Part shown: positions 1 to 39,148 of the stretch, piece after piece
Numbering within the stretch: position 1 is the stretch's first letter
Layout of the letters: each line of letters starts with the position of its first letter
Origin: a virus
Virus genome (UHGV): UHGV-1485161
Strand: one strand, 5' to 3'
DNA length: 39,148 nucleotides
Position numbers and translations under genes: made by a program
Notes under the pieces: model-generated
What the model saw: only the letters and a program-made list of their open reading frames with translations
Database searches by the model: none
What the model was told of the DNA's origin: nothing

Positions 1-789
1 GGTCTTCGCTGCGTCTGGCTGGACTTTGCGTAGTTTCGCTGGTTTTTGCAGCTTTTTGACTTGTTGGCTGATTGCAGTGGCAGAGAAGCCGCCGCACTTT
101 GCAGAACCAGCTGCGGCACTCTCGCTTTGGGCCGCTGCATCCTGGCTGTTTTTCGCCGCAGTTTCACTGGCTTTGGCATTCGTTTCGCTGGTTTTCGCTG
201 CCGTCTGGCTGGACTTTGCGTTGGTTTCGCTCGTCTTTGCGGCTGTCTCGCTATTTTTCGCGTTGGTTTCTGATTTTTTGGCTGCTGTCGCGGAGTTTGC
301 CGATGCAGTCTTTGAGGTCGCTGCCGCCTGTGCACTATTAGCTGCATTCGTTTCTGAGGTTTTCGCCGCGTTCTTCGATGATGCCGCTGCAGTTTCGGAT
401 TTCTTTGCCGCCGCTGCGCTCTGAGAGGCGGCTTCGGCGTTGCGTGCCGCTTCTTCCACCATTGCCTGAAAACGGCGCAATGCCTCCGGCATGACATCAT
501 CTTCCGTCATGGCACCGAGAAAATCATTCAGCGTCCCCGGACTGGAACCTTCATAGACGGTAATGGTCCCAACATGTGATGGCTGAGAACCCTCAATCCA
601 CAGGATGACGCTGTACTGACCATACTCAACGTCCATGCTGTAACGCCCGGCTTCATCCGGATTTTCAGAGGCCACCGTGTTCACCAGTACCGTGGTGCTG
701 TTACGCTTTGCCTTCAGTTGAATAGTGCAGTTCTGTATTGGTTTTCCCGCACCATCTTTCAGCACACCTGAGATTTTTACTGCTGCCAT
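1..789 (-). CDS. stf: side tail fibre protein Stf-like, N-terminal part (gene runs off the window start)
   Basis: Minus-strand ATG near 789 just after the lom terminator. Translation MAAVKISGVLKDGAGKPIQNCTIQLKAKRNSTTVLVNTVASENPDEAGRYSMDVEYGQYSV matches the lambda Stf N-terminus from memory, followed by Ala/Ser/Thr-rich repeats. No in-frame stop before the window edge. Confidence 0.6.
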   Translation of the reverse strand, partial: MAAVKISGVLKDGAGKPIQNCTIQLKAKRNSTTVLVNTVASENPDEAGRYSMDVEYGQYSVILWIEGSQPSHVGTITVYEGSSPGTLNDFLGAMTEDDVMPEALRRFQAMVEEAARNAEAASQSAAAAKKSETAAASSKNAAKTSETNAANSAQAAATSKTASANSATAAKKSETNAKNSETAAKTSETNAKSSQTAAKTSETNAKASETAAKNSQDAAAQSESAAAGSAKCGGFSATAISQQVKKLQKPAKLRKVQPDAAKT

Positions 790-800
790 ATCCACTCCAC

Positions 801-826
801 AAAAAAGCCCGCCTGAACCGGCGGGC
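801..826 (-). terminator. putative intrinsic terminator between lom and stf
   Basis: GC-rich hairpin GCCCGCC-N5-GGCGGGC followed by a T6 run on the minus strand. Confidence 0.4.
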
Positions 827-853
827 TGTCATAACACTGTGTTACCTGGCTAA

Positions 854-1453
854 TCAGAACTTATAACCGACACCCACGATGAAACCGTCAGTGCGCCAGT
901 CGCCACTGCCGGAGCCTTCATAAGCAATATCAATGGCCACGGATTCGGTCGGGTTAAACTGCACGCCAGCTCCCCACGCCAGAGACGTGTTGCTGTGGCG
1001 ACCGTCATCACTTCCGGTCAGCACATCGTGCGTTTTCCCCTTGCTGTCAGTTACGCGGAGATAAGCCCCGGAAAAAGTCGAAACACGGCTGTAAGCCACA
1101 CCTGCCATCGCATAAGCACTGAACCATTCATTCACGCGTACAGACGGCCCCGCCATCATGCTGAACCAGCGGTTACGCACTGAATCTTCATGCCAGCGGG
1201 TATCGCTGTAATGCGTTTTTTGCTCATCTTTGGCATTGGCATAACTGAATGACGTCACCAGCCCCAGCGTGTCCGTAAATTCATAACGGTATTTCACGTT
1301 AATGCCCTTCAGGTCATCGTTGCCGGGCATATCTGTATGGGTCTGAAGATACCCGGCGCTTAGTGTGGACTGATGCTCTGCTGCGCTCGCTGGCGTACCA
1401 GCGGCGACCAGCCAGACTACTGTGGACAGAATAACAGCACATAATTTACGCAT
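854..1453 (-). CDS. lom: outer-membrane beta-barrel protein, Ail/Lom family
   Basis: Track ORF of 199 aa with signal peptide and C-terminus IAYEGSGSGDWRTDGFIVGVGYKF identical to the lambda Lom C-terminus; the N-terminal two thirds are diverged. Position downstream of J as in lambda. Confidence 0.85.
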   Translation of the reverse strand: MRKLCAVILSTVVWLVAAGTPASAAEHQSTLSAGYLQTHTDMPGNDDLKGINVKYRYEFTDTLGLVTSFSYANAKDEQKTHYSDTRWHEDSVRNRWFSMMAGPSVRVNEWFSAYAMAGVAYSRVSTFSGAYLRVTDSKGKTHDVLTGSDDGRHSNTSLAWGAGVQFNPTESVAIDIAYEGSGSGDWRTDGFIVGVGYKF

Positions 1454-1475
1454 AATTACCTCTCGCTTTTCTGCA

Positions 1476-1501
1476 ATAAAAAAGGCGCCATTTCTGGCGC
1501 C
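1476..1501 (-). terminator. putative intrinsic terminator downstream of J
   Basis: GGCGCC-N6-GGCGCC hairpin followed by a T6 run on the minus strand. Confidence 0.4.
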
Positions 1502-1599
1502 CGTATCTGGGTTATAAAATTCAGCTAATCGTGATGCCTGCAGTGGCTTTCTTCATCACCACAACCAGCAAATCGCTGATACTTGCTGTGGGATACCAG

Positions 1600-4500
1600 T
1601 TATTTACCAGCCATGCTGACACCGGAAAACTCCAGTGTCATGTGACCGTGACCGGCAGGCATATCAATAACACCACTGTAAATCAGCGTATTATCCAGCG
1701 CGGTACGGTTATAAATTTCAGCACCGTTTTTCCGCACTATCAGACGGCATGAGGAGTAAATATCAGTATGCTCTTTCTCATGTTTAGCGCCGCTGAATGC
1801 CACCGCCGGAATAACAATCTGCCGGTCAAACGGCTGATCGTCATAAACCCTGACGGTAATGGTTCCTGATGGCCACCGCTCCGGTGCACGGGAGTCCCGG
1901 GGGAAAGCTTTGCCCACTGTTTTAACGAGATCGCCTTCAATCTGGTTCGCGGACAATTTTCCCAGAACCCGACAGTTCTCGTTAATCGTGACGTTGTTGA
2001 GCGTCCCGGAGTTCGCATTCACGTTACCGCTGATATCGGCATTTTTCGCCGTCAGCCGCCCGTCCGGTGTCAGGGAAAATGCCGGAGGATTACCGCCGCT
2101 GGTAATGGTGGGAGCCGTCAGATATTTCAGGAACACTTCATTCATAAATATCTGATCGCCCTGACCAACAAACATCGGCTTTGTGTTGCCATTCGCAGGA
2201 TTAATCATCGCAATCCTGTCTGCCGCCAGCAGCACCTGACTCTGCATTCCTGCTGGCGTATTCTCAATACCGGCACCGATACCCGCAATATAAAGGCGTC
2301 CGTCCTGCATCTGCTGCAGTTTCACGGCCCACATGCTGTTCAGGTTATTATTTGTATCAACCTGAACTTTCTGTATCTGCTGGATTGCCGCACTCTGATT
2401 TTCCAGTTTTTTATTGACGGTCTGTGTGATTTCATTGCTGACATCCGTAATGGATGTCCTGATTTCAGCCAGGTCAGGCGCAAGCTGACCGTTATCAATC
2501 TGCGTCCACAGCTCCTGAGCCAGATGGGTTTTCCCTATCTCGCCTTTGAAAAAATCCAGATAGCCGGATGCGTCATCACTCGGCTGACCAACAGCCTCCA
2601 CGAATGCCGATTTGCCAACGGTGTTCACACTGCGAACGTAAAAATAATAATTATGGCCCGGTTTGATATTGATACTGGCGGCTATCCAGTACAGCGCCGT
2701 ACCAAGATAGCGTGCTGTGGTTTCAACCTGCCTGATATCCGCAATCCGCTTTTCCGAGAACCAGAACTCAAACTGTACCGTCGGATCATAAACCGCAAGA
2801 TGCGGCGTGGCGGTTATCTGAAAATAGCCCGGCGTCAGCTCAATCCGCGACGGCGCTGCCGGTGCGGCAATCCGGAACGATACCGACGCCGGATCGCCCT
2901 GCTGCCCCCACGCATTTACTGCCCGGACTGTCAGCCTGTAGTTCCCCAGAGCCAGTTGTGTGAAGCGGTAAGTGGTTTCCGTCGTCCGGGCCGTGCTGAC
3001 CAGCCGCTCACTGCCGTCATCCGCTGCCACGGTCAGGCGAAGCAGGAAGCTCACGCCCTTCACCACCTTCGGCGTGTCCCAGCGGGCCAGCACCTGGTAT
3101 TCCCCGCTGTCTGCGGTGACTTCTGCGGTCAGATGCTGCACTGCTGGCGGCGTGACACCATTCACCGTGCCGCTCTGGTCGCCGTCAAAGTGCGCCCCGT
3201 TATCCACGATGGCCTCTTTTTCCGGCACATGCTGCACGGCGGTGATGGCATACGTGCCGTCGTCGTTCTCACGGATACTCACGCAGCGGAACAGTCGCTG
3301 GCGCAGCGTCGGCAGCTTCAGCCCCCATACGCTGTATTCAGCAACACCGTCAGGAACACGGCTCACTTTTACCTTCACGCCGTCGGTGACGGACTGAACC
3401 TCCACGCTGACCGGATTGCCACTTCCGTCAACCAGGCTTATCAGCGTGGTGCCGGAGGATGGCAGCGTGATTTCACGGTCGAGCGTCAGCGTCCGGGTCT
3501 GGCTGTTTACCGCCAGCACGCGCCCACCGGTGCTGATACCGGCATAGTCATCATCGCAGATTTCAATGACATCGCCCGGTACATGGCGAAGCCCTTCAGC
3601 ACCCACGCTGAAGTCCACGGTCTGCGTTTCCAGCAGCTCCGTTTTAATCAGCCACAGCCCGGCGCGGTGTGCCTGCCCCCGACTGGTACAGCCAAAGGCA
3701 TCCATCTTCGTGACGTTACGACCGTAACGGGCAATGGCCTGCGTATCCTCCACGAGCTCTGTCGCCGTCTCCCAGCCGTTGTTCGGGTCAATCCAGTTCA
3801 CCTCAACGGCATTATGGCGGTCCTTCAGGGCGCTGAAGCTGTAGCGGAACGGCGCGCCATCATCCGGCATCACCACATTACTGCGGTTATAGGTCCACAC
3901 CTTATCCGACGGTCGGTCCTGCACGAACGTCAGCGTCTGCCCGTTCCATACCGGCATACAGCGCATCGCAGAGCAGAAATCACTGAGCACATCCCACGCC
4001 TTACGCTGTGTGGTCAGGTAGGCATTACAGGTGATGCGCGGCTCCGTGCCACCAAAGCCATCCGGCACTGACTGATCGCAATACTGGCCGATGACATACA
4101 GCGCCCATTTGTCCACATCCGCCGCACCAAGACGTTTCCCCATGCCGTAGCGCGGATGGGTCAGCATATCCCACAGACACCAGGCCATGTTGTTGCTGTA
4201 TGCTGGCTTAAACGTTCCGTCCCAGATACCGCTGTATTGCCGCGTCTGCGGGTTATAGTTCGACGGCACCTGCAGAATGCGCCCGCGCAGATGATAATTA
4301 CGGCTCACCTGCTGGCTGCCGAACTGCTCCGAATCCACCTGCACGCCGACCAGTGCCGTGTTCGGGTAGCACTGTTTCACATCGATGATTTCGGTGTATG
4401 ACGACCAGAGCGTTTTGTTCTGCAGCTGGTCTGTGGTGCTGTCCGGCGTCATCCTGCGCATCCGTATATTGAACGGGCGCGGCGGCAGGTTACCCACCAC

Positions 4501-5001
4501 CACCGAGGCCAGATACTGCGAGGTGGTTTTGCCCTTAATGGTGATGTCTTTTTCCGTCACCCAGCCACCATTACGCTGTATCTGAACCAGCAGACGGACT
4601 TCCGACGGATTCCTGTCACCCTTTGAGGTGGTTTCCACCAGTGCCTGTACACCGAAGGTAAAGCGCAGACGGTCGATGTTTGCAGACGTAATGGTGCGGG
4701 TGATCGGCGTGTCATATTTCACTTCCGTACCCAGCACCGTCTCGGAGCCGGAGGATTCAAACCCCTCCGGCGGTGTCTGCTCCTGCTCACCGGCACGGAA
4801 CACCACCGTGACACCGGCGATATTGGTATTCCCTTCACTGTCCAGCACCGGCGTACTGTTCAGCAGCACGCTTTTTAATCCATCCACCGGACCTTCAACC
4901 GGCCCTTCGCTGATGGCATCGATCACACTCAGCAACTGCGTGGACTTCAGGTTGTCCTTCGCTTCGCGCGGGGTATGCCCCTTACTGCTTCCTTTACCCA
5001 T
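1600..5001 (-). CDS. J: tail tip/central fibre protein J (host specificity)
   Basis: Track ORF of 1133 aa. N-terminal about 800 aa nearly identical to lambda J from memory ([24 protein letters not shown]...); the C-terminal third is diverged. Confidence 0.95.
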
Positions 5002-5061
5002 TCCTCACGCTCCATAAATGACAAAACCGCCCGCAGGCGGTTTCACATAAAACATTTTGCA

Positions 5062-5734
5062 TCAGCGACCAATCACCACAACCTGACCACCGTCCCCTTC
5101 GTCTGCCGTGCTGATCTCCTGAGAAACCACGCGTGACCCCACGCGCATTTCCCCGTACAGAACAGGCAGAACATTGCCCTGGGCAACCATGTTATCCAGT
5201 GAGGAGAAATAGGTGTTCTGCTTACCGTTATCCGTTGTCTGTGTACGGGGAGTTCTGGCTTTCGGTGCCAGCATCTGCGCCACACCACCGAGCACCATAC
5301 TGGCACCGAGAGAAAAACAGGATGCCGGTCATACCACCGGCCCCAATGGCTGCCCCCCATGCTGCAAGGGTGGCTCCGGCGGTAAAGAATGATCCGGCAA
5401 TGGCGGCAGCCCCCAGGACAATCTGGAATACGCCACCTGACTTGGCCCCGGCGACTCTGGGAACAATATGAATCACAGCGCCATCAGGCAGAGTCTCATG
5501 TAACTGCGCCGTTAACCCGGACGTGCTGACGTCCCGCCCGGCAATCCGTACCTGATACCAGCCGTCGCTCAGTTTCTGACGAAACGCCGGGAGCTGTGTG
5601 GCCAGTGCCCGGATGGCTTCAGCCCCCGTTTTCACACGAAGGTCGATGCGGCGACCAAATCGTTGTAAATCCCCGTAAAGGCAGATGCGCGCCATGCCCG
5701 GTGACGCCAGAGGGAGTGTGTGCGTCGCTGCCAT
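5062..5734 (-). pseudogene. I: tail assembly protein I, disrupted by a +1 nt frameshift (or assembly error)
   Basis: Track ORFs 5228..5734 (MAATHTLPLASPGMARICLYGDL...) and 5062..5298 (MVLGGVAQMLAPKARTP...) are the N- and C-terminal parts of lambda I in different frames. The span is 673 nt against 672 expected; the break is at an A-run near 5312-5316. Confidence 0.85.
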
Positions 5735-6231
5735 TTGTCGGTGTACCTCTCTCGTTTGCTCAGTTGTTCAGGAATATGGTGCAGCAGCTCACCGTCGCCG
5801 CAGTAAATTGCGGCGTGATTCGGCACTGATGAACCAAAACAGCACAGCAGCACATCGCCCGGCTGTGCCGCTGACAACGGCACCTGATACAGCCCCGTCG
5901 CCTCCAGATTATCCAGATAGAGATTCTGGCCGTTACGCCACCAGTCATCCTCACGATGAAAGTCCGGCATCTCAATCCCCGCCAGATGATAAGCATCCCG
6001 GAACAGTGTGTAACAGTCCGTCACACCGTGCTCAAAGCGCCGCCCGGTGAGATGCGGCACACAGCGGAATTTATGAATCTCACCCCGGCAGACCAGCCAC
6101 CACGGCAAATCACTCTGCACCTGCAGCCGCCGGTCGGCCTCACTCAGCCAGGGCAGACCACCGGGGTGGCTGTGGACCAGCGCCACAATCTCACCCTGCA
6201 TCTCTGCCCGCAGCCAGTCCTCCGGCGACAT
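5632..6231 (-). CDS. K: tail tip assembly protein K (MPN/JAMM HSHPGG motif plus NlpC/P60-like region)
   Basis: Lambda-colinear: 600 nt, 103-nt overlap with I and 148-nt gap to L as in lambda. The reading frame stays open upstream to 6450 (track ORF of 272 aa) and the true start may be further upstream at 6375. Confidence 0.8.
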   Translation of the reverse strand: MSPEDWLRAEMQGEIVALVHSHPGGLPWLSEADRRLQVQSDLPWWLVCRGEIHKFRCVPHLTGRRFEHGVTDCYTLFRDAYHLAGIEMPDFHREDDWWRNGQNLYLDNLEATGLYQVPLSAAQPGDVLLCCFGSSVPNHAAIYCGDGELLHHIPEQLSKRERYTDKWQRRTHSLWRHRAWRASAFTGIYNDLVAASTFV

Positions 6232-6379
6232 CTGGAAATACTCCTCCGGCTCACCGGAGATATTCACGCAGGGAAAATATCTTTCCCCCTCCGGCGTTCT
6301 CACCACGAAGCCGCACGACTCCGCTGGCGCACATCGCCGGGCGTGCGCCAGAATCGCTGATTCTGTCTGTGTCATGGGA

Positions 6380-7077
6380 TTACTGCGAAAGTTTGTTAAT
6401 GGAAAGGAAGCCGCCAAAGTTGCCGACGTTATTGCGAAACTTACAACCACTCAGGCATTTGCTGCATTTATCCTTCGTGATATCGGACGTCGGCTGGTCA
6501 TATTCATCCGCGACAGCCGGACCGTGATAACCGCACTCATCACCGCGATAGGTCCAGGTGCAGGTATTAGCCAGCATGATGCGCCCCGGAAAAACAGCAC
6601 CGTCCGTTTCCGTCGGCGTGGACAGTACAAAAGAGGCACTGACCGCGCTCAGTTCGCTGCACTGCTCGATGCGCCAGCGGCTGATCACCTCCTGCTCCGG
6701 ATCGGCGTCACTGTTTCCGTTGACGAAGTTCACCGCATCCAGAAAACGGGCGTAAACCTTACGCCGGACCACCGTTCCGCCGACCAGACTCTGCATATCT
6801 TCCGCCATCCCGGTGACCATACCGTACAGGTTAGAAACCGTCAGCGTGGGGCGCGTACTGGTGCCTTTGCCATTCAGTTCAAAACCGCTCCCCTGAATGG
6901 GATACGGCTGATACTGTCGCCCCTGCCAGGTGACCGGCTCACCTTTTTCGTTCTGCTCATTACAGAAAAATAACGTTCTCCACCGACCTCTGTCAGGTCG
7001 ATTTCCCAGAGCACCACGCTGGCCGACTGCTCCGCACGGGTGCATTCATTCAGTGTTTCCTGCCGGATATCCTGCAT
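6380..7077 (-). pseudogene. L: tail tip assembly protein L, disrupted by a -1 nt frameshift (or assembly error)
   Basis: Track ORF 6874..7077 starts MQDIRQETLNECTRAEQSASVVLWEIDLTEVGGERYF (lambda L N-terminus) and ORF 6380..7045 carries the rest including the Cys cluster. The span is 698 nt against 699 expected; the break is at an A-run near 6964-6968. Confidence 0.85.
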
Positions 7078-7406
7078 CAGTTCACCACCTGTTCAAACTC
7101 TGCGCTGAACTCAACACGCAGCATACTGACCCGCGACGACCATTTTGCGCAGGTCACCTTTATCTGCCGCCACTCATAAGGCGGCGTCCACAGAAAGGAT
7201 TTCCAGCCCCCGTGCTCTTCCAGAAACGACTCCAGTACCGTGGCCTCCTCACGGGAGACAGAAAGCGTCACGCTGTACGTTTTCAGGTTGGCATTCAGCC
7301 CGGCAGGCGCTCGCTGAGAATAGCCATCACCAAAGCGCACCTTTCTTACAGAAGGGACCGAAGCCACATCCATACCGGGTTTCACTTTCCAGCGGAAGGT
7401 CTTCAT
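7077..7406 (-). CDS. M: tail tip assembly protein M
   Basis: Track ORF of 109 aa, same length and position as lambda M, overlapping the H stop and L start. Confidence 0.9.
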   Translation of the reverse strand: MKTFRWKVKPGMDVASVPSVRKVRFGDGYSQRAPAGLNANLKTYSVTLSVSREEATVLESFLEEHGGWKSFLWTPPYEWRQIKVTCAKWSSRVSMLRVEFSAEFEQVVN

Positions 7407-9964
7407 CGTCCACCTCCGGAGAACAGGCCACCATCACGCATCTGTGTCTGAATTTCATCACGGGCACCCTTGCGGGCCATGTCATACACCGCCTTCAGAG
7501 CAGCCGGACCTATCTGCCCGTTCGTGCCGTCGTTGTTAATCACCACATGGTTATTCTGCTCAAACGTCCCGGACGCCTGCGACCGGCTGTCTGCCATGCT
7601 GCCCGGTGTACCGACATAACCGCCGGTGGCATAGCCGCGCATCAACCGGTAGAGATTTCCCACGCCAATCCGGCTGGTTGCCTCCTTCGTGAAGACAAAC
7701 TCACCACGGTGAACAATCCCCGCTGGCTCATATTTGCCGCCGGTTCCCGTAAATCCTCCGGTTGCAAAATGGAATTTCGCCGCAGCGGCCTGAATGGCTG
7801 TACCGCCTGACGCGGATGCGCCGCCACCAACAGCCCCGCCAATGGCGCTGCCGATACTCCCGACAATCCCCACCATTGCCTGCTTAAGCAGAATTTCTGT
7901 CATCATGGACAGCACGGAACGGGTGAATCCCCGCCAGTTCTGTTCGCTGCCGGTCAGCATCGCTGCCATATTCTGTGCAATACCGTCAAAGGTCTGCGTG
8001 GCTGCACTTTTAACCTGCGACATACTGTCCGTGGCGCTCTCTTCCCACTCACTCCAGCCGGACTTGAGGCCTGCCATCCAGCTCCCGCGAAGCTGGTCTT
8101 CAGCCGCCCAGGTCTTTTTCTGCTCTGACATGACGTTATTCAGCGCCAGCGAATTATCGCCATACTGTTCCTTCAGGCGCTGTTCTGTGGCTTCCCGCGC
8201 TGCCTGCCGGTCAGTCAGCCCCCGGTTTTTCGCCTCAATGGCTGCCCGTTTTGCCCGTTGTTGCTGTGCGAACTTATCCGCCTGCTGCGCCAGCGCATTC
8301 AGGTGCTCCTGATACGTGACCTTATCGCCAAGTACAGCCAGCTGGCGTTTGTACTCCAGCGTCTCATCTTTATGCGCCAGCAGGGATTTCTCCTGTGCGG
8401 ATAGCTGGCGACGTTGTGCCGCCTCCTCCAGTACCGCGAACTGATTTTCCGCCTTCCACAAATCCCGGCGCTGCTGGCTGATTTTCTCATTCGCTCCGGC
8501 ATGCTTCTCCAGCGTCCGGAGTTCTGCCTGAAGCGTCAGCAGGGCAGCATGAGCACTGTCTTCCTGACGCTCTCCCGCAGACACCTTCACGCCGGACTGC
8601 TTCGGCTTTTTCAGCGTCGCTTCATAATCCTTTTTCGCCGCCGCCATCAGCGTGTTGTAATCTGCCTGCAGGATTTTCCCGTCTTTCAGTGCCTTGTTCA
8701 GTTCTTCCTGACGGGCGGTATATTTCTCCAGCGGTGTCTGCAGCCGTTCGTAAGCCTTCTGCGCCTCTTCGGTATATTTCAGCCGTGACGCTTCGGTATC
8801 GCTCTGCTGCTGCGCATTTTTGTCCTGTTGACTCTGCTGTTCAGCCTTCTTTCGGGCGGCTTTAAGCGCAAGACGGGCCTTTTCACGGTCATCCCAGTAA
8901 CGCGCCCGCGCTTCATCGTTAACAAAATAATCATCCTTGCGCAGATTCCAGATGTCGTCCGCTTTCTTAAACGCAGCCTCTGCCTTAATCAGCATCTCCT
9001 GAGCGGTATCAGGACGACCAATATCCAGCACCGCATCCCACATGGATTTGAATGCCCGTGCTGTCCTGTCTGCCCAGGTTTCCAGCGTGCCCATGTTCTC
9101 TTTCAGGCGTCGGGTCTGGTCATCAAACCCTTTCGTTGCGGCCTCGTTCGCCGCCTGCAATGCCCCGGCTTCATCGCCGGAACGCTGCAACTGAGCAACA
9201 TACGCAATCTGCTCCGCCGTCACGTTATGGAACTGGCGCGCCATCGCCGTCAGCCCCGACGTCGGGTCAGTGGTCAGCTTCCCGAAGGCTTCAGCGACCT
9301 TGTCCACCTCCACGCCGGATGCAGAAGAGAAACGCGCCACACTCTGGCTGATGGACGCAATCTGAGCCTCACCGCTTACCCCCGCCTTAACCAGTGCGCT
9401 GAGTGACTCGCTGGTCTGGTTAAACGTCAGCCCTGCCGCCTGCCCGGCTCTGGACAGGACCAGCATACGATCTGCCGTCAGCCCCGACTGATTGCCGGAA
9501 AGGACCAGCGTTTTGTTGAAATCGGACAGGGTTGAGTTGCCCTGATACCAGGCATACGCCAGCGCACCGGTCGCCACCGCCAGCGAGGTGGCCCCGACCA
9601 TCGGCAGGGTGATCGCACCGGCAAGCCCCCGGAACATGGGGATCATCCCGCCGAAGGAGTCCTTCACCTGACCCCCCTGTTGCAGCAGGATCAGCCACGG
9701 ACTTTGCCCGCCTGCAAGCTGCGTGGCCACGTCGGTGAACTGTGCAGGCAGCATACGCATGGCGGCTTTATACTGCCCGACGGAAATCCCCGCTTTCTGT
9801 GCAGCCAGCGCCTGCCGGTTCATCGACTGTTCAACGACTGCCGCTGTTTTTTTCGCATCACTTTCCGTACCGGAAAAATGACGCCTGACTCTGGCCATCT
9901 GCTCGTCAAATCTGGCCGCATCCAGACTTAAATCAACGACCAGATCGCCTACCGGTTCAGCCAT
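7403..9964 (-). CDS. H: tail tape measure protein H
   Basis: Track ORF of 853 aa, same length as lambda H, coiled-coil rich with a Gly-rich C-terminal region. Confidence 0.95.
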   Translation of the reverse strand: MAEPVGDLVVDLSLDAARFDEQMARVRRHFSGTESDAKKTAAVVEQSMNRQALAAQKAGISVGQYKAAMRMLPAQFTDVATQLAGGQSPWLILLQQGGQVKDSFGGMIPMFRGLAGAITLPMVGATSLAVATGALAYAWYQGNSTLSDFNKTLVLSGNQSGLTADRMLVLSRAGQAAGLTFNQTSESLSALVKAGVSGEAQIASISQSVARFSSASGVEVDKVAEAFGKLTTDPTSGLTAMARQFHNVTAEQIAYVAQLQRSGDEAGALQAANEAATKGFDDQTRRLKENMGTLETWADRTARAFKSMWDAVLDIGRPDTAQEMLIKAEAAFKKADDIWNLRKDDYFVNDEARARYWDDREKARLALKAARKKAEQQSQQDKNAQQQSDTEASRLKYTEEAQKAYERLQTPLEKYTARQEELNKALKDGKILQADYNTLMAAAKKDYEATLKKPKQSGVKVSAGERQEDSAHAALLTLQAELRTLEKHAGANEKISQQRRDLWKAENQFAVLEEAAQRRQLSAQEKSLLAHKDETLEYKRQLAVLGDKVTYQEHLNALAQQADKFAQQQRAKRAAIEAKNRGLTDRQAAREATEQRLKEQYGDNSLALNNVMSEQKKTWAAEDQLRGSWMAGLKSGWSEWEESATDSMSQVKSAATQTFDGIAQNMAAMLTGSEQNWRGFTRSVLSMMTEILLKQAMVGIVGSIGSAIGGAVGGGASASGGTAIQAAAAKFHFATGGFTGTGGKYEPAGIVHRGEFVFTKEATSRIGVGNLYRLMRGYATGGYVGTPGSMADSRSQASGTFEQNNHVVINNDGTNGQIGPAALKAVYDMARKGARDEIQTQMRDGGLFSGGGR

Positions 9965-10397
9965 ACCGGACTCCTCCTGCGATCCCTTCTGATACTGTCA
10001 TCAGCATTACGTCATCCTCCGTCATGTCCGCTACATCCGGGGAAGCGGGGATAACTTCTTTCCCGTCCGGGCCAAAACGAACGCCTCCGGCAAGCCCTAC
10101 CGCTTTCTGCATCAGCACATCATCTTCAGGCTCTTCGTCAGCCTCACGCCGGTTAAGCAGACTGAAATCCAGCGGATGCATATCCGGATCGCTGAAAAAC
10201 AGGCTGAGCACGGTATATGTCAGCCCGGAAAAGTGCATATCCAGCAGAACATCATGAAAATATGGGTACTGTAAAAGCGGTGCCAGTCGGCATACTCCGT
10301 GGATGACATCCCGGCAAGCATGGCACGCCAGTCGGGTCGCCCCATCTCACGCGCCAGTTTCAGGGCAAAACTCAGCTCACCGTCGAACACTTTCCCG
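9957..10397 (-). CDS. T: tail assembly chaperone T region, expressed as a G-T fusion by -1 ribosomal frameshift; here carrying an additional 1-nt deletion
   Basis: The -1 frame after the slippery site encodes VFDGELSFALKLAREMGRPDWRAMLAGMSSTEYADWHRFYSTH (lambda T) and then stops. The lambda T C-terminus (MHFSGLTYTVLSLFFSDPD...RYG) is in the third frame as track ORF 9957..10238. G-end to T-end is 415 nt against 416 in lambda. Confidence 0.7.
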
Positions 10398-10794
10398 CAG
10401 AAACAGGCTCTGCAGGCCCGGCGTCATCTGCCTGTTCAGGAGCATCATTCACCACAAACTCATACATACCGGACAGCCGGTACACCACGTTTTCAGCATG
10501 AGAAATTGCCTCCGTGGGCCAGGTGGTAAGCACTTCCTGCTCAATCTGTTTAACGGCTTCATTCATGGAAGGCAGCTTTGTCTTCTGCGGATGGTTATGC
10601 CACAGGGACATCGCCACCACAAAAGCGCCGGTTCTGATGGCGTCTTCCACAGTAAACTTCCGGTTGCTGTCTGACTCCGCCTGTTCTGCCTGTCGTTTCA
10701 TCAGGGCGAGATGCTCAATACGCTGCAGGGCTGACAGTTCAGAAAGCGTGACGGTCACACCGTTATGTTCAAATGATTCGGTTTTCAGGAACAT
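10372..10794 (-). CDS. G: tail assembly chaperone G
   Basis: Track ORF of 140 aa ending ...PVSAGKCSTVS, same length as lambda G, containing the slippery site. Confidence 0.9.
   Translation of the reverse strand: MFLKTESFEHNGVTVTLSELSALQRIEHLALMKRQAEQAESDSNRKFTVEDAIRTGAFVVAMSLWHNHPQKTKLPSMNEAVKQIEQEVLTTWPTEAISHAENVVYRLSGMYEFVVNDAPEQADDAGPAEPVSAGKCSTVS
10390..10396 (-). other. programmed -1 frameshift slippery heptamer G GGA AAG of the G/GT system
   Basis: Heptamer GGGAAAG read as GCG GGA AAG (A-G-K) seven codons before the G stop, the same site as in lambda. Confidence 0.75.
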
Positions 10795-10809
10795 CGCTGA
10801 CTCTCCGGA

Positions 10810-11550
10810 TTAACTGGCGGTGACGTTGATTTCTGCAACCGCAGCAAGTTCACCATTACCGGATACGACCAGAATGTTGACCTTGCCTGCAGCAACACCT
10901 TTCACGGTGATGGTCATACCACTGACCGACACGGTGGCTTTTGTTTTATCCGCAGACACCGCACGGAAGCTCTTGTCGGTTGCGCCTTCCGGCTGGAATG
11001 CCACGGTCAGCGTGGTGCTCTGCCCTTTCACCACCGAGGTGCTGGCAGGCGTCACGGTCATGCCGGTTGCCGCTGTTACCGTGCTGCGATCTTCTGCCAT
11101 CGACGGACGTCCCACATTGGTGACTTTCACCGTGCGGGTGATCACTTCCTTCGCCGTCACCGCCTTACCGATACTGCTGACCCAGCCACGGAACACATCG
11201 ACCGTGCCGTTCGGGAAGCGGATTTTATAGGCACGGGTATCGCCTTCATTAAACCACGCCAGCAGCGCCTGCTGCCCCTGCTCTCCGGGCATCCACGCCA
11301 GCGTGAAGCTGGTATCTCCGGCAGATTTCTGCCCCTGTCCGGTCGCAGTCCAGTCTGCATCTTCATCATCGAGATAGCTGTCGTCATAGGACTCAGCGGT
11401 CAGTTCGCCGGGCGTCAGGTCTTTAACTTTAGCCAGACGCGACCAGTCAACGTCTGAAAGCGGGTTTGCATAAGGGTCGCCGCTCCCGTTATAAACCCAC
11501 AGGGTGGTTCCGGCACCTTTCACCGGTATTGCTGGATTTGGTACAGGCAT
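10810..11550 (-). CDS. V: major tail tube protein V with C-terminal Ig-like domain
   Basis: Track ORF 10810..11580; the lambda-type start MPVPNP... gives 246 aa as in lambda. Confidence 0.9.
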
Positions 11551-11557
11551 ATCGTCC

Positions 11558-11953
11558 TCACATTTCATAGGTAATGACATAAGTCAGATCGGCTGAACTC
11601 CACAGGCCCGCATCATCGTCGCGCCGGTAGTCATAGCCACTGGCCACCATACTGGTGATCAAATCTGACAGTGCCGGGATATCGCTCATCACCGGATAAA
11701 TCCGGGACTCCATCCACGAATCCAGCTCTGAATCCGGCACCTGAGCAGGCAGGAAAACTTCAATATGCAGCTCCGCCTGCCAGGTATCACTGTCCAGCTC
11801 TTCGCCCGTGTATTCAGCGCCGGTGAGATAAACGGCAACTGCCGGAAAATCCGCCTCATCAAAAACAGCGGGGCGACCATCAAAAAACGTCGCCCCGGTG
11901 TCATGCTTCTCCAGTGCATCCAGTACGGCTGCACGGAGTTCTGTATGTTTCAT
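11558..11953 (-). CDS. U: tail terminator protein U
   Basis: Track ORF of 131 aa, lambda U length and position. Confidence 0.9.
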
Positions 11954-12528
11954 CGCTTTATTACCATCCTCAGTTGATGCTGCAGCGCATAGCCCAGCTC
12001 TTTCGGAAGACGTTCACGCCGTATCCGCTCAATATTTTGTTTAAACGCCGTGGTCAGCGGCACCGCCATCGGGATTTTCACCACATCAATGGGGTAACGG
12101 TTTTTCCCGGCCACACGCTGCATGACATGCCACCGGCCATTTTTCAGTTGCTGAATAAACGCGCCGGGAATACGACGGTTTCCCACCACAAGCACGCTGC
12201 CGCCACCTTTCAGGGATGAACGCTGCCCCTTTTTACGACGCCTGCGTCGGGACAGGACAATCCGCGCGTTACCCAGCCTGATTACGGGAAAATCCCCCCG
12301 GTTAACCCTGATTCTGGCCTGCGGATTTTTGACCGTGGCCCTTTTCAGCCTGGCCCTTTCCTTTACCAGTTTCCGGCGTACCTTTGTCTCACGGGCAACC
12401 TGTGCCGCCGACTGCGATATCGCGGATGAAGCAACGCGGTTAATGGCCATTGCTGACGCACCGGGCACCGCCGTTCTGCTGATACGGCTGAGGTTTTCAA
12501 CAGCCTGCTCAAGACCTTTTATGGCCAT
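11950..12528 (-). CDS. Z: tail completion protein Z
   Basis: Track ORF of 192 aa, lambda Z length and position. Confidence 0.9.
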   Translation of the reverse strand: MAIKGLEQAVENLSRISRTAVPGASAMAINRVASSAISQSAAQVARETKVRRKLVKERARLKRATVKNPQARIRVNRGDFPVIRLGNARIVLSRRRRRKKGQRSSLKGGGSVLVVGNRRIPGAFIQQLKNGRWHVMQRVAGKNRYPIDVVKIPMAVPLTTAFKQNIERIRRERLPKELGYALQHQLRMVIKR

Positions 12529-12539
12529 ACATCCCCCTT

Positions 12540-12893
12540 TCAGCGGCGACGGTTAACGGCAGGCGGTACGCCCCGTCCAAGCCAGAGATGACAGCTTCCG
12601 CCATCATCCGGCGTAACCCGGTCCACCCAGAAGTTTTCCTCACCGATGGTCAGCGTGTCTCCGCGCCGCAGCTGCCGCACATCATCAGTCCGGACAAACA
12701 GGGACGGGCTGGAGCCTTCAACGCGCACGCCCTGTCCGGCATAGCTGATATTTTCAGGGTCATCAAAAACACCACGTATCACAGCACCGGACTGCTCACC
12801 GGATGTCATGGTGGCTGACGTTCCCATGTACCCGCGTATCGTTTCATCGGCGCGGGCAATGGCTGCATCGAACAGGTTATCGAAATCAGCCAC
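12540..12893 (-). CDS. FII: head-tail joining protein FII
   Basis: Track ORF of 117 aa starting MADFDNLFDAAIARADETIRGYMG as in lambda FII. Confidence 0.9.
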   Translation of the reverse strand: MADFDNLFDAAIARADETIRGYMGTSATMTSGEQSGAVIRGVFDDPENISYAGQGVRVEGSSPSLFVRTDDVRQLRRGDTLTIGEENFWVDRVTPDDGGSCHLWLGRGVPPAVNRRR

Positions 12894-12904
12894 AGCGCCT
12901 CCCG

Positions 12905-13303
12905 TTATTGCATTCTGGCCAGGCCACGCGCTGTCATTTCAGCTGCCACACCGGCAGAGACACGGAACGCCGTTCCCGGCAGCACAAATGCCACAGGTTC
13001 ATCCCGCGTGGCGTGAAGTGCATCGGTATGCAGCGTCACCAGTGCCACAACCGTGACCAGAGCAGCCGTATCCTGAATCACGGTATCCGGCTGCGCTGAT
13101 ACCACCTCATTTTCATGTCCGGTCAGCGCATTTTCCGGGCTGACAGACGTGTCCTGACCGGCTGCGTCATCCGTGTCATCAAGCTCCTCTTCCAGCTCTG
13201 CCACACGGAGCGCCAGTTCTTCTTTCGTCCCCGTCAGGCTGACATCACGGTTCAGTTGCTCACCCAGCGAACGGAGACGGGCAATCAGTTCATCTTTCGT
13301 CAT
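12905..13303 (-). CDS. FI: DNA packaging protein FI
   Basis: Track ORF 12905..13342; the lambda-type start MTKDELIARLRSLGEQL gives 132 aa. Confidence 0.85.
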   Translation of the reverse strand: MTKDELIARLRSLGEQLNRDVSLTGTKEELALRVAELEEELDDTDDAAGQDTSVSPENALTGHENEVVSAQPDTVIQDTAALVTVVALVTLHTDALHATRDEPVAFVLPGTAFRVSAGVAAEMTARGLARMQ

Positions 13304-13409
13304 GGACTCCTCCACAGAGAGAAAATGGCCCCGAAGGGCCATGATTACGCCAGTTGAACGGACACGAACTCATCAGGGTCAGCCAGCAGCATCAGCGGTG
13401 CTGACTGAA

Positions 13410-14369
13410 TCATGGTGAACTCACGCGCCGGATCGCCGGATGTCTTCCAGTTTTCGGATAACGGGGAGACGCATTAATACCCTCACTCAATGCATCCGCA
13501 TCCTGAATACAGCCATAGGTGCGCAGACCGCGTGCATGAGTGTTACCCAGCACCATCGTGTTGTCCGGCAGGAAGTTCTTTTTGACGCCGTTTTCCACGT
13601 ACTGTCCGGAATACACGACGATGGCCACATCGCCATACATCCCCTTATAGGACACCGCTTTGCCCAGGTCTTTCACCGCTGTCTCCAGCTCGGAATGAGA
13701 GCCGCGACGGGTATCCAGCTTCTCCTTGACGGCTTTGAAGGAACGGAACAGCGCCCAGCCTTTCGGATCAAACACGATGATATTCACCACACCGCTGGCG
13801 TTCAGCGCGTAGGCTTCGATATCGTCGGTCGGGTCATACGTGGACTTGTCACGCTTGCTCCACTCCGTGCCGCCGGACTGCGTGATGTTATTCTCCTCAC
13901 TGCGGCCCATATCCACCTCAACCGGATCGAAGGCTTCACCGGTCATGGTGTATTTGCCCTTAAGCACGGCAGAAACTGCCTGCATCTCTTCGACCTGAGC
14001 AATGGCCAGCTCTTCGTCACGCATGTTCTGCATGATGATGCGACGGCGGCGGTAAGCCGGGTCCGCCAGATTCTGCGGATCTTCATCCGGCAGGCGACGC
14101 AGGGTCATCTGCGGATTCACTTCATGCTTGGGTTTGACATATCCCGGCGTAAATTCAGAGGTGGAGCCGCCACGGGAACGGATAACCTCACCGGAAACAA
14201 TCGGCGAAACGTACAGCGCCATGTTTACCAGTCCCGGAATTTGTGAGAGATAGACTTTCTCCGTAGTGAAGGGATAGCTCTCACGGAAAAAGAGACGCAG
14301 AAACAGCGGATCAAACTTAAATTTCTGCTCATTTGCCGCCAGCAGCTGGGCGGTTGTGTACATCGACAT
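13410..14369 (-). CDS. E: major capsid protein E, C-terminus altered by a -1 nt frameshift (intact gene would end near 13345)
   Basis: Starts MSMYTTAQLLAANEQKFKFDPLFLR; the track ORF ends ...PRYPKTGRHPAIRRVSSP, while the next frame encodes the expected EFTMIQSAPLMLLADPDEFVSVQLA and a stop near 13345. The span 14369..13345 is 1025 nt against 1026; the break is at an A/T4 run near 13452-13455. Confidence 0.9.
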   Translation of the reverse strand: MSMYTTAQLLAANEQKFKFDPLFLRLFFRESYPFTTEKVYLSQIPGLVNMALYVSPIVSGEVIRSRGGSTSEFTPGYVKPKHEVNPQMTLRRLPDEDPQNLADPAYRRRRIIMQNMRDEELAIAQVEEMQAVSAVLKGKYTMTGEAFDPVEVDMGRSEENNITQSGGTEWSKRDKSTYDPTDDIEAYALNASGVVNIIVFDPKGWALFRSFKAVKEKLDTRRGSHSELETAVKDLGKAVSYKGMYGDVAIVVYSGQYVENGVKKNFLPDNTMVLGNTHARGLRTYGCIQDADALSEGINASPRYPKTGRHPAIRRVSSP

Positions 14370-14419
14370 AAAAAAATCCCATAAAAAAAGCCGCACAGGC
14401 GGCCTTTAGTGATGAAGGG

Positions 14420-14758
14420 TCAGGTTAAACGATGCTGATTGCCGTTCCGGCAAACGCGGTCCGTTTTTTTCGTCTCGTCGCTGGCAGCCTCCGGCCAGAG
14501 CACATCCTCATAACGGAACGTGCCGGACTTGTAGAACGTCAGTGTGGTGCTGGTCTGGTCAGCAGCAACCGCAAGAATGCCAACGGCAGCACCGTCGGTG
14601 GTGCCATCCCACGCAACCAGCTTACGGGTGGAGGTGTTCAGCATCAGCGGGGTCATTGCTGGCGTTTTCTTGCTCAATCCGCCGGGCGCGGTTGCCGTAT
14701 GAGCCGGGTCACTGTTGCCCAGCGGCTGGTAATGGGTAAAGGTTTCTTTGCTCGTCAT
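14420..14758 (-). CDS. D: head decoration protein D, C-terminus altered by a +1 nt frameshift
   Basis: [12 protein letters not shown]...ASDETKK then [14 protein letters not shown] instead of the lambda [12 protein letters not shown], which is encoded in the adjacent frame. The break is at an A7/T7 run near 14463-14469. Confidence 0.9.
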
Positions 14759-14767
14759 AAACATCCC

Positions 14768-15373
14768 TTACACTGGTGTGTTCAGCAAATCGTTAACGGC
14801 ATCAGATGCCGGGTTACCTGCAGCCAGCGGTGCCGGTGCACCCTGCATCAGACGATCCAGCGCAGTGTCACTGCGCGCCTGTGCACTCTGTGGTGCTGCA
14901 GCCAGAATGCGGCAGGCCGTTTCCACGGTCATTCCGGGGGTTTCTGCCAGCACGCGTGCCTGTTCTTCGCGTCCGTGAGCCTCCTCACAGTTGAGGATCC
15001 CCATAATGCGGCTGTTTTCTGCCGCAACCGCTGCGGTGATCTGCGCGTTCACGTCCGGCTGCGCCGCGCTGGCGTTTTCGCCCTCCGTCGCTGGCACCAC
15101 GTCAGTAACGTCAGCCTGCGAAGCAGTGGCTGAAACAGTTGTTGGTTGAGTCTCTTTGGTCATTCGCCCTCCTGAGAGACGGGATTTACGTGCATCCAGT
15201 GCATCACGCATGACGGTGATCGCATCGGTGCTGTTAACAAGTTCATCAGCCAGTCCGGCATCAATGGCCTCCTGACCGCTGTACACTGCAGCCTCGGTAT
15301 CCAGCACAGCCTGCACGGACAGGCCGGTATATGCCGACACCTTCTGCGCAAACATCCGGCGGGTTGCATCCAT
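14768..15373 (-). CDS. Nu3: scaffold protein Nu3 (in-frame internal start within C)
   Basis: In-frame ATG at the lambda-equivalent offset (MDATRRMFAQKVSAY...); inferred by colinearity only. Confidence 0.5.
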   Translation of the reverse strand: MDATRRMFAQKVSAYTGLSVQAVLDTEAAVYSGQEAIDAGLADELVNSTDAITVMRDALDARKSRLSGGRMTKETQPTTVSATASQADVTDVVPATEGENASAAQPDVNAQITAAVAAENSRIMGILNCEEAHGREEQARVLAETPGMTVETACRILAAAPQSAQARSDTALDRLMQGAPAPLAAGNPASDAVNDLLNTPV

Positions 15374-16067
15374 CCGGGACTGCAGTGTCTCCCGGACGTC
15401 ATCCGGAAGATGGCTGTAGGGGTTGCCATCCACCTTATGGCTGCCGCTGTAAATCAGCGTGATTTCCACGCCCTGTTTCTCCAGCGCAGCACCGTAATTA
15501 CTGTGAGCCATCATGACGCCGATGGAGCCTGTCCGGGCGGTCTGCGTGACCAGACGCCGGGAGGCGGCACTGGCAAGCAGCTGACCTGCACTGCAGTTCA
15601 TGTCGTTGGCCAGCGCCCATACCGGTTTTATGTCACGCACACGGGCGATGATGTCAGCGCAGTCAAATGCCCCCGCCACCATCCCGCCGGGCGTGTCCAT
15701 ATCGAGCAGAATGCCGTCCACCATCGGATCGCTGGCAGCCTGTTGCAGACGGGCGATAATGCCGTTGTAACCGGTCATTCCCGAATACGGCTGCAGCGCC
15801 CGCGTCCGGCTGACCAGCGTACCGGACACCGGCAGCACGGCGATGCCACTCATGACCTGATAACTGCGGGCCTGTCGTGGTCCGTCATCATCACCGGATA
15901 ACGCCAGCGCCGCGGGTGCCTCTCCGGCAGTCAGGCTGTCGCCGGATACTGCATCCGTCAGGCGGCTGATCCCAAGCTGGCCTGCAAGCGCACAAAAGAA
16001 AACCCGCGCATAGGCGGGTTCAAGCATCAGCGGCTCATTAAAAGCCATGCTGGCAATATGCGGGAGA

Positions 16068-16087
<20 letters not shown>
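14768..16087 (-). CDS. C: head maturation protease / scaffold protein C
   Basis: 439 codons ending ...NPASDAVNDLLNTPV, starting VTAELRNLPHIASMAFNEPLMLEPAYARVFF (GTG start), with a 20-nt overlap with the B stop as in lambda. It sits inside the artefactual 689-aa track ORF. Confidence 0.85.
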
Positions 16088-19768
<3,681 letters not shown>

Positions 19769-19794
<26 letters not shown>

Positions 19795-20314
19795 TCAGCA
19801 ACCCCGGTATCAGTTCATCCAGCGCGGCTGCTTTGTTCATGGCTTTGATGATATCCCGTTTCAGGAAATCAATATGCCGGTTATCCAGCTCAGGAAAACG
19901 TCGCTGCACCGACAGAGGAATACCGTCGAGAATACTGGATATTTCCCTTGCTATACGCGACAGCACGAAAGTACAGAATGCGGTTTCCACCACTTCAGCC
20001 GATTCTTTGGCATTTTTCAGTTCCTGCGCCGTCGCCTGAGCACGGGTCAGGCGATGGCGCTCAAATTCAAGTGTTCCGGGGTGAAGATCTGCCTCGCTGG
20101 CCAGCCGCAGTTCTTCAACCTCCCGGCGCAGCTTTTCGTTCTCAATTTCAGCATCCCTTTCGGCATACCATTTTATGACGGCGGCAGAATCATAAAGCAC
20201 CTCATTACCCTTGCCACCGCCTCGCAGAACGGGCATTCCCTGCTCCTGCCAGTTCTGAATGGTACGGATACTCGCACCGAAAATATCAGCCAGCTGCTTT
20301 TTGTTGACTTCCAT
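19769..20314 (-). CDS. Nu1: terminase small subunit Nu1
   Basis: Track ORF of 181 aa starting MEVNKKQLADIFGASIRTIQNWQEQGMPVLRGGGKGNEVLYDSAAVIKWY (winged HTH). Confidence 0.95.
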
Positions 20315-20329
20315 TGTTCATTCCACGGA

Positions 20330-20520
20330 CAAAAACAGAGAAAGGAAACGACAGAGGCCAAAAAGCCCGTTTTCAGCATCTGTCGTTTCCTTTCCTTTCA
20401 GGGGGTGTTTTAAATAAAAACATTAAGTTACGGCGAAGAAGAACGGAAACGCCTTAAACCGGAAAATTTTCATAAATAGCGAAAACCCGCGCGCCTGACG
20501 CCCCGTAACCTGTCGGATCA
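20330..20520 (-). other. cos region: cosB (Nu1 binding sites) and cosN; 12-nt cohesive-end segment at about 20493-20504
   Basis: Sequence upstream of Nu1 aligns by eye with the lambda left end, and 20505 onward with the lambda right end. The 12-mer at the junction is CGCCTGACGCCC (reverse complement GGGCGTCAGGCG) against lambda GGGCGGCGACCT. Confidence 0.6.
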
Positions 20521-20605
20521 CTGGAAAGGACCCGCAAATGATAATAATTATCATCTGCATATCACAACACCTGAAAGTCAACGCGCCCTGAAAGCTGATT
20601 TGCTG

Positions 20606-20920
20606 TTACAAGCAATGCTTTTTTCTTTTTGTTTTATTGCTCATTGCCACCAACTGTTCAGCCATCTCTCTTGTCACACTACCAGAAACTCTTTCTTGAA
20701 TTTTCACAGAAAATTTTCTGGATGTAGTAGCATCGACATTAAAAAATCTGGATGTCATCAGGCAGTTATTAACAATTGGCATCAGCTCACTTACGATTGT
20801 AAAAAATTCCCGGTAAAGCTCATTTTGCTTTTCAACACACAGCTTTCCACAATCGTCCAGCTTACGCTCAAGAGCACTTAATCTTTCCATTATTGAATTA
20901 ATTTTTTGCAACTCTTTCAT
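20606..20920 (-). CDS. hypothetical protein, AT-rich moron next to cos
   Basis: ATG preceded by AGGAGG; MKELQKINSIMERLSALERKLDDCGKLCVEKQNELYREFF...; low GC relative to flanks. The longer track ORF (to 21181) reads through two palindromes and is rejected. Confidence 0.45.
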   Translation of the reverse strand: MKELQKINSIMERLSALERKLDDCGKLCVEKQNELYREFFTIVSELMPIVNNCLMTSRFFNVDATTSRKFSVKIQERVSGSVTREMAEQLVAMSNKTKRKKHCL

Positions 20921-20943
20921 CAAAACCTCCTGACAAAGATACC

Positions 20944-20961
20944 GTGCGACCACGGTCGCAC
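20944..20961. repeat. 18-bp palindrome GTGCGACCACGGTCGCAC, copy 1
   Basis: Exact 18-mer, about 25 nt upstream of the 20920 start codon on the minus strand. Confidence 0.7.
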
Positions 20962-21163
20962 GCTCCTGAATACATGCCCTGTTTCTTCCACCCTCGCACA
21001 GGACTGGCGAGCATGAGGGACAAACCCGCGAATCATTAGCGCGGTAAAAACCCGGTGTGCATCGTTTTTGATTATTTCCGCACACTCGCGCAGAGGAGTT
21101 CCCCGTCGGGCTACGGTCATGGTTAATGCGGAAATACGGCGACGATGCAGCGCGGTATTTAAT

Positions 21164-21181
21164 GTGCGACCACGGTCGCAC
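21164..21181. repeat. 18-bp palindrome GTGCGACCACGGTCGCAC, copy 2
   Basis: Exact 18-mer between the 21201..21512 gene and the cos-proximal gene. Confidence 0.7.
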
Positions 21182-21200
21182 ACGAGAAACAAAGAGATTT

Positions 21201-21512
21201 TTATGCTACAGAGGAACAAGCTGGCGGGTAATTCAGCGTAGTGAATACCGGCATCTCCATCTTGTATGCGTAATGATACTCAGCAGTTGCTCCAGCAGAC
21301 GCTTTCCAGCCAGGAAGCATCAAAATAGCATCAGCACAACGAAGCATTGCAAAGCAAATATCCATGTATTCACGTTGTGTCAGACCATTAGGCAAAGTGG
21401 CTGGATTCAAGACAGAGTGACCATGTCGTGACAAACGATCTGCCTCTTTATTAAAGGCGTCACGATTAAAGTTCTCATATCCAGTCATTGGCCCGGCAAT
21501 ATAAATTTTCAT
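21201..21512 (-). CDS. DUF4406 / nucleoside 2-deoxyribosyltransferase-like small protein
   Basis: Track ORF of 103 aa starting MKIYIAGPMTGYENFNRDAFNKEADRL, the typical N-terminal motif of this family. Confidence 0.5.
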   Translation of the reverse strand: MKIYIAGPMTGYENFNRDAFNKEADRLSRHGHSVLNPATLPNGLTQREYMDICFAMLRCADAILMLPGWKASAGATAEYHYAYKMEMPVFTTLNYPPACSSVA

Positions 21513-21553
21513 TCACTATCCAACAAATTGAGTTCGTTTTTGATACAGAGGGA

Positions 21554-22021
21554 TTAATTCGGGCATTGCGTCTTGATGTATTCCTGAAGCGTTCTCAGTG
21601 CTGTCTGGTCTCTGATGATTCCGTCCCGGATACCGAGAACGTTTCGTCCAGCAACTGGAGAGAGTTCGACGGTGGCATCATTGCCCATGCCGGAGGCGCT
21701 GGAGGTTTCGGCTGAGGATGGCACAGAGCATTTTCCTTTGACGAGCACCCGACCACCATTATCAAGCTTGCGCCGAAGAGCATCATTTTCAGCTTTCGCA
21801 TCAGCCAACTCCTTCGTGTATTTTGCATCGAGCGCAGCAACATCACGCTGACGCTGCTGCATGTCAGCGATGGTGGCGGTCGCCTGCTTCAGCTCACTGA
21901 CTTTTTTATCACGCTGTTCTTTGTAGGCGATGGCGTTATCACGGTAATGATTAACAGCCCACGACAGGCAGACGATGATGCAGATAACCAGTGCGGAGAT
22001 AATTGCGGTTACTCTGCTCAT
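21554..22021 (-). CDS. Rz: i-spanin Rz
   Basis: [31 protein letters not shown]... with N-terminal TM and coiled coil; resembles DLP12 RzpD from memory. Track ORF starts 12 nt upstream. Confidence 0.8.
21595..21801 (-). CDS. Rz1: o-spanin Rz1 (lipoprotein) embedded in Rz in the +1 frame
   Basis: [21 protein letters not shown] lipobox followed by a Pro-rich segment [11 protein letters not shown], nested inside Rz. Confidence 0.7.
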
Positions 22022-22518
22022 TGTTGACCCCACAAACAGACTTCACGCTCAATCTCACGACGAGTCATCAGGCCTTTCCATTGCTTACCGCCAGCAGATA
22101 TCCAGCGACGTAGCTGATCACATGCGCCTTTGATATCGCCCTGGTTTATTTTGCGAAGAAGCGTCGATGTTCTGAAATTACCAGCGCCCACGTTGTAAAC
22201 GAACGAGTAAAGAGCGCCGCGCGTTGTTTCCGGTATATCGACTTTGATGTACGGGTTAATTTGTCTGGCGACAGTGGCAAGGTCTTTATTCAGGAGAGCT
22301 TTGCATTCTGCTTCGGTATACGTTTTACCTAGCATGATGTCTTTTCCAGTGTGTCCGTAACATACAGTCCATACGCCAACAATATCTTTGTATGGTATGT
22401 AACTGACACCTTCCAGACCATCGTTACCACTTGGGCCAGTGATGAGCATAGACGCTATGGCAATAGCCCCGCCACCAATAGCAGCTGTAACAGCTTTGCG
22501 TAATGATGACTGCATCAT
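22018..22518 (-). CDS. SAR endolysin (phage lysozyme, T4-lysozyme-like fold)
   Basis: Track ORF of 166 aa; ...[47 protein letters not shown]... closely resembles P21 R / DLP12 RrrD from memory. Confidence 0.9.
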
Positions 22519-22787
22519 ATTTCCTTCGGTGCTCTCTTCCCCAGCTCTCCAATAACCATCGCTGTAGCAGAAAGATTATTGGTATTAGTTTTATCCAATA
22601 TCTCCTGCAATATCTTCGTGCGCTTCATCTGCTCGCGTTTATTGAGCCGGTATGTAAGCACACCGAGGATAATGCTGAACGCGACACCGATAATGAAGCC
22701 CCAATCCTGCAATGACAGGCTGGCAAAGAACGCAGCAAGACCGGCGCTACCATAAGATGCACTGCTGTATCGTTCATCCATCTTCAT
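22515..22787 (-). CDS. holin (class II / pinholin-like)
   Basis: Track ORF of 90 aa immediately upstream of and overlapping the endolysin, with two hydrophobic helices and a charged C-terminus. Confidence 0.6.
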
Positions 22788-22837
22788 ATCTCTTACCTCG
22801 CAATAGTTGCTGAGGTTTCGGCTTGGAAACTATATGG

Positions 22838-22868
22838 CGAAAATAACCCCTACCAAAAACGGCAGGGG
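22838..22868 (-). terminator. putative intrinsic terminator between methyltransferase and holin
   Basis: Hairpin CCCCTGCC-loop-GGTAGGGG followed by a U-rich tract on the minus strand. Confidence 0.35.
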
Positions 22869-22882
22869 AATATATTCTCCAG

Positions 22883-23963
22883 TTACTCAAATAACTTTTT
22901 CACTTCATCAACTGTCTGAAGATAACGTTCGCCCTCAATCTCAATACCTATTGCCTGACGTCCTAACTTCAGCGCAGCTTTAATAGTTGAGCCTGATCCC
23001 ATAAAGAAATCGGCAACGATATCTCCGGGGCGTGAACTACTCTTTATAATATGTTCCATCATCGCTGCAGGTTTTTCACATGGGTGCTTGCCAGGATAAT
23101 ATTGCACAGGAGGAAACTCCCATACATCGGTATAAGGTACATCAGCAGTAACATGAAATGGACGGCGTAAATTTTCATACTGAGCCTTCAAATCATCATA
23201 CTGCTTCTTTACTTCCTCATAATGCAATTTCAGATCGCTATAACGCTTTTCATGTTCTGAATAATCAACATTAAAAGGATATGGACACGGGACACCGAGT
23301 GAATCTGCCTTCCTGCGAAATAATTCGCATAGTTTATTAAAATCAATTAATGATGGAAGCCGCCACTGCGAATAAGAAAACCAGTGTGAACACATCTGCT
23401 TTCCTGTCGCTGAATTAATGTCTGCGGCTGATATATCTAACTGACGGCGAGCCAGCGAAAAAGCATCAATTAGTGGAGAAAAAATATTTTTTCTTAAATC
23501 TGCACATTTTGAAGCATAACCTGACTGACCTTTAGCATAACCTGACGCGCCGTAATGCTCTGCAAATAATATTCTTTCAGTAGCAGGAAAATAAGCCCTT
23601 AAACTTTCTTTATGACAACCGCGCCACATACCACTGGGTTTAGCCCAAATGATATGGTTCAGAACATTGAAACGGTCGCGAGTTAATAATTCAATTTTTG
23701 ACGCAAGGCGAGAGCCGGTAAACATATACAGGCTGCCATTAGGGGCCAATATCCAGCCAAAATTCTAGCAAAAATTCGTCAAATCCACCCCCAAAAAAAG
23801 TCAGCATCGCTATCCCACTGGTTATCCCATGCGTTAGCCTTTACGCCGAAGTATGGTGGGTCTGTTGCAATCAAAATTGACCGGTTATCAGGGATGGTTT
23901 TGATAAATTGCAGAGATCTGCGCAAACGAGTTGTGCGCCATGAATATTAGTGGTTTTGAACAT
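22883..23963 (-). pseudogene. DNA methyltransferase (DPPY and FxGxG motifs), N-terminal region frameshifted
   Basis: Track ORF 22883..23749 has ...FMGSGSTIKAALKLGRQAIGIEI (motif I); upstream in other frames are IPDNRSILIATDPPYFGVKANAWDNQW (motif IV) and MFKTTNIHGAQLVCADLCNLSK. Breaks are at T7/G5/A-runs near 23760-23810 and about 23900. Confidence 0.75.
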
Positions 23964-24103
23964 TAGCTATTTACTTTTTTTTGCCCTGGGGTAAAGCTAA
24001 CCCGGCGATGCGCATCGCGGGTGGGCTTTAGGTTCAGCCTATAGCTCTGGCATGGGTTGACCGCAGGACAAGCTGCAACTTGTCCTGCGCCCACTTTTCA
24101 GGC

Positions 24104-24128
24104 ACAAAAAAACCGCCATAAAGGCGGC
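24104..24128 (-). terminator. intrinsic terminator (tR'-like position upstream of the late/lysis region)
   Basis: Hairpin CCGCC-N5-GGCGG followed by T7 on the minus strand; further hairpins at 23990-24090. Confidence 0.5.
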
Positions 24129-24214
24129 TTGTTGGCTGTTGGGTACAAAAAACCCAACTTAACAAAACAATAACTAAAAACCGTCATTTTGCCAAGCTTT
24201 TTCGTTTTTGTGCT

Positions 24215-24232
24215 GTGCGACCGTGGTCGCAC
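24215..24232. repeat. 18-bp palindrome, copy 3 (GTGCGACCGTGGTCGCAC, reverse orientation)
   Basis: Exact 18-mer immediately after the stop of the 24238..24465 gene. Confidence 0.7.
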
Positions 24233-24237
24233 AGCTT

Positions 24238-24465
24238 TTAGAAAGTTGCCTGCTTATATTCATCGGTCAAAGAATATCGACCAGATCCGCTACGCTTTGC
24301 AACCCCAAAACAGATCATCTGTTCGATGATAAATTCAACGGCAGCTTGACTCAAAAAACAGGCTTCGCTTAACTCTTTCAGGGAAATGTGTGGGTATCCA
24401 CGCATAACACATTCCACACTCAGGGCCGCTTCAGTCATATTTCCACGAATTTCATTAATATTCAT
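24238..24465 (-). CDS. hypothetical small protein
   Basis: Track ORF of 75 aa; no family recognised. Confidence 0.4.
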   Translation of the reverse strand: MNINEIRGNMTEAALSVECVMRGYPHISLKELSEACFLSQAAVEFIIEQMICFGVAKRSGSGRYSLTDEYKQATF

Positions 24466-24478
24466 AACGCCTCTCTAA

Positions 24479-24718
24479 TCAATCTTGAAACTGGAAATCA
24501 ACATCAGCCATAAAGCGGTTCAACTCAGCCAGTTTTGGCCCCATAGTCCCAACTAAGCGACCAGCCAGTCGGTCTGTTAGGTTGGTACTGTTGAAACCAT
24601 ATTCCTTTTCGAAACGTTCAACCTTCTGCCACAACTCATACAGTTCGTTAGCTATCTCCGCAACGTCGCCGCGCATTTTTTCGTTACCTTGATAATTCAT
24701 AATATCCTCCAAATTCAT
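24479..24718 (-). CDS. hypothetical small protein
   Basis: Track ORF of 79 aa; divergent promoter region shared with the toxin-antitoxin operon. Confidence 0.4.
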   Translation of the reverse strand: MNLEDIMNYQGNEKMRGDVAEIANELYELWQKVERFEKEYGFNSTNLTDRLAGRLVGTMGPKLAELNRFMADVDFQFQD

Positions 24719-24865
24719 ATAGTTAGTGGGTTATTGCCCCTCAATGACACGAACTGTAACTCTGCCAAACGAACACATCCAGTGTTATTTTTCGCTTTTT
24801 AATGAAATTTTTAATTTGCGTTGTTTTCTTGTTTTGGTGTATTTTATGGATGTGGAGGCTATAAT

Positions 24866-25177
24866 ATGTTTAACGTGATAACCCACCCTGCAGCACTGGA
24901 TGAACTGCTTGAACTACCAGATGATTTGCGAGGTCGCATGGCCAGATTAATTGAGCGACTGGAGAAAGAAGGCAACAAACTGAAGATGCCCCATAGCCGT
25001 GTAATAGGTGGAGGGCTTTTTGAACTACGAGTAGGGGATAAAAACATCGCAAGAACGCTGTACGCCTACGCGACTGGTAACGAAATTTATCTATTGCATG
25101 CATTTGTAAAAAAGACACAGAAAACACCGGTGAAGGCTATCGAAATCGCCAGAACTCGCCTGAAGGAGATGAACTGA
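24866..25177 (+). CDS. type II toxin, RelE/HigB-like (Gp49-like family)
   Basis: ATG with GGAGG 7 nt upstream; MFNVITHPAALDELLELPDDLRGRMARLIERLEKEGNKLKMPHSRVIGGGLFELRVGD... typical of HigB/Gp49-like killers; 1-nt overlap (TGATG) with the next gene. Confidence 0.65.
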   Translation: MFNVITHPAALDELLELPDDLRGRMARLIERLEKEGNKLKMPHSRVIGGGLFELRVGDKNIARTLYAYATGNEIYLLHAFVKKTQKTPVKAIEIARTRLKEMN

Positions 25178-25464
25178 TGAAAGCGAAAGGCATCCCGTTT
25201 AACGAAGTAAAAGAAAAACTCCTCAACACTCCAGAAGCCGTCAAAGGATATGAAGAGGCCGACAAAGAGCTGGAGATGGTCGAAATGTTATACGAAATGA
25301 GGGAAAGAGCAGGTTTAACGAAATCAGCTCTGGCTGAACGAATGGGGTTACGACCGTCAGCCATCAGCCGCCTGGAAAGCAATCCTTTAGGGGCAAGTAT
25401 GAAAACTTTGGCTAAATATGCTCATGCCTGCGGCGCAGCCATCGATATTCGCGCTGTTTATTAA
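25177..25464 (+). CDS. HTH XRE-family antitoxin (HigA-like)
   Basis: Track ORF of 95 aa with HTH ...LTKSALAERMGLRPSAISRLESNP..., translationally coupled to the toxin. Confidence 0.65.
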   Translation: MKAKGIPFNEVKEKLLNTPEAVKGYEEADKELEMVEMLYEMRERAGLTKSALAERMGLRPSAISRLESNPLGASMKTLAKYAHACGAAIDIRAVY

Positions 25465-25506
25465 TTAGACTCTTTTACTACCCCGTCCAGAAGGGCGGGG
25501 TGTGCA

Positions 25507-25710
25507 TCAATGATGTGAACGCTCAACAGCGATAGTTTTCTGACAATGCTGGGCAATCTCTCGCGACATGTTGATGAGTCGTGAAACCTCACCAATATGT
25601 AGGCTGGCTTCTGGAGAAGCCAGGGTGACGCTAACCAGATCCAGAATGGCGTCAATATCTCTTAAATTTGAATCGAGTTGTTCAAGAGTTGATACGGCTG
25701 CTTCAGACAT
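25507..25710 (-). CDS. hypothetical small protein
   Basis: Track ORF of 67 aa. Confidence 0.35.
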   Translation of the reverse strand: MSEAAVSTLEQLDSNLRDIDAILDLVSVTLASPEASLHIGEVSRLINMSREIAQHCQKTIAVERSHH

Positions 25711-25792
25711 TAAATCTCATACCATTTAACTAAAAAAGGTTGTTTGTACTGTATAAAATTACAGGGTAAAACTCAAACTTTACGGTCAATTT

Positions 25793-26035
25793 TCAATGAA
25801 TTAACTGCGTAAACTGCTGTGTGGCCCGATACTTATGCTCTCTCCCTATGCCACGATCAACTTTCTCAAGAAGTCCAGTACGGACAGCAGAATCAAGCAT
25901 CCTTTTAACAATTCTGCTATTTAACCCAACATCAAAAGCAAGCATCGAAGCGAAAACAAACCCATCACCACCATCAGAAAAGCTCTTTTCGCTCCGTTTT
26001 CGTATCATTTCAAAAAGCAATGCCTTTTTATCCAT
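25793..26035 (-). CDS. hypothetical small protein
   Basis: Track ORF of 80 aa with GGAGGG 7 nt before the ATG, directly downstream of a CGTGACCAGTCACG palindrome. Confidence 0.45.
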   Translation of the reverse strand: MDKKALLFEMIRKRSEKSFSDGGDGFVFASMLAFDVGLNSRIVKRMLDSAVRTGLLEKVDRGIGREHKYRATQQFTQLIH

Positions 26036-26044
26036 TTATCCCTC

Positions 26045-26058
26045 CGTGACCAGTCACG
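26045..26058. repeat. 14-bp palindrome CGTGACCAGTCACG, copy 1
   Basis: Overlaps the stop of the 26054..26380 gene and precedes the RBS of the next gene. Confidence 0.6.
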
Positions 26059-26380
26059 CTTTGAGCGCAAGTTTCAGCCTCGTGGTTGTAAGGTGGCATG
26101 ACCCTTCGCCATCAAAAATGCATTCTGAAACAGGCATTTTTTGACCACATCGCGGGCAAGTAGTAGATAGCTGCTTCTGCAGCTCCTTATAGTTTTTCCT
26201 GATCAGCAAACCAATGACTTCGTTCTCCGAATATGGAACTCGCCCTGGTCTACGCAATACACAAATTTCCCCCAACATACGTAACTCGTCAGGTTCTAGA
26301 ATCCAGTCCCGTCTTGATGTGCCTTCCTTCTTCAACCGTTCCCTGCGTCTCCTTTGCCGTTCTGCCGGTGTCAGCGCCAT
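26054..26380 (-). CDS. hypothetical protein with C-terminal zinc-ribbon-like CPRCG...C motif
   Basis: Track ORF of 108 aa. Confidence 0.45.
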   Translation of the reverse strand: MALTPAERQRRRRERLKKEGTSRRDWILEPDELRMLGEICVLRRPGRVPYSENEVIGLLIRKNYKELQKQLSTTCPRCGQKMPVSECIFDGEGSCHLTTTRLKLALKA

Positions 26381-26395
26381 AAATCCTCCTGAAAA

Positions 26396-26848
26396 TTACT
26401 TAACCCAATTAACTACACCGCCAGCGGCCACAACCGCCCTTTCACAGTCACGCTCATATCTCAAAGGTTGAAATACACCATCAATAAAATATTTATCTCC
26501 ACCAAACGCTGCAGGAAGTGAAACAGAAAACTGAACATGACCATCCGGAGTTACCGGAGAGTTGCCAGCCTCATACGCCACACGCATCCAGTGCAGAAGC
26601 ATTTCAGTGCTCACACAGCCGCAATCAACATCAATTTTGCCGTGCTGCTGTTCCAGCCATTGCTCAAAAGTTAACTTGTAAGTTTGGCTTACAGGTTCTG
26701 CACTATCAGCTTCGCGCCGCTTCTGTAGCTCTGCTGCCATCGCTCTCACGACTTCAACTGGTGCCCTTGCAGCAAACTCTATGTTGGTGATCAGCTCATT
26801 AAGATATTGCTCGCCTGGATACTGTTTCTTATCGGTTATAGTGGTCAT
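26396..26848 (-). CDS. hypothetical protein
   Basis: Start MTTITDKKQYPGEQY overlapping the upstream stop (ATGA), inside track ORF 26396..26890. Confidence 0.5.
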   Translation of the reverse strand: MTTITDKKQYPGEQYLNELITNIEFAARAPVEVVRAMAAELQKRREADSAEPVSQTYKLTFEQWLEQQHGKIDVDCGCVSTEMLLHWMRVAYEAGNSPVTPDGHVQFSVSLPAAFGGDKYFIDGVFQPLRYERDCERAVVAAGGVVNWVK

Positions 26849-26849
26849 A

Positions 26850-27227
26850 TCACTCTCCTTTTCCCTGAAGCATAGCGGCACGGCAGGCATTCCACCCCTT
26901 CACATAACCGAACGCCATCAACTGATCACTCATGGCGGGCAGCATTGTGTGGGTCGTACTGATTTCTTCCGGCACTACCGGCGCTGGCGGGGCGATGCGT
27001 CCAAGCAACTTATTTACCTCTTTCGCCATCGCGTCATATTTATCTAAATGGCGATTAGCTTCTAAGCAGACTCGGCGCATCTGATCTGAGTTAACTCGTT
27101 TAACTGGATCTGCTTCCAGCGATGCCAGAGCAATTCGTGCCAGTTCCATTTGTTCGCCACGAGTAAGTCCGTTATCAAGCGGATTTTTAATGAACAATTC
27201 AATACGTTCTTTGGTAATAGTGGTCAT
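26850..27227 (-). CDS. DUF551-like protein (ead/Ea22-region family), paralogue 1
   Basis: Track ORF of 125 aa; N-terminus MTTITKERIELFIKNPLDNGLTRGEQMELARIALASLEA and C-terminus GWNACRAAMLQGKGE shared with 27502..27912. Confidence 0.55.
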   Translation of the reverse strand: MTTITKERIELFIKNPLDNGLTRGEQMELARIALASLEADPVKRVNSDQMRRVCLEANRHLDKYDAMAKEVNKLLGRIAPPAPVVPEEISTTHTMLPAMSDQLMAFGYVKGWNACRAAMLQGKGE

Positions 27228-27237
27228 GTGTTACTCC

Positions 27238-27501
27238 TTAACCCGCAGTGCTTTCAACTGATGAGGGGAACAAAATCTTTTCATCAAACCCTGCATTCAT
27301 ATCATGGACAGCAACACACCAATCCATTGACGAACGATTATCAAGAGCCTCCATGATTTCATCCATGCGGCGCAGGTCATACAGGTAAATGCTTTTATCG
27401 CCAATGGTGTAAAAACCAATTTTTTTCGGTGATGGGCAGCGATCAAGAACGTCCTGTAATTCGTTCAACCATGCCCGTTCTTTTTTGTTAAAGTTGCCAT
27501 A
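27238..27501 (-). CDS. hypothetical small protein, start probably displaced by a homopolymer indel
   Basis: Track ORF 27238..27468 begins on TTG; an ATG with ATGA overlap (MATLTKK...) lies upstream in another frame across an A6 run. Confidence 0.35.
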   Translation of the reverse strand, partial: YGNFNKKERAWLNELQDVLDRCPSPKKIGFYTIGDKSIYLYDLRRMDEIMEALDNRSSMDWCVAVHDMNAGFDEKILFPSSVESTAG

Positions 27502-27912
27502 TCACTCTCCTTTCCCATGAAGCATAGCGGCGCGGCAGGCGTTCCAGCCTGTAGCGTATGCAGCCGCTTTGCTGCTGCCTTCAACTGGCGCATCCTGCCA
27601 ATACATTTCATCCGGCACTACCGGCGCTGGCAAGGCAGCGTGATAGTAGAGTGGCATAGTTTTGTACAGTGGTTCGCCAGGACTTCCGTCAACCTGATTC
27701 CATTCTTCAACCCAGGCATCAACAACCGCTTTGCTGGTTGATACATGTTCTTCTGAATCTACATTTTGTCCTGATATACAGAACATAACTGCCTCTGCTT
27801 CCAGCGATGCCAGAGCAATTCGTGCCAGTTCCATTTGTTCGCCACGAGTAAGTCCGTTATCAAGCGGATTTTTAATGAATAATTTGATACGTTCTTTGGT
27901 TATAGCGTTCAT
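27502..27912 (-). CDS. DUF551-like protein, paralogue 2
   Basis: Start MNAITKERIKLFIKNPLDNGLTRGEQMELARIALASLEA with AGGAG RBS; C-terminus ...GWNACRAAMLHGKGE. Confidence 0.55.
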   Translation of the reverse strand: MNAITKERIKLFIKNPLDNGLTRGEQMELARIALASLEAEAVMFCISGQNVDSEEHVSTSKAVVDAWVEEWNQVDGSPGEPLYKTMPLYYHAALPAPVVPDEMYWQDAPVEGSSKAAAYATGWNACRAAMLHGKGE

Positions 27913-27913
27913 C

Positions 27914-28603
27914 TCACTCTCCTTTGATGCCAATGTTTACAGACTGGCAAGCCTCTTTGAGCACCCAGTCAACAGCGTCTTTCCATGCTCCGGTTTCGAC
28001 TGGCGGATTCTCACGCTTAACTTGTTCATAGAAACGCACGGCTTTAACCAGTCCTTCTGATGTCACCGGGACTGGCGGGGCAGTGAATAAGGCCTGAATC
28101 TCATAGCTCGGCCTGTCGTTGCAATCCTCTTTTGTCGGTACATATTTCCAGTCACCAACCCACGGCTCCCCCTGAGAGTCCGTAACGCCTTTTTTCACGT
28201 AGCGATATCGCCACGCTACAGGCTCCGCCGCCAGCGCCGCGCGATTGCTCTCCAGCTCTGCAATGCGCTGTTTTGCGGTATCAAGTTCAATCGATAATTT
28301 TTCCAACTGCTCTTTATGCTTCTTGTATTCCTGATATGCGTGCCAGGACTGACCTTTGCGCACACTATCAGTAATATCAGTAATCTGTTCTGGTGTTAGC
28401 GTGGTCAGTGGCTGTGCTGGGAAAATCAGCACTTTCCCGGAATCCCAATCAAAACCAGCGTGAATTGACTGAACCTCAACTGAGGGTGTTGAACCAATGC
28501 TGCCAGGCGAATGAATAACGATTGTTACATCCATATCGCGACGATGGCTGTGGTTGTTGGACAAAATACGATTCACCAACTCAGAAAATTTGGAAAATTT
28601 CAT
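27914..28603 (-). CDS. coiled-coil protein with DUF551-like C-terminus, paralogue 3
   Basis: Track ORF of 229 aa; central coiled coil (EQLEKLSIELDTAKQRIAELESNRAALAA) and a C-terminal region resembling the two paralogues above. Confidence 0.5.
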   Translation of the reverse strand: MKFSKFSELVNRILSNNHSHRRDMDVTIVIHSPGSIGSTPSVEVQSIHAGFDWDSGKVLIFPAQPLTTLTPEQITDITDSVRKGQSWHAYQEYKKHKEQLEKLSIELDTAKQRIAELESNRAALAAEPVAWRYRYVKKGVTDSQGEPWVGDWKYVPTKEDCNDRPSYEIQALFTAPPVPVTSEGLVKAVRFYEQVKRENPPVETGAWKDAVDWVLKEACQSVNIGIKGE

Positions 28604-28890
28604 GCTGATTCCCCTTTCTCTGCTCTCTCCTGTCGGAACATCACTATCATCAGGTCGCCTTTTGTCGCTATCTTGGCTGTTGTGCCTGGCTCAATGCGGC
28701 TAAGTTCAAATGCGTCATAGAACGCCTCTAACACTTTCTGGCGTCTTTCCTGTTTGCGGTGCTTTCCCCACTGCTTTAGAAAAACAGAGGCCGCCCACTT
28801 CCCCGCACTGAACATGATGTAAAACCAACCGAGAAGTGCCAGACCGATATTTAGGGCCGTATCGATCGTTATCGTGGTGTCGATATTCAC
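28600..28890 (-). CDS. small membrane protein
   Basis: Track ORF of 96 aa with one strong hydrophobic helix (LNIGLALLGWFYIMF). Confidence 0.45.
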   Translation of the reverse strand: MNIDTTITIDTALNIGLALLGWFYIMFSAGKWAASVFLKQWGKHRKQERRQKVLEAFYDAFELSRIEPGTTAKIATKGDLMIVMFRQERAEKGESA

Positions 28891-29310
28891 TACGCCACCT
28901 CCTGTAAATTTCCCTGATAAAAAGCCAGCACACGCTGCATAACTTCACTTTTCCGGCAATCGTGACAAATCATGTTCAAGCGCCTGTCGTAACGACGTAT
29001 TTCTCCGTCAGGTAATGACCAGATAAGGTCTGGATCAACCACTACCGATTTCTTCGGCTTTACTCTTGATAGTTTTTTTACGGGCGTTTTGCCAGTCCTT
29101 GCGTGCTTGTGCAGACAGAAATATCCCGGAGCCAGAGATATACAAATCACCACTGGCAGCAAGCTCTCTTGATAAACGACTAACAGCACACCGGCTAATA
29201 CCAGTTTCATCCGCAAGTTGCCTAACCGTTCCTCGTCCATTCAGGCGCACGAGTTCCACAATTTGTTTATTCAGTTCTTCCCTCTGTTCTGGTGTAAAAG
29301 CCTTTGCCAT
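28890..29310 (-). CDS. HTH DNA-binding protein, possibly with a C-terminal Zn-ribbon extension split by a frameshift
   Basis: Track ORF 29035..29310 (MAKAFTPEQREELNKQIVELVRLNGRGTVRQLADETGISRCAVSRL..., HTH). Removing one A from the A7 run near 29074-29080 continues it into ...VVVDPDLIWSLPDGEIRRYDRRLNMICHDCRKSEV... (track ORF 28890..29240). Confidence 0.45.
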
Positions 29311-29909
29311 TACGATTCTCCTTGCCCTTTTACAAGACGGGAGAAAATTGCGGATACATATTTAGCCTGATGAATAGCATCAGCCAAGGCATTGTGTCGT
29401 TGGCCATCAAATGGCATATCTTTTTTAGGATTAAAACCAATAAACTGACCAAGATTAACGATTGTTCGAACATCCTGATCATTAAAATATTCCCACGGAC
29501 AGGCTAAGCCAACGCGCTCATAAGCACCGCGTAAAATTACATTATCGAACGTTGCTCCATTTCCCCATACTTTCAACTTTTTTAAATTACATGCATGGCA
29601 AGTAATAAAGTGTGATAATTCAAAAAGTGCATCATTAATATCAAGGGCATCATTAGTACAAATAGCGGCTCTGGCTTCCTTGCTCTGTTTCAACCACCAT
29701 AAAATGGTATCACCATCGGCGATACCACCATTCAACATCGAGCTTCTGAGATTCACTGGCACATAAAAAGTAGGACCTAATTCCTCACTTTCTGGAGAAA
29801 AAAACACTGCCCCGATAGAAACAATTGGAGCACATGTGTTAGTACCCATTGTTTCAAGGTCAATCATTACATCAGACCGTTTCCTGTCGTAAATAATCTG
29901 ATTAGTCAC
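29310..29909 (-). CDS. DnaQ-like 3'-5' exonuclease (DEDDh family)
   Basis: Track ORF of 199 aa with Exo I motif VMIDLETMG and Exo III motif HNALADAIHQAKYV. Confidence 0.7.
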   Translation of the reverse strand: MTNQIIYDRKRSDVMIDLETMGTNTCAPIVSIGAVFFSPESEELGPTFYVPVNLRSSMLNGGIADGDTILWWLKQSKEARAAICTNDALDINDALFELSHFITCHACNLKKLKVWGNGATFDNVILRGAYERVGLACPWEYFNDQDVRTIVNLGQFIGFNPKKDMPFDGQRHNALADAIHQAKYVSAIFSRLVKGQGES

Positions 29910-29932
29910 GAATAATTCTCCTCAACGTTTAT

Positions 29933-30136
29933 CTATACCCAAATTTTCTGTTGATATGTTCTGGATGGTTTTGGCGTTCTTTCTGATTCAGGTAAATGAA
30001 CATAAACACAATATCCATCACCTAAAAAATCAGAACGAACAACCAGAACTTTCTTACCACGCCGCCGATAAGTATCTGAAAGACGCTCTGCTTCATCATG
30101 CGTCATCGGCCCCTGCTTAAATGGCGTTATTTTCAT
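29933..30136 (-). CDS. hypothetical small protein
   Basis: Internal ATG (MKITPFKQGPMTHDEAERL...) 6 nt downstream of palindrome copy 4; the track ORF start lies inside the palindrome. Confidence 0.4.
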   Translation of the reverse strand: MKITPFKQGPMTHDEAERLSDTYRRRGKKVLVVRSDFLGDGYCVYVHLPESERTPKPSRTYQQKIWV

Positions 30137-30362
30137 TTTCTTGTGCGACCACGGTCGCACCCTCTCTGATTTCCAAGTAACGCTTAATCCAAAGATTTTC
30201 TATATGCTTATTACCTGGCTGATTTGATAAATACCAATCGGCAATTACAGACTGCTTATTACTATCTGGTCGTGTCCTATAACCACAAGTTGGACACCAG
30301 ATAACATATTCATTTCTTACCCCCGAATACCTTAATTCTGGCTTCGACGGTTTCCTGAACAT
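30117..30362 (-). CDS. small zinc-finger-like protein (CPTCGY motif)
   Basis: Internal start MFRKPSKPELRYSGVRNEYVIWCPTCGYRTRPDS... within track ORF 30117..30437. Confidence 0.4.
   Translation of the reverse strand: MFRKPSKPELRYSGVRNEYVIWCPTCGYRTRPDSNKQSVIADWYLSNQPGNKHIENLWIKRYLEIREGATVVAQENENNAI
30143..30160. repeat. 18-bp palindrome GTGCGACCACGGTCGCAC, copy 4
   Basis: Exact 18-mer spanning the 3' end of one gene and the 5' UTR of the next. Confidence 0.7.
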
Positions 30363-30369
30363 AACTTGT

Positions 30370-31080
30370 TTACAAAGGCAGAATGGCACTTCCTGCCCGA
30401 TGGCGTTTGATGATTTCACTGCGCTTCTCCGCCGCATTTAATAATGCAGTTCGATTTAAGCTCAGACATCGCGACTTAATTAAAAGCCAGCGTTCTTTAT
30501 AATCTTGTCTCCAGCTATCAATAGATATATTCAGTAGAAAACTCAGATGCCTGTCCTGTTCTCTCTCATCAACTGCCTCAGCACACGTAAGTTCTGATTT
30601 AACCTGTTGTGCCGCGTAATAAATCAATTTTCGCATAGCTTTTTTCGTGGAGGCCTTCATTTTTTTAAAGCCGCCCCCCGAATGAGCAACCAGAAAATCA
30701 AGCCATAACCACTGACAAACAATCACATCATTGTTGTAATCAGGCTTGCATCCGTAGCAATAATAAAGCCAGGCTGATTCCTCGTTATTCAACTGACCAA
30801 TAGCCCTGCGCCAGCTGGCGCTCTGAAAATCAATATCAGTGAGCAACATTGATGATTGTTTAAATGTTTTCCCCTGATGGAATCTAACCGGCTCAGCAGA
30901 AACGGACACTTCGTATGAGTTATCATCCCCCACACTGATTGACCGGACTGGTTTATTGTTAAACCGTCCTGATCTACCGAGACGCATCTGCTCAAGCTGG
31001 ACCTCCAGAATGCCACGCTGGAGATAATGAACATCAGCCAATGCCGTAGAGACGCAGCTGCGTATATACTCAAGCTCCAC
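30370..31080 (-). CDS. early regulator directly downstream of cro; possible Q-like antiterminator or CII-position protein
   Basis: Track ORF of 236 aa with a Cys-rich segment (YYCYGCKPDYNNDVIVCQW); function inferred only from position. Confidence 0.4.
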   Translation of the reverse strand: MELEYIRSCVSTALADVHYLQRGILEVQLEQMRLGRSGRFNNKPVRSISVGDDNSYEVSVSAEPVRFHQGKTFKQSSMLLTDIDFQSASWRRAIGQLNNEESAWLYYCYGCKPDYNNDVIVCQWLWLDFLVAHSGGGFKKMKASTKKAMRKLIYYAAQQVKSELTCAEAVDEREQDRHLSFLLNISIDSWRQDYKERWLLIKSRCLSLNRTALLNAAEKRSEIIKRHRAGSAILPL

Positions 31081-31291
31081 GCTTACGACTCTCCTTAATC
31101 GACTGCTTTACCCGCCGAGTTGTAAAGTCACTCTTCAGCTTATAAGCAGTACGAACTTCAATATCGCTTTGCCGCAATGAAGGAATCTCTCCAGCGGTTA
31201 ACCATTGGTAAACAGCTCCGGGTGTTACACCTACCCCTGCCGCTGCTTTTTCTACACTGCCAAAATGGCGAATAAGTTCTTCTGGTTTCAT
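31070..31291 (-). CDS. Cro/YdaS-like HTH regulator
   Basis: MKPEELIRHFGSVEKAAAGVGVTPGAVYQWLTAGEIPSLRQSDIE..., divergent from the repressor gene across the operator region. Confidence 0.65.
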   Translation of the reverse strand: MKPEELIRHFGSVEKAAAGVGVTPGAVYQWLTAGEIPSLRQSDIEVRTAYKLKSDFTTRRVKQSIKESRKRGA

Positions 31292-31318
31292 GTTGTTATT
31301 ATAAACAATAAACAACAA

Positions 31319-31360
31319 TTAAAGCCAGCTATAATAAATAAATTTTATAGCCAGCTATAA
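31319..31360. promoter_or_regulatory. immunity-region operators: two 16-bp palindromes TTA(A/T)AGCCAGCTATAA, 26 bp centre to centre, between cro-like and cI-like genes
   Basis: Sites at 31319-31334 and 31345-31360 with 7-bp inverted arms TTATAGC/GCTATAA, in the 91-bp divergent intergenic region. Confidence 0.55.
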
Positions 31361-31382
31361 GAAGATCATTTATGATTAAGCT

Positions 31383-31979
31383 ATGAAAACACGAGGCGAA
31401 CGACTGAAAGCACGCCGTTTAGAGATGAAGCTGACGTTGCGAGAAGTTGCTGAGGCTGTCGATATCTCTATAGCAGGCGTCCAAAACTTAGAACGTGGCG
31501 ACGTAATGCCGTCACTGGAGATAGGTATTGCCCTGGCTAAGTGCTTACGCAAGCCAGTGCATTGGGTGCTATATGGGACAGAATATGACCCTGATCGCAT
31601 TCCTGTTATTGGCACAACTGAAAGTGGGCCGGATGAAGAGTGGAAGCCGGGACAGGTTCCAAATACTGAGCGATTCCTGCCATTCATCAGCCAGCGCAAT
31701 ACTGTGTATGCGTTAACTATCAGCAATCTTACGCAGGGAAACTATCAGCCAGGCGATTTTCTCCTGGTCGATTCTGCGCTGGAACTGGTCCCCGGCGAGG
31801 ATGTTCTGGTTCGTGATACTGCAGGAAATATCACTATCCAGCGCCTGGCCCGTTTTGATGATGAAAATTACTATCTGGATGGAACAAACTCACAACGCGC
31901 CATCTTCAGGAAAAGCGATCTTGAATTTGTTCACCAAATAGTCGGAACGATCAAATCATTCATGGTTGAGGGTAGATGA
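31383..31979 (+). CDS. CI-like repressor (N-terminal XRE HTH plus C-terminal S24/LexA-like domain)
   Basis: Track ORF of 198 aa; HTH LKARRLEMKLTLREVAEAVDISIAGVQNLERGD; C-terminal domain ...GDFLLVDSALELVPGEDVLVRD...; I could not find a clear GxSM nucleophile motif. Confidence 0.8.
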   Translation: MKTRGERLKARRLEMKLTLREVAEAVDISIAGVQNLERGDVMPSLEIGIALAKCLRKPVHWVLYGTEYDPDRIPVIGTTESGPDEEWKPGQVPNTERFLPFISQRNTVYALTISNLTQGNYQPGDFLLVDSALELVPGEDVLVRDTAGNITIQRLARFDDENYYLDGTNSQRAIFRKSDLEFVHQIVGTIKSFMVEGR

Positions 31980-32080
31980 CTTAATATGGGGTTTATTGTT
32001 TACTGTAAATCTGGTTTAATGCAGGGCATATGTTCTGTGGGTTGACTCAGGTTACAGCAGCAGAAAAAAGACGAAAAAAA

Positions 32081-32110
32081 ACCCGAGTCGGCAAACTCGG
32101 GTCCTTTTCA
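32081..32110 (+). terminator. putative intrinsic terminator downstream of the repressor gene
   Basis: Hairpin ACCCGAG-N7-CTCGGGT flanked by A8 upstream and a short T run downstream (potentially bidirectional). Confidence 0.4.
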
Positions 32111-32224
32111 GGAAGCAGCCACAACAACGCGACGGATTCCGTCAATTCAAGATGCGTTTATTGTGGCTGCTCCTGCGGATTTTTTCAACCCGAAAAAACA
32201 TAATTCGCATGGAATGGCTAAAAA

Positions 32225-35200
32225 ATGACATTAAACGATTTCTATGCGGAATCGCATTTGGCAGCGATCCGTTCATCGCTAATTGAAGCAGCACGGGATG
32301 AACTAACCGAGCTGGCACAGATGGCTGGTATCAACTGGTCTGCCTGTTCCGACAACATCCAACTCAACCCTCGCGGGGGTGTTGAGCGTTACTCTTCATA
32401 CAATAAAACATCTCCAGAAGCTCTCGAGAAGAGCCTCAAAGGACGCGTAGAAATTTACTCCCGACTGGAACACAGCAAAGGGATTGATTACCCGTTCATT
32501 AACTTCGTCCATAAAGGCAGCGATGCTGGCTCATGGAGCGGTTTCTCCTTCCTGTTTTCTGAATATCGCCGTGAGCAACAACGGAATAATGCGACCGTGG
32601 TCGCACAACCGGAAGAAGAACGGGCAAGAATAGAACGTGAAGCACGTCGTCGCCGTGAAGAACAAAAACGAATTAATGACCTGAAAAACAACCAAATGGA
32701 CCATGAACGTTTGCTGGGATGGCTGGCATTCCACAGTGCTTGGGAACATGCTCCTGCAGAAGACGGCTCATGGCCATATGCGATTAAAAAAGGTATTCGT
32801 GACGTTTTTAATTCGTGTGATGTGCGTCGCGTGACCAGTCACGACAGCGCAAAATGGAGCAGGGGGCCAACCACGTATATGGCTATCCCTCTGGCTCACC
32901 TGGACGGTCGTTACGATGGTCGTATTGTTGGTTGGCAGCGAATCGACAAACAAGGTGGAAAATACCAGACCAGCGCCGTAACCAGCGGCGATTTCGTCGG
33001 TGCCTGCTTTGTTATCGGTGAGCTGAAAGGGGCGCAAAACATCGCTGTTACAGAAGGTTTTGCTACTGGTGCATCCATCTGGCTTGCCACGAAAAAAGAT
33101 AAACGCTTTGACGCTGTGGTTGTCGCTGTATCCGCTAACAACATGGTTCATGTTGTGGAACAACTGGTAAACATGTACCCGGCGGCAAAAATCACCTGCG
33201 CACTGGATAATGACCGGAAATCAGCTACAGAAGGAAAAGGGAATACCGGCCTGCGGACTGGCTATGAAATCTTATCGAAATTCAACGATGTCCGCTGCGT
33301 CTATCCAACTTTTGAAGACGATCCGCAAATGGAGTGCAGTGACTTCAACGACCTGCACAAACTACGTGGACTTCGTGAAACAGCACGTCAACTGTTTGCA
33401 ACTGCAAACCGCCTGAAAACTGGCACTGATTTGCTATCTCTGACGCTCAACCGCCTGAAGACAATTAAGCGGGATAACCGTCGTACTTTTGCCAAAGAGC
33501 TGCTGAGAGCGGTGGATATTGGCATGCTAACCTGCCCGGTTCCTAACAGTCCGTCAGATTTATTTAACATGTTCTGCATCGTTCTGCGTGAAATGGGACT
33601 GGAAAATATCTATCGCGCTACGGTAAAAGACCACATTGCCCGTCGCCTGAATAAAAAGTGCCGTATTGCCCAGGCTCCGCGCTCTTTCAGCGAACGCATA
33701 ACTGATCCCAATAAACGCCCTCAACATATCACCTATAAGCGTTTTGAAACTTCGGTAATGACCGATGATGTCCTGAAGTACGTGCAATCACTACAGGGGA
33801 TAGTCATCGTCCGTGCTGGTATGGGTTCCGGCAAATCTACTGGATTGTTACGACCGTTAATGCATAGCTCAGAACGTGGTATCTCTGTTGCTCACCGTGT
33901 CTCCCTTATTGGTGGCCTGTGGGAAATGATGACAGAAGGAAAAGGTGTAAAAGCCGATATCCTGCACTATCAGGACCCTGGCTATCAGGAAATGGCTCCA
34001 TACGCCAGTAAACTGACCATCTGCATAAACTCGATTGTTAAAAACTGCTGGCAACCGTTGATGCGCCAGCACGACTATTTTGGCTTTGACGAGGCCACGC
34101 AAGGGCTACGTGCCGTTCTTTCCGGTCGGGCTATGGAAAACCCGGTTGCTGTATTCAATACGCTAATTGACGCGCTGGCCAGAACGGAACAACACCCAAT
34201 CATGGTGGATGCTGATGCGAACGATCTACTGGTTGACCTGGCTGAACTGGCTATGAAACGCCGTGAAGAACTAGGTTTACCGGCATGGCTGCAGATCCAC
34301 GTAATTGAATTACCTGTTGATGTTCGCAACCGCGAAACAGGTGAGCCAATCCGGGTTTTTTATACAGAAAAAGATCGCATCATGACCGAGGTGGTGAAAG
34401 CTGTATCGGATGGCGAAAAAATCATGTTGGCCACCGACAGCTCCACCTTTGCAGAAGATGTGACAGCCACCCTGAGAATGCATTTTCCTGGTAAGAAATT
34501 TCTGTGTGTAAACCAGAAAAACAAACCAGAGCCAGAAGTTGAAGCATTTACCAATCAACCGAAAAAGATGGTCAAAAAATACGACGGCCTGATTTATAGC
34601 CCGTCTATTTCATCCGGCGTGTCGATTGAGCAAAAACATTTTGACCGTCATTTCGGCATGTTCTGTGGTGAAGTTGTACCCAGCGACGCAGTGCAAATGC
34701 TACGCCGCGACCGTACAGCAAAAGAATTTATTATCGGCTTTGATAAAGCTCGTGCAAAACGTGAAACTGACCCGCAAAAAATAGAACGAGCATTCGCCCA
34801 GGCATTGCTTGCTACCGCAGGTATGAACGGTGAACTTACGGATGTCGTTTTCGATGGCGACCGTATATCAATGGGGGTGGCCAATACCGACTTTACCAGG
34901 ATGAAAATTAAAGCAGCCGCAATTGAAGCGACTGCGCGTAACGACTACGCCAGCAACATGATCTGCATCATGCACAGCGACGGTTATAAGGTATCACCGC
35001 TGGCCACCGATTATGCTGCGAATGATATCGGTAAAGATCTGCGTAAAGAAGCGCGGGATATTGTGTGGGAACAGACACTGGATCTGCACCTCAATACAGA
35101 AACTCCACAAGAATCAGAGCGTGAAGAACTGCTAAAAAAACGCGCGCTGACGCTTGAAGAACAGGCAAAACTTGTCCGCTGGGATATTGAAAACGAACTG

Positions 35201-36217
35201 AAACTACCGGTTGAAGAAGGCACGCTGAAATTCTATTTCGATGGTGCTCGAGACAAAGTTCGCCGCTATGAAACAATGCTTTTAGATGAGGTAACAGCTC
35301 GTCGTTACGACCGGGAAGAAGCAGCCATCAATTTTACCTACGCATACCGTCAGGCGGGACAGTGGCAATATTTTGTAGTGACCGCGATGACTCGCGAGCA
35401 GGCTGATGATGTCTTTAAAACTAAATTCCCTGGAATAATCGATCACAAGGTAAAAGCTACTCCTACTGTTGAAGTCGGGGCGCGCGGTTTCTATGCGCTT
35501 AAATCAGCAACTCTCCGGCAGTACTTTATCGACTGCGGTATCAACCCTGAGACTATGACCGGCGAGGCGACTCAGGAGCGTCTCAAATTCGCTCGAGATA
35601 ACCTCATGACAGCCGAACGCCGTGACCTGTTGAATAACGTTCTGCACATTGGTGGTTTTATGACGCCAAAAGGGAAGCCTAAAGTGCCGGAAGCGTTGTT
35701 TAAAAACATTTGCGACTCTCTTGGCCTTAAAACAGGTAAACGTCGCGGCAGAGACGGCGATAAGCGTCCAACCTTGCGTTTTGTTGAGCCTGAATCAGCG
35801 GCATTTATGCTGGATATTCTTGCTCAGCGTCAGAAAGATGGCCTAACCCTGAAAACGCGTAAAGCCGAGAAGACCGCCATCGAAATGGATCGCGATTTGG
35901 ATCTCAATATATATATGGATGATAAAACGCGATCCACAAACGAGCAGGTTCAAAACGCCCCTCATTCAGTAATTTCTGAGGCTTTGGCTGTGTTGCCAGT
36001 GGTTGTACCTGAGTCCTGGGCGATGAGTGCGCTTTCCGGTGAGGAGCTGGCCACTATGTCATCATGGTCATCAGCCAGCATAGCTATGACGTTTGCCTCT
36101 CTGTACCTCACAGAGTTCATGGATCACTTATCCAGCAATGAACTGCGGCGGTTACGTGAATACATTACCGGGAATAGCCCATGCAGCTACGAAGAGCAGG
36201 GCGCTTTCTATGGGTAA
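32225..36217 (+). CDS. replication protein: Toprim primase domain plus P-loop NTPase/helicase, N15 RepA-like architecture
   Basis: Track ORF of 1330 aa with Toprim motifs (IAVTEGFATGASIW, CALDNDRKS), Walker A VRAGMGSGKST and Walker B YFGFDEATQ, and a long C-terminal region. Size and gene order (repressor then replicase on the same strand) recall N15 repA from memory. Confidence 0.7.
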   Translation: MTLNDFYAESHLAAIRSSLIEAARDELTELAQMAGINWSACSDNIQLNPRGGVERYSSYNKTSPEALEKSLKGRVEIYSRLEHSKGIDYPFINFVHKGSDAGSWSGFSFLFSEYRREQQRNNATVVAQPEEERARIEREARRRREEQKRINDLKNNQMDHERLLGWLAFHSAWEHAPAEDGSWPYAIKKGIRDVFNSCDVRRVTSHDSAKWSRGPTTYMAIPLAHLDGRYDGRIVGWQRIDKQGGKYQTSAVTSGDFVGACFVIGELKGAQNIAVTEGFATGASIWLATKKDKRFDAVVVAVSANNMVHVVEQLVNMYPAAKITCALDNDRKSATEGKGNTGLRTGYEILSKFNDVRCVYPTFEDDPQMECSDFNDLHKLRGLRETARQLFATANRLKTGTDLLSLTLNRLKTIKRDNRRTFAKELLRAVDIGMLTCPVPNSPSDLFNMFCIVLREMGLENIYRATVKDHIARRLNKKCRIAQAPRSFSERITDPNKRPQHITYKRFETSVMTDDVLKYVQSLQGIVIVRAGMGSGKSTGLLRPLMHSSERGISVAHRVSLIGGLWEMMTEGKGVKADILHYQDPGYQEMAPYASKLTICINSIVKNCWQPLMRQHDYFGFDEATQGLRAVLSGRAMENPVAVFNTLIDALARTEQHPIMVDADANDLLVDLAELAMKRREELGLPAWLQIHVIELPVDVRNRETGEPIRVFYTEKDRIMTEVVKAVSDGEKIMLATDSSTFAEDVTATLRMHFPGKKFLCVNQKNKPEPEVEAFTNQPKKMVKKYDGLIYSPSISSGVSIEQKHFDRHFGMFCGEVVPSDAVQMLRRDRTAKEFIIGFDKARAKRETDPQKIERAFAQALLATAGMNGELTDVVFDGDRISMGVANTDFTRMKIKAAAIEATARNDYASNMICIMHSDGYKVSPLATDYAANDIGKDLRKEARDIVWEQTLDLHLNTETPQESEREELLKKRALTLEEQAKLVRWDIENELKLPVEEGTLKFYFDGARDKVRRYETMLLDEVTARRYDREEAAINFTYAYRQAGQWQYFVVTAMTREQADDVFKTKFPGIIDHKVKATPTVEVGARGFYALKSATLRQYFIDCGINPETMTGEATQERLKFARDNLMTAERRDLLNNVLHIGGFMTPKGKPKVPEALFKNICDSLGLKTGKRRGRDGDKRPTLRFVEPESAAFMLDILAQRQKDGLTLKTRKAEKTAIEMDRDLDLNIYMDDKTRSTNEQVQNAPHSVISEALAVLPVVVPESWAMSALSGEELATMSSWSSASIAMTFASLYLTEFMDHLSSNELRRLREYITGNSPCSYEEQGAFYG
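32590..32606. repeat. 18-bp palindrome, copy 5 (17 of 18 match), inside the replicase coding region
   Basis: TGCGACCGTGGTCGCAC within codons NNATVVAQ. Confidence 0.6.
32830..32843. repeat. 14-bp palindrome CGTGACCAGTCACG, copy 2, inside the replicase coding region
   Basis: Exact 14-mer about 240 bp downstream of palindrome copy 5. Confidence 0.6.
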
Positions 36218-36401
36218 TCAGTGGATATTATCTTTGTGTCTCTTGCTTTGTGTGTTCCAGCAATGGTTTTGGTTCATAGATCGAAAGTCTCACAAGGAAA
36301 ACATGAAGGCCAGGAAGGCGATGTTTCGTGGTGAACAACTCGCGCAGACTTATCGTATGTGGAAACGTTTCTATCGTGATTTTTCGGTTAACGGGGAGTA
36401 A
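36210..36401 (+). CDS. possible small membrane peptide overlapping the replicase stop
   Basis: ATG overlapping the repA stop; MGNQWILSLCLLLCVFQQWFWFIDRK... has one hydrophobic helix then a basic tail. An alternative start MKARKAM at about 36303 has an AAGGA RBS. Confidence 0.3.
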   Translation: MGNQWILSLCLLLCVFQQWFWFIDRKSHKENMKARKAMFRGEQLAQTYRMWKRFYRDFSVNGE

Positions 36402-36405
36402 AAAT

Positions 36406-37131
36406 ATGTCTACTACTGCATTTTTGGACAAACTTGATTACCGTCAGCTGCAGTTTTGCCGGGATGAATGCGATCGACGCATTAAGGCTATCCAGGAGGA
36501 AGAAAAAAAGGTTGCCTGGGCTGTAACAGATCGTGGCCTTATCTTTGGCTGGTTCCGTACGGAGGATTATCTGAAAGCAGTGGAGTTATTGGCGCGTGAG
36601 GCTGCTGAGCGTTGGGAACGAGCCGACAAGGAAAACCCGGAGACGAAGTATGAACTGAATCTCTACATCGAGGGCAACCATCTACCATTGTCAGAGTATA
36701 ACGCTTTGTTTGCTGATGGTGAGTGGGGTTTAAAAATGGCTGTTCAATCATACAAATACGAATCCCCTTTGGATAAGGGATACATTCGTATCAAGTTAAG
36801 TCGTTCTCAGCATAAGGCTATTTTTAAGGTAAGGAAAATTCGCATATTGGATGCGTATGCGTATTACTACAACGGTGAAAATGTTGTTGTTGAACACTTT
36901 CTTGCACGATGGTTTGTAGCTCTGATTTTTGTCCCTCTCCTGTTAATTGGTACTTTTGTGGATGGTTTTCCTAGTACATGGCGGGAGATAAAGAAAGGCC
37001 TATTCCCGCGTAAGTACGGCAGATTTTCGCAAGATAGCTGGCGAGTTATACCTGGTAAACATTCTGTGGATGAGCAGCCGATTGTTGATTACTGGTTGAA
37101 GCGTATGGCTGATGCTAAAAAAGTTGATTGA
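36406..37131 (+). CDS. hypothetical protein with C-terminal transmembrane helix
   Basis: ATG with GGGGAG RBS inside track ORF 36328..37131; MSTTAFLDKLDYRQLQFCRDECDRRIKAIQEEEKK...; TM segment FLARWFVALIFVPLLLIGTFV. Confidence 0.55.
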   Translation: MSTTAFLDKLDYRQLQFCRDECDRRIKAIQEEEKKVAWAVTDRGLIFGWFRTEDYLKAVELLAREAAERWERADKENPETKYELNLYIEGNHLPLSEYNALFADGEWGLKMAVQSYKYESPLDKGYIRIKLSRSQHKAIFKVRKIRILDAYAYYYNGENVVVEHFLARWFVALIFVPLLLIGTFVDGFPSTWREIKKGLFPRKYGRFSQDSWRVIPGKHSVDEQPIVDYWLKRMADAKKVD

Positions 37132-37158
37132 GTTGTGATAACTGTTACAGGAGATAAA

Positions 37159-37446
37159 GTGAAGAGTTTTATTTTGGTTTTATGTTTTGCCTTTTCTGCT
37201 GCGGTTTATGCCCAGGAAGATAGCATTTCTGTTATTAACTCATCAGCGGAGCTTGCATGTAAAAATAATCCCGATGCTGCATCAAAAGAATCATGCAAAG
37301 AACTGCTCCTTTCGACGGCTGCTTTTGCTTCTGAAAATGCGAAATTTTATTCAGCCTTCTGTCGCGGCTATGTTAAGGAAGAAGATAAAGAAAAATGTGA
37401 TGATGCCGGTAAGTTAGTTAGGTATTTCCACTCTCTTAATCCGTAA
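37159..37446 (+). CDS. small secreted Cys-containing protein
   Basis: GTG start with AGGAG RBS; signal peptide KSFILVLCFAFSAAVYA then QEDSISV...; the mature part has five Cys. Track ORF starts at 37135. Confidence 0.5.
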   Translation: MKSFILVLCFAFSAAVYAQEDSISVINSSAELACKNNPDAASKESCKELLLSTAAFASENAKFYSAFCRGYVKEEDKEKCDDAGKLVRYFHSLNP

Positions 37447-37507
37447 TGGCCTTTGATTAACGATCAACTTCTGATCACTCGTTCAAGCAAACTATAAAAA
37501 CACCTGT

Positions 37508-37527
37508 CCCCGTGACTGGTCACGGGG
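37508..37527. repeat. 20-bp palindrome CCCCGTGACTGGTCACGGGG (14-bp family, copy 3)
   Basis: Perfect inverted repeat in the intergenic region after the secreted-protein gene. Confidence 0.6.
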
Positions 37528-37636
37528 TAAAATGTCTTTGCAAATTATTGACGTGTGCGTCGTTTTAACGGTAAAGTTACTCCGCTGCGGCAAATTCCGC
37601 AGCCGGGCGTGAGAACCCGGATAAACGAAGCGCACA

Positions 37637-37660
37637 ACACGCGCCAGCGTGTTTTTTTTT
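37637..37660 (+). terminator. intrinsic terminator
   Basis: Hairpin ACACGC-GCCA-GCGTGT followed by T9 on the plus strand. Confidence 0.6.
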
Positions 37661-37826
37661 GTGTGTATATACCTGCGCATATCCGATTTATGGTGGCTCA
37701 GGCGGGGCTGACTTCGGTCAGGCCGGTTTCTTCGTTTGCCGGTATTCTCACCCCCGCTTGGGCTACCACCATTCAAGAGCGTGAGAACTCTGGTGGTAGC
37801 ACGACCAATTAAACGGAGTGCATACC

Positions 37827-37991
37827 ATGTTCAAATTCAAATTTGCGGCAGTCGTTCGCACAGACAAAAAGTCACACATCCATCATCTTTCCACCATCGC
37901 GTCATCTGAACGGGAAGCTCGTCGCCAGTTCGCCAGCCGGTTTGTCCTGGTATTGTCTGCCCGTATTCCGGTGCGCGAGGTGGCTGCATGA
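37827..37991 (+). CDS. possible small protein (54 aa)
   Basis: ATG 8 nt after GGAG; MFKFKFAAVVRTDKKSHIHHLSTIASSEREARRQF...; stop overlaps the next ATG (ATGA). Below the ORF-track length cut-off. Confidence 0.35.
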   Translation: MFKFKFAAVVRTDKKSHIHHLSTIASSEREARRQFASRFVLVLSARIPVREVAA

Positions 37992-38221
37992 ATCAGGTAA
38001 AAATGAACACTGTTGGCCTGCTGGAATCGTTGGATGAACGTCTGGCTCAGGTCTATGCGCTCGTATCATCAGCCCATCGGACAGTCTCCAGCTGTGAGGC
38101 GTCGATTTATCTCTCAGAAGCAGGGAAACTCCTTCAAATTGCGTGTGAGTTAACACACGAAGCACAGGGATATTCAGCATCGCTCTCGTCGCAATTGCTG
38201 CACGGTAAGGAGGCTGAATGA
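37988..38221 (+). CDS. hypothetical small protein
   Basis: Track ORF of 77 aa, translationally coupled to the flanking genes. Confidence 0.45.
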   Translation: MNQVKMNTVGLLESLDERLAQVYALVSSAHRTVSSCEASIYLSEAGKLLQIACELTHEAQGYSASLSSQLLHGKEAE

Positions 38222-38925
38222 GCGCGTTAGCAGTCTTTTCCTTTCAGGAAGAGCATCAGGTACGTGTAGTGATGATTAACGGCGATCCGTGGTTTGTGGC
38301 GAATGATATTTGCAATGCTTTAAGCATCCAGAATGTCACACAAGCTATCGCTCGATTAGATGAAGATGAGCGATCTATGTTTAACATAGGCCGTCAAGGT
38401 CAAGCCAATATCATCAGTGAATCAGGTCTTTACACGCTCATTCTCCGCTGCCGTGACGCGGTGAAGCAAGGCACAACAGCTTGGCGGTTTCGCAAATGGG
38501 TAACGAACGAAGTCTTGCCCTCTATTCGTAAAAATGGAGAGTACGTTTACATCGAGCCTGAGCCAATGCGAGCAGCGGAGCCGTTGAACTGGAGGCAGAA
38601 AGAGTATCTGCGAGGGCTGATTAACGATATAGCACAAAGTTTTCAGTACCGAAATGCCTGGATTAGCGGTGTATGGTTAGCTTTGCGTCGGGCGTGTCGT
38701 AATCCATCCCCGAACCCCATAACGGTTGATGATTTGCCAGCAATTACGGCAGAACTGCGCCGGATTTTGACGGCTGCTGAGTCGGCATTGGGGAACATGC
38801 GCACGTATGAACGAGAGTTGTTGCGTGATGTTGTTCGTGGGGGTAGGCGGAGTATGTCGTGTGGTGATTTACCCATCACCGATATTAACTCTGATCTGGA
38901 AAAGGCGTTACCCGCGCATTTTTGA
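38218..38925 (+). CDS. Bro-N domain protein (antirepressor-like)
   Basis: Track ORF of 235 aa; N-terminus ...VRVVMINGDPWFVANDICNALSI...ESGLYTLILRCRDAVKQGTTAWRFRKWVTNEVLPSIRKNG is the Bro-N/KilA-N signature. Confidence 0.75.
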   Translation: MSALAVFSFQEEHQVRVVMINGDPWFVANDICNALSIQNVTQAIARLDEDERSMFNIGRQGQANIISESGLYTLILRCRDAVKQGTTAWRFRKWVTNEVLPSIRKNGEYVYIEPEPMRAAEPLNWRQKEYLRGLINDIAQSFQYRNAWISGVWLALRRACRNPSPNPITVDDLPAITAELRRILTAAESALGNMRTYERELLRDVVRGGRRSMSCGDLPITDINSDLEKALPAHF

Positions 38926-39148
38926 ACTGGCAGTTCAAAAAACTTGAGCAGTTATCCGCGCAGCTAAAGCCAGCAGAAAATCACCAATAAATAGGGTTGA
39001 CCAGCCCGAATTTATGCCCTTCTTAGAGAAGGGAAGCCTCGCAGTCGGGGCGGTGATGTCTGTGGTTGCAGCCGCGTTTCCTCCGTTACTTCTGCCCTTT
39101 GCAGGGGGCAGGCGAGGTAGGTCACACAACAAGGCACCGTTAATTCGG

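Follow-up and report, generated by a model that had tools for sequence, protein, structure and literature searches.

The window, i.e., the whole stretch of 39,148 nucleotides that was analyzed, contains five copies of the palindrome GTGCGACC-NN-GGTCGCAC, starting at positions 20944, 21164, 24215, 30143, and 32589, respectively. Four of them match the 18-mer GTGCGACCNNGGTCGCAC exactly (20944-20961, 21164-21181, 24215-24232, and 30143-30160), and the copy at 32589-32606 reads ATGCGACCGTGGTCGCAC with one mismatch (17 of 18 positions). The 16-bp core TGCGACCNNGGTCGCA is present without any mismatch in all five copies, in the repA copy at 32590-32605. A sixth copy could not be found in the window at up to two mismatches. 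The initial annotation had regarded five near-identical 18-mers as non-random, which is supported by the statistics, since only 0.02 copies are expected by chance and none out of 100 dinucleotide-preserving shuffles reached five or more. It had also restricted the palindromes to the non-virion half, and indeed no match with up to two substitutions is present in the virion half (1-20299), where a single match with three substitutions is at chance level. The gene contexts given there, with three copies shortly before start codons or at gene junctions and one within the replicase coding region, were roughly right, but the exact positions had to be refined as follows, with the sites designated according to IR1-IR4 of phage N15:

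20606-20920, minus strand: ORF of 104 amino acids, directly downstream of the fifth site
20944-20961, unstranded: putative fifth SopB-type site
20962-21163, unstranded: non-coding segment of 202 bp between two close sites, of lambdoid-phage origin
21164-21181, unstranded: putative SopB-type centromere site, positional orthologue of IR4 (N15/phiKO2) by synteny
21201-21512, minus strand: DUF4406 gene with the homologues gp57 (N15) and gp58 (phiKO2), immediately upstream of the IR4 orthologue
24110-24130, minus strand: terminator-like hairpin with T-run, downstream of the late promoter
24167-24195, minus strand: element resembling a late (Q-dependent) promoter, TTGGCA-17-TATTGT, closely downstream of the IR3 orthologue
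24215-24232, unstranded: putative SopB-type centromere site, IR3 orthologue by orthology to N15 IR3
30117-30437, minus strand: ORF QD1 with a weak Lar-like match
30143-30160, unstranded: putative SopB-type centromere site, IR2 orthologue, within the 3' end of QD1 and downstream of Q
30370-31080, minus strand: Q antiterminator gene (Pfam Phage_antiter_Q, E = 9.6e-84), upstream of the IR2 orthologue
32225-36217, plus strand: repA, primase-helicase replication protein of the CyRepA1 family
32589-32606, unstranded: putative SopB-type centromere site, IR1 orthologue, in repA (nt 365-382 of the gene)

The gene repA is ~75% identical on DNA level to gene 37 of N15, and the site inside it encodes N-A-T-V-V-A in the repA frame. 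This site is 89% identical to its N15 counterpart with flanks of 70% identity, and the orthology of the flanks leads to N15 position 33479, where the published IR1 oligonucleotide maps. The 30143 site encodes G-A-T-V-V-A in the same frame as the IR1 orthologue, its arms are unchanged compared to N15 with flanks of 75% identity, and its phiKO2 counterpart carries the GenBank annotation “putative plasmid partitioning site.” The QD1 reading frame is kept in N15, phiKO2, and the window, as read from the three aligned sequences. The 24215 site lies 5 nt past the stop codon of a gp51-like ORF and is followed 19 nt downstream by the -35 box of the late promoter-like element, which is homologous to the annotated late-promoter signals of N15 and phiKO2. 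In the N15 annotation the site and the -35 box (at 41162) have the same arrangement, phiKO2 has a “putative late promoter” there, and in all three phages the site is located 19-20 nt upstream of the -35 box. Both records also annotate a terminator at the place of the 24110-24130 hairpin, which is likely a target of Q antitermination. The DUF4406 gene, with 83-85% identity to gp57 of N15 and gp58 of phiKO2, has its stop codon 19 nt upstream of the 21164 site, and in phiKO2 the partition site comes directly after gp58. The 20944 site precedes by 23 nt the AGGAGG-preceded ATG (20920) of the final gene ahead of cos, and the protein encoded by this 104-aa ORF has no match in Pfam.

The window represents the inner part of a linear phage-plasmid of the N15 type, and not part of an ordinary integrated prophage as the initial annotation had taken it to be. 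It is 96-98% identical to Escherichia phage PhiR46_1 across the shared sequence. None of the genes for SopA, SopB, or the protelomerase lies within the window; in PhiR46_1, sopB is located about 3 kb past the window end and ~25 kb away from the closest site. The complete relatives PhiR46_1 and p19KM1803_4 (96-99% identical) have five sites at the same positions as the window, which for p19KM1803_4 agree base for base, and contain no further copy at up to three mismatches. Both encode SopA, a protelomerase, and a ParB that is 74% identical to SopB of N15. Since the window lacks sopAB, whereas these close relatives carry it, we infer that a cognate SopB is encoded on the source replicon. For annotation, the palindromes are useful in marking the window as part of a linear plasmid-prophage and not of an integrated one.

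Judged from the sequence comparison, the five palindromes are very probably centromere (parS-like) sites, dispersed over an N15-type linear plasmid-prophage and belonging to its type Ia ParABS (SopABC) system. Dispersed centromere sites of the N15 type are an already known kind of system. That of phage N15 was reportedly described in 1999, and Ravin & Lane 1999, Grigoriev & Lobocka 2001, and Ravin, Rech & Lane 2008 are said to be the primary papers on N15 partition. The oligonucleotides of N15 IR1-IR4 have been published (PMC7205306, Table 4) and map onto the four motif matches of N15, and the window arms are identical to both IR arms. By position, four of the window sites are orthologous to IR1-IR4 in N15 and phiKO2, and in the GenBank record of phiKO2 all four copies are annotated as putative plasmid partitioning sites. 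The arms are invariant across N15, phiKO2, and the window, whereas identity of the flanks is 70-75% for IR1 and IR2, 34-42% for IR3, and 21-30% for IR4. The arms are therefore conserved more strongly than their flanks, which shows that they are under purifying selection. For N15 it is known that the centromere site inside repA functions with sopAB in trans with a plasmid loss of <0.1% per generation (PMC2847241), and that SopB forms foci on a 4xIR array (PMC7205306). Similarly, the SopB of the window's own element would be expected to bind all five copies. A SopB (ParB) dimer, encoded just past the left end of the window, would recognize each 16-18-bp palindrome via its helix-turn-helix and then nucleate a larger partition complex, which the SopA ATPase would place on the nucleoid; in this way, both daughter cells would inherit the low-copy linear plasmid. 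A secondary effect of SopB at the sites on transcription is likely.

The scattered layout of the sites and the arms of the 18-bp palindrome are the same in N15 and the window, and four positions are shared, namely within repA, downstream of Q, ahead of the late promoter, and in the final intergenic region preceding cos. The sopA/sopB operon type and the protelomerase of N15 are likewise found in the close relatives of the window. However, N15 has four sites instead of five, the central dinucleotide is TC in N15 IR2 and AT in N15 IR3 compared to AC/GT in the window, and the lysis genes and inter-site DNA of the window are, unlike those of N15, common to E. coli lambdoid phages. The linear plasmid-prophage phiKO2 of Klebsiella oxytoca (NC_005857) has four 18-bp sites matching the window in sequence and synteny, including the site after a DUF4406-like gene and the one ahead of the late promoter, but it differs in the number of sites and has an HK97-like virion module. 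The sopC locus of the F plasmid shares with the window the protein family (SopB/ParB, type Ia) and the 16-bp palindrome architecture. The SopB site TGGGACCACGGTCCCA of F differs from the window core in one symmetric base per half-site (TGCGACC vs. TGGGACC), and N15 and F sites are described to differ by one nucleotide (PMC2910045). In F, however, 10-12 tandem 43-bp repeats are located beside sopB, whereas the window sites are single and spread over 12 kb, and N15 sites are not used by F SopB (PMC7205306). The Yersinia telomere phage PY54 has, like the window, dispersed palindromic sites for its SpyB, one of them at the orthologous repA codons, but these are of the F type (TGGGACC-NN-GGTCCCA) and present in eight copies, two of which lie in the virion module.

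An unbiased search of telomere phage-plasmids for recurring perfect palindromes with 7-nt arms returned the sopC-like site as top palindrome in every element tested except Aeromonas ARM81ld. N15-type elements combine the ParB segment EG(I/V)DRNI with the TGCGACC site, whereas PY54 and F combine ENISRKI with TGGGACC, so that the recognition segment of SpyB is F-like. In the ParB of the relatives, i.e., not in a protein of the window itself, the specificity segment (residues 179-200 of N15 SopB) has 17 of 22 residues identical to N15 with five conservative changes, and reads EGVDRNI as in the N15 type. At the orthologous repA codons of PY54, where the F-type site is found, A-T-V-V-A becomes G-T-T-V-P. 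The repA codons are thus recoded with the site variant, which indicates that the DNA site is conserved and not the protein. This is a clean natural case of a centromere site and a ParB recognition helix changing jointly, visible even within the repA frame.

Among the roles proposed initially, an operator for a then unidentified regulator comes closest, as the palindrome most likely binds a protein; the binder is most likely SopB instead of Cro, CI, an HTH protein, or Q, and its main task at the sites would be plasmid segregation instead of operator control. That the palindromes are operators of a factor encoded in the window itself (Cro-like, CB/CI-like, HTH antitoxin, or Q) and mainly control the early or late operons is very unlikely, even though their size suits a dimeric HTH protein and single copies precede the late-promoter -35 box by 19 nt and a start codon by 23 nt. 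In the N15 annotation, the CB operators occupy 34056-34094 and 34729-34793 on either side of the repressor gene, and none of the four N15 palindromes is located there. Likewise, no copy is present at 31080-32225 of the window, and the clustering typical of an immB-type repressor/Cro region is absent. Two copies lie in coding sequence distant from promoters, and among the relatives the site co-varies with the helix-turn-helix of ParB. It is plausible that SopB, when bound at the IR3 orthologue, also affects regulation as a side-effect, but this would be part of the partition explanation and does not compete with it.

A further reading is that the copies function at RNA level, where their hairpins would be intrinsic terminators, processing sites, or elements of translational control. 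Each copy with its flanks is indeed predicted to fold into a hairpin of 6-10 bp with -8.7 to -20.1 kcal/mol; from the proposed geometry the 4-nt loop can be kept, but the 18-mer alone provides a stem of 7 instead of 8 bp. Such folding is expected of any perfect palindrome, and the repA copy does not fold better than shuffled sequences (z = -1.24). A consensus scan called the 20944 copy terminator-like on the minus strand, and the N15 record labels IR4 a putative rho-independent terminator. However, a T-run, which is weak (tail GTATCTTTGT), follows only the 20944 copy, and the other four have none, as would be needed for an intrinsic terminator; there is also no Rfam match at any of the five sites. 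Moreover, the sequence itself, beyond mere pairing, is kept across hosts with unrelated flanks, and the single variant observed (PY54, F) fits a change of specificity in the cognate ParB. With its location ahead of the promoter, the IR3 orthologue is placed like a DNA-binding site, and the identical sequence is a demonstrated DNA-binding site of SopB in N15. We therefore give the RNA-hairpin role very little probability compared to SopB-binding centromere sites, and the sites should be annotated neither as terminators nor as start-codon contexts.

N15 and phiKO2 have a counterpart for every copy of the window except the fifth site at 20944. The IR4 orthologue is found 220 bp away from it, on the other side of the segment of lambdoid origin, and the fifth site is also present, with the 220-bp spacing kept, in PhiR46_1, YDC107_1, and p19KM1803_4. 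The number of sites is only four in N15, phiKO2, and Enterobacter phage MStein-2023a. The segment 20962-21163 itself is 80-93% identical to 424 phage records, mostly of lambdoid and Stx phages, and the lambdoid/Stx records checked have no SopB site at the borders of the homologous segment. A REP- or MITE-like origin, either as a short mobile unit or as a common repeat of the host that invaded the phage, could also explain why there are multiple identical copies and why IR4 and the fifth site have unrelated flanks. In addition, Escherichia sp. E1V33 has one orphan copy, in a region resembling a lambdoid prophage. However, we consider this reading extremely improbable. The refuting case named initially, a generic host repeat that recurs in the host chromosome, was checked and did not hold, as a 150-kb sample of the E. 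coli K-12 chromosome contains no match at up to two substitutions, and of 120 matching loci in species-representative genomes 118 are singletons, mostly of high GC content and with arbitrary central bases, which is chance-like. Against the mobile palindromic unit suggested initially, N15, phiKO2, and the window have their sites at orthologous positions although the sequences have diverged by ~25%, flanking duplications were not found in the compared sequences, and those lambdoid phages with homologous surrounding DNA that were checked have no site. The E1V33 copy sits in ~290 bp of homologous flank with 93% identity, which argues for recombination rather than transposition. Together, the fifth site and this orphan copy suggest that SopB sites may travel with late-region DNA during recombination between phage-plasmids and integrating lambdoid phages, with an orphan site acting as an exclusion or incompatibility determinant and extra sites having a tuning function, an idea that we regard as improbable. 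If true, a chromosomal orphan site, by titration of SopB or by pairing with partition complexes, could act against incoming N15-type phage-plasmids, and extra sites could adjust stability or late-gene expression. As a minor observation, one ORF in the deposited annotation of YDC107_1 begins at a GTG that lies within a site.

The palindrome GTGCGACCNNGGTCGCAC is present in the window in four exact copies, starting at 20944, 21164, 24215 and 30143, as revealed by a pattern search, and the same search found a copy at 32589-32606 with a single mismatch at the outermost base. All five share the 16-bp core TGCGACCNNGGTCGCA without a mismatch. With an expected count of 0.02 and not one of 100 dinucleotide-preserving shuffles reaching five, the five near-identical copies proposed in the initial annotation are confirmed. 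The same is true for their absence from the virion module, since the virion half of the window has zero copies; elsewhere in the window no further copy occurs at up to two mismatches. The 8-bp stem that had been ascribed to each copy has to be corrected, as the isolated 18-mer folds into a 7-bp stem with a 4-nt loop, and stems of 6 to 10 bp are predicted when the flanks are included. It is very improbable that the palindromes act as RNA hairpins or terminators, as such folding is expected of any palindrome, the conservation is of sequence and not of pairing, and a weak T-run is found at one copy only. A scan of the whole window against Rfam gave no RNA family at any of the five sites.

The palindromes are real and were correctly observed, and they are already known, as their kind and sequence have been described previously, and so has the location of four of them. 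The linear phage-plasmid N15 contains the same 18-mer four times:

33479, inside repA
35930, downstream of the antiterminator gene Q
41124, 20 nt upstream of the annotated late-promoter -35 box
45561, between genes 58 and 59

The "4xIR" N15 centromere oligonucleotides contain the palindrome core (PMC7205306, Table 4) and map onto these four positions, which are the published centromere sites IR1-IR4. Likewise, each of these four syntenic positions bears an 18-bp "putative plasmid partitioning site" feature in the GenBank record of phiKO2. N15 SopB forms foci on the 4xIR array, and F SopB functions with its own site only (PMC7205306). The latter is TGGGACCACGGTCCCA (PMC3597684); the F and N15 centromeres differ by one nucleotide per half-site, and N15 SopB residues 179-200 hold all determinants of sequence specificity (PMC2910045). 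Linear vectors with the repA-internal N15 centromere site are lost at a rate of <0.1% per generation when sopAB is provided in trans (PMC2847241). That the palindromes are instead operators for Cro, the N15 prophage repressor CB or another helix-turn-helix protein is highly unlikely, because the annotated CB operators of N15 are located elsewhere and no palindrome copy coincides with them.

As judged from its sequence, the element of the window is an N15-type phage-plasmid and not an integrated prophage. The right half of the window shares 97-98% identity with the Escherichia phages YDC107_1 and PhiR46_1 and with a set of ~46-kb E. coli plasmid records. The PhiR46_1 record is complete from one telomere to the other, with the gene order telL, protelomerase, repA, immunity region, Q, late genes, cos, lambda-like virion genes, ParB, ParA and telR. 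Alignment of the window covers PhiR46_1 2232-40533 and so places protelomerase and partition operon just beyond the two window ends; in the window itself, local tblastn detected no coding sequence for SopA, SopB or TelN. Among 5,426 complete E. coli genomes, 17 have the repA lineage of the window, each time on a plasmid record and never on the chromosome, which excludes the ordinary prophage that had been assumed before.

Orthologues were assigned by aligning each site of the window to its N15 and phiKO2 counterparts, and the sites can be listed as follows:

32589, inside repA (32225..36217, plus strand): IR1 orthologue
30143, after Q, within the 3' end of the ORF QD1 (30117-30437): IR2 orthologue
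24215, upstream of the late promoter: IR3 orthologue
21164, after the DUF4406 gene: IR4 orthologue
20944, upstream of the last gene before cos: fifth site, no orthologue in N15 or phiKO2

The DUF4406 gene is a homolog of N15 gp57 and phiKO2 gp58. The flanks are 70-75% identical to N15 at IR1 and IR2, 34-42% at IR3 and 21-30% at IR4, the last being about random. In the alignment of window, N15 and phiKO2 the site arms are invariant, and differences are confined to the two centre bases or to the outermost base of IR1. IR1 and IR2 are part of coding sequence, and the reading frame through both is the same, giving A-T-x-V-A in the aligned sequences. The repA copy is probably not part of the replication origin, as it is located at nucleotides 365-382 of the gene, whereas the N15 origin is in the 3' part of repA.

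The site type can be followed together with the partition protein. PhiR46_1 and the plasmid p19KM1803_4, two independent complete relatives, share the five sites and their positions with the window (p19KM1803_4 base for base), and neither has a sixth copy at up to three mismatches. Each encodes SopA, a protelomerase and a ParB that hits the NCBIfam plasmid ParB equivalog and shares 74% identity with N15 SopB. When telomere phage-plasmids were searched de novo for perfect palindromes that recur, the top palindromes were the following:

Window and PhiR46_1: TGCGACC-NN-GGTCGCA, 5 copies
N15, phiKO2 and Enterobacter phage MStein-2023a: TGCGACC-NN-GGTCGCA, 4 copies each, one mismatch allowed
Vibrio phage K242: TGCGACC-NN-GGTCGCA, 3 copies
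Yersinia phage PY54: TGGGACC-NN-GGTCCCA (F type), 8 copies
Aeromonas phage phiARM81ld: a different palindrome, 11 copies

In an alignment of six ParBs, the position corresponding to N15 residue 189 is Gly in replicons with TGCGACC sites and Asn in those with TGGGACC sites. This position, within the aligned residues 186-196, is a candidate specificity residue in what is a very small sample of six ParBs. The surrounding segment is EG(I/V)DRNI in the N15 group, and ENISRKI is common to PY54 SpyB and F SopB; D-R-N versus S-R-K follows the site type imperfectly, as Vibrio K242 combines S-R-K with a TGCGACC site. PY54 has an F-type site at the orthologous repA codons, where A-T-V-V-A is replaced by G-T-T-V-P in its protein; the flanking changes from Ala to Gly and from Ala to Pro are exactly those demanded by the symmetric C/G switch. 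As these RepA residues change with the site, it is the DNA palindrome that is under selection, and it varies together with ParB. Two of the eight F-type sites of PY54 (TGGGACCNNGGTCCCA) are found in the virion module, the K242 sites have the N15-type core with T...A as outer bases, and the eleven copies of the unrelated phiARM81ld palindrome, G(T/C)GGGGCCANTGGCCCCAC, are distributed genome-wide and may be either ParB sites or terminators.

Type Ia ParABS systems work through a ParB dimer that contacts the palindrome with its helix-turn-helix; further ParB is then loaded on the adjoining DNA to form a partition complex, and SopA, the ParA-type ATPase, is stimulated on the nucleoid by this complex, upon which sister plasmids separate. 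For N15 it is known that SopB binds the palindrome and that a site-carrying replicon is stabilized by sopAB in trans (PMC7205306; PMC2847241). Similarly, SopB of this lineage can be assumed to use all five sites, including the extra site at 20944. A promoter-like element (24167..24195, minus strand; TTGGCA-17-TATTGT), followed by a terminator-like hairpin, is located 19 nt downstream of the IR3 orthologue, and the gap between site and -35 box is also 19-20 nt in N15 and phiKO2. A transcriptional side-effect of SopB at this site is plausible, in part because this spacing is conserved.

By sequence comparison, the fifth copy is the sole feature without counterpart in N15 or phiKO2. It is located 220 bp from the IR4 orthologue with lambdoid DNA in between, and is kept in all three close relatives checked. 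In 424 phage records, most of them of lambdoid and Stx phages without a Sop system, the 202-bp non-coding segment between the two sites (20962-21163) recurs at 80-93% identity, and in two of these the palindrome had no match within ±1.5 kb even at four substitutions. At its late end the phage-plasmid forms a mosaic with integrating lambdoid phages. That the segment is what is left of the N15 gene 58 methylase was rejected, since tblastn showed no significant match and the segment is lambdoid non-coding DNA instead, and a local duplication as origin of the two close sites was rejected, as their flanks are unrelated. PhiR46_1 has a second copy of the 202-bp segment near cos (19604-19775). A single orphan palindrome was found in Escherichia sp. 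E1V33 (NZ_RHJI01000023.1, 131-kb contig) at 2127-2144 of the extracted locus, between Rz and Nu1, in a lambdoid prophage-like region whose virion genes match window 15235-20533 at 96.7% identity. It is the orthologue of site 20944, with ~290 bp around it shared at 93% identity, and that region has no second site at the position equivalent to 21164; we regard this copy as a minor lead rather than a discovery.

A scan of one genome per species (596 Gb, 16 specified bases) gave at least 120 loci. Among the matches listed, 118 of 120 loci are single-copy, with a median G+C of 0.67 and arbitrary centre dinucleotides, which is what chance predicts for 16 bases in 596 Gb. Viral contigs with the motif differ from this, as their G+C is about 50%, several copies per contig are frequent, and the centre is AC or GT in 147 of 157 sites. 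In 150 kb of the E. coli K-12 chromosome, sampled as three 50-kb pieces, there was no match at up to two substitutions, compared with five perfect cores within 18.8 kb of the window, so that the generic host repeat, named initially as the opposing possibility, is not upheld. A mobile or host repeat is rejected on these results, which for K-12 cover 150 kb, and on the orthologous positions in N15, phiKO2 and the window. The chance-like host matches, the result for K-12 and the lambdoid phages without the site together indicate that the motif is specific to Sop-bearing phage-plasmids.

Several further features were observed. The YDC107_1 record (CP025712.1) lacks sopAB and has a second, inverted copy of the repA-to-protelomerase arm, the genes of 28021-36551 recurring reversed at 36934-46299; it looks like the product of an assembly that read through the hairpin telomere, and not like a true genome. 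One annotated ORF of this record begins on GTG within the IR2-type site. The early-left operon contains ~1.55 kb (window 26698-28246) without a PhiR46_1 counterpart, with the alignment resuming on either side; this segment is a variable accessory-gene cassette. A full-length gene for an Ail/Lom family outer-membrane protein (854-1453, minus strand; Pfam E = 4e-125) adjoins the J-like tail tip gene, an arrangement also present in lambda. Rfam matches above the gathering score are the C4 antisense RNA (37686-37773), isrK (37584-37657) and the c4 a1b1 target (37571-37623), which mark 37571-37773 (plus strand) as a P1/N15-type antisense-RNA immunity region for antirepressor control, with a BRO-domain gene downstream (38218-38925).

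Follow-up and report, generated by a model that had tools for sequence, protein, structure and literature searches.

Conserved palindromes of an N15-like plasmid-prophage track the phage gene-46 protein family and are probably its operators

The window, a 39,148-nt stretch of viral DNA (UHGV-1485161), is an N15-like linear plasmid-prophage that carries three copies of a short palindrome built on GTGAC half-sites. Comparison with relatives and with unrelated phages shows that these palindromes are genuine sites under selection at the nucleotide level, and that sites of this type are tightly linked to one family of phage proteins, that of gene 46 (PHROG 536). Judging from sequence, we consider it probable that the palindromes are operators, predicted to be bound by the phage's own gene-46-family protein and placed mainly at the boundaries of transcription units.

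The pattern CGTGACNNGTCACG was matched three times in the window, at 26045-26058 and 32830-32843 with a CA centre and at 37511-37524 with a TG centre, compared with no match in 100 dinucleotide-preserving shuffles. The genome-wide motif count thus bears out the three copies and the positions given in the preliminary description, at a frequency far above chance; tolerating one mismatch in the 12-bp core adds a single site (18820), which is the chance level. Site 1 overlaps the TGA stop codon of a minus-strand ORF (26054-26380) that encodes the 108-aa gene-46 homologue, the proposed binding protein. On that strand the site reads CG[TGA]CTGGTCACG, with the stop codon in brackets, and is followed by the adjoining GGAGGG ribosome-binding site of the gene-47 homologue (25793-26035, minus strand, 80 aa), which lies directly downstream. 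Site 2 lies 606 nt into repA, the plus-strand primase/helicase replicase gene (32225-36217), where cgc GTG ACC AGT CAC gac encodes R-V-T-S-H-D (codons 202-207); a copy of an 18-bp palindrome family lies 240 bp away, also within repA (32590-32605). A lone half-site, CGTGAC (32798-32803), is located 27 bp upstream of site 2, in codons 191-193 (ATT CGT GAC), which show no synonymous change. Site 3 is found at the 3' end of the repA operon, 62 nt past the stop of the plus-strand ORF 37135-37446, and in this phage its core widens to a perfect 20-bp palindrome, CCCCGTGACTGGTCACGGGG (37508-37527). Thus, as had been described, two copies fall at the boundaries of genes and one within the replicase gene.

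Site 3 is also the only one of the window's three sites with a recognisable promoter nearby. It lies 31 bp upstream of the -35 element of a sigma-70-like promoter (TTGACG-18-TAAAGT, 37548-37577, plus strand) of the antirepressor (immA-type) operon, and the spacing between site and promoter is identical in all relatives; the centre of the site is ~67 bp upstream of the transcription start. Downstream of the site is the control region of this operon (37571-37773, plus strand), with c4-a1b1 targets, an isrK-like RNA and the C4 antisense RNA, all of which give Rfam matches above gathering scores.

Several known elements were compared with the palindromes and rejected. The resemblance to a CRP site without CRP spacing, noted earlier, is real: GTGA and TCAC are 4 bp apart at all copies, as opposed to the 6-bp centre of the 22-bp CRP dyad (TGTGA-N6-TCACA). 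A LexA site is ruled out on sequence and spacing. The N15 CB/Cro operators are distinct: these are TATAGC-NN-GCTATA dyads located between cB and cro, and that type is present separately at 31345-31360. Intrinsic terminators were also rejected, as none of the three copies is followed by a T-run and terminator scans list none there.

The three sites are shared by the close relatives of the window. N15, phiKO2 and PhiR46_1 each contain exactly three core copies in the same three places: the stop codon of the gene-46 homologue (the counterpart of site 1, at 39269 in N15 and syntenic also in phiKO2 and PhiR46_1), 606 nt into repA, and upstream of the C4/isrK antirepressor operon. In PhiR46_1, which is 98% identical to the window, these are the only core copies in a complete genome of 46.3 kb. 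Among 46 IMG/VR relatives, with RepA 74-99% identical, every copy within reach of their sequence is kept, and site 1 is present in 44 loci, being absent only where the locus stops short of it. Throughout the N15-like set the core is constant and the flanks and centre vary; at site 3 the core is conserved but the extended arms of the 20-bp palindrome are not. Across 35 distinct repA sequences, codons 202-206 each use a single codon and form the sole run of at least four invariant codons within the first 500 codons of the gene. Overall, 12% of invariant degenerate repA codons are fixed; 0.009 such runs of five codons would be expected. The comparison of homologous replicases that the preliminary description had proposed therefore finds the copies kept in every N15-type phage examined, synonymous positions included.

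A site in repA that is kept against codon choice, among short palindromes dispersed over the same genome, recalls N15 SopB and its sites IR1-IR4. SopB bound at the N15 centromere repeats also affects transcription. One explanation, to which we give almost no credence, is that the palindromes belong to the partition system as relatives of the 18-bp family, serving SopB (ParB) as variant or secondary centromere sites. The GTGAC half-site does resemble the N15-type half-site GCGACC over its first five bases, the copy 240 bp from site 2 in repA is a SopB-type repeat, and PY54 and a Citrobacter phage have an extra sopC-type site ~20 bp from the site-2 position. However, arm length and inter-arm spacing both differ: sopC-like repeats have 6-7-bp arms (GCGACC in N15, GGGACC in F and PY54) and a 2-bp centre, and the arms of the present sites are the 5-bp GTGAC. 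Neither co-occurrence nor joint change with a SopB/ParB gene was found. The motif is present in phages without SopAB (epsilon15 and prophages beside icd), and although the centromeres of PY54 and the Citrobacter phage are of the GGGACC type, the Citrobacter repA keeps GTGACCAGTCAC unchanged, so that the site does not shift with centromere type. The genuine sopC-like family is found separately in the window, at 20943, 21163, 24212, 30143 and 32590; it is the 18-bp family, which matches the N15 SopB centromere repeats (GCGACC-NN-GGTCGC). The CGTGAC-type family must therefore be something else, which upholds its earlier description as a second, separate palindrome family. N15 SopB differs from what the palindromes show in sequence, in its ParB-type helix-turn-helix protein and in distribution.

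In PY54 the gene-46 homologue and the sites are missing together, although sopC-type sites are kept. Speaking against a strict pairing, the Citrobacter N15-like relative (L173) retains a gene-46 homologue (55% identical), but site 1 is lost and the repA copy alone remains; site 3 was not seen in the 1.7 kb available beyond repA. The gene-47 protein is a poor candidate for the binding protein because site-free PY54 has a homologue of it, and annotated records of other lineages show no equivalent gene after the site.

The link to gene 46 extends well beyond the N15-like phages. PHROG 536 includes members from N15, phiKO2, epsilon15 (gp49), phiV10, ZF40, many Vibrio phages and hundreds of prophage contigs. 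In other elements whose homologues are 29-37% identical, the terminal TGA falls inside GTGAC-NN-GTCAC, as seen in phages with an integrase and ParA (L175, L176, L180 and L184), prophages beside icd (L177 and L178), a prophage of a host with a GC content of 0.34 (L185), L044, and epsilon15 itself (gp49). The overlap of stop codon and site occurs in at least five lineages, and in the epsilon15-like subfamily the TGA stop lies inside the site in 72 of 79 loci. Nine loci picked by protein homology alone contain 20 exact sites, where ~0.16 are expected (>100-fold enrichment), and the epsilon15-like loci have 131 sites in 801 kb. The centre dinucleotide varies by lineage: CA/TG in N15-likes, AT in epsilon15-likes and GC/AC in Vibrio phages. 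A dyad site thus co-occurs with the protein gene, as would be expected if it were the operator of a ribbon-helix-helix protein. There are also loci in which the two are not paired. No sites were found in an Aeromonas P2-like prophage with a family homologue (L179), and next to a plasmid homologue (L186) the site is represented by 11-bp variants alone. Conversely, contigs L042, L053, L066 and L078 have several sites but no family gene within the stretch examined, and L078 contains a phased array of six. Because an SprT-like gene neighbours the plasmid homologue, ArdK of plasmid R388 was considered; it was rejected, being a helix-turn-helix protein of the KorA type whose targets are direct repeats (PMC9723621). 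A search of genome contigs with the plasmid homologue found no relatives.

The gene-46 protein has an N-terminal Arg-rich helix (the N terminus is AERQRRRRERLKK), a core predicted to be ribbon-helix-helix-like, and a zinc ribbon, rich in Cys, at the C terminus. Across lineages the Arg-rich helix is kept, while the residues of the predicted beta-strand vary. At the profile level the zinc ribbon weakly matches TraR/DksA-type fingers (E = 0.02). Searches of Pfam and NCBIfam gave no match for the protein, a search of solved structures gave no significant match for either the protein (best E 0.065) or the family profile (best E 0.02), and Foldseek against the PDB returned nothing significant. By hhalign, the family has no detectable similarity to MatP (probability 0.2%) and no homology to lambda Ea8.5 (probability <1%).

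MatP turns up among the structural neighbours. Two host proteins come into question as binders: MatP, which has a ribbon-helix-helix fold, a four-helix bundle and a coiled coil, and SlmA, a TetR-family protein. One of these nucleoid or division proteins could bind the sites and thereby link the plasmid prophage to the organisation of the chromosome or to cell division, and N15-type prophages are low-copy plasmids that need segregation; we regard this as quite improbable. The zinc ribbon and Arg-rich helix set the gene-46 family apart from MatP. PY54 lives in Yersinia, a genus that we take to have MatP, yet carries no such sites. The consensus sequences are GTGACRNYGTCAC for matS and GTGAGTACTCAC for the SlmA site (PMC6907758, PMC3116907). 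The half-sites in the window are identical to those of matS (13 bp, GTGAC-RNY-GTCAC), but at every syntenic copy in the N15-like relatives examined the centre is 2 bp, which gives a 12-bp site, and never the 3 bp of matS. The SlmA site has the same 12-bp length and the same outer GTGA...TCAC (PMC3116907), but its positions 5 and 8 are G and C, as opposed to C and G in the phage sites, its centre differs and it has no tie to the phage gene. In addition, where the gene-46 family occurs in a Pseudomonas lurida contig (L184) and in the host with a GC content of 0.34, the motif is there too and overlaps the stop of the gene, as expected of a phage-encoded partner and not of a host protein.

The N terminus of the gene-46 protein, which we take to resemble the arginine-rich motifs of lambdoid N proteins, suggests that the palindrome might instead function as RNA, a short boxB-like hairpin in the transcript that is bound by this Arg-rich region in N-like antitermination or in translational control of the next gene. 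Many sites are indeed in transcribed DNA right before a ribosome-binding site (site 1 of the window, L185, and the TerS genes of K303 and L183), others are 20-40 nt before terminator-like hairpins, and in several lineages the family gene is the last early gene, ahead of a late promoter-plus-terminator or of lysis/terminase genes. We consider this explanation unlikely, as a boxB/nut site is expected to have a conserved loop and a covarying stem. In more than 150 distinct site contexts the stem is constant, without compensatory change, and the would-be loop, the centre dinucleotide, varies; at several sites the flanks in the sense orientation do not pair (C..A). The stems are of 5 bp, and a stable RNA structure is unconvincing, given that sites 1 and 2 have unremarkable folding energies (z = -1.1 and -1.8) and that site 3 shows no conservation of its extended arms. 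Finally, the core of the protein resembles a dimeric fold that binds double-stranded DNA, and the phased array in L078 resembles a DNA-binding array.

If the palindromes are operators for the gene-46 protein, each would consist of two Y-GTGAC half-sites around a 2-bp centre and would be read by a gene-46 protein dimer. We infer physical binding by this protein and, likewise, the sign of regulation. The gene-46 homologue belongs to the cro-Q early operon, so the protein would be expected after derepression. It would then occupy site 1, at its own stop codon, upstream of the gene-47 ribosome-binding site and near the end of the rightward early operon; site 2, well inside repA; and site 3, at the end of the repA operon and before the start of the C4/isrK-controlled antirepressor operon. 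Passage or initiation of RNA polymerase may be controlled in this way at transcription-unit boundaries, whether by roadblock, activation or antitermination. In the window, transcription of repA could be curbed or modulated, and there could be read-through or activation into the antirepressor operon.

Such an arrangement has partial parallels. RK2 KorB with its OB sites and the pSM19035 ribbon-helix-helix repressor omega are plasmid global regulators with dispersed operators. As proposed for gene 46, they are small DNA-binding proteins with identical operators scattered on a mobile element, some at promoters and others promoter-distal. In contrast to these systems, with which the gene-46 family has no homology, one of its proposed operators sits in the stop codon of the regulator's own gene, which to our knowledge is not a feature of KorB or omega. 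The lambda proteins Q and N share with the family the position at the end of the early operon in several lineages and, in the case of N, the Arg-rich N terminus. However, the family has no sequence or fold similarity to Q, N15-type phages have a separate Q homologue, and the sites, as DNA motifs with dyad symmetry, are unlike boxB loops or the Q-binding elements embedded in promoters.

In epsilon15 the sites mark the ends of three transcription units, and in the epsilon15-like group terminator-like hairpins are found near sites in 59 of 113 contexts, as compared with 68 of 600 random positions. A more ambitious and doubtful possibility is that the gene-46/epsilon15-gp49 family constitutes a new class of phage transcription-boundary factor, a switch between termination and read-through. 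Its ribbon-helix-helix part would recognise GTGAC-NN-GTCAC where transcription units end, including the unit that encodes it, and its zinc ribbon would engage the arriving RNA polymerase. In epsilon15-like and Vibrio phages the next operon would be that of the late genes; in N15-like phages the antirepressor and replication operons would take this place.

We found the site family described neither in the record annotations nor in the literature searched; full-text searches for the motif and for gp46/gp49 yielded nothing relevant. Derivatives of N15, the model linear plasmid-prophage, serve as cloning vectors. An unrecognised cis-element that lies within repA and also precedes the antirepressor operon is relevant to the control of copy number and to the choice between lysis and lysogeny. 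As the half-sites are shared with host matS, cross-talk with MatP becomes a testable question. More broadly, a probable operator that contains the stop codon of its associated gene is an unusual arrangement to be kept across unrelated phages, and a widespread protein family of unknown function, PHROG 536, gains a testable DNA target.

Over its right 15 kb the window matches Escherichia phage PhiR46_1 at 98% identity and N15 and phiKO2 at about 75%; these matches identify it as an N15-type linear plasmid-prophage, reversed relative to the N15 map. Genes for tail, head and lysis functions are encoded on the − strand, as is the early operon of cro (31070-31318), Q (30370-31080) and further genes beyond Q down to 25507, while cB (31383-31979) and repA (32225-36217) are on the + strand. 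At 38919-38941, a 23-bp palindrome (TTTTTGAACTGGCAGTTCAAAAA) at the end of a Bro-N antirepressor-like gene overlaps its final codons and probably works as a bidirectional terminator. Judging from PhiR46_1, it faces a 634-aa gene annotated "hypothetical protein," which occupies the place of the protelomerase gene in N15 and phiKO2. A Fur-box-like palindrome (ATGATAATAATTATCAT) is located at 20538-20554; the start of the small-terminase gene (20314) lies about 225 bp downstream. PY54 (L172) carries ATGATAATCATTATCAT at 46228-46244, close to the right end of its record (about 100 bp away).

The preliminary description had reported a palindrome family in three copies, and its positions were confirmed: CGTGACNNGTCACG matches the window at 26045, 32830 and 37511 and is found in none of 100 shuffles, and the third copy is a perfect 20-bp palindrome (37508-37527). 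If the 12-bp core is allowed a single mismatch, just one more match appears, at chance level. Copy 1 contains the TGA stop codon of ORF 26054-26380(−), the homologue of N15 gene 46. Next on the − strand come GGAGGG and the start codon (ATG) of ORF 25793-26035, the gene-47 homologue. Copy 2 falls in repA codons 202-206, and copy 3 is placed after the final gene of the repA operon. A single half-site, CGTGAC, at 32798-32803 (27 bp upstream of site 2, repA codons 191-193) is also free of synonymous change in 35 repA sequences and may be an auxiliary half-site.

The palindromes are conserved among N15-type phages. N15 contains exactly three GTGAC-NN-GTCAC copies (28550, 33237 and 39269), phiKO2 and PhiR46_1 contain three apiece, and all occupy the same three places. 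Every copy within sequence reach is kept in 46 IMG/VR loci (RepA 74-99% identical), in which the core is unvarying, the flanks are variable, and the center reads CA/TG with occasional CC/GG; copy 3 is not conserved over its 20-bp extension. Comparison of homologous repA genes showed that the intragenic copy is conserved at synonymous positions. Among the first 500 codons of 35 distinct repA sequences, 307 encode a degenerate amino acid that does not vary; in just 38 of these 307 is the codon itself fixed. Codons 202-206, which correspond to site 2, form the sole stretch of at least four consecutive fixed codons, compared with 0.009 such runs expected, which indicates that the repA site is selected as nucleotide sequence. 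The preliminary description's condition for refutation, no conservation among homologous phages combined with a frequency at chance level, does not hold. In the Citrobacter N15-like phage (L173) the repA copy alone remains. At the expected place of site 3 beyond its repA there is no GTGAC site; a CB/Cro-operator-like palindrome (ATTTTTATAGCTTGCTATAAAAAT) is present there (556-579), and this region may have come under different control.

A separate 18-bp family, GTGCGACC-NN-GGTCGCAC, has five copies in the window (20943-20962, 21163-21182, 24212-24235, 30143-30160 and 32590-32605). It matches GCGACC-NN-GGTCGC, repeated four times in N15 as the dispersed SopB centromere sites IR1-IR4, and its equivalents are marked as partition sites in the phiKO2 record. 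The GTGAC-NN-GTCAC family is thus a distinct element, and its annotation is absent from the N15 and phiKO2 records, which do mark operators, partition sites, promoters and terminators. The window's phage has five 18-bp copies, compared with four in N15, with two only 220 bp apart, and the sopAB genes fall outside the window. Cis-sites gather in the N-terminal part of repA (about 31000-31260 in PY54; 5063-5103 and 5336-5349 in the Citrobacter phage). The repA peptide at the IR1 position varies with centromere type, ATVVA for GCGACC versus GTTVP for GGGACC, and past the site-2 position, at a distance of about 20 bp, both PY54 and the Citrobacter phage have an additional sopC-type site.

PY54, with a RepA 49% identical, keeps sopC-type sites, one at the repA IR1 position, and a gene-47 homologue; it has no GTGAC-NN-GTCAC copy and no gene-46 homologue. 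In the window, the 108-aa homologue of gene 46 falls into PHROG 536 ("transcriptional regulator") and has no match in Pfam or NCBIfam. A full HMMER scan gave 68 representatives of the family, down to about 30% identity, and their alignment shows an invariant Arg-rich N-terminal helix (R8, R13), a β-α-α arrangement characteristic of ribbon-helix-helix proteins and, at the C terminus, a CxxC...C...C motif. The C-terminal half (residues about 49-108) weakly resembles the DksA-type, RNA polymerase-binding TraR/YbiI zinc fingers (profile E = 0.02-0.03), with a similar CxxCG..P......F.G...C pattern.

Genomic contexts of distant gene-46 homologues were picked by protein similarity only. The gene's TGA stop lies inside GTGAC-NN-GTCAC in integrase- and ParA-encoding phages of GC about 0.6 (L175, L176 and L180), a Pseudomonas lurida contig (L184), two prophages beside icd (L177 and L178) and a prophage of a GC 0.34 host (L185); more exact copies lie close by. 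A Salinivibrio locus (L183) and Vibrio phage K303 have three copies apiece, none on the gene's stop codon and one located 11-20 nt before the start codon of the terminase small subunit. Nine homology-chosen loci hold 20 exact sites versus about 0.16 expected. In the epsilon15-like subfamily (>552 IMG/VR contigs), the stop codon is within a site in 72 of 79 loci, with 131 sites across 801 kb; cultured members include epsilon15 (gp49, whose record mentions similarity to N15 gp46), phiV10, ZF40 and Tyrion. The three epsilon15 copies follow the large terminase gene and overlap the gp18 and gp49 stops, the latter two just before annotated terminators, and the annotated repressor operators of this phage differ in sequence from the motif. 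The gene-site link holds outside N15-type phages, with exceptions. An Aeromonas prophage (L179) has a gene-46 homologue and no site. A conjugative plasmid with a homologue (L186) has no 12-bp site and two 11-bp GTGAC-N-GTCAC variants, at 9934 and 10079, one inside the gene and the other 67 bp upstream of it. Several contigs have sites and no family gene in the stretch fetched. One of these, L078, with no such gene in 12 kb, has six phased sites at 10585-10703, paired at 17 bp and arranged as three repeats of 45 bp. They fall within an ORF of 416 aa that has a MUG113/T5orf172 domain, in which they encode repeated VTSH, and they look like an iteron or centromere array.

The motif fits neither the matS nor the SlmA-site definition (matS, GTGACRNYGTCAC; SlmA site, GTGAGTACTCAC; PMC6907758, PMC3116907). 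It has the same half-sites as matS but a 2-bp rather than 3-bp center, and the same length as the SlmA site but C rather than G at position 5. No sequence homology between MatP and the gene-46 family is detectable. Functionally, the nearest parallels are phage or plasmid regulators whose operators are dispersed, and the site family appears undescribed in the literature searched and in record annotations.

Both arms of the site share the half-site consensus Y-GTGAC. The stem shows no covariation, and the center dinucleotide is specific to lineage: CA/TG in 52 of 57 N15-like sites, AT in 86 of 99 epsilon15-like sites and GC/AC in Vibrio phages. The predicted β-strand of the gene-46-family protein differs among these lineages, while its Arg-rich helix is conserved. 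At several sites the flanks do not pair in the sense orientation, and the site 1 and 2 hairpins are not unusually stable. Together these features favor a symmetric dimer that recognizes duplex DNA; an N-like mechanism acting on RNA is kept as a minority possibility because the protein's N terminus is Arg-rich.

In the window, sites 1 and 3 are close to the ends of the two divergent early operons. An operon driven by the promoter TTGACG-18-TAAAGT (37548-37577) starts about 67 bp downstream of the center of site 3, and this site-to-promoter spacing is identical in all relatives. The operon opens with c4-a1b1, isrK-like and C4 antisense RNA elements (37571-37773), and these above-threshold Rfam matches identify the region as a P1-type antirepressor control region (immA in N15). 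In the epsilon15-like set, a terminator-like hairpin occurs within 100 nt in 59 of 113 distinct contexts compared with 68 of 600 random positions, and the gene-46-family gene comes last among the early genes, ahead of late or lysis genes, in three other lineages. Given this location of sites and gene at unit ends, we propose that the gene-46-family protein would act at transcription-unit boundaries, possibly in the role of roadblock, insulator or read-through switch.

Follow-up and report, generated by a model that had tools for sequence, protein, structure and literature searches.

The locus studied here raises the question of which kind of element combines lambda-type virion genes with a very large primase-helicase encoded just downstream of a repressor, and whether such an element lives as an integrated prophage or as a plasmid. 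The window, i.e. the whole stretch of DNA that was analysed, is a complete metagenome contig of 39,148 nucleotides at 4x coverage. A preliminary description had compared its layout to that of phage-plasmid N15 and had suggested a mosaic phage, possibly able to replicate as a plasmid. We are highly confident that the window belongs to an N15-family telomere phage-plasmid and covers about 39 kb of its roughly 46 kb; the lysogenic form would be a low-copy linear plasmid with hairpin ends.

The reading frame was found exactly as previously given (Table 1), and its product, judged from the sequence, is the replicase RepA known from N15-family telomere phage-plasmids. The amino acid identity to the RepA of the window is 74.6% across 99% of the length for N15 gp37, 74.8% for phiKO2 Gp35, 48.8% for PY54 RepA and 30.6% for VP882 RepA, so that the suspected similarity to N15, phiKO2 and PY54 turned out to be that of a full-length orthologue. 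Still closer are the RepA proteins of the Escherichia phages PhiR46_1 (98.4%) and YDC107_1 (93.4%). The family phrog_4913 ("replication") matches the full-length protein with 1994 bits.

Table 1. Features of the window. Positions are nucleotides of the 39,148-nt stretch unless given as residues (aa) of RepA.
Feature	Position	Strand	Remarks
Lambda virion and packaging module, J back to Nu1, plus cos	1600..20503	-	cos at about 20492-20503
Two Sop-type palindromes	20946-20959, 21166-21179		between cos and lysis genes; exact matches
Sop-type palindrome	24217..24230		conserved in L001 and L003
Toxin-antitoxin pair	24821..25464	+	Gp49/HigB-type toxin (Pfam Gp49, 100.6 bits), then HTH antitoxin (HTH_3, 45.4 bits)
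Sop-type palindrome	30145..30158		downstream of Q; phiKO2 annotates a partition site at the same position
Q, late-gene antiterminator	30370..31080	-	Phage_antiter_Q, 280.9 bits; 68% identical to N15 gp40
cro	31070..31291	-	P22_Cro, 78.9 bits; 87% identical to N15 Cro
OR operator block	31297..31360		OR3 TTATAGCCAGCTATAA at 31345-31360; OR2 at 31319-31334; OR1-like site to their left
cB, prophage repressor (CI-like)	31383..31979	+	HTH_3 and weak C-terminal Peptidase_S24 match; 78% identical to N15 CB
OL operator block	31992..32031		overlaps presumed repA promoter; aligns with N15 protein_bind "CB prophage repressor operator"
Terminator hairpin and nearly invariant repA leader	32074..32224		hairpin at 32074-32109 (terminator scan)
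repA, multifunctional replicase	32225..36217	+	ATG start; 1330 codons
RepA primase part	about aa 121-398		DnaG/Toprim-type
RepA helicase part	about aa 524-1033		SF2, UL9/CyRepA1-type
RepA C-terminal part			its coding DNA contains the putative ori
Sop-type palindrome GCGACCGTGGTCGC	32591..32604		inside repA; exact match
Putative ori in repA	35886..35936		inverted repeat TGGATCGCGATTT / AAAACGCGATCCA flanking a 25-nt AT-rich core; three GATC sites
immA secondary immunity locus	37571..38925	+	
a1/b1 targets	37571-37623	+	Rfam c4-a1b1, 48.8 bits
C4 antisense RNA	37686-37773		Rfam C4, 82.2 bits (gathering score 45)
icd	37818-37991	+	NCBIfam Icd-like
antA-like gene	37988-38221	+	
antB-like gene	38218-38925	+	Bro-N

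The domain organization agrees with the published view that in RepA from N15 and PY54 a replicative helicase of the SF2 type is joined to a DnaG primase (PMC4889955). Primase PHROGs cover residues 107-398, and the plasmid replication protein model CyRepA1 (NCBIfam NF042913) matches residues 524-1033 with 259.5 bits, above its curated cutoff of 200. In Pfam a match to Herpes_ori_bp was obtained, together with one to Toprim_3 below the gathering score. The previously reported presence of Toprim and Walker A/B motifs in one protein was borne out: the Toprim motifs (E277-GFATGAS, D328-x-D330, D373-x-N-D376), Walker A (G534-S-G-K537) and Walker B (D622-E-A-x-Q626) are invariant, even in relatives at 30% identity. 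A search of PDB sequences with RepA gave nothing significant, the top match being the herpes origin-binding protein (E=0.22). No solved structure backs the domain assignments, and this was counted against them.

A peculiarity of the window is found at the N-terminus of RepA, where residues 9-20 are unlike those of all relatives within a segment that is conserved in the family. Three single-A insertions (32250, 32256 and 32275) shift the frame and then restore it within 26 nt. If real, the scrambled residues might impair the protein; because the contig coverage is 4x, the true RepA is probably the 1329-aa form present in CP088379.1. One might also take the window for a decaying, non-functional copy of the element, in which the N-terminus of RepA is damaged, a methylase gene carries a frameshift and two small genes have become one, and the single-base insertions are indeed specific to the window when it is compared to a 99.8%-identical plasmid. 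We regard such decay as improbable, as the remainder of the 4-kb reading frame is intact after the frame is restored, all catalytic motifs are preserved, and all differences are single-base indels at 4x coverage, which is the typical signature of assembly errors.

A hint towards the start site of replication arises from the 3′ third of repA, where the preliminary description had proposed to look for AT-rich or iteron sequences. The inverted repeat found there aligns with three repeat_region features of the N15 record U63085, and it holds the lowest-GC 30-mer of repA and the only cluster of three GATC sites in the gene. Taken alone, the GATC clustering fell short of significance as independent support (P about 0.13). 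The segment is the clearest one in repA in which third-codon identity (0.63) exceeds amino acid identity (0.48), with a weaker excess in the 3′ windows adjoining it, and synonymous-site conservation peaks at residues 1217-1236, in alignment with the annotated N15 repeats. Based on this conservation and on the old GenBank annotation, we propose the element as a putative origin. For N15, a secondary citation describes that RepA starts bidirectional replication within repA (PMC2847241).

The search for plasmid-maintenance elements was successful in part: it yielded centromere palindromes together with a toxin-antitoxin pair, and protelomerase and sopAB are absent from the window. The Sop-type palindrome GCGACCNNGGTCGC has five exact copies compared to 0.01 expected, and their positions are conserved in relatives. 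The copy inside repA occurs at identical codons in N15, phiKO2 and 48ST307; it is labelled "putative plasmid partitioning site" in the phiKO2 record, and at the corresponding site of PY54 the palindrome differs at two positions, reading GGGACCACGGTCCC, which represents a compensatory change. A centromere site within repA is also stated for N15 in PMC2847241. The palindromes may therefore be regarded as putative dispersed SopB-type centromeres, one of them within repA, as in the N15 family. In relatives the toxin-antitoxin pair is annotated as RelE/ParE toxin and HTH regulator.

Neither telN nor telRL, sopA or sopB was found in the window (SopB without any match, SopA with a spurious match of 25% identity, E=0.001), because the contig ends just before them. 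Its right end stops 18 nt short of the telN stop codon of CP088379, inside a hairpin, and its left end falls inside the stf gene. Three other gut-metagenome contigs contain the last 35 nt of the window, and all three continue into telN. In the collinear linear plasmid pPEC1013-3 (46.7 kb) protelomerase, sopA and parB lie immediately beyond both ends of the window, and PhiR46_1 possesses an annotated telL site with an adjoining unannotated 633-aa reading frame of protelomerase size. That the element is linear and actively partitioned would thus be concluded from its relatives.

If the contig were taken as the whole element, it would have lost telN, tel, sopAB and the tail fibres by deletion and would persist as a circular RepA-driven plasmid. 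The missing telN and sop genes are in line with this, as is the report in PMC10612081 that repA alone is enough for circular replication and, together with telN and tel, for linear replication; mini-replicons of N15 and PY54 are able to replicate as circles. The two contig ends share no overlap, however, breaks are expected at a coverage of only 4x, and the ends lie within stf and within the hairpin before telN, where near-identical metagenome contigs extend further. We consider a circular derivative very improbable and retain the truncated linear phage-plasmid.

The surroundings of repA lead to the same element. The genes are arranged as on the annotated N15 map, with leftward Q and cro, operators, cB, operators and terminator, repA, and C4-RNA/icd/antA/antB, and the synteny extends to phiKO2 and PY54. 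The N15-like arrangement of repressor and replicase with a divergent cro, pointed out in the preliminary description, is thereby matched gene for gene. The replicase gene does lie downstream of the CI-like repressor gene on the same strand; "directly" has to be read as across a 245-nt regulated leader with operators and a terminator. Q follows directly after cro in the leftward direction. The reading frame of cro was listed up to 31318, and the ATG at 31291 is likely the true start, as it matches that of N15 and CP088379.1 annotates a gene of 222 nt. A 57-aa reading frame between cB and repA (32030-32203) was rejected as spurious; it has no family match and overlaps the terminator and the conserved leader.

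N15 and phiKO2 have the same OR3 sequence as the window. In both phages CB binds the OR sites, and its binding at OL reduces repA transcription and lowers the copy number (PMC4488713, PMC4997575). The terminator hairpin of the leader is likewise identical in N15 and phiKO2, where it is annotated as putative or bidirectional terminator. RNAalifold found the stems of the leader invariant, with compensatory pairs absent, and therefore an RNA structure is neither supported nor opposed. The opposite strand of the leader shows a promoter-like site and a strong terminator, as a counter-transcript would have that could set the copy number alongside CB. A further palindrome of 14 bp, CGTGACCAGTCACG, is also dispersed and occurs in three exact copies whose positions are conserved; one of them falls within repA and is subject to synonymous constraint, and another sits just upstream of the immA promoter. 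It is conceivable, if rather doubtful, that N15-type replicons carry an uncharacterised control layer around repA made up of these palindromes and the leader counter-transcript. Downstream, the immA locus has homologues in N15 gp32, gp31 and gp30 (93%, 62% and 75% identity), and antirepressor PHROGs match as well.

The remaining part of the question concerns the lambda-type genes. Positions 2505-20491 share 97.0% DNA identity with lambda 13-18002, and the cos flanks are lambda-like, with a differing 12-nt overhang. The virion genes of N15 are also homologous to those of lambda (68-77% nucleotide identity), and therefore a lambda-type virion together with RepA is the norm of the family; the only special point of the combination is the 97% identity to lambda itself. 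The lambda-cassette mosaic has already been described for N15-like elements of Escherichia and Shigella (bioRxiv 10.1101/2025.09.12.675607, a 2025 preprint). The reported lack of lambda O/P-type genes was reproduced, since tblastn of the window with lambda O, P, int, xis, N, cII, exo, bet and gam gave no match at E<=1e-3. An integrase or att-type flank, which would have spoken for integration, is likewise not present within the window.

We further looked at where related elements reside. Among 5426 complete E. coli genomes matches were found at 25 places in 18 genomes, and all 25 were on plasmids and none on a chromosome; in PLSDB 210 out of 215 matches were non-mobilizable plasmids. This supports the suggested mosaic phage with plasmid replication. 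An integrated lambdoid prophage without a plasmid state, with O/P swapped for a primase-helicase module as in some non-lambdoid Stx phages, is hardly credible and close to refuted: the lambda-like virion, cos and part of the lysis region and the existence of integrating phages with primase-helicase replication modules are general points with nothing specific to the window, and against them stand the absence of integrase, excisionase and host flank, the collinearity of the entire right arm with N15 beyond repA, the centromere sites and toxin-antitoxin pair, and the purely plasmid location of the matches.

For the N15-type phage-plasmid the following scheme is proposed, in which all biochemical activities are taken over from the literature on N15, phiKO2 and PY54, and our own observations are homology, synteny, conserved cis-element sequences and the finding of relatives on plasmids. 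RepA would join primase and helicase and, by homology to N15 and PY54, could start bidirectional replication at the putative ori, which lies towards the 3′ end of repA itself. CB bound to the OR sites would keep cro and Q switched off, and bound to OL over the repA promoter it would couple immunity to copy number; the C4-RNA-controlled antirepressor locus icd/antA/antB may relieve this repression. Stable inheritance might be provided by SopAB acting on the dispersed GCGACCNNGGTCGC palindromes and by the Gp49/HTH toxin-antitoxin pair. TelN would resolve the replicated telomeres, with telN, telRL and sopAB placed just past the contig ends.

The N15-type interpretation is thus supported, and the finding is an ordinary one, because near-identical elements have already been sequenced and described. 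Its main value is a correct annotation, namely that of an N15-like telomere phage-plasmid from a gut metagenome and not of a lambdoid prophage. Elements of this kind frequently bear the wrong label of cryptic plasmids, or their RepA is annotated as "origin of replication binding protein" or "primase". As the virion/cos module is lambda's own, the lineage combines a lambda structural cassette with a backbone of the N15 type, which comprises replicon, immunity and telomeres, and the 97% identity makes it a clean case of modules recently exchanged between a lineage of integrating phages and one with plasmid prophages.

Compared to known systems, the element resembles N15 (Ravinvirus N15) in the identical order Q-cro-OR-cB-OL-terminator-repA-(small genes)-immA-telN, where telN would follow just past the contig end. 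The centromere palindrome occupies the same repA codons, the ori repeats align, OR3 is the same, and C4-type RNA, icd, antA, antB and the Gp49 toxin-antitoxin pair are common to both. It differs from N15 in a right-arm DNA identity of only about 72%, in the cos overhang, in the accessory genes between repA and immA (gp35 alone is shared), and in a virion module that is lambda's (97%), whereas N15 has its own at 68-77%. PhiR46_1 (PV340565), YDC107_1 and the E. coli/Shigella plasmids pF16EC0617-5 (CP088379) and pPEC1013-3 are of the same element type with a lambda-type structural cassette. The right arm of CP088379 is 99.8% identical, with telN just outside the end of the window. The differences from the window are small indels and replaced segments at 26698-28246 and 37147-37468.

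The Klebsiella elements phiKO2, NAR688 and 48ST307 and Yersinia PY54 belong to the same RepA family (84%, 75% and 49%) and share the immB logic and the partition site inside repA, but they differ in their virion cassettes; PY54 deviates further by its GGGACCACGGTCCC centromere variant and a single OR operator.

The alpha protein of the satellite phage P4 likewise unites primase, helicase and origin recognition in one polypeptide. The comparison with it, proposed in the preliminary description, held for the Toprim primase core (aa 219-330, 26% over 115 aa, pairwise E=1e-5) and failed for the rest. The helicase of alpha is SF3-type, in contrast to the SF2/UL9-like one of RepA. The helicase regions do not align, and that of the window matches UL9/CyRepA1. 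In P4, moreover, ori and crr lie outside alpha, and P4 integrates through Int. With lambda O/P the element would share the principle that the initiator gene itself contains the origin, which in lambda is ori-lambda within O. Sequence similarity is absent, as are homologues of O and P, and RepA would supply its own primase and helicase instead of using host DnaB.

The reading frame at 32225..36217 (+), with its ATG start and 1330 residues, appears in the ORF listing exactly as in the preliminary description, and reading it as an N15-type RepA is correct and already known. In tblastn against 50,697 phage records full-length matches were obtained with the RepA of PhiR46_1 (98.4% identical), YDC107_1 (93.4%), four Klebsiella telomere phages (84%) and phiKO2 (Gp35, 74.8%). 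In this same full-length set, N15 gp37/RepA is 74.6% identical over 99% of the length, PY54 RepA 48.8%, VP882 RepA 30.6% and phiHAP-1 RepA 27.8%, so the similarity to N15, phiKO2 and PY54 that had been suspected extends over the full length. PHROG 4913 (“replication”) covers residues 1-1315 with 1994 bits, three “DNA primase” PHROGs match residues 107-398, and NCBIfam CyRepA1 matches residues 524-1033 with 259.5 bits (cutoff 200); from Pfam, Herpes_ori_bp is over threshold and Toprim_3 just under.

The proposed Toprim and Walker A/B motifs are present and invariant in an alignment of the window protein with N15, phiKO2, PY54, VP882 and phiHAP-1: E277-GFATGAS, D328-N-D330 and D373-x-N375-D376 for Toprim, G534-S-G-K537 (Walker A) and D622-E-A-x-Q626 (Walker B) for the helicase. 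The arginine-rich motif Q824-M-x-R-R-D-R-T is likewise invariant. This motif set agrees with the published classification, in which N15 and PY54 RepA join a DnaG-type primase to a replicative helicase of SF2 (PMC4889955). With P4 alpha only the Toprim core is common (26% over 115 aa, pairwise E=1e-5), whereas its helicase fails to align.

The right arm (27910-39148) was compared with the 99.8% identical plasmid pF16EC0617-5 (CP088379.1). Beyond 29402, which includes all of repA and the antirepressor locus immA, the differences are single-base insertions throughout, with two adjacent T's at 37652-37653. Inserted A's at 32250, 32256 and 32275, seen in the window only among all relatives, recode RepA residues 9-20, the conserved RFGSDPFSL segment, before the frame is restored (1330 instead of 1329 aa). 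Through an inserted T at 36729, two small genes have merged into ORF 36328-37131; in CP088379.1 they are separate (108 aa and 131 aa; PHROGs 10878 and 15458). As coverage is only 4x, these indels are most likely assembly errors. At 22883-23995 (-) an N6/N4 DNA methyltransferase gene is unbroken only from position 44 of the profile on. Roughly the first 80 codons, the DPPY motif region among them, carry several indels against CP088379.1, which fall in 23750-23995; either the gene is a pseudogene or the sequence is poor here.

The absence of lambda O and P was borne out: tblastn with lambda O, P, int, xis, N, cII, cI, cro, exo, bet, gam and Q gave no match in the window at E<=1e-3. The suggested N15-like layout, with the repressor before the replicase and cro divergent, also holds. 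The annotated N15 map reads Q (gp40), cro (gp39), CB operators, cB (gp38), CB operator, stem-loop, repA (gp37), small genes, terminator, gp32, gp31 and gp30, followed by telN on the opposite strand, telRL and sopA. From Q through gp30 the window is collinear with this map, with identities of 78% for CB, 87% for Cro, 68% for Q, 93% for gp32/icd, 62% for gp31/AntA and 75% for gp30/AntB. Between cB and repA, both the OL block and the hairpin of the terminator align with N15 features; when CB occupies OL, repA is repressed and the copy number falls (PMC4488713, PMC4997575). Immediately ahead of icd, Rfam detects a C4 antisense RNA (82.2 bits, 37686-37773) together with its a1/b1 targets, and this stretch is the immA antirepressor locus. 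An Rfam match to the Hfq-binding sRNA isrK (37584-37657, 68.1 bits) overlaps the a1/b1 targets.

We further report a canonical LexA box CTGTATAAAATTACAG at 25749-25764, 39 nt upstream of a 67-aa ORF (25507-25710, -). In N15 a LexA box occupies the equivalent site (L008 282-297). N15 possesses an SOS-controlled antirepressor, AntC, of which this ORF may be the counterpart.

Positions of immunity, leader, palindrome and maintenance features in the window
Feature	Position	Strand	Remark
Gp49-family toxin and HTH antitoxin	24821-25464		
CGTGACCAGTCACG, copy 1	26045-26058		between two small leftward genes
Q antiterminator	30370..31080	minus	next after cro
P22_Cro-family gene	31070..31318	minus	divergent from HTH_3 gene
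OR2	31319-31334		one base off OR3
OR3, TTATAGCCAGCTATAA	31345-31360		same sequence in window, N15, phiKO2
HTH_3 protein, 198 aa	31383..31979	same as repA	weak S24-like C-terminus; directly upstream of repA
Strong terminator, repA leader	32109-32074	minus	eight T's after
Promoter-like site, repA leader	32188-32160	minus	within invariant block
CGTGACCAGTCACG, copy 2	32830-32843		inside repA; third-codon conservation peak 0.66 (residues 197-212)
CGTGACCAGTCACG, copy 3	37511-37524		just upstream of immA promoter

Six RepA genes were aligned by codons and scanned for third-position identity in 20-codon windows (gene mean 0.44, sd 0.07). It is unusually high at three places, residues 109-138, 197-212 and 1217-1236. 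The first (0.64) contains the palindrome GCGACCGTGGTCGC at 32591-32604, which the phiKO2 record labels “putative plasmid partitioning site”; PY54 carries GGGACCACGGTCCC at these codons, with both arms changed and the palindrome kept. Exact copies of GCGACCNNGGTCGC occur five times in the window (20946, 21166, 24217, 30145, 32591) against 0.01 expected. All five positions are kept in PhiR46_1 and pPEC1013-3, and two coincide with N15 and phiKO2 sites. PMC2847241 places the N15 centromere site within repA.

The second place holds one of exactly three exact copies of the 14-bp palindrome CGTGACCAGTCACG, for which 0.26 matches would be expected by chance even if two mismatches were allowed. It stands at the same three positions in N15 and is also kept in phiKO2 and 48ST307; neither an annotation nor a known binder was found for these sites.

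At residues 1217-1236 (ATGGATCGCGATTTGGATCTCAATATATATATGGATGATAAAACGCGATCCACAAAC) third-position identity is 0.63 against an amino-acid identity of 0.48, the clearest case in repA of synonymous exceeding protein conservation, and adjoining 3' windows follow the same trend more weakly. The AT-rich sequence anticipated in the 3' third of the gene is located here: a 13-nt inverted repeat (35886-35898 / 35924-35936, 92% complementary) flanks a 25-nt AT-rich core. We take this element to be a putative internal ori. It has the lowest-GC 30-mer of repA and the gene's sole cluster of three GATC sites, the latter not significant alone (P about 0.13), and aligns with three repeat_region features of the N15 record U63085.

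The repA leader (32060-32224) is almost invariant in the window, N15, phiKO2 and 48ST307, while the flanking genes are only ~75% identical. Its leftward promoter-like site and terminator suggest either an attenuator or a counter-transcript some 85 nt long. As the stems never vary, there is no covariation to test.

The idea that the element might replicate as a plasmid gains support from its relatives in complete E. coli genomes, all of which are on plasmids, and from the centromere sites and the toxin-antitoxin pair, whose Gp49 Pfam family is named after N15 gp49. Among 5,426 such genomes, 18 contain matches to the right arm, at 25 places, every one on a plasmid and none chromosomal; in PLSDB 215 plasmids match, 210 of them non-mobilizable. 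An integrating element with att sites and no maintenance genes does not fit the window, where tblastn with lambda int found no integrase and the maintenance features just named are present. The search for plasmid genes was successful only in part, as telN (protelomerase) and sopAB (partition) were not found within the window. They are missing because the window, an entire SPAdes metagenome contig (ERZ504612 NODE_263_length_39148_cov_4.1), stops short of them: collinearity with complete relatives starts within the tail-fibre gene stf and extends to 18 nt ahead of the stop codon of telN. In linear pPEC1013-3 (46.7 kb) the 7.5 kb beyond the window comprise protelomerase, sopA, parB and tail-fibre genes; PhiR46_1 has an annotated telL site adjoined by an unannotated, protelomerase-sized ORF of 633 aa. 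The final 35 nt recur in three other metagenome contigs, at least one labelled human gut, and all three run on into telN. The two contig ends do not overlap, so there is no sign of a circular deletion derivative. CP088379.1, deposited as “circular, complete” (36.6 kb), consists of two inverted right-arm copies head-to-head at two telomere resolvase genes, which looks as if the assembler had read through a hairpin telomere, and not like a real circular palindrome.

From the homology, synteny and cis elements in the window, with activities inferred from studies of N15, phiKO2 and PY54, a cycle can be proposed. Upon infection the cos ends would join and TelN would cut telRL, giving a linear plasmid with hairpin ends. 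CB would repress cro and Q via the OR sites and throttle repA via the OL sites. RepA would recognise the ori in its own gene, unwind the AT-rich core and prime both strands, from which the host polymerase would replicate outward; TelN would resolve the replicated ends. SopAB could partition the copies through the dispersed palindromes, with plasmid loss penalised by the toxin-antitoxin pair. The immA antirepressors, together with a probably SOS-controlled one, would lift CB repression, raising copy number and triggering lytic growth. PMC10612081 states that repA alone suffices for circular replication, and repA, telN and tel for linear replication.

The lambda-type virion genes were confirmed: over window 2505-20491 the DNA is 97.0% identical to that of lambda 13-18002 (cos through J), so the virion genes are lambda's own and more than just lambda-like. 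The cos site (20492-20503) has lambda-like flanks but a 12-nt cohesive end GGGCGTCAGGCG that differs from those of lambda (GGGCGGCGACCT), N15 (GGGCGGCGTCCG), and PhiR46_1 and pPEC1013-3 (GGGCGGAAGGCG). Relative to the latter two, the window segments 26698-28246 (small ORFs without known function) and 37147-37468 (upstream of the C4 locus) are replaced; these are accessory-gene swaps. Public databases already contain near-identical sequences, both in phage records and in plasmids of E. coli, E. fergusonii and Shigella. The mosaic suspected earlier, a lambda cassette with an N15-type replication region, is real, and a 2025 preprint describes exactly this in N15-like phage-plasmids of Escherichia and Shigella, with a structural cassette of considerable lambda identity and a repA/sopAB/telN region akin to phiKO2 and NAR688 (10.1101/2025.09.12.675607). 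As the N15 virion genes are lambda-homologous too (68-77% nt identity), the combination of lambda virion genes with RepA is the family norm, and the notable thing is only the degree of lambda identity.
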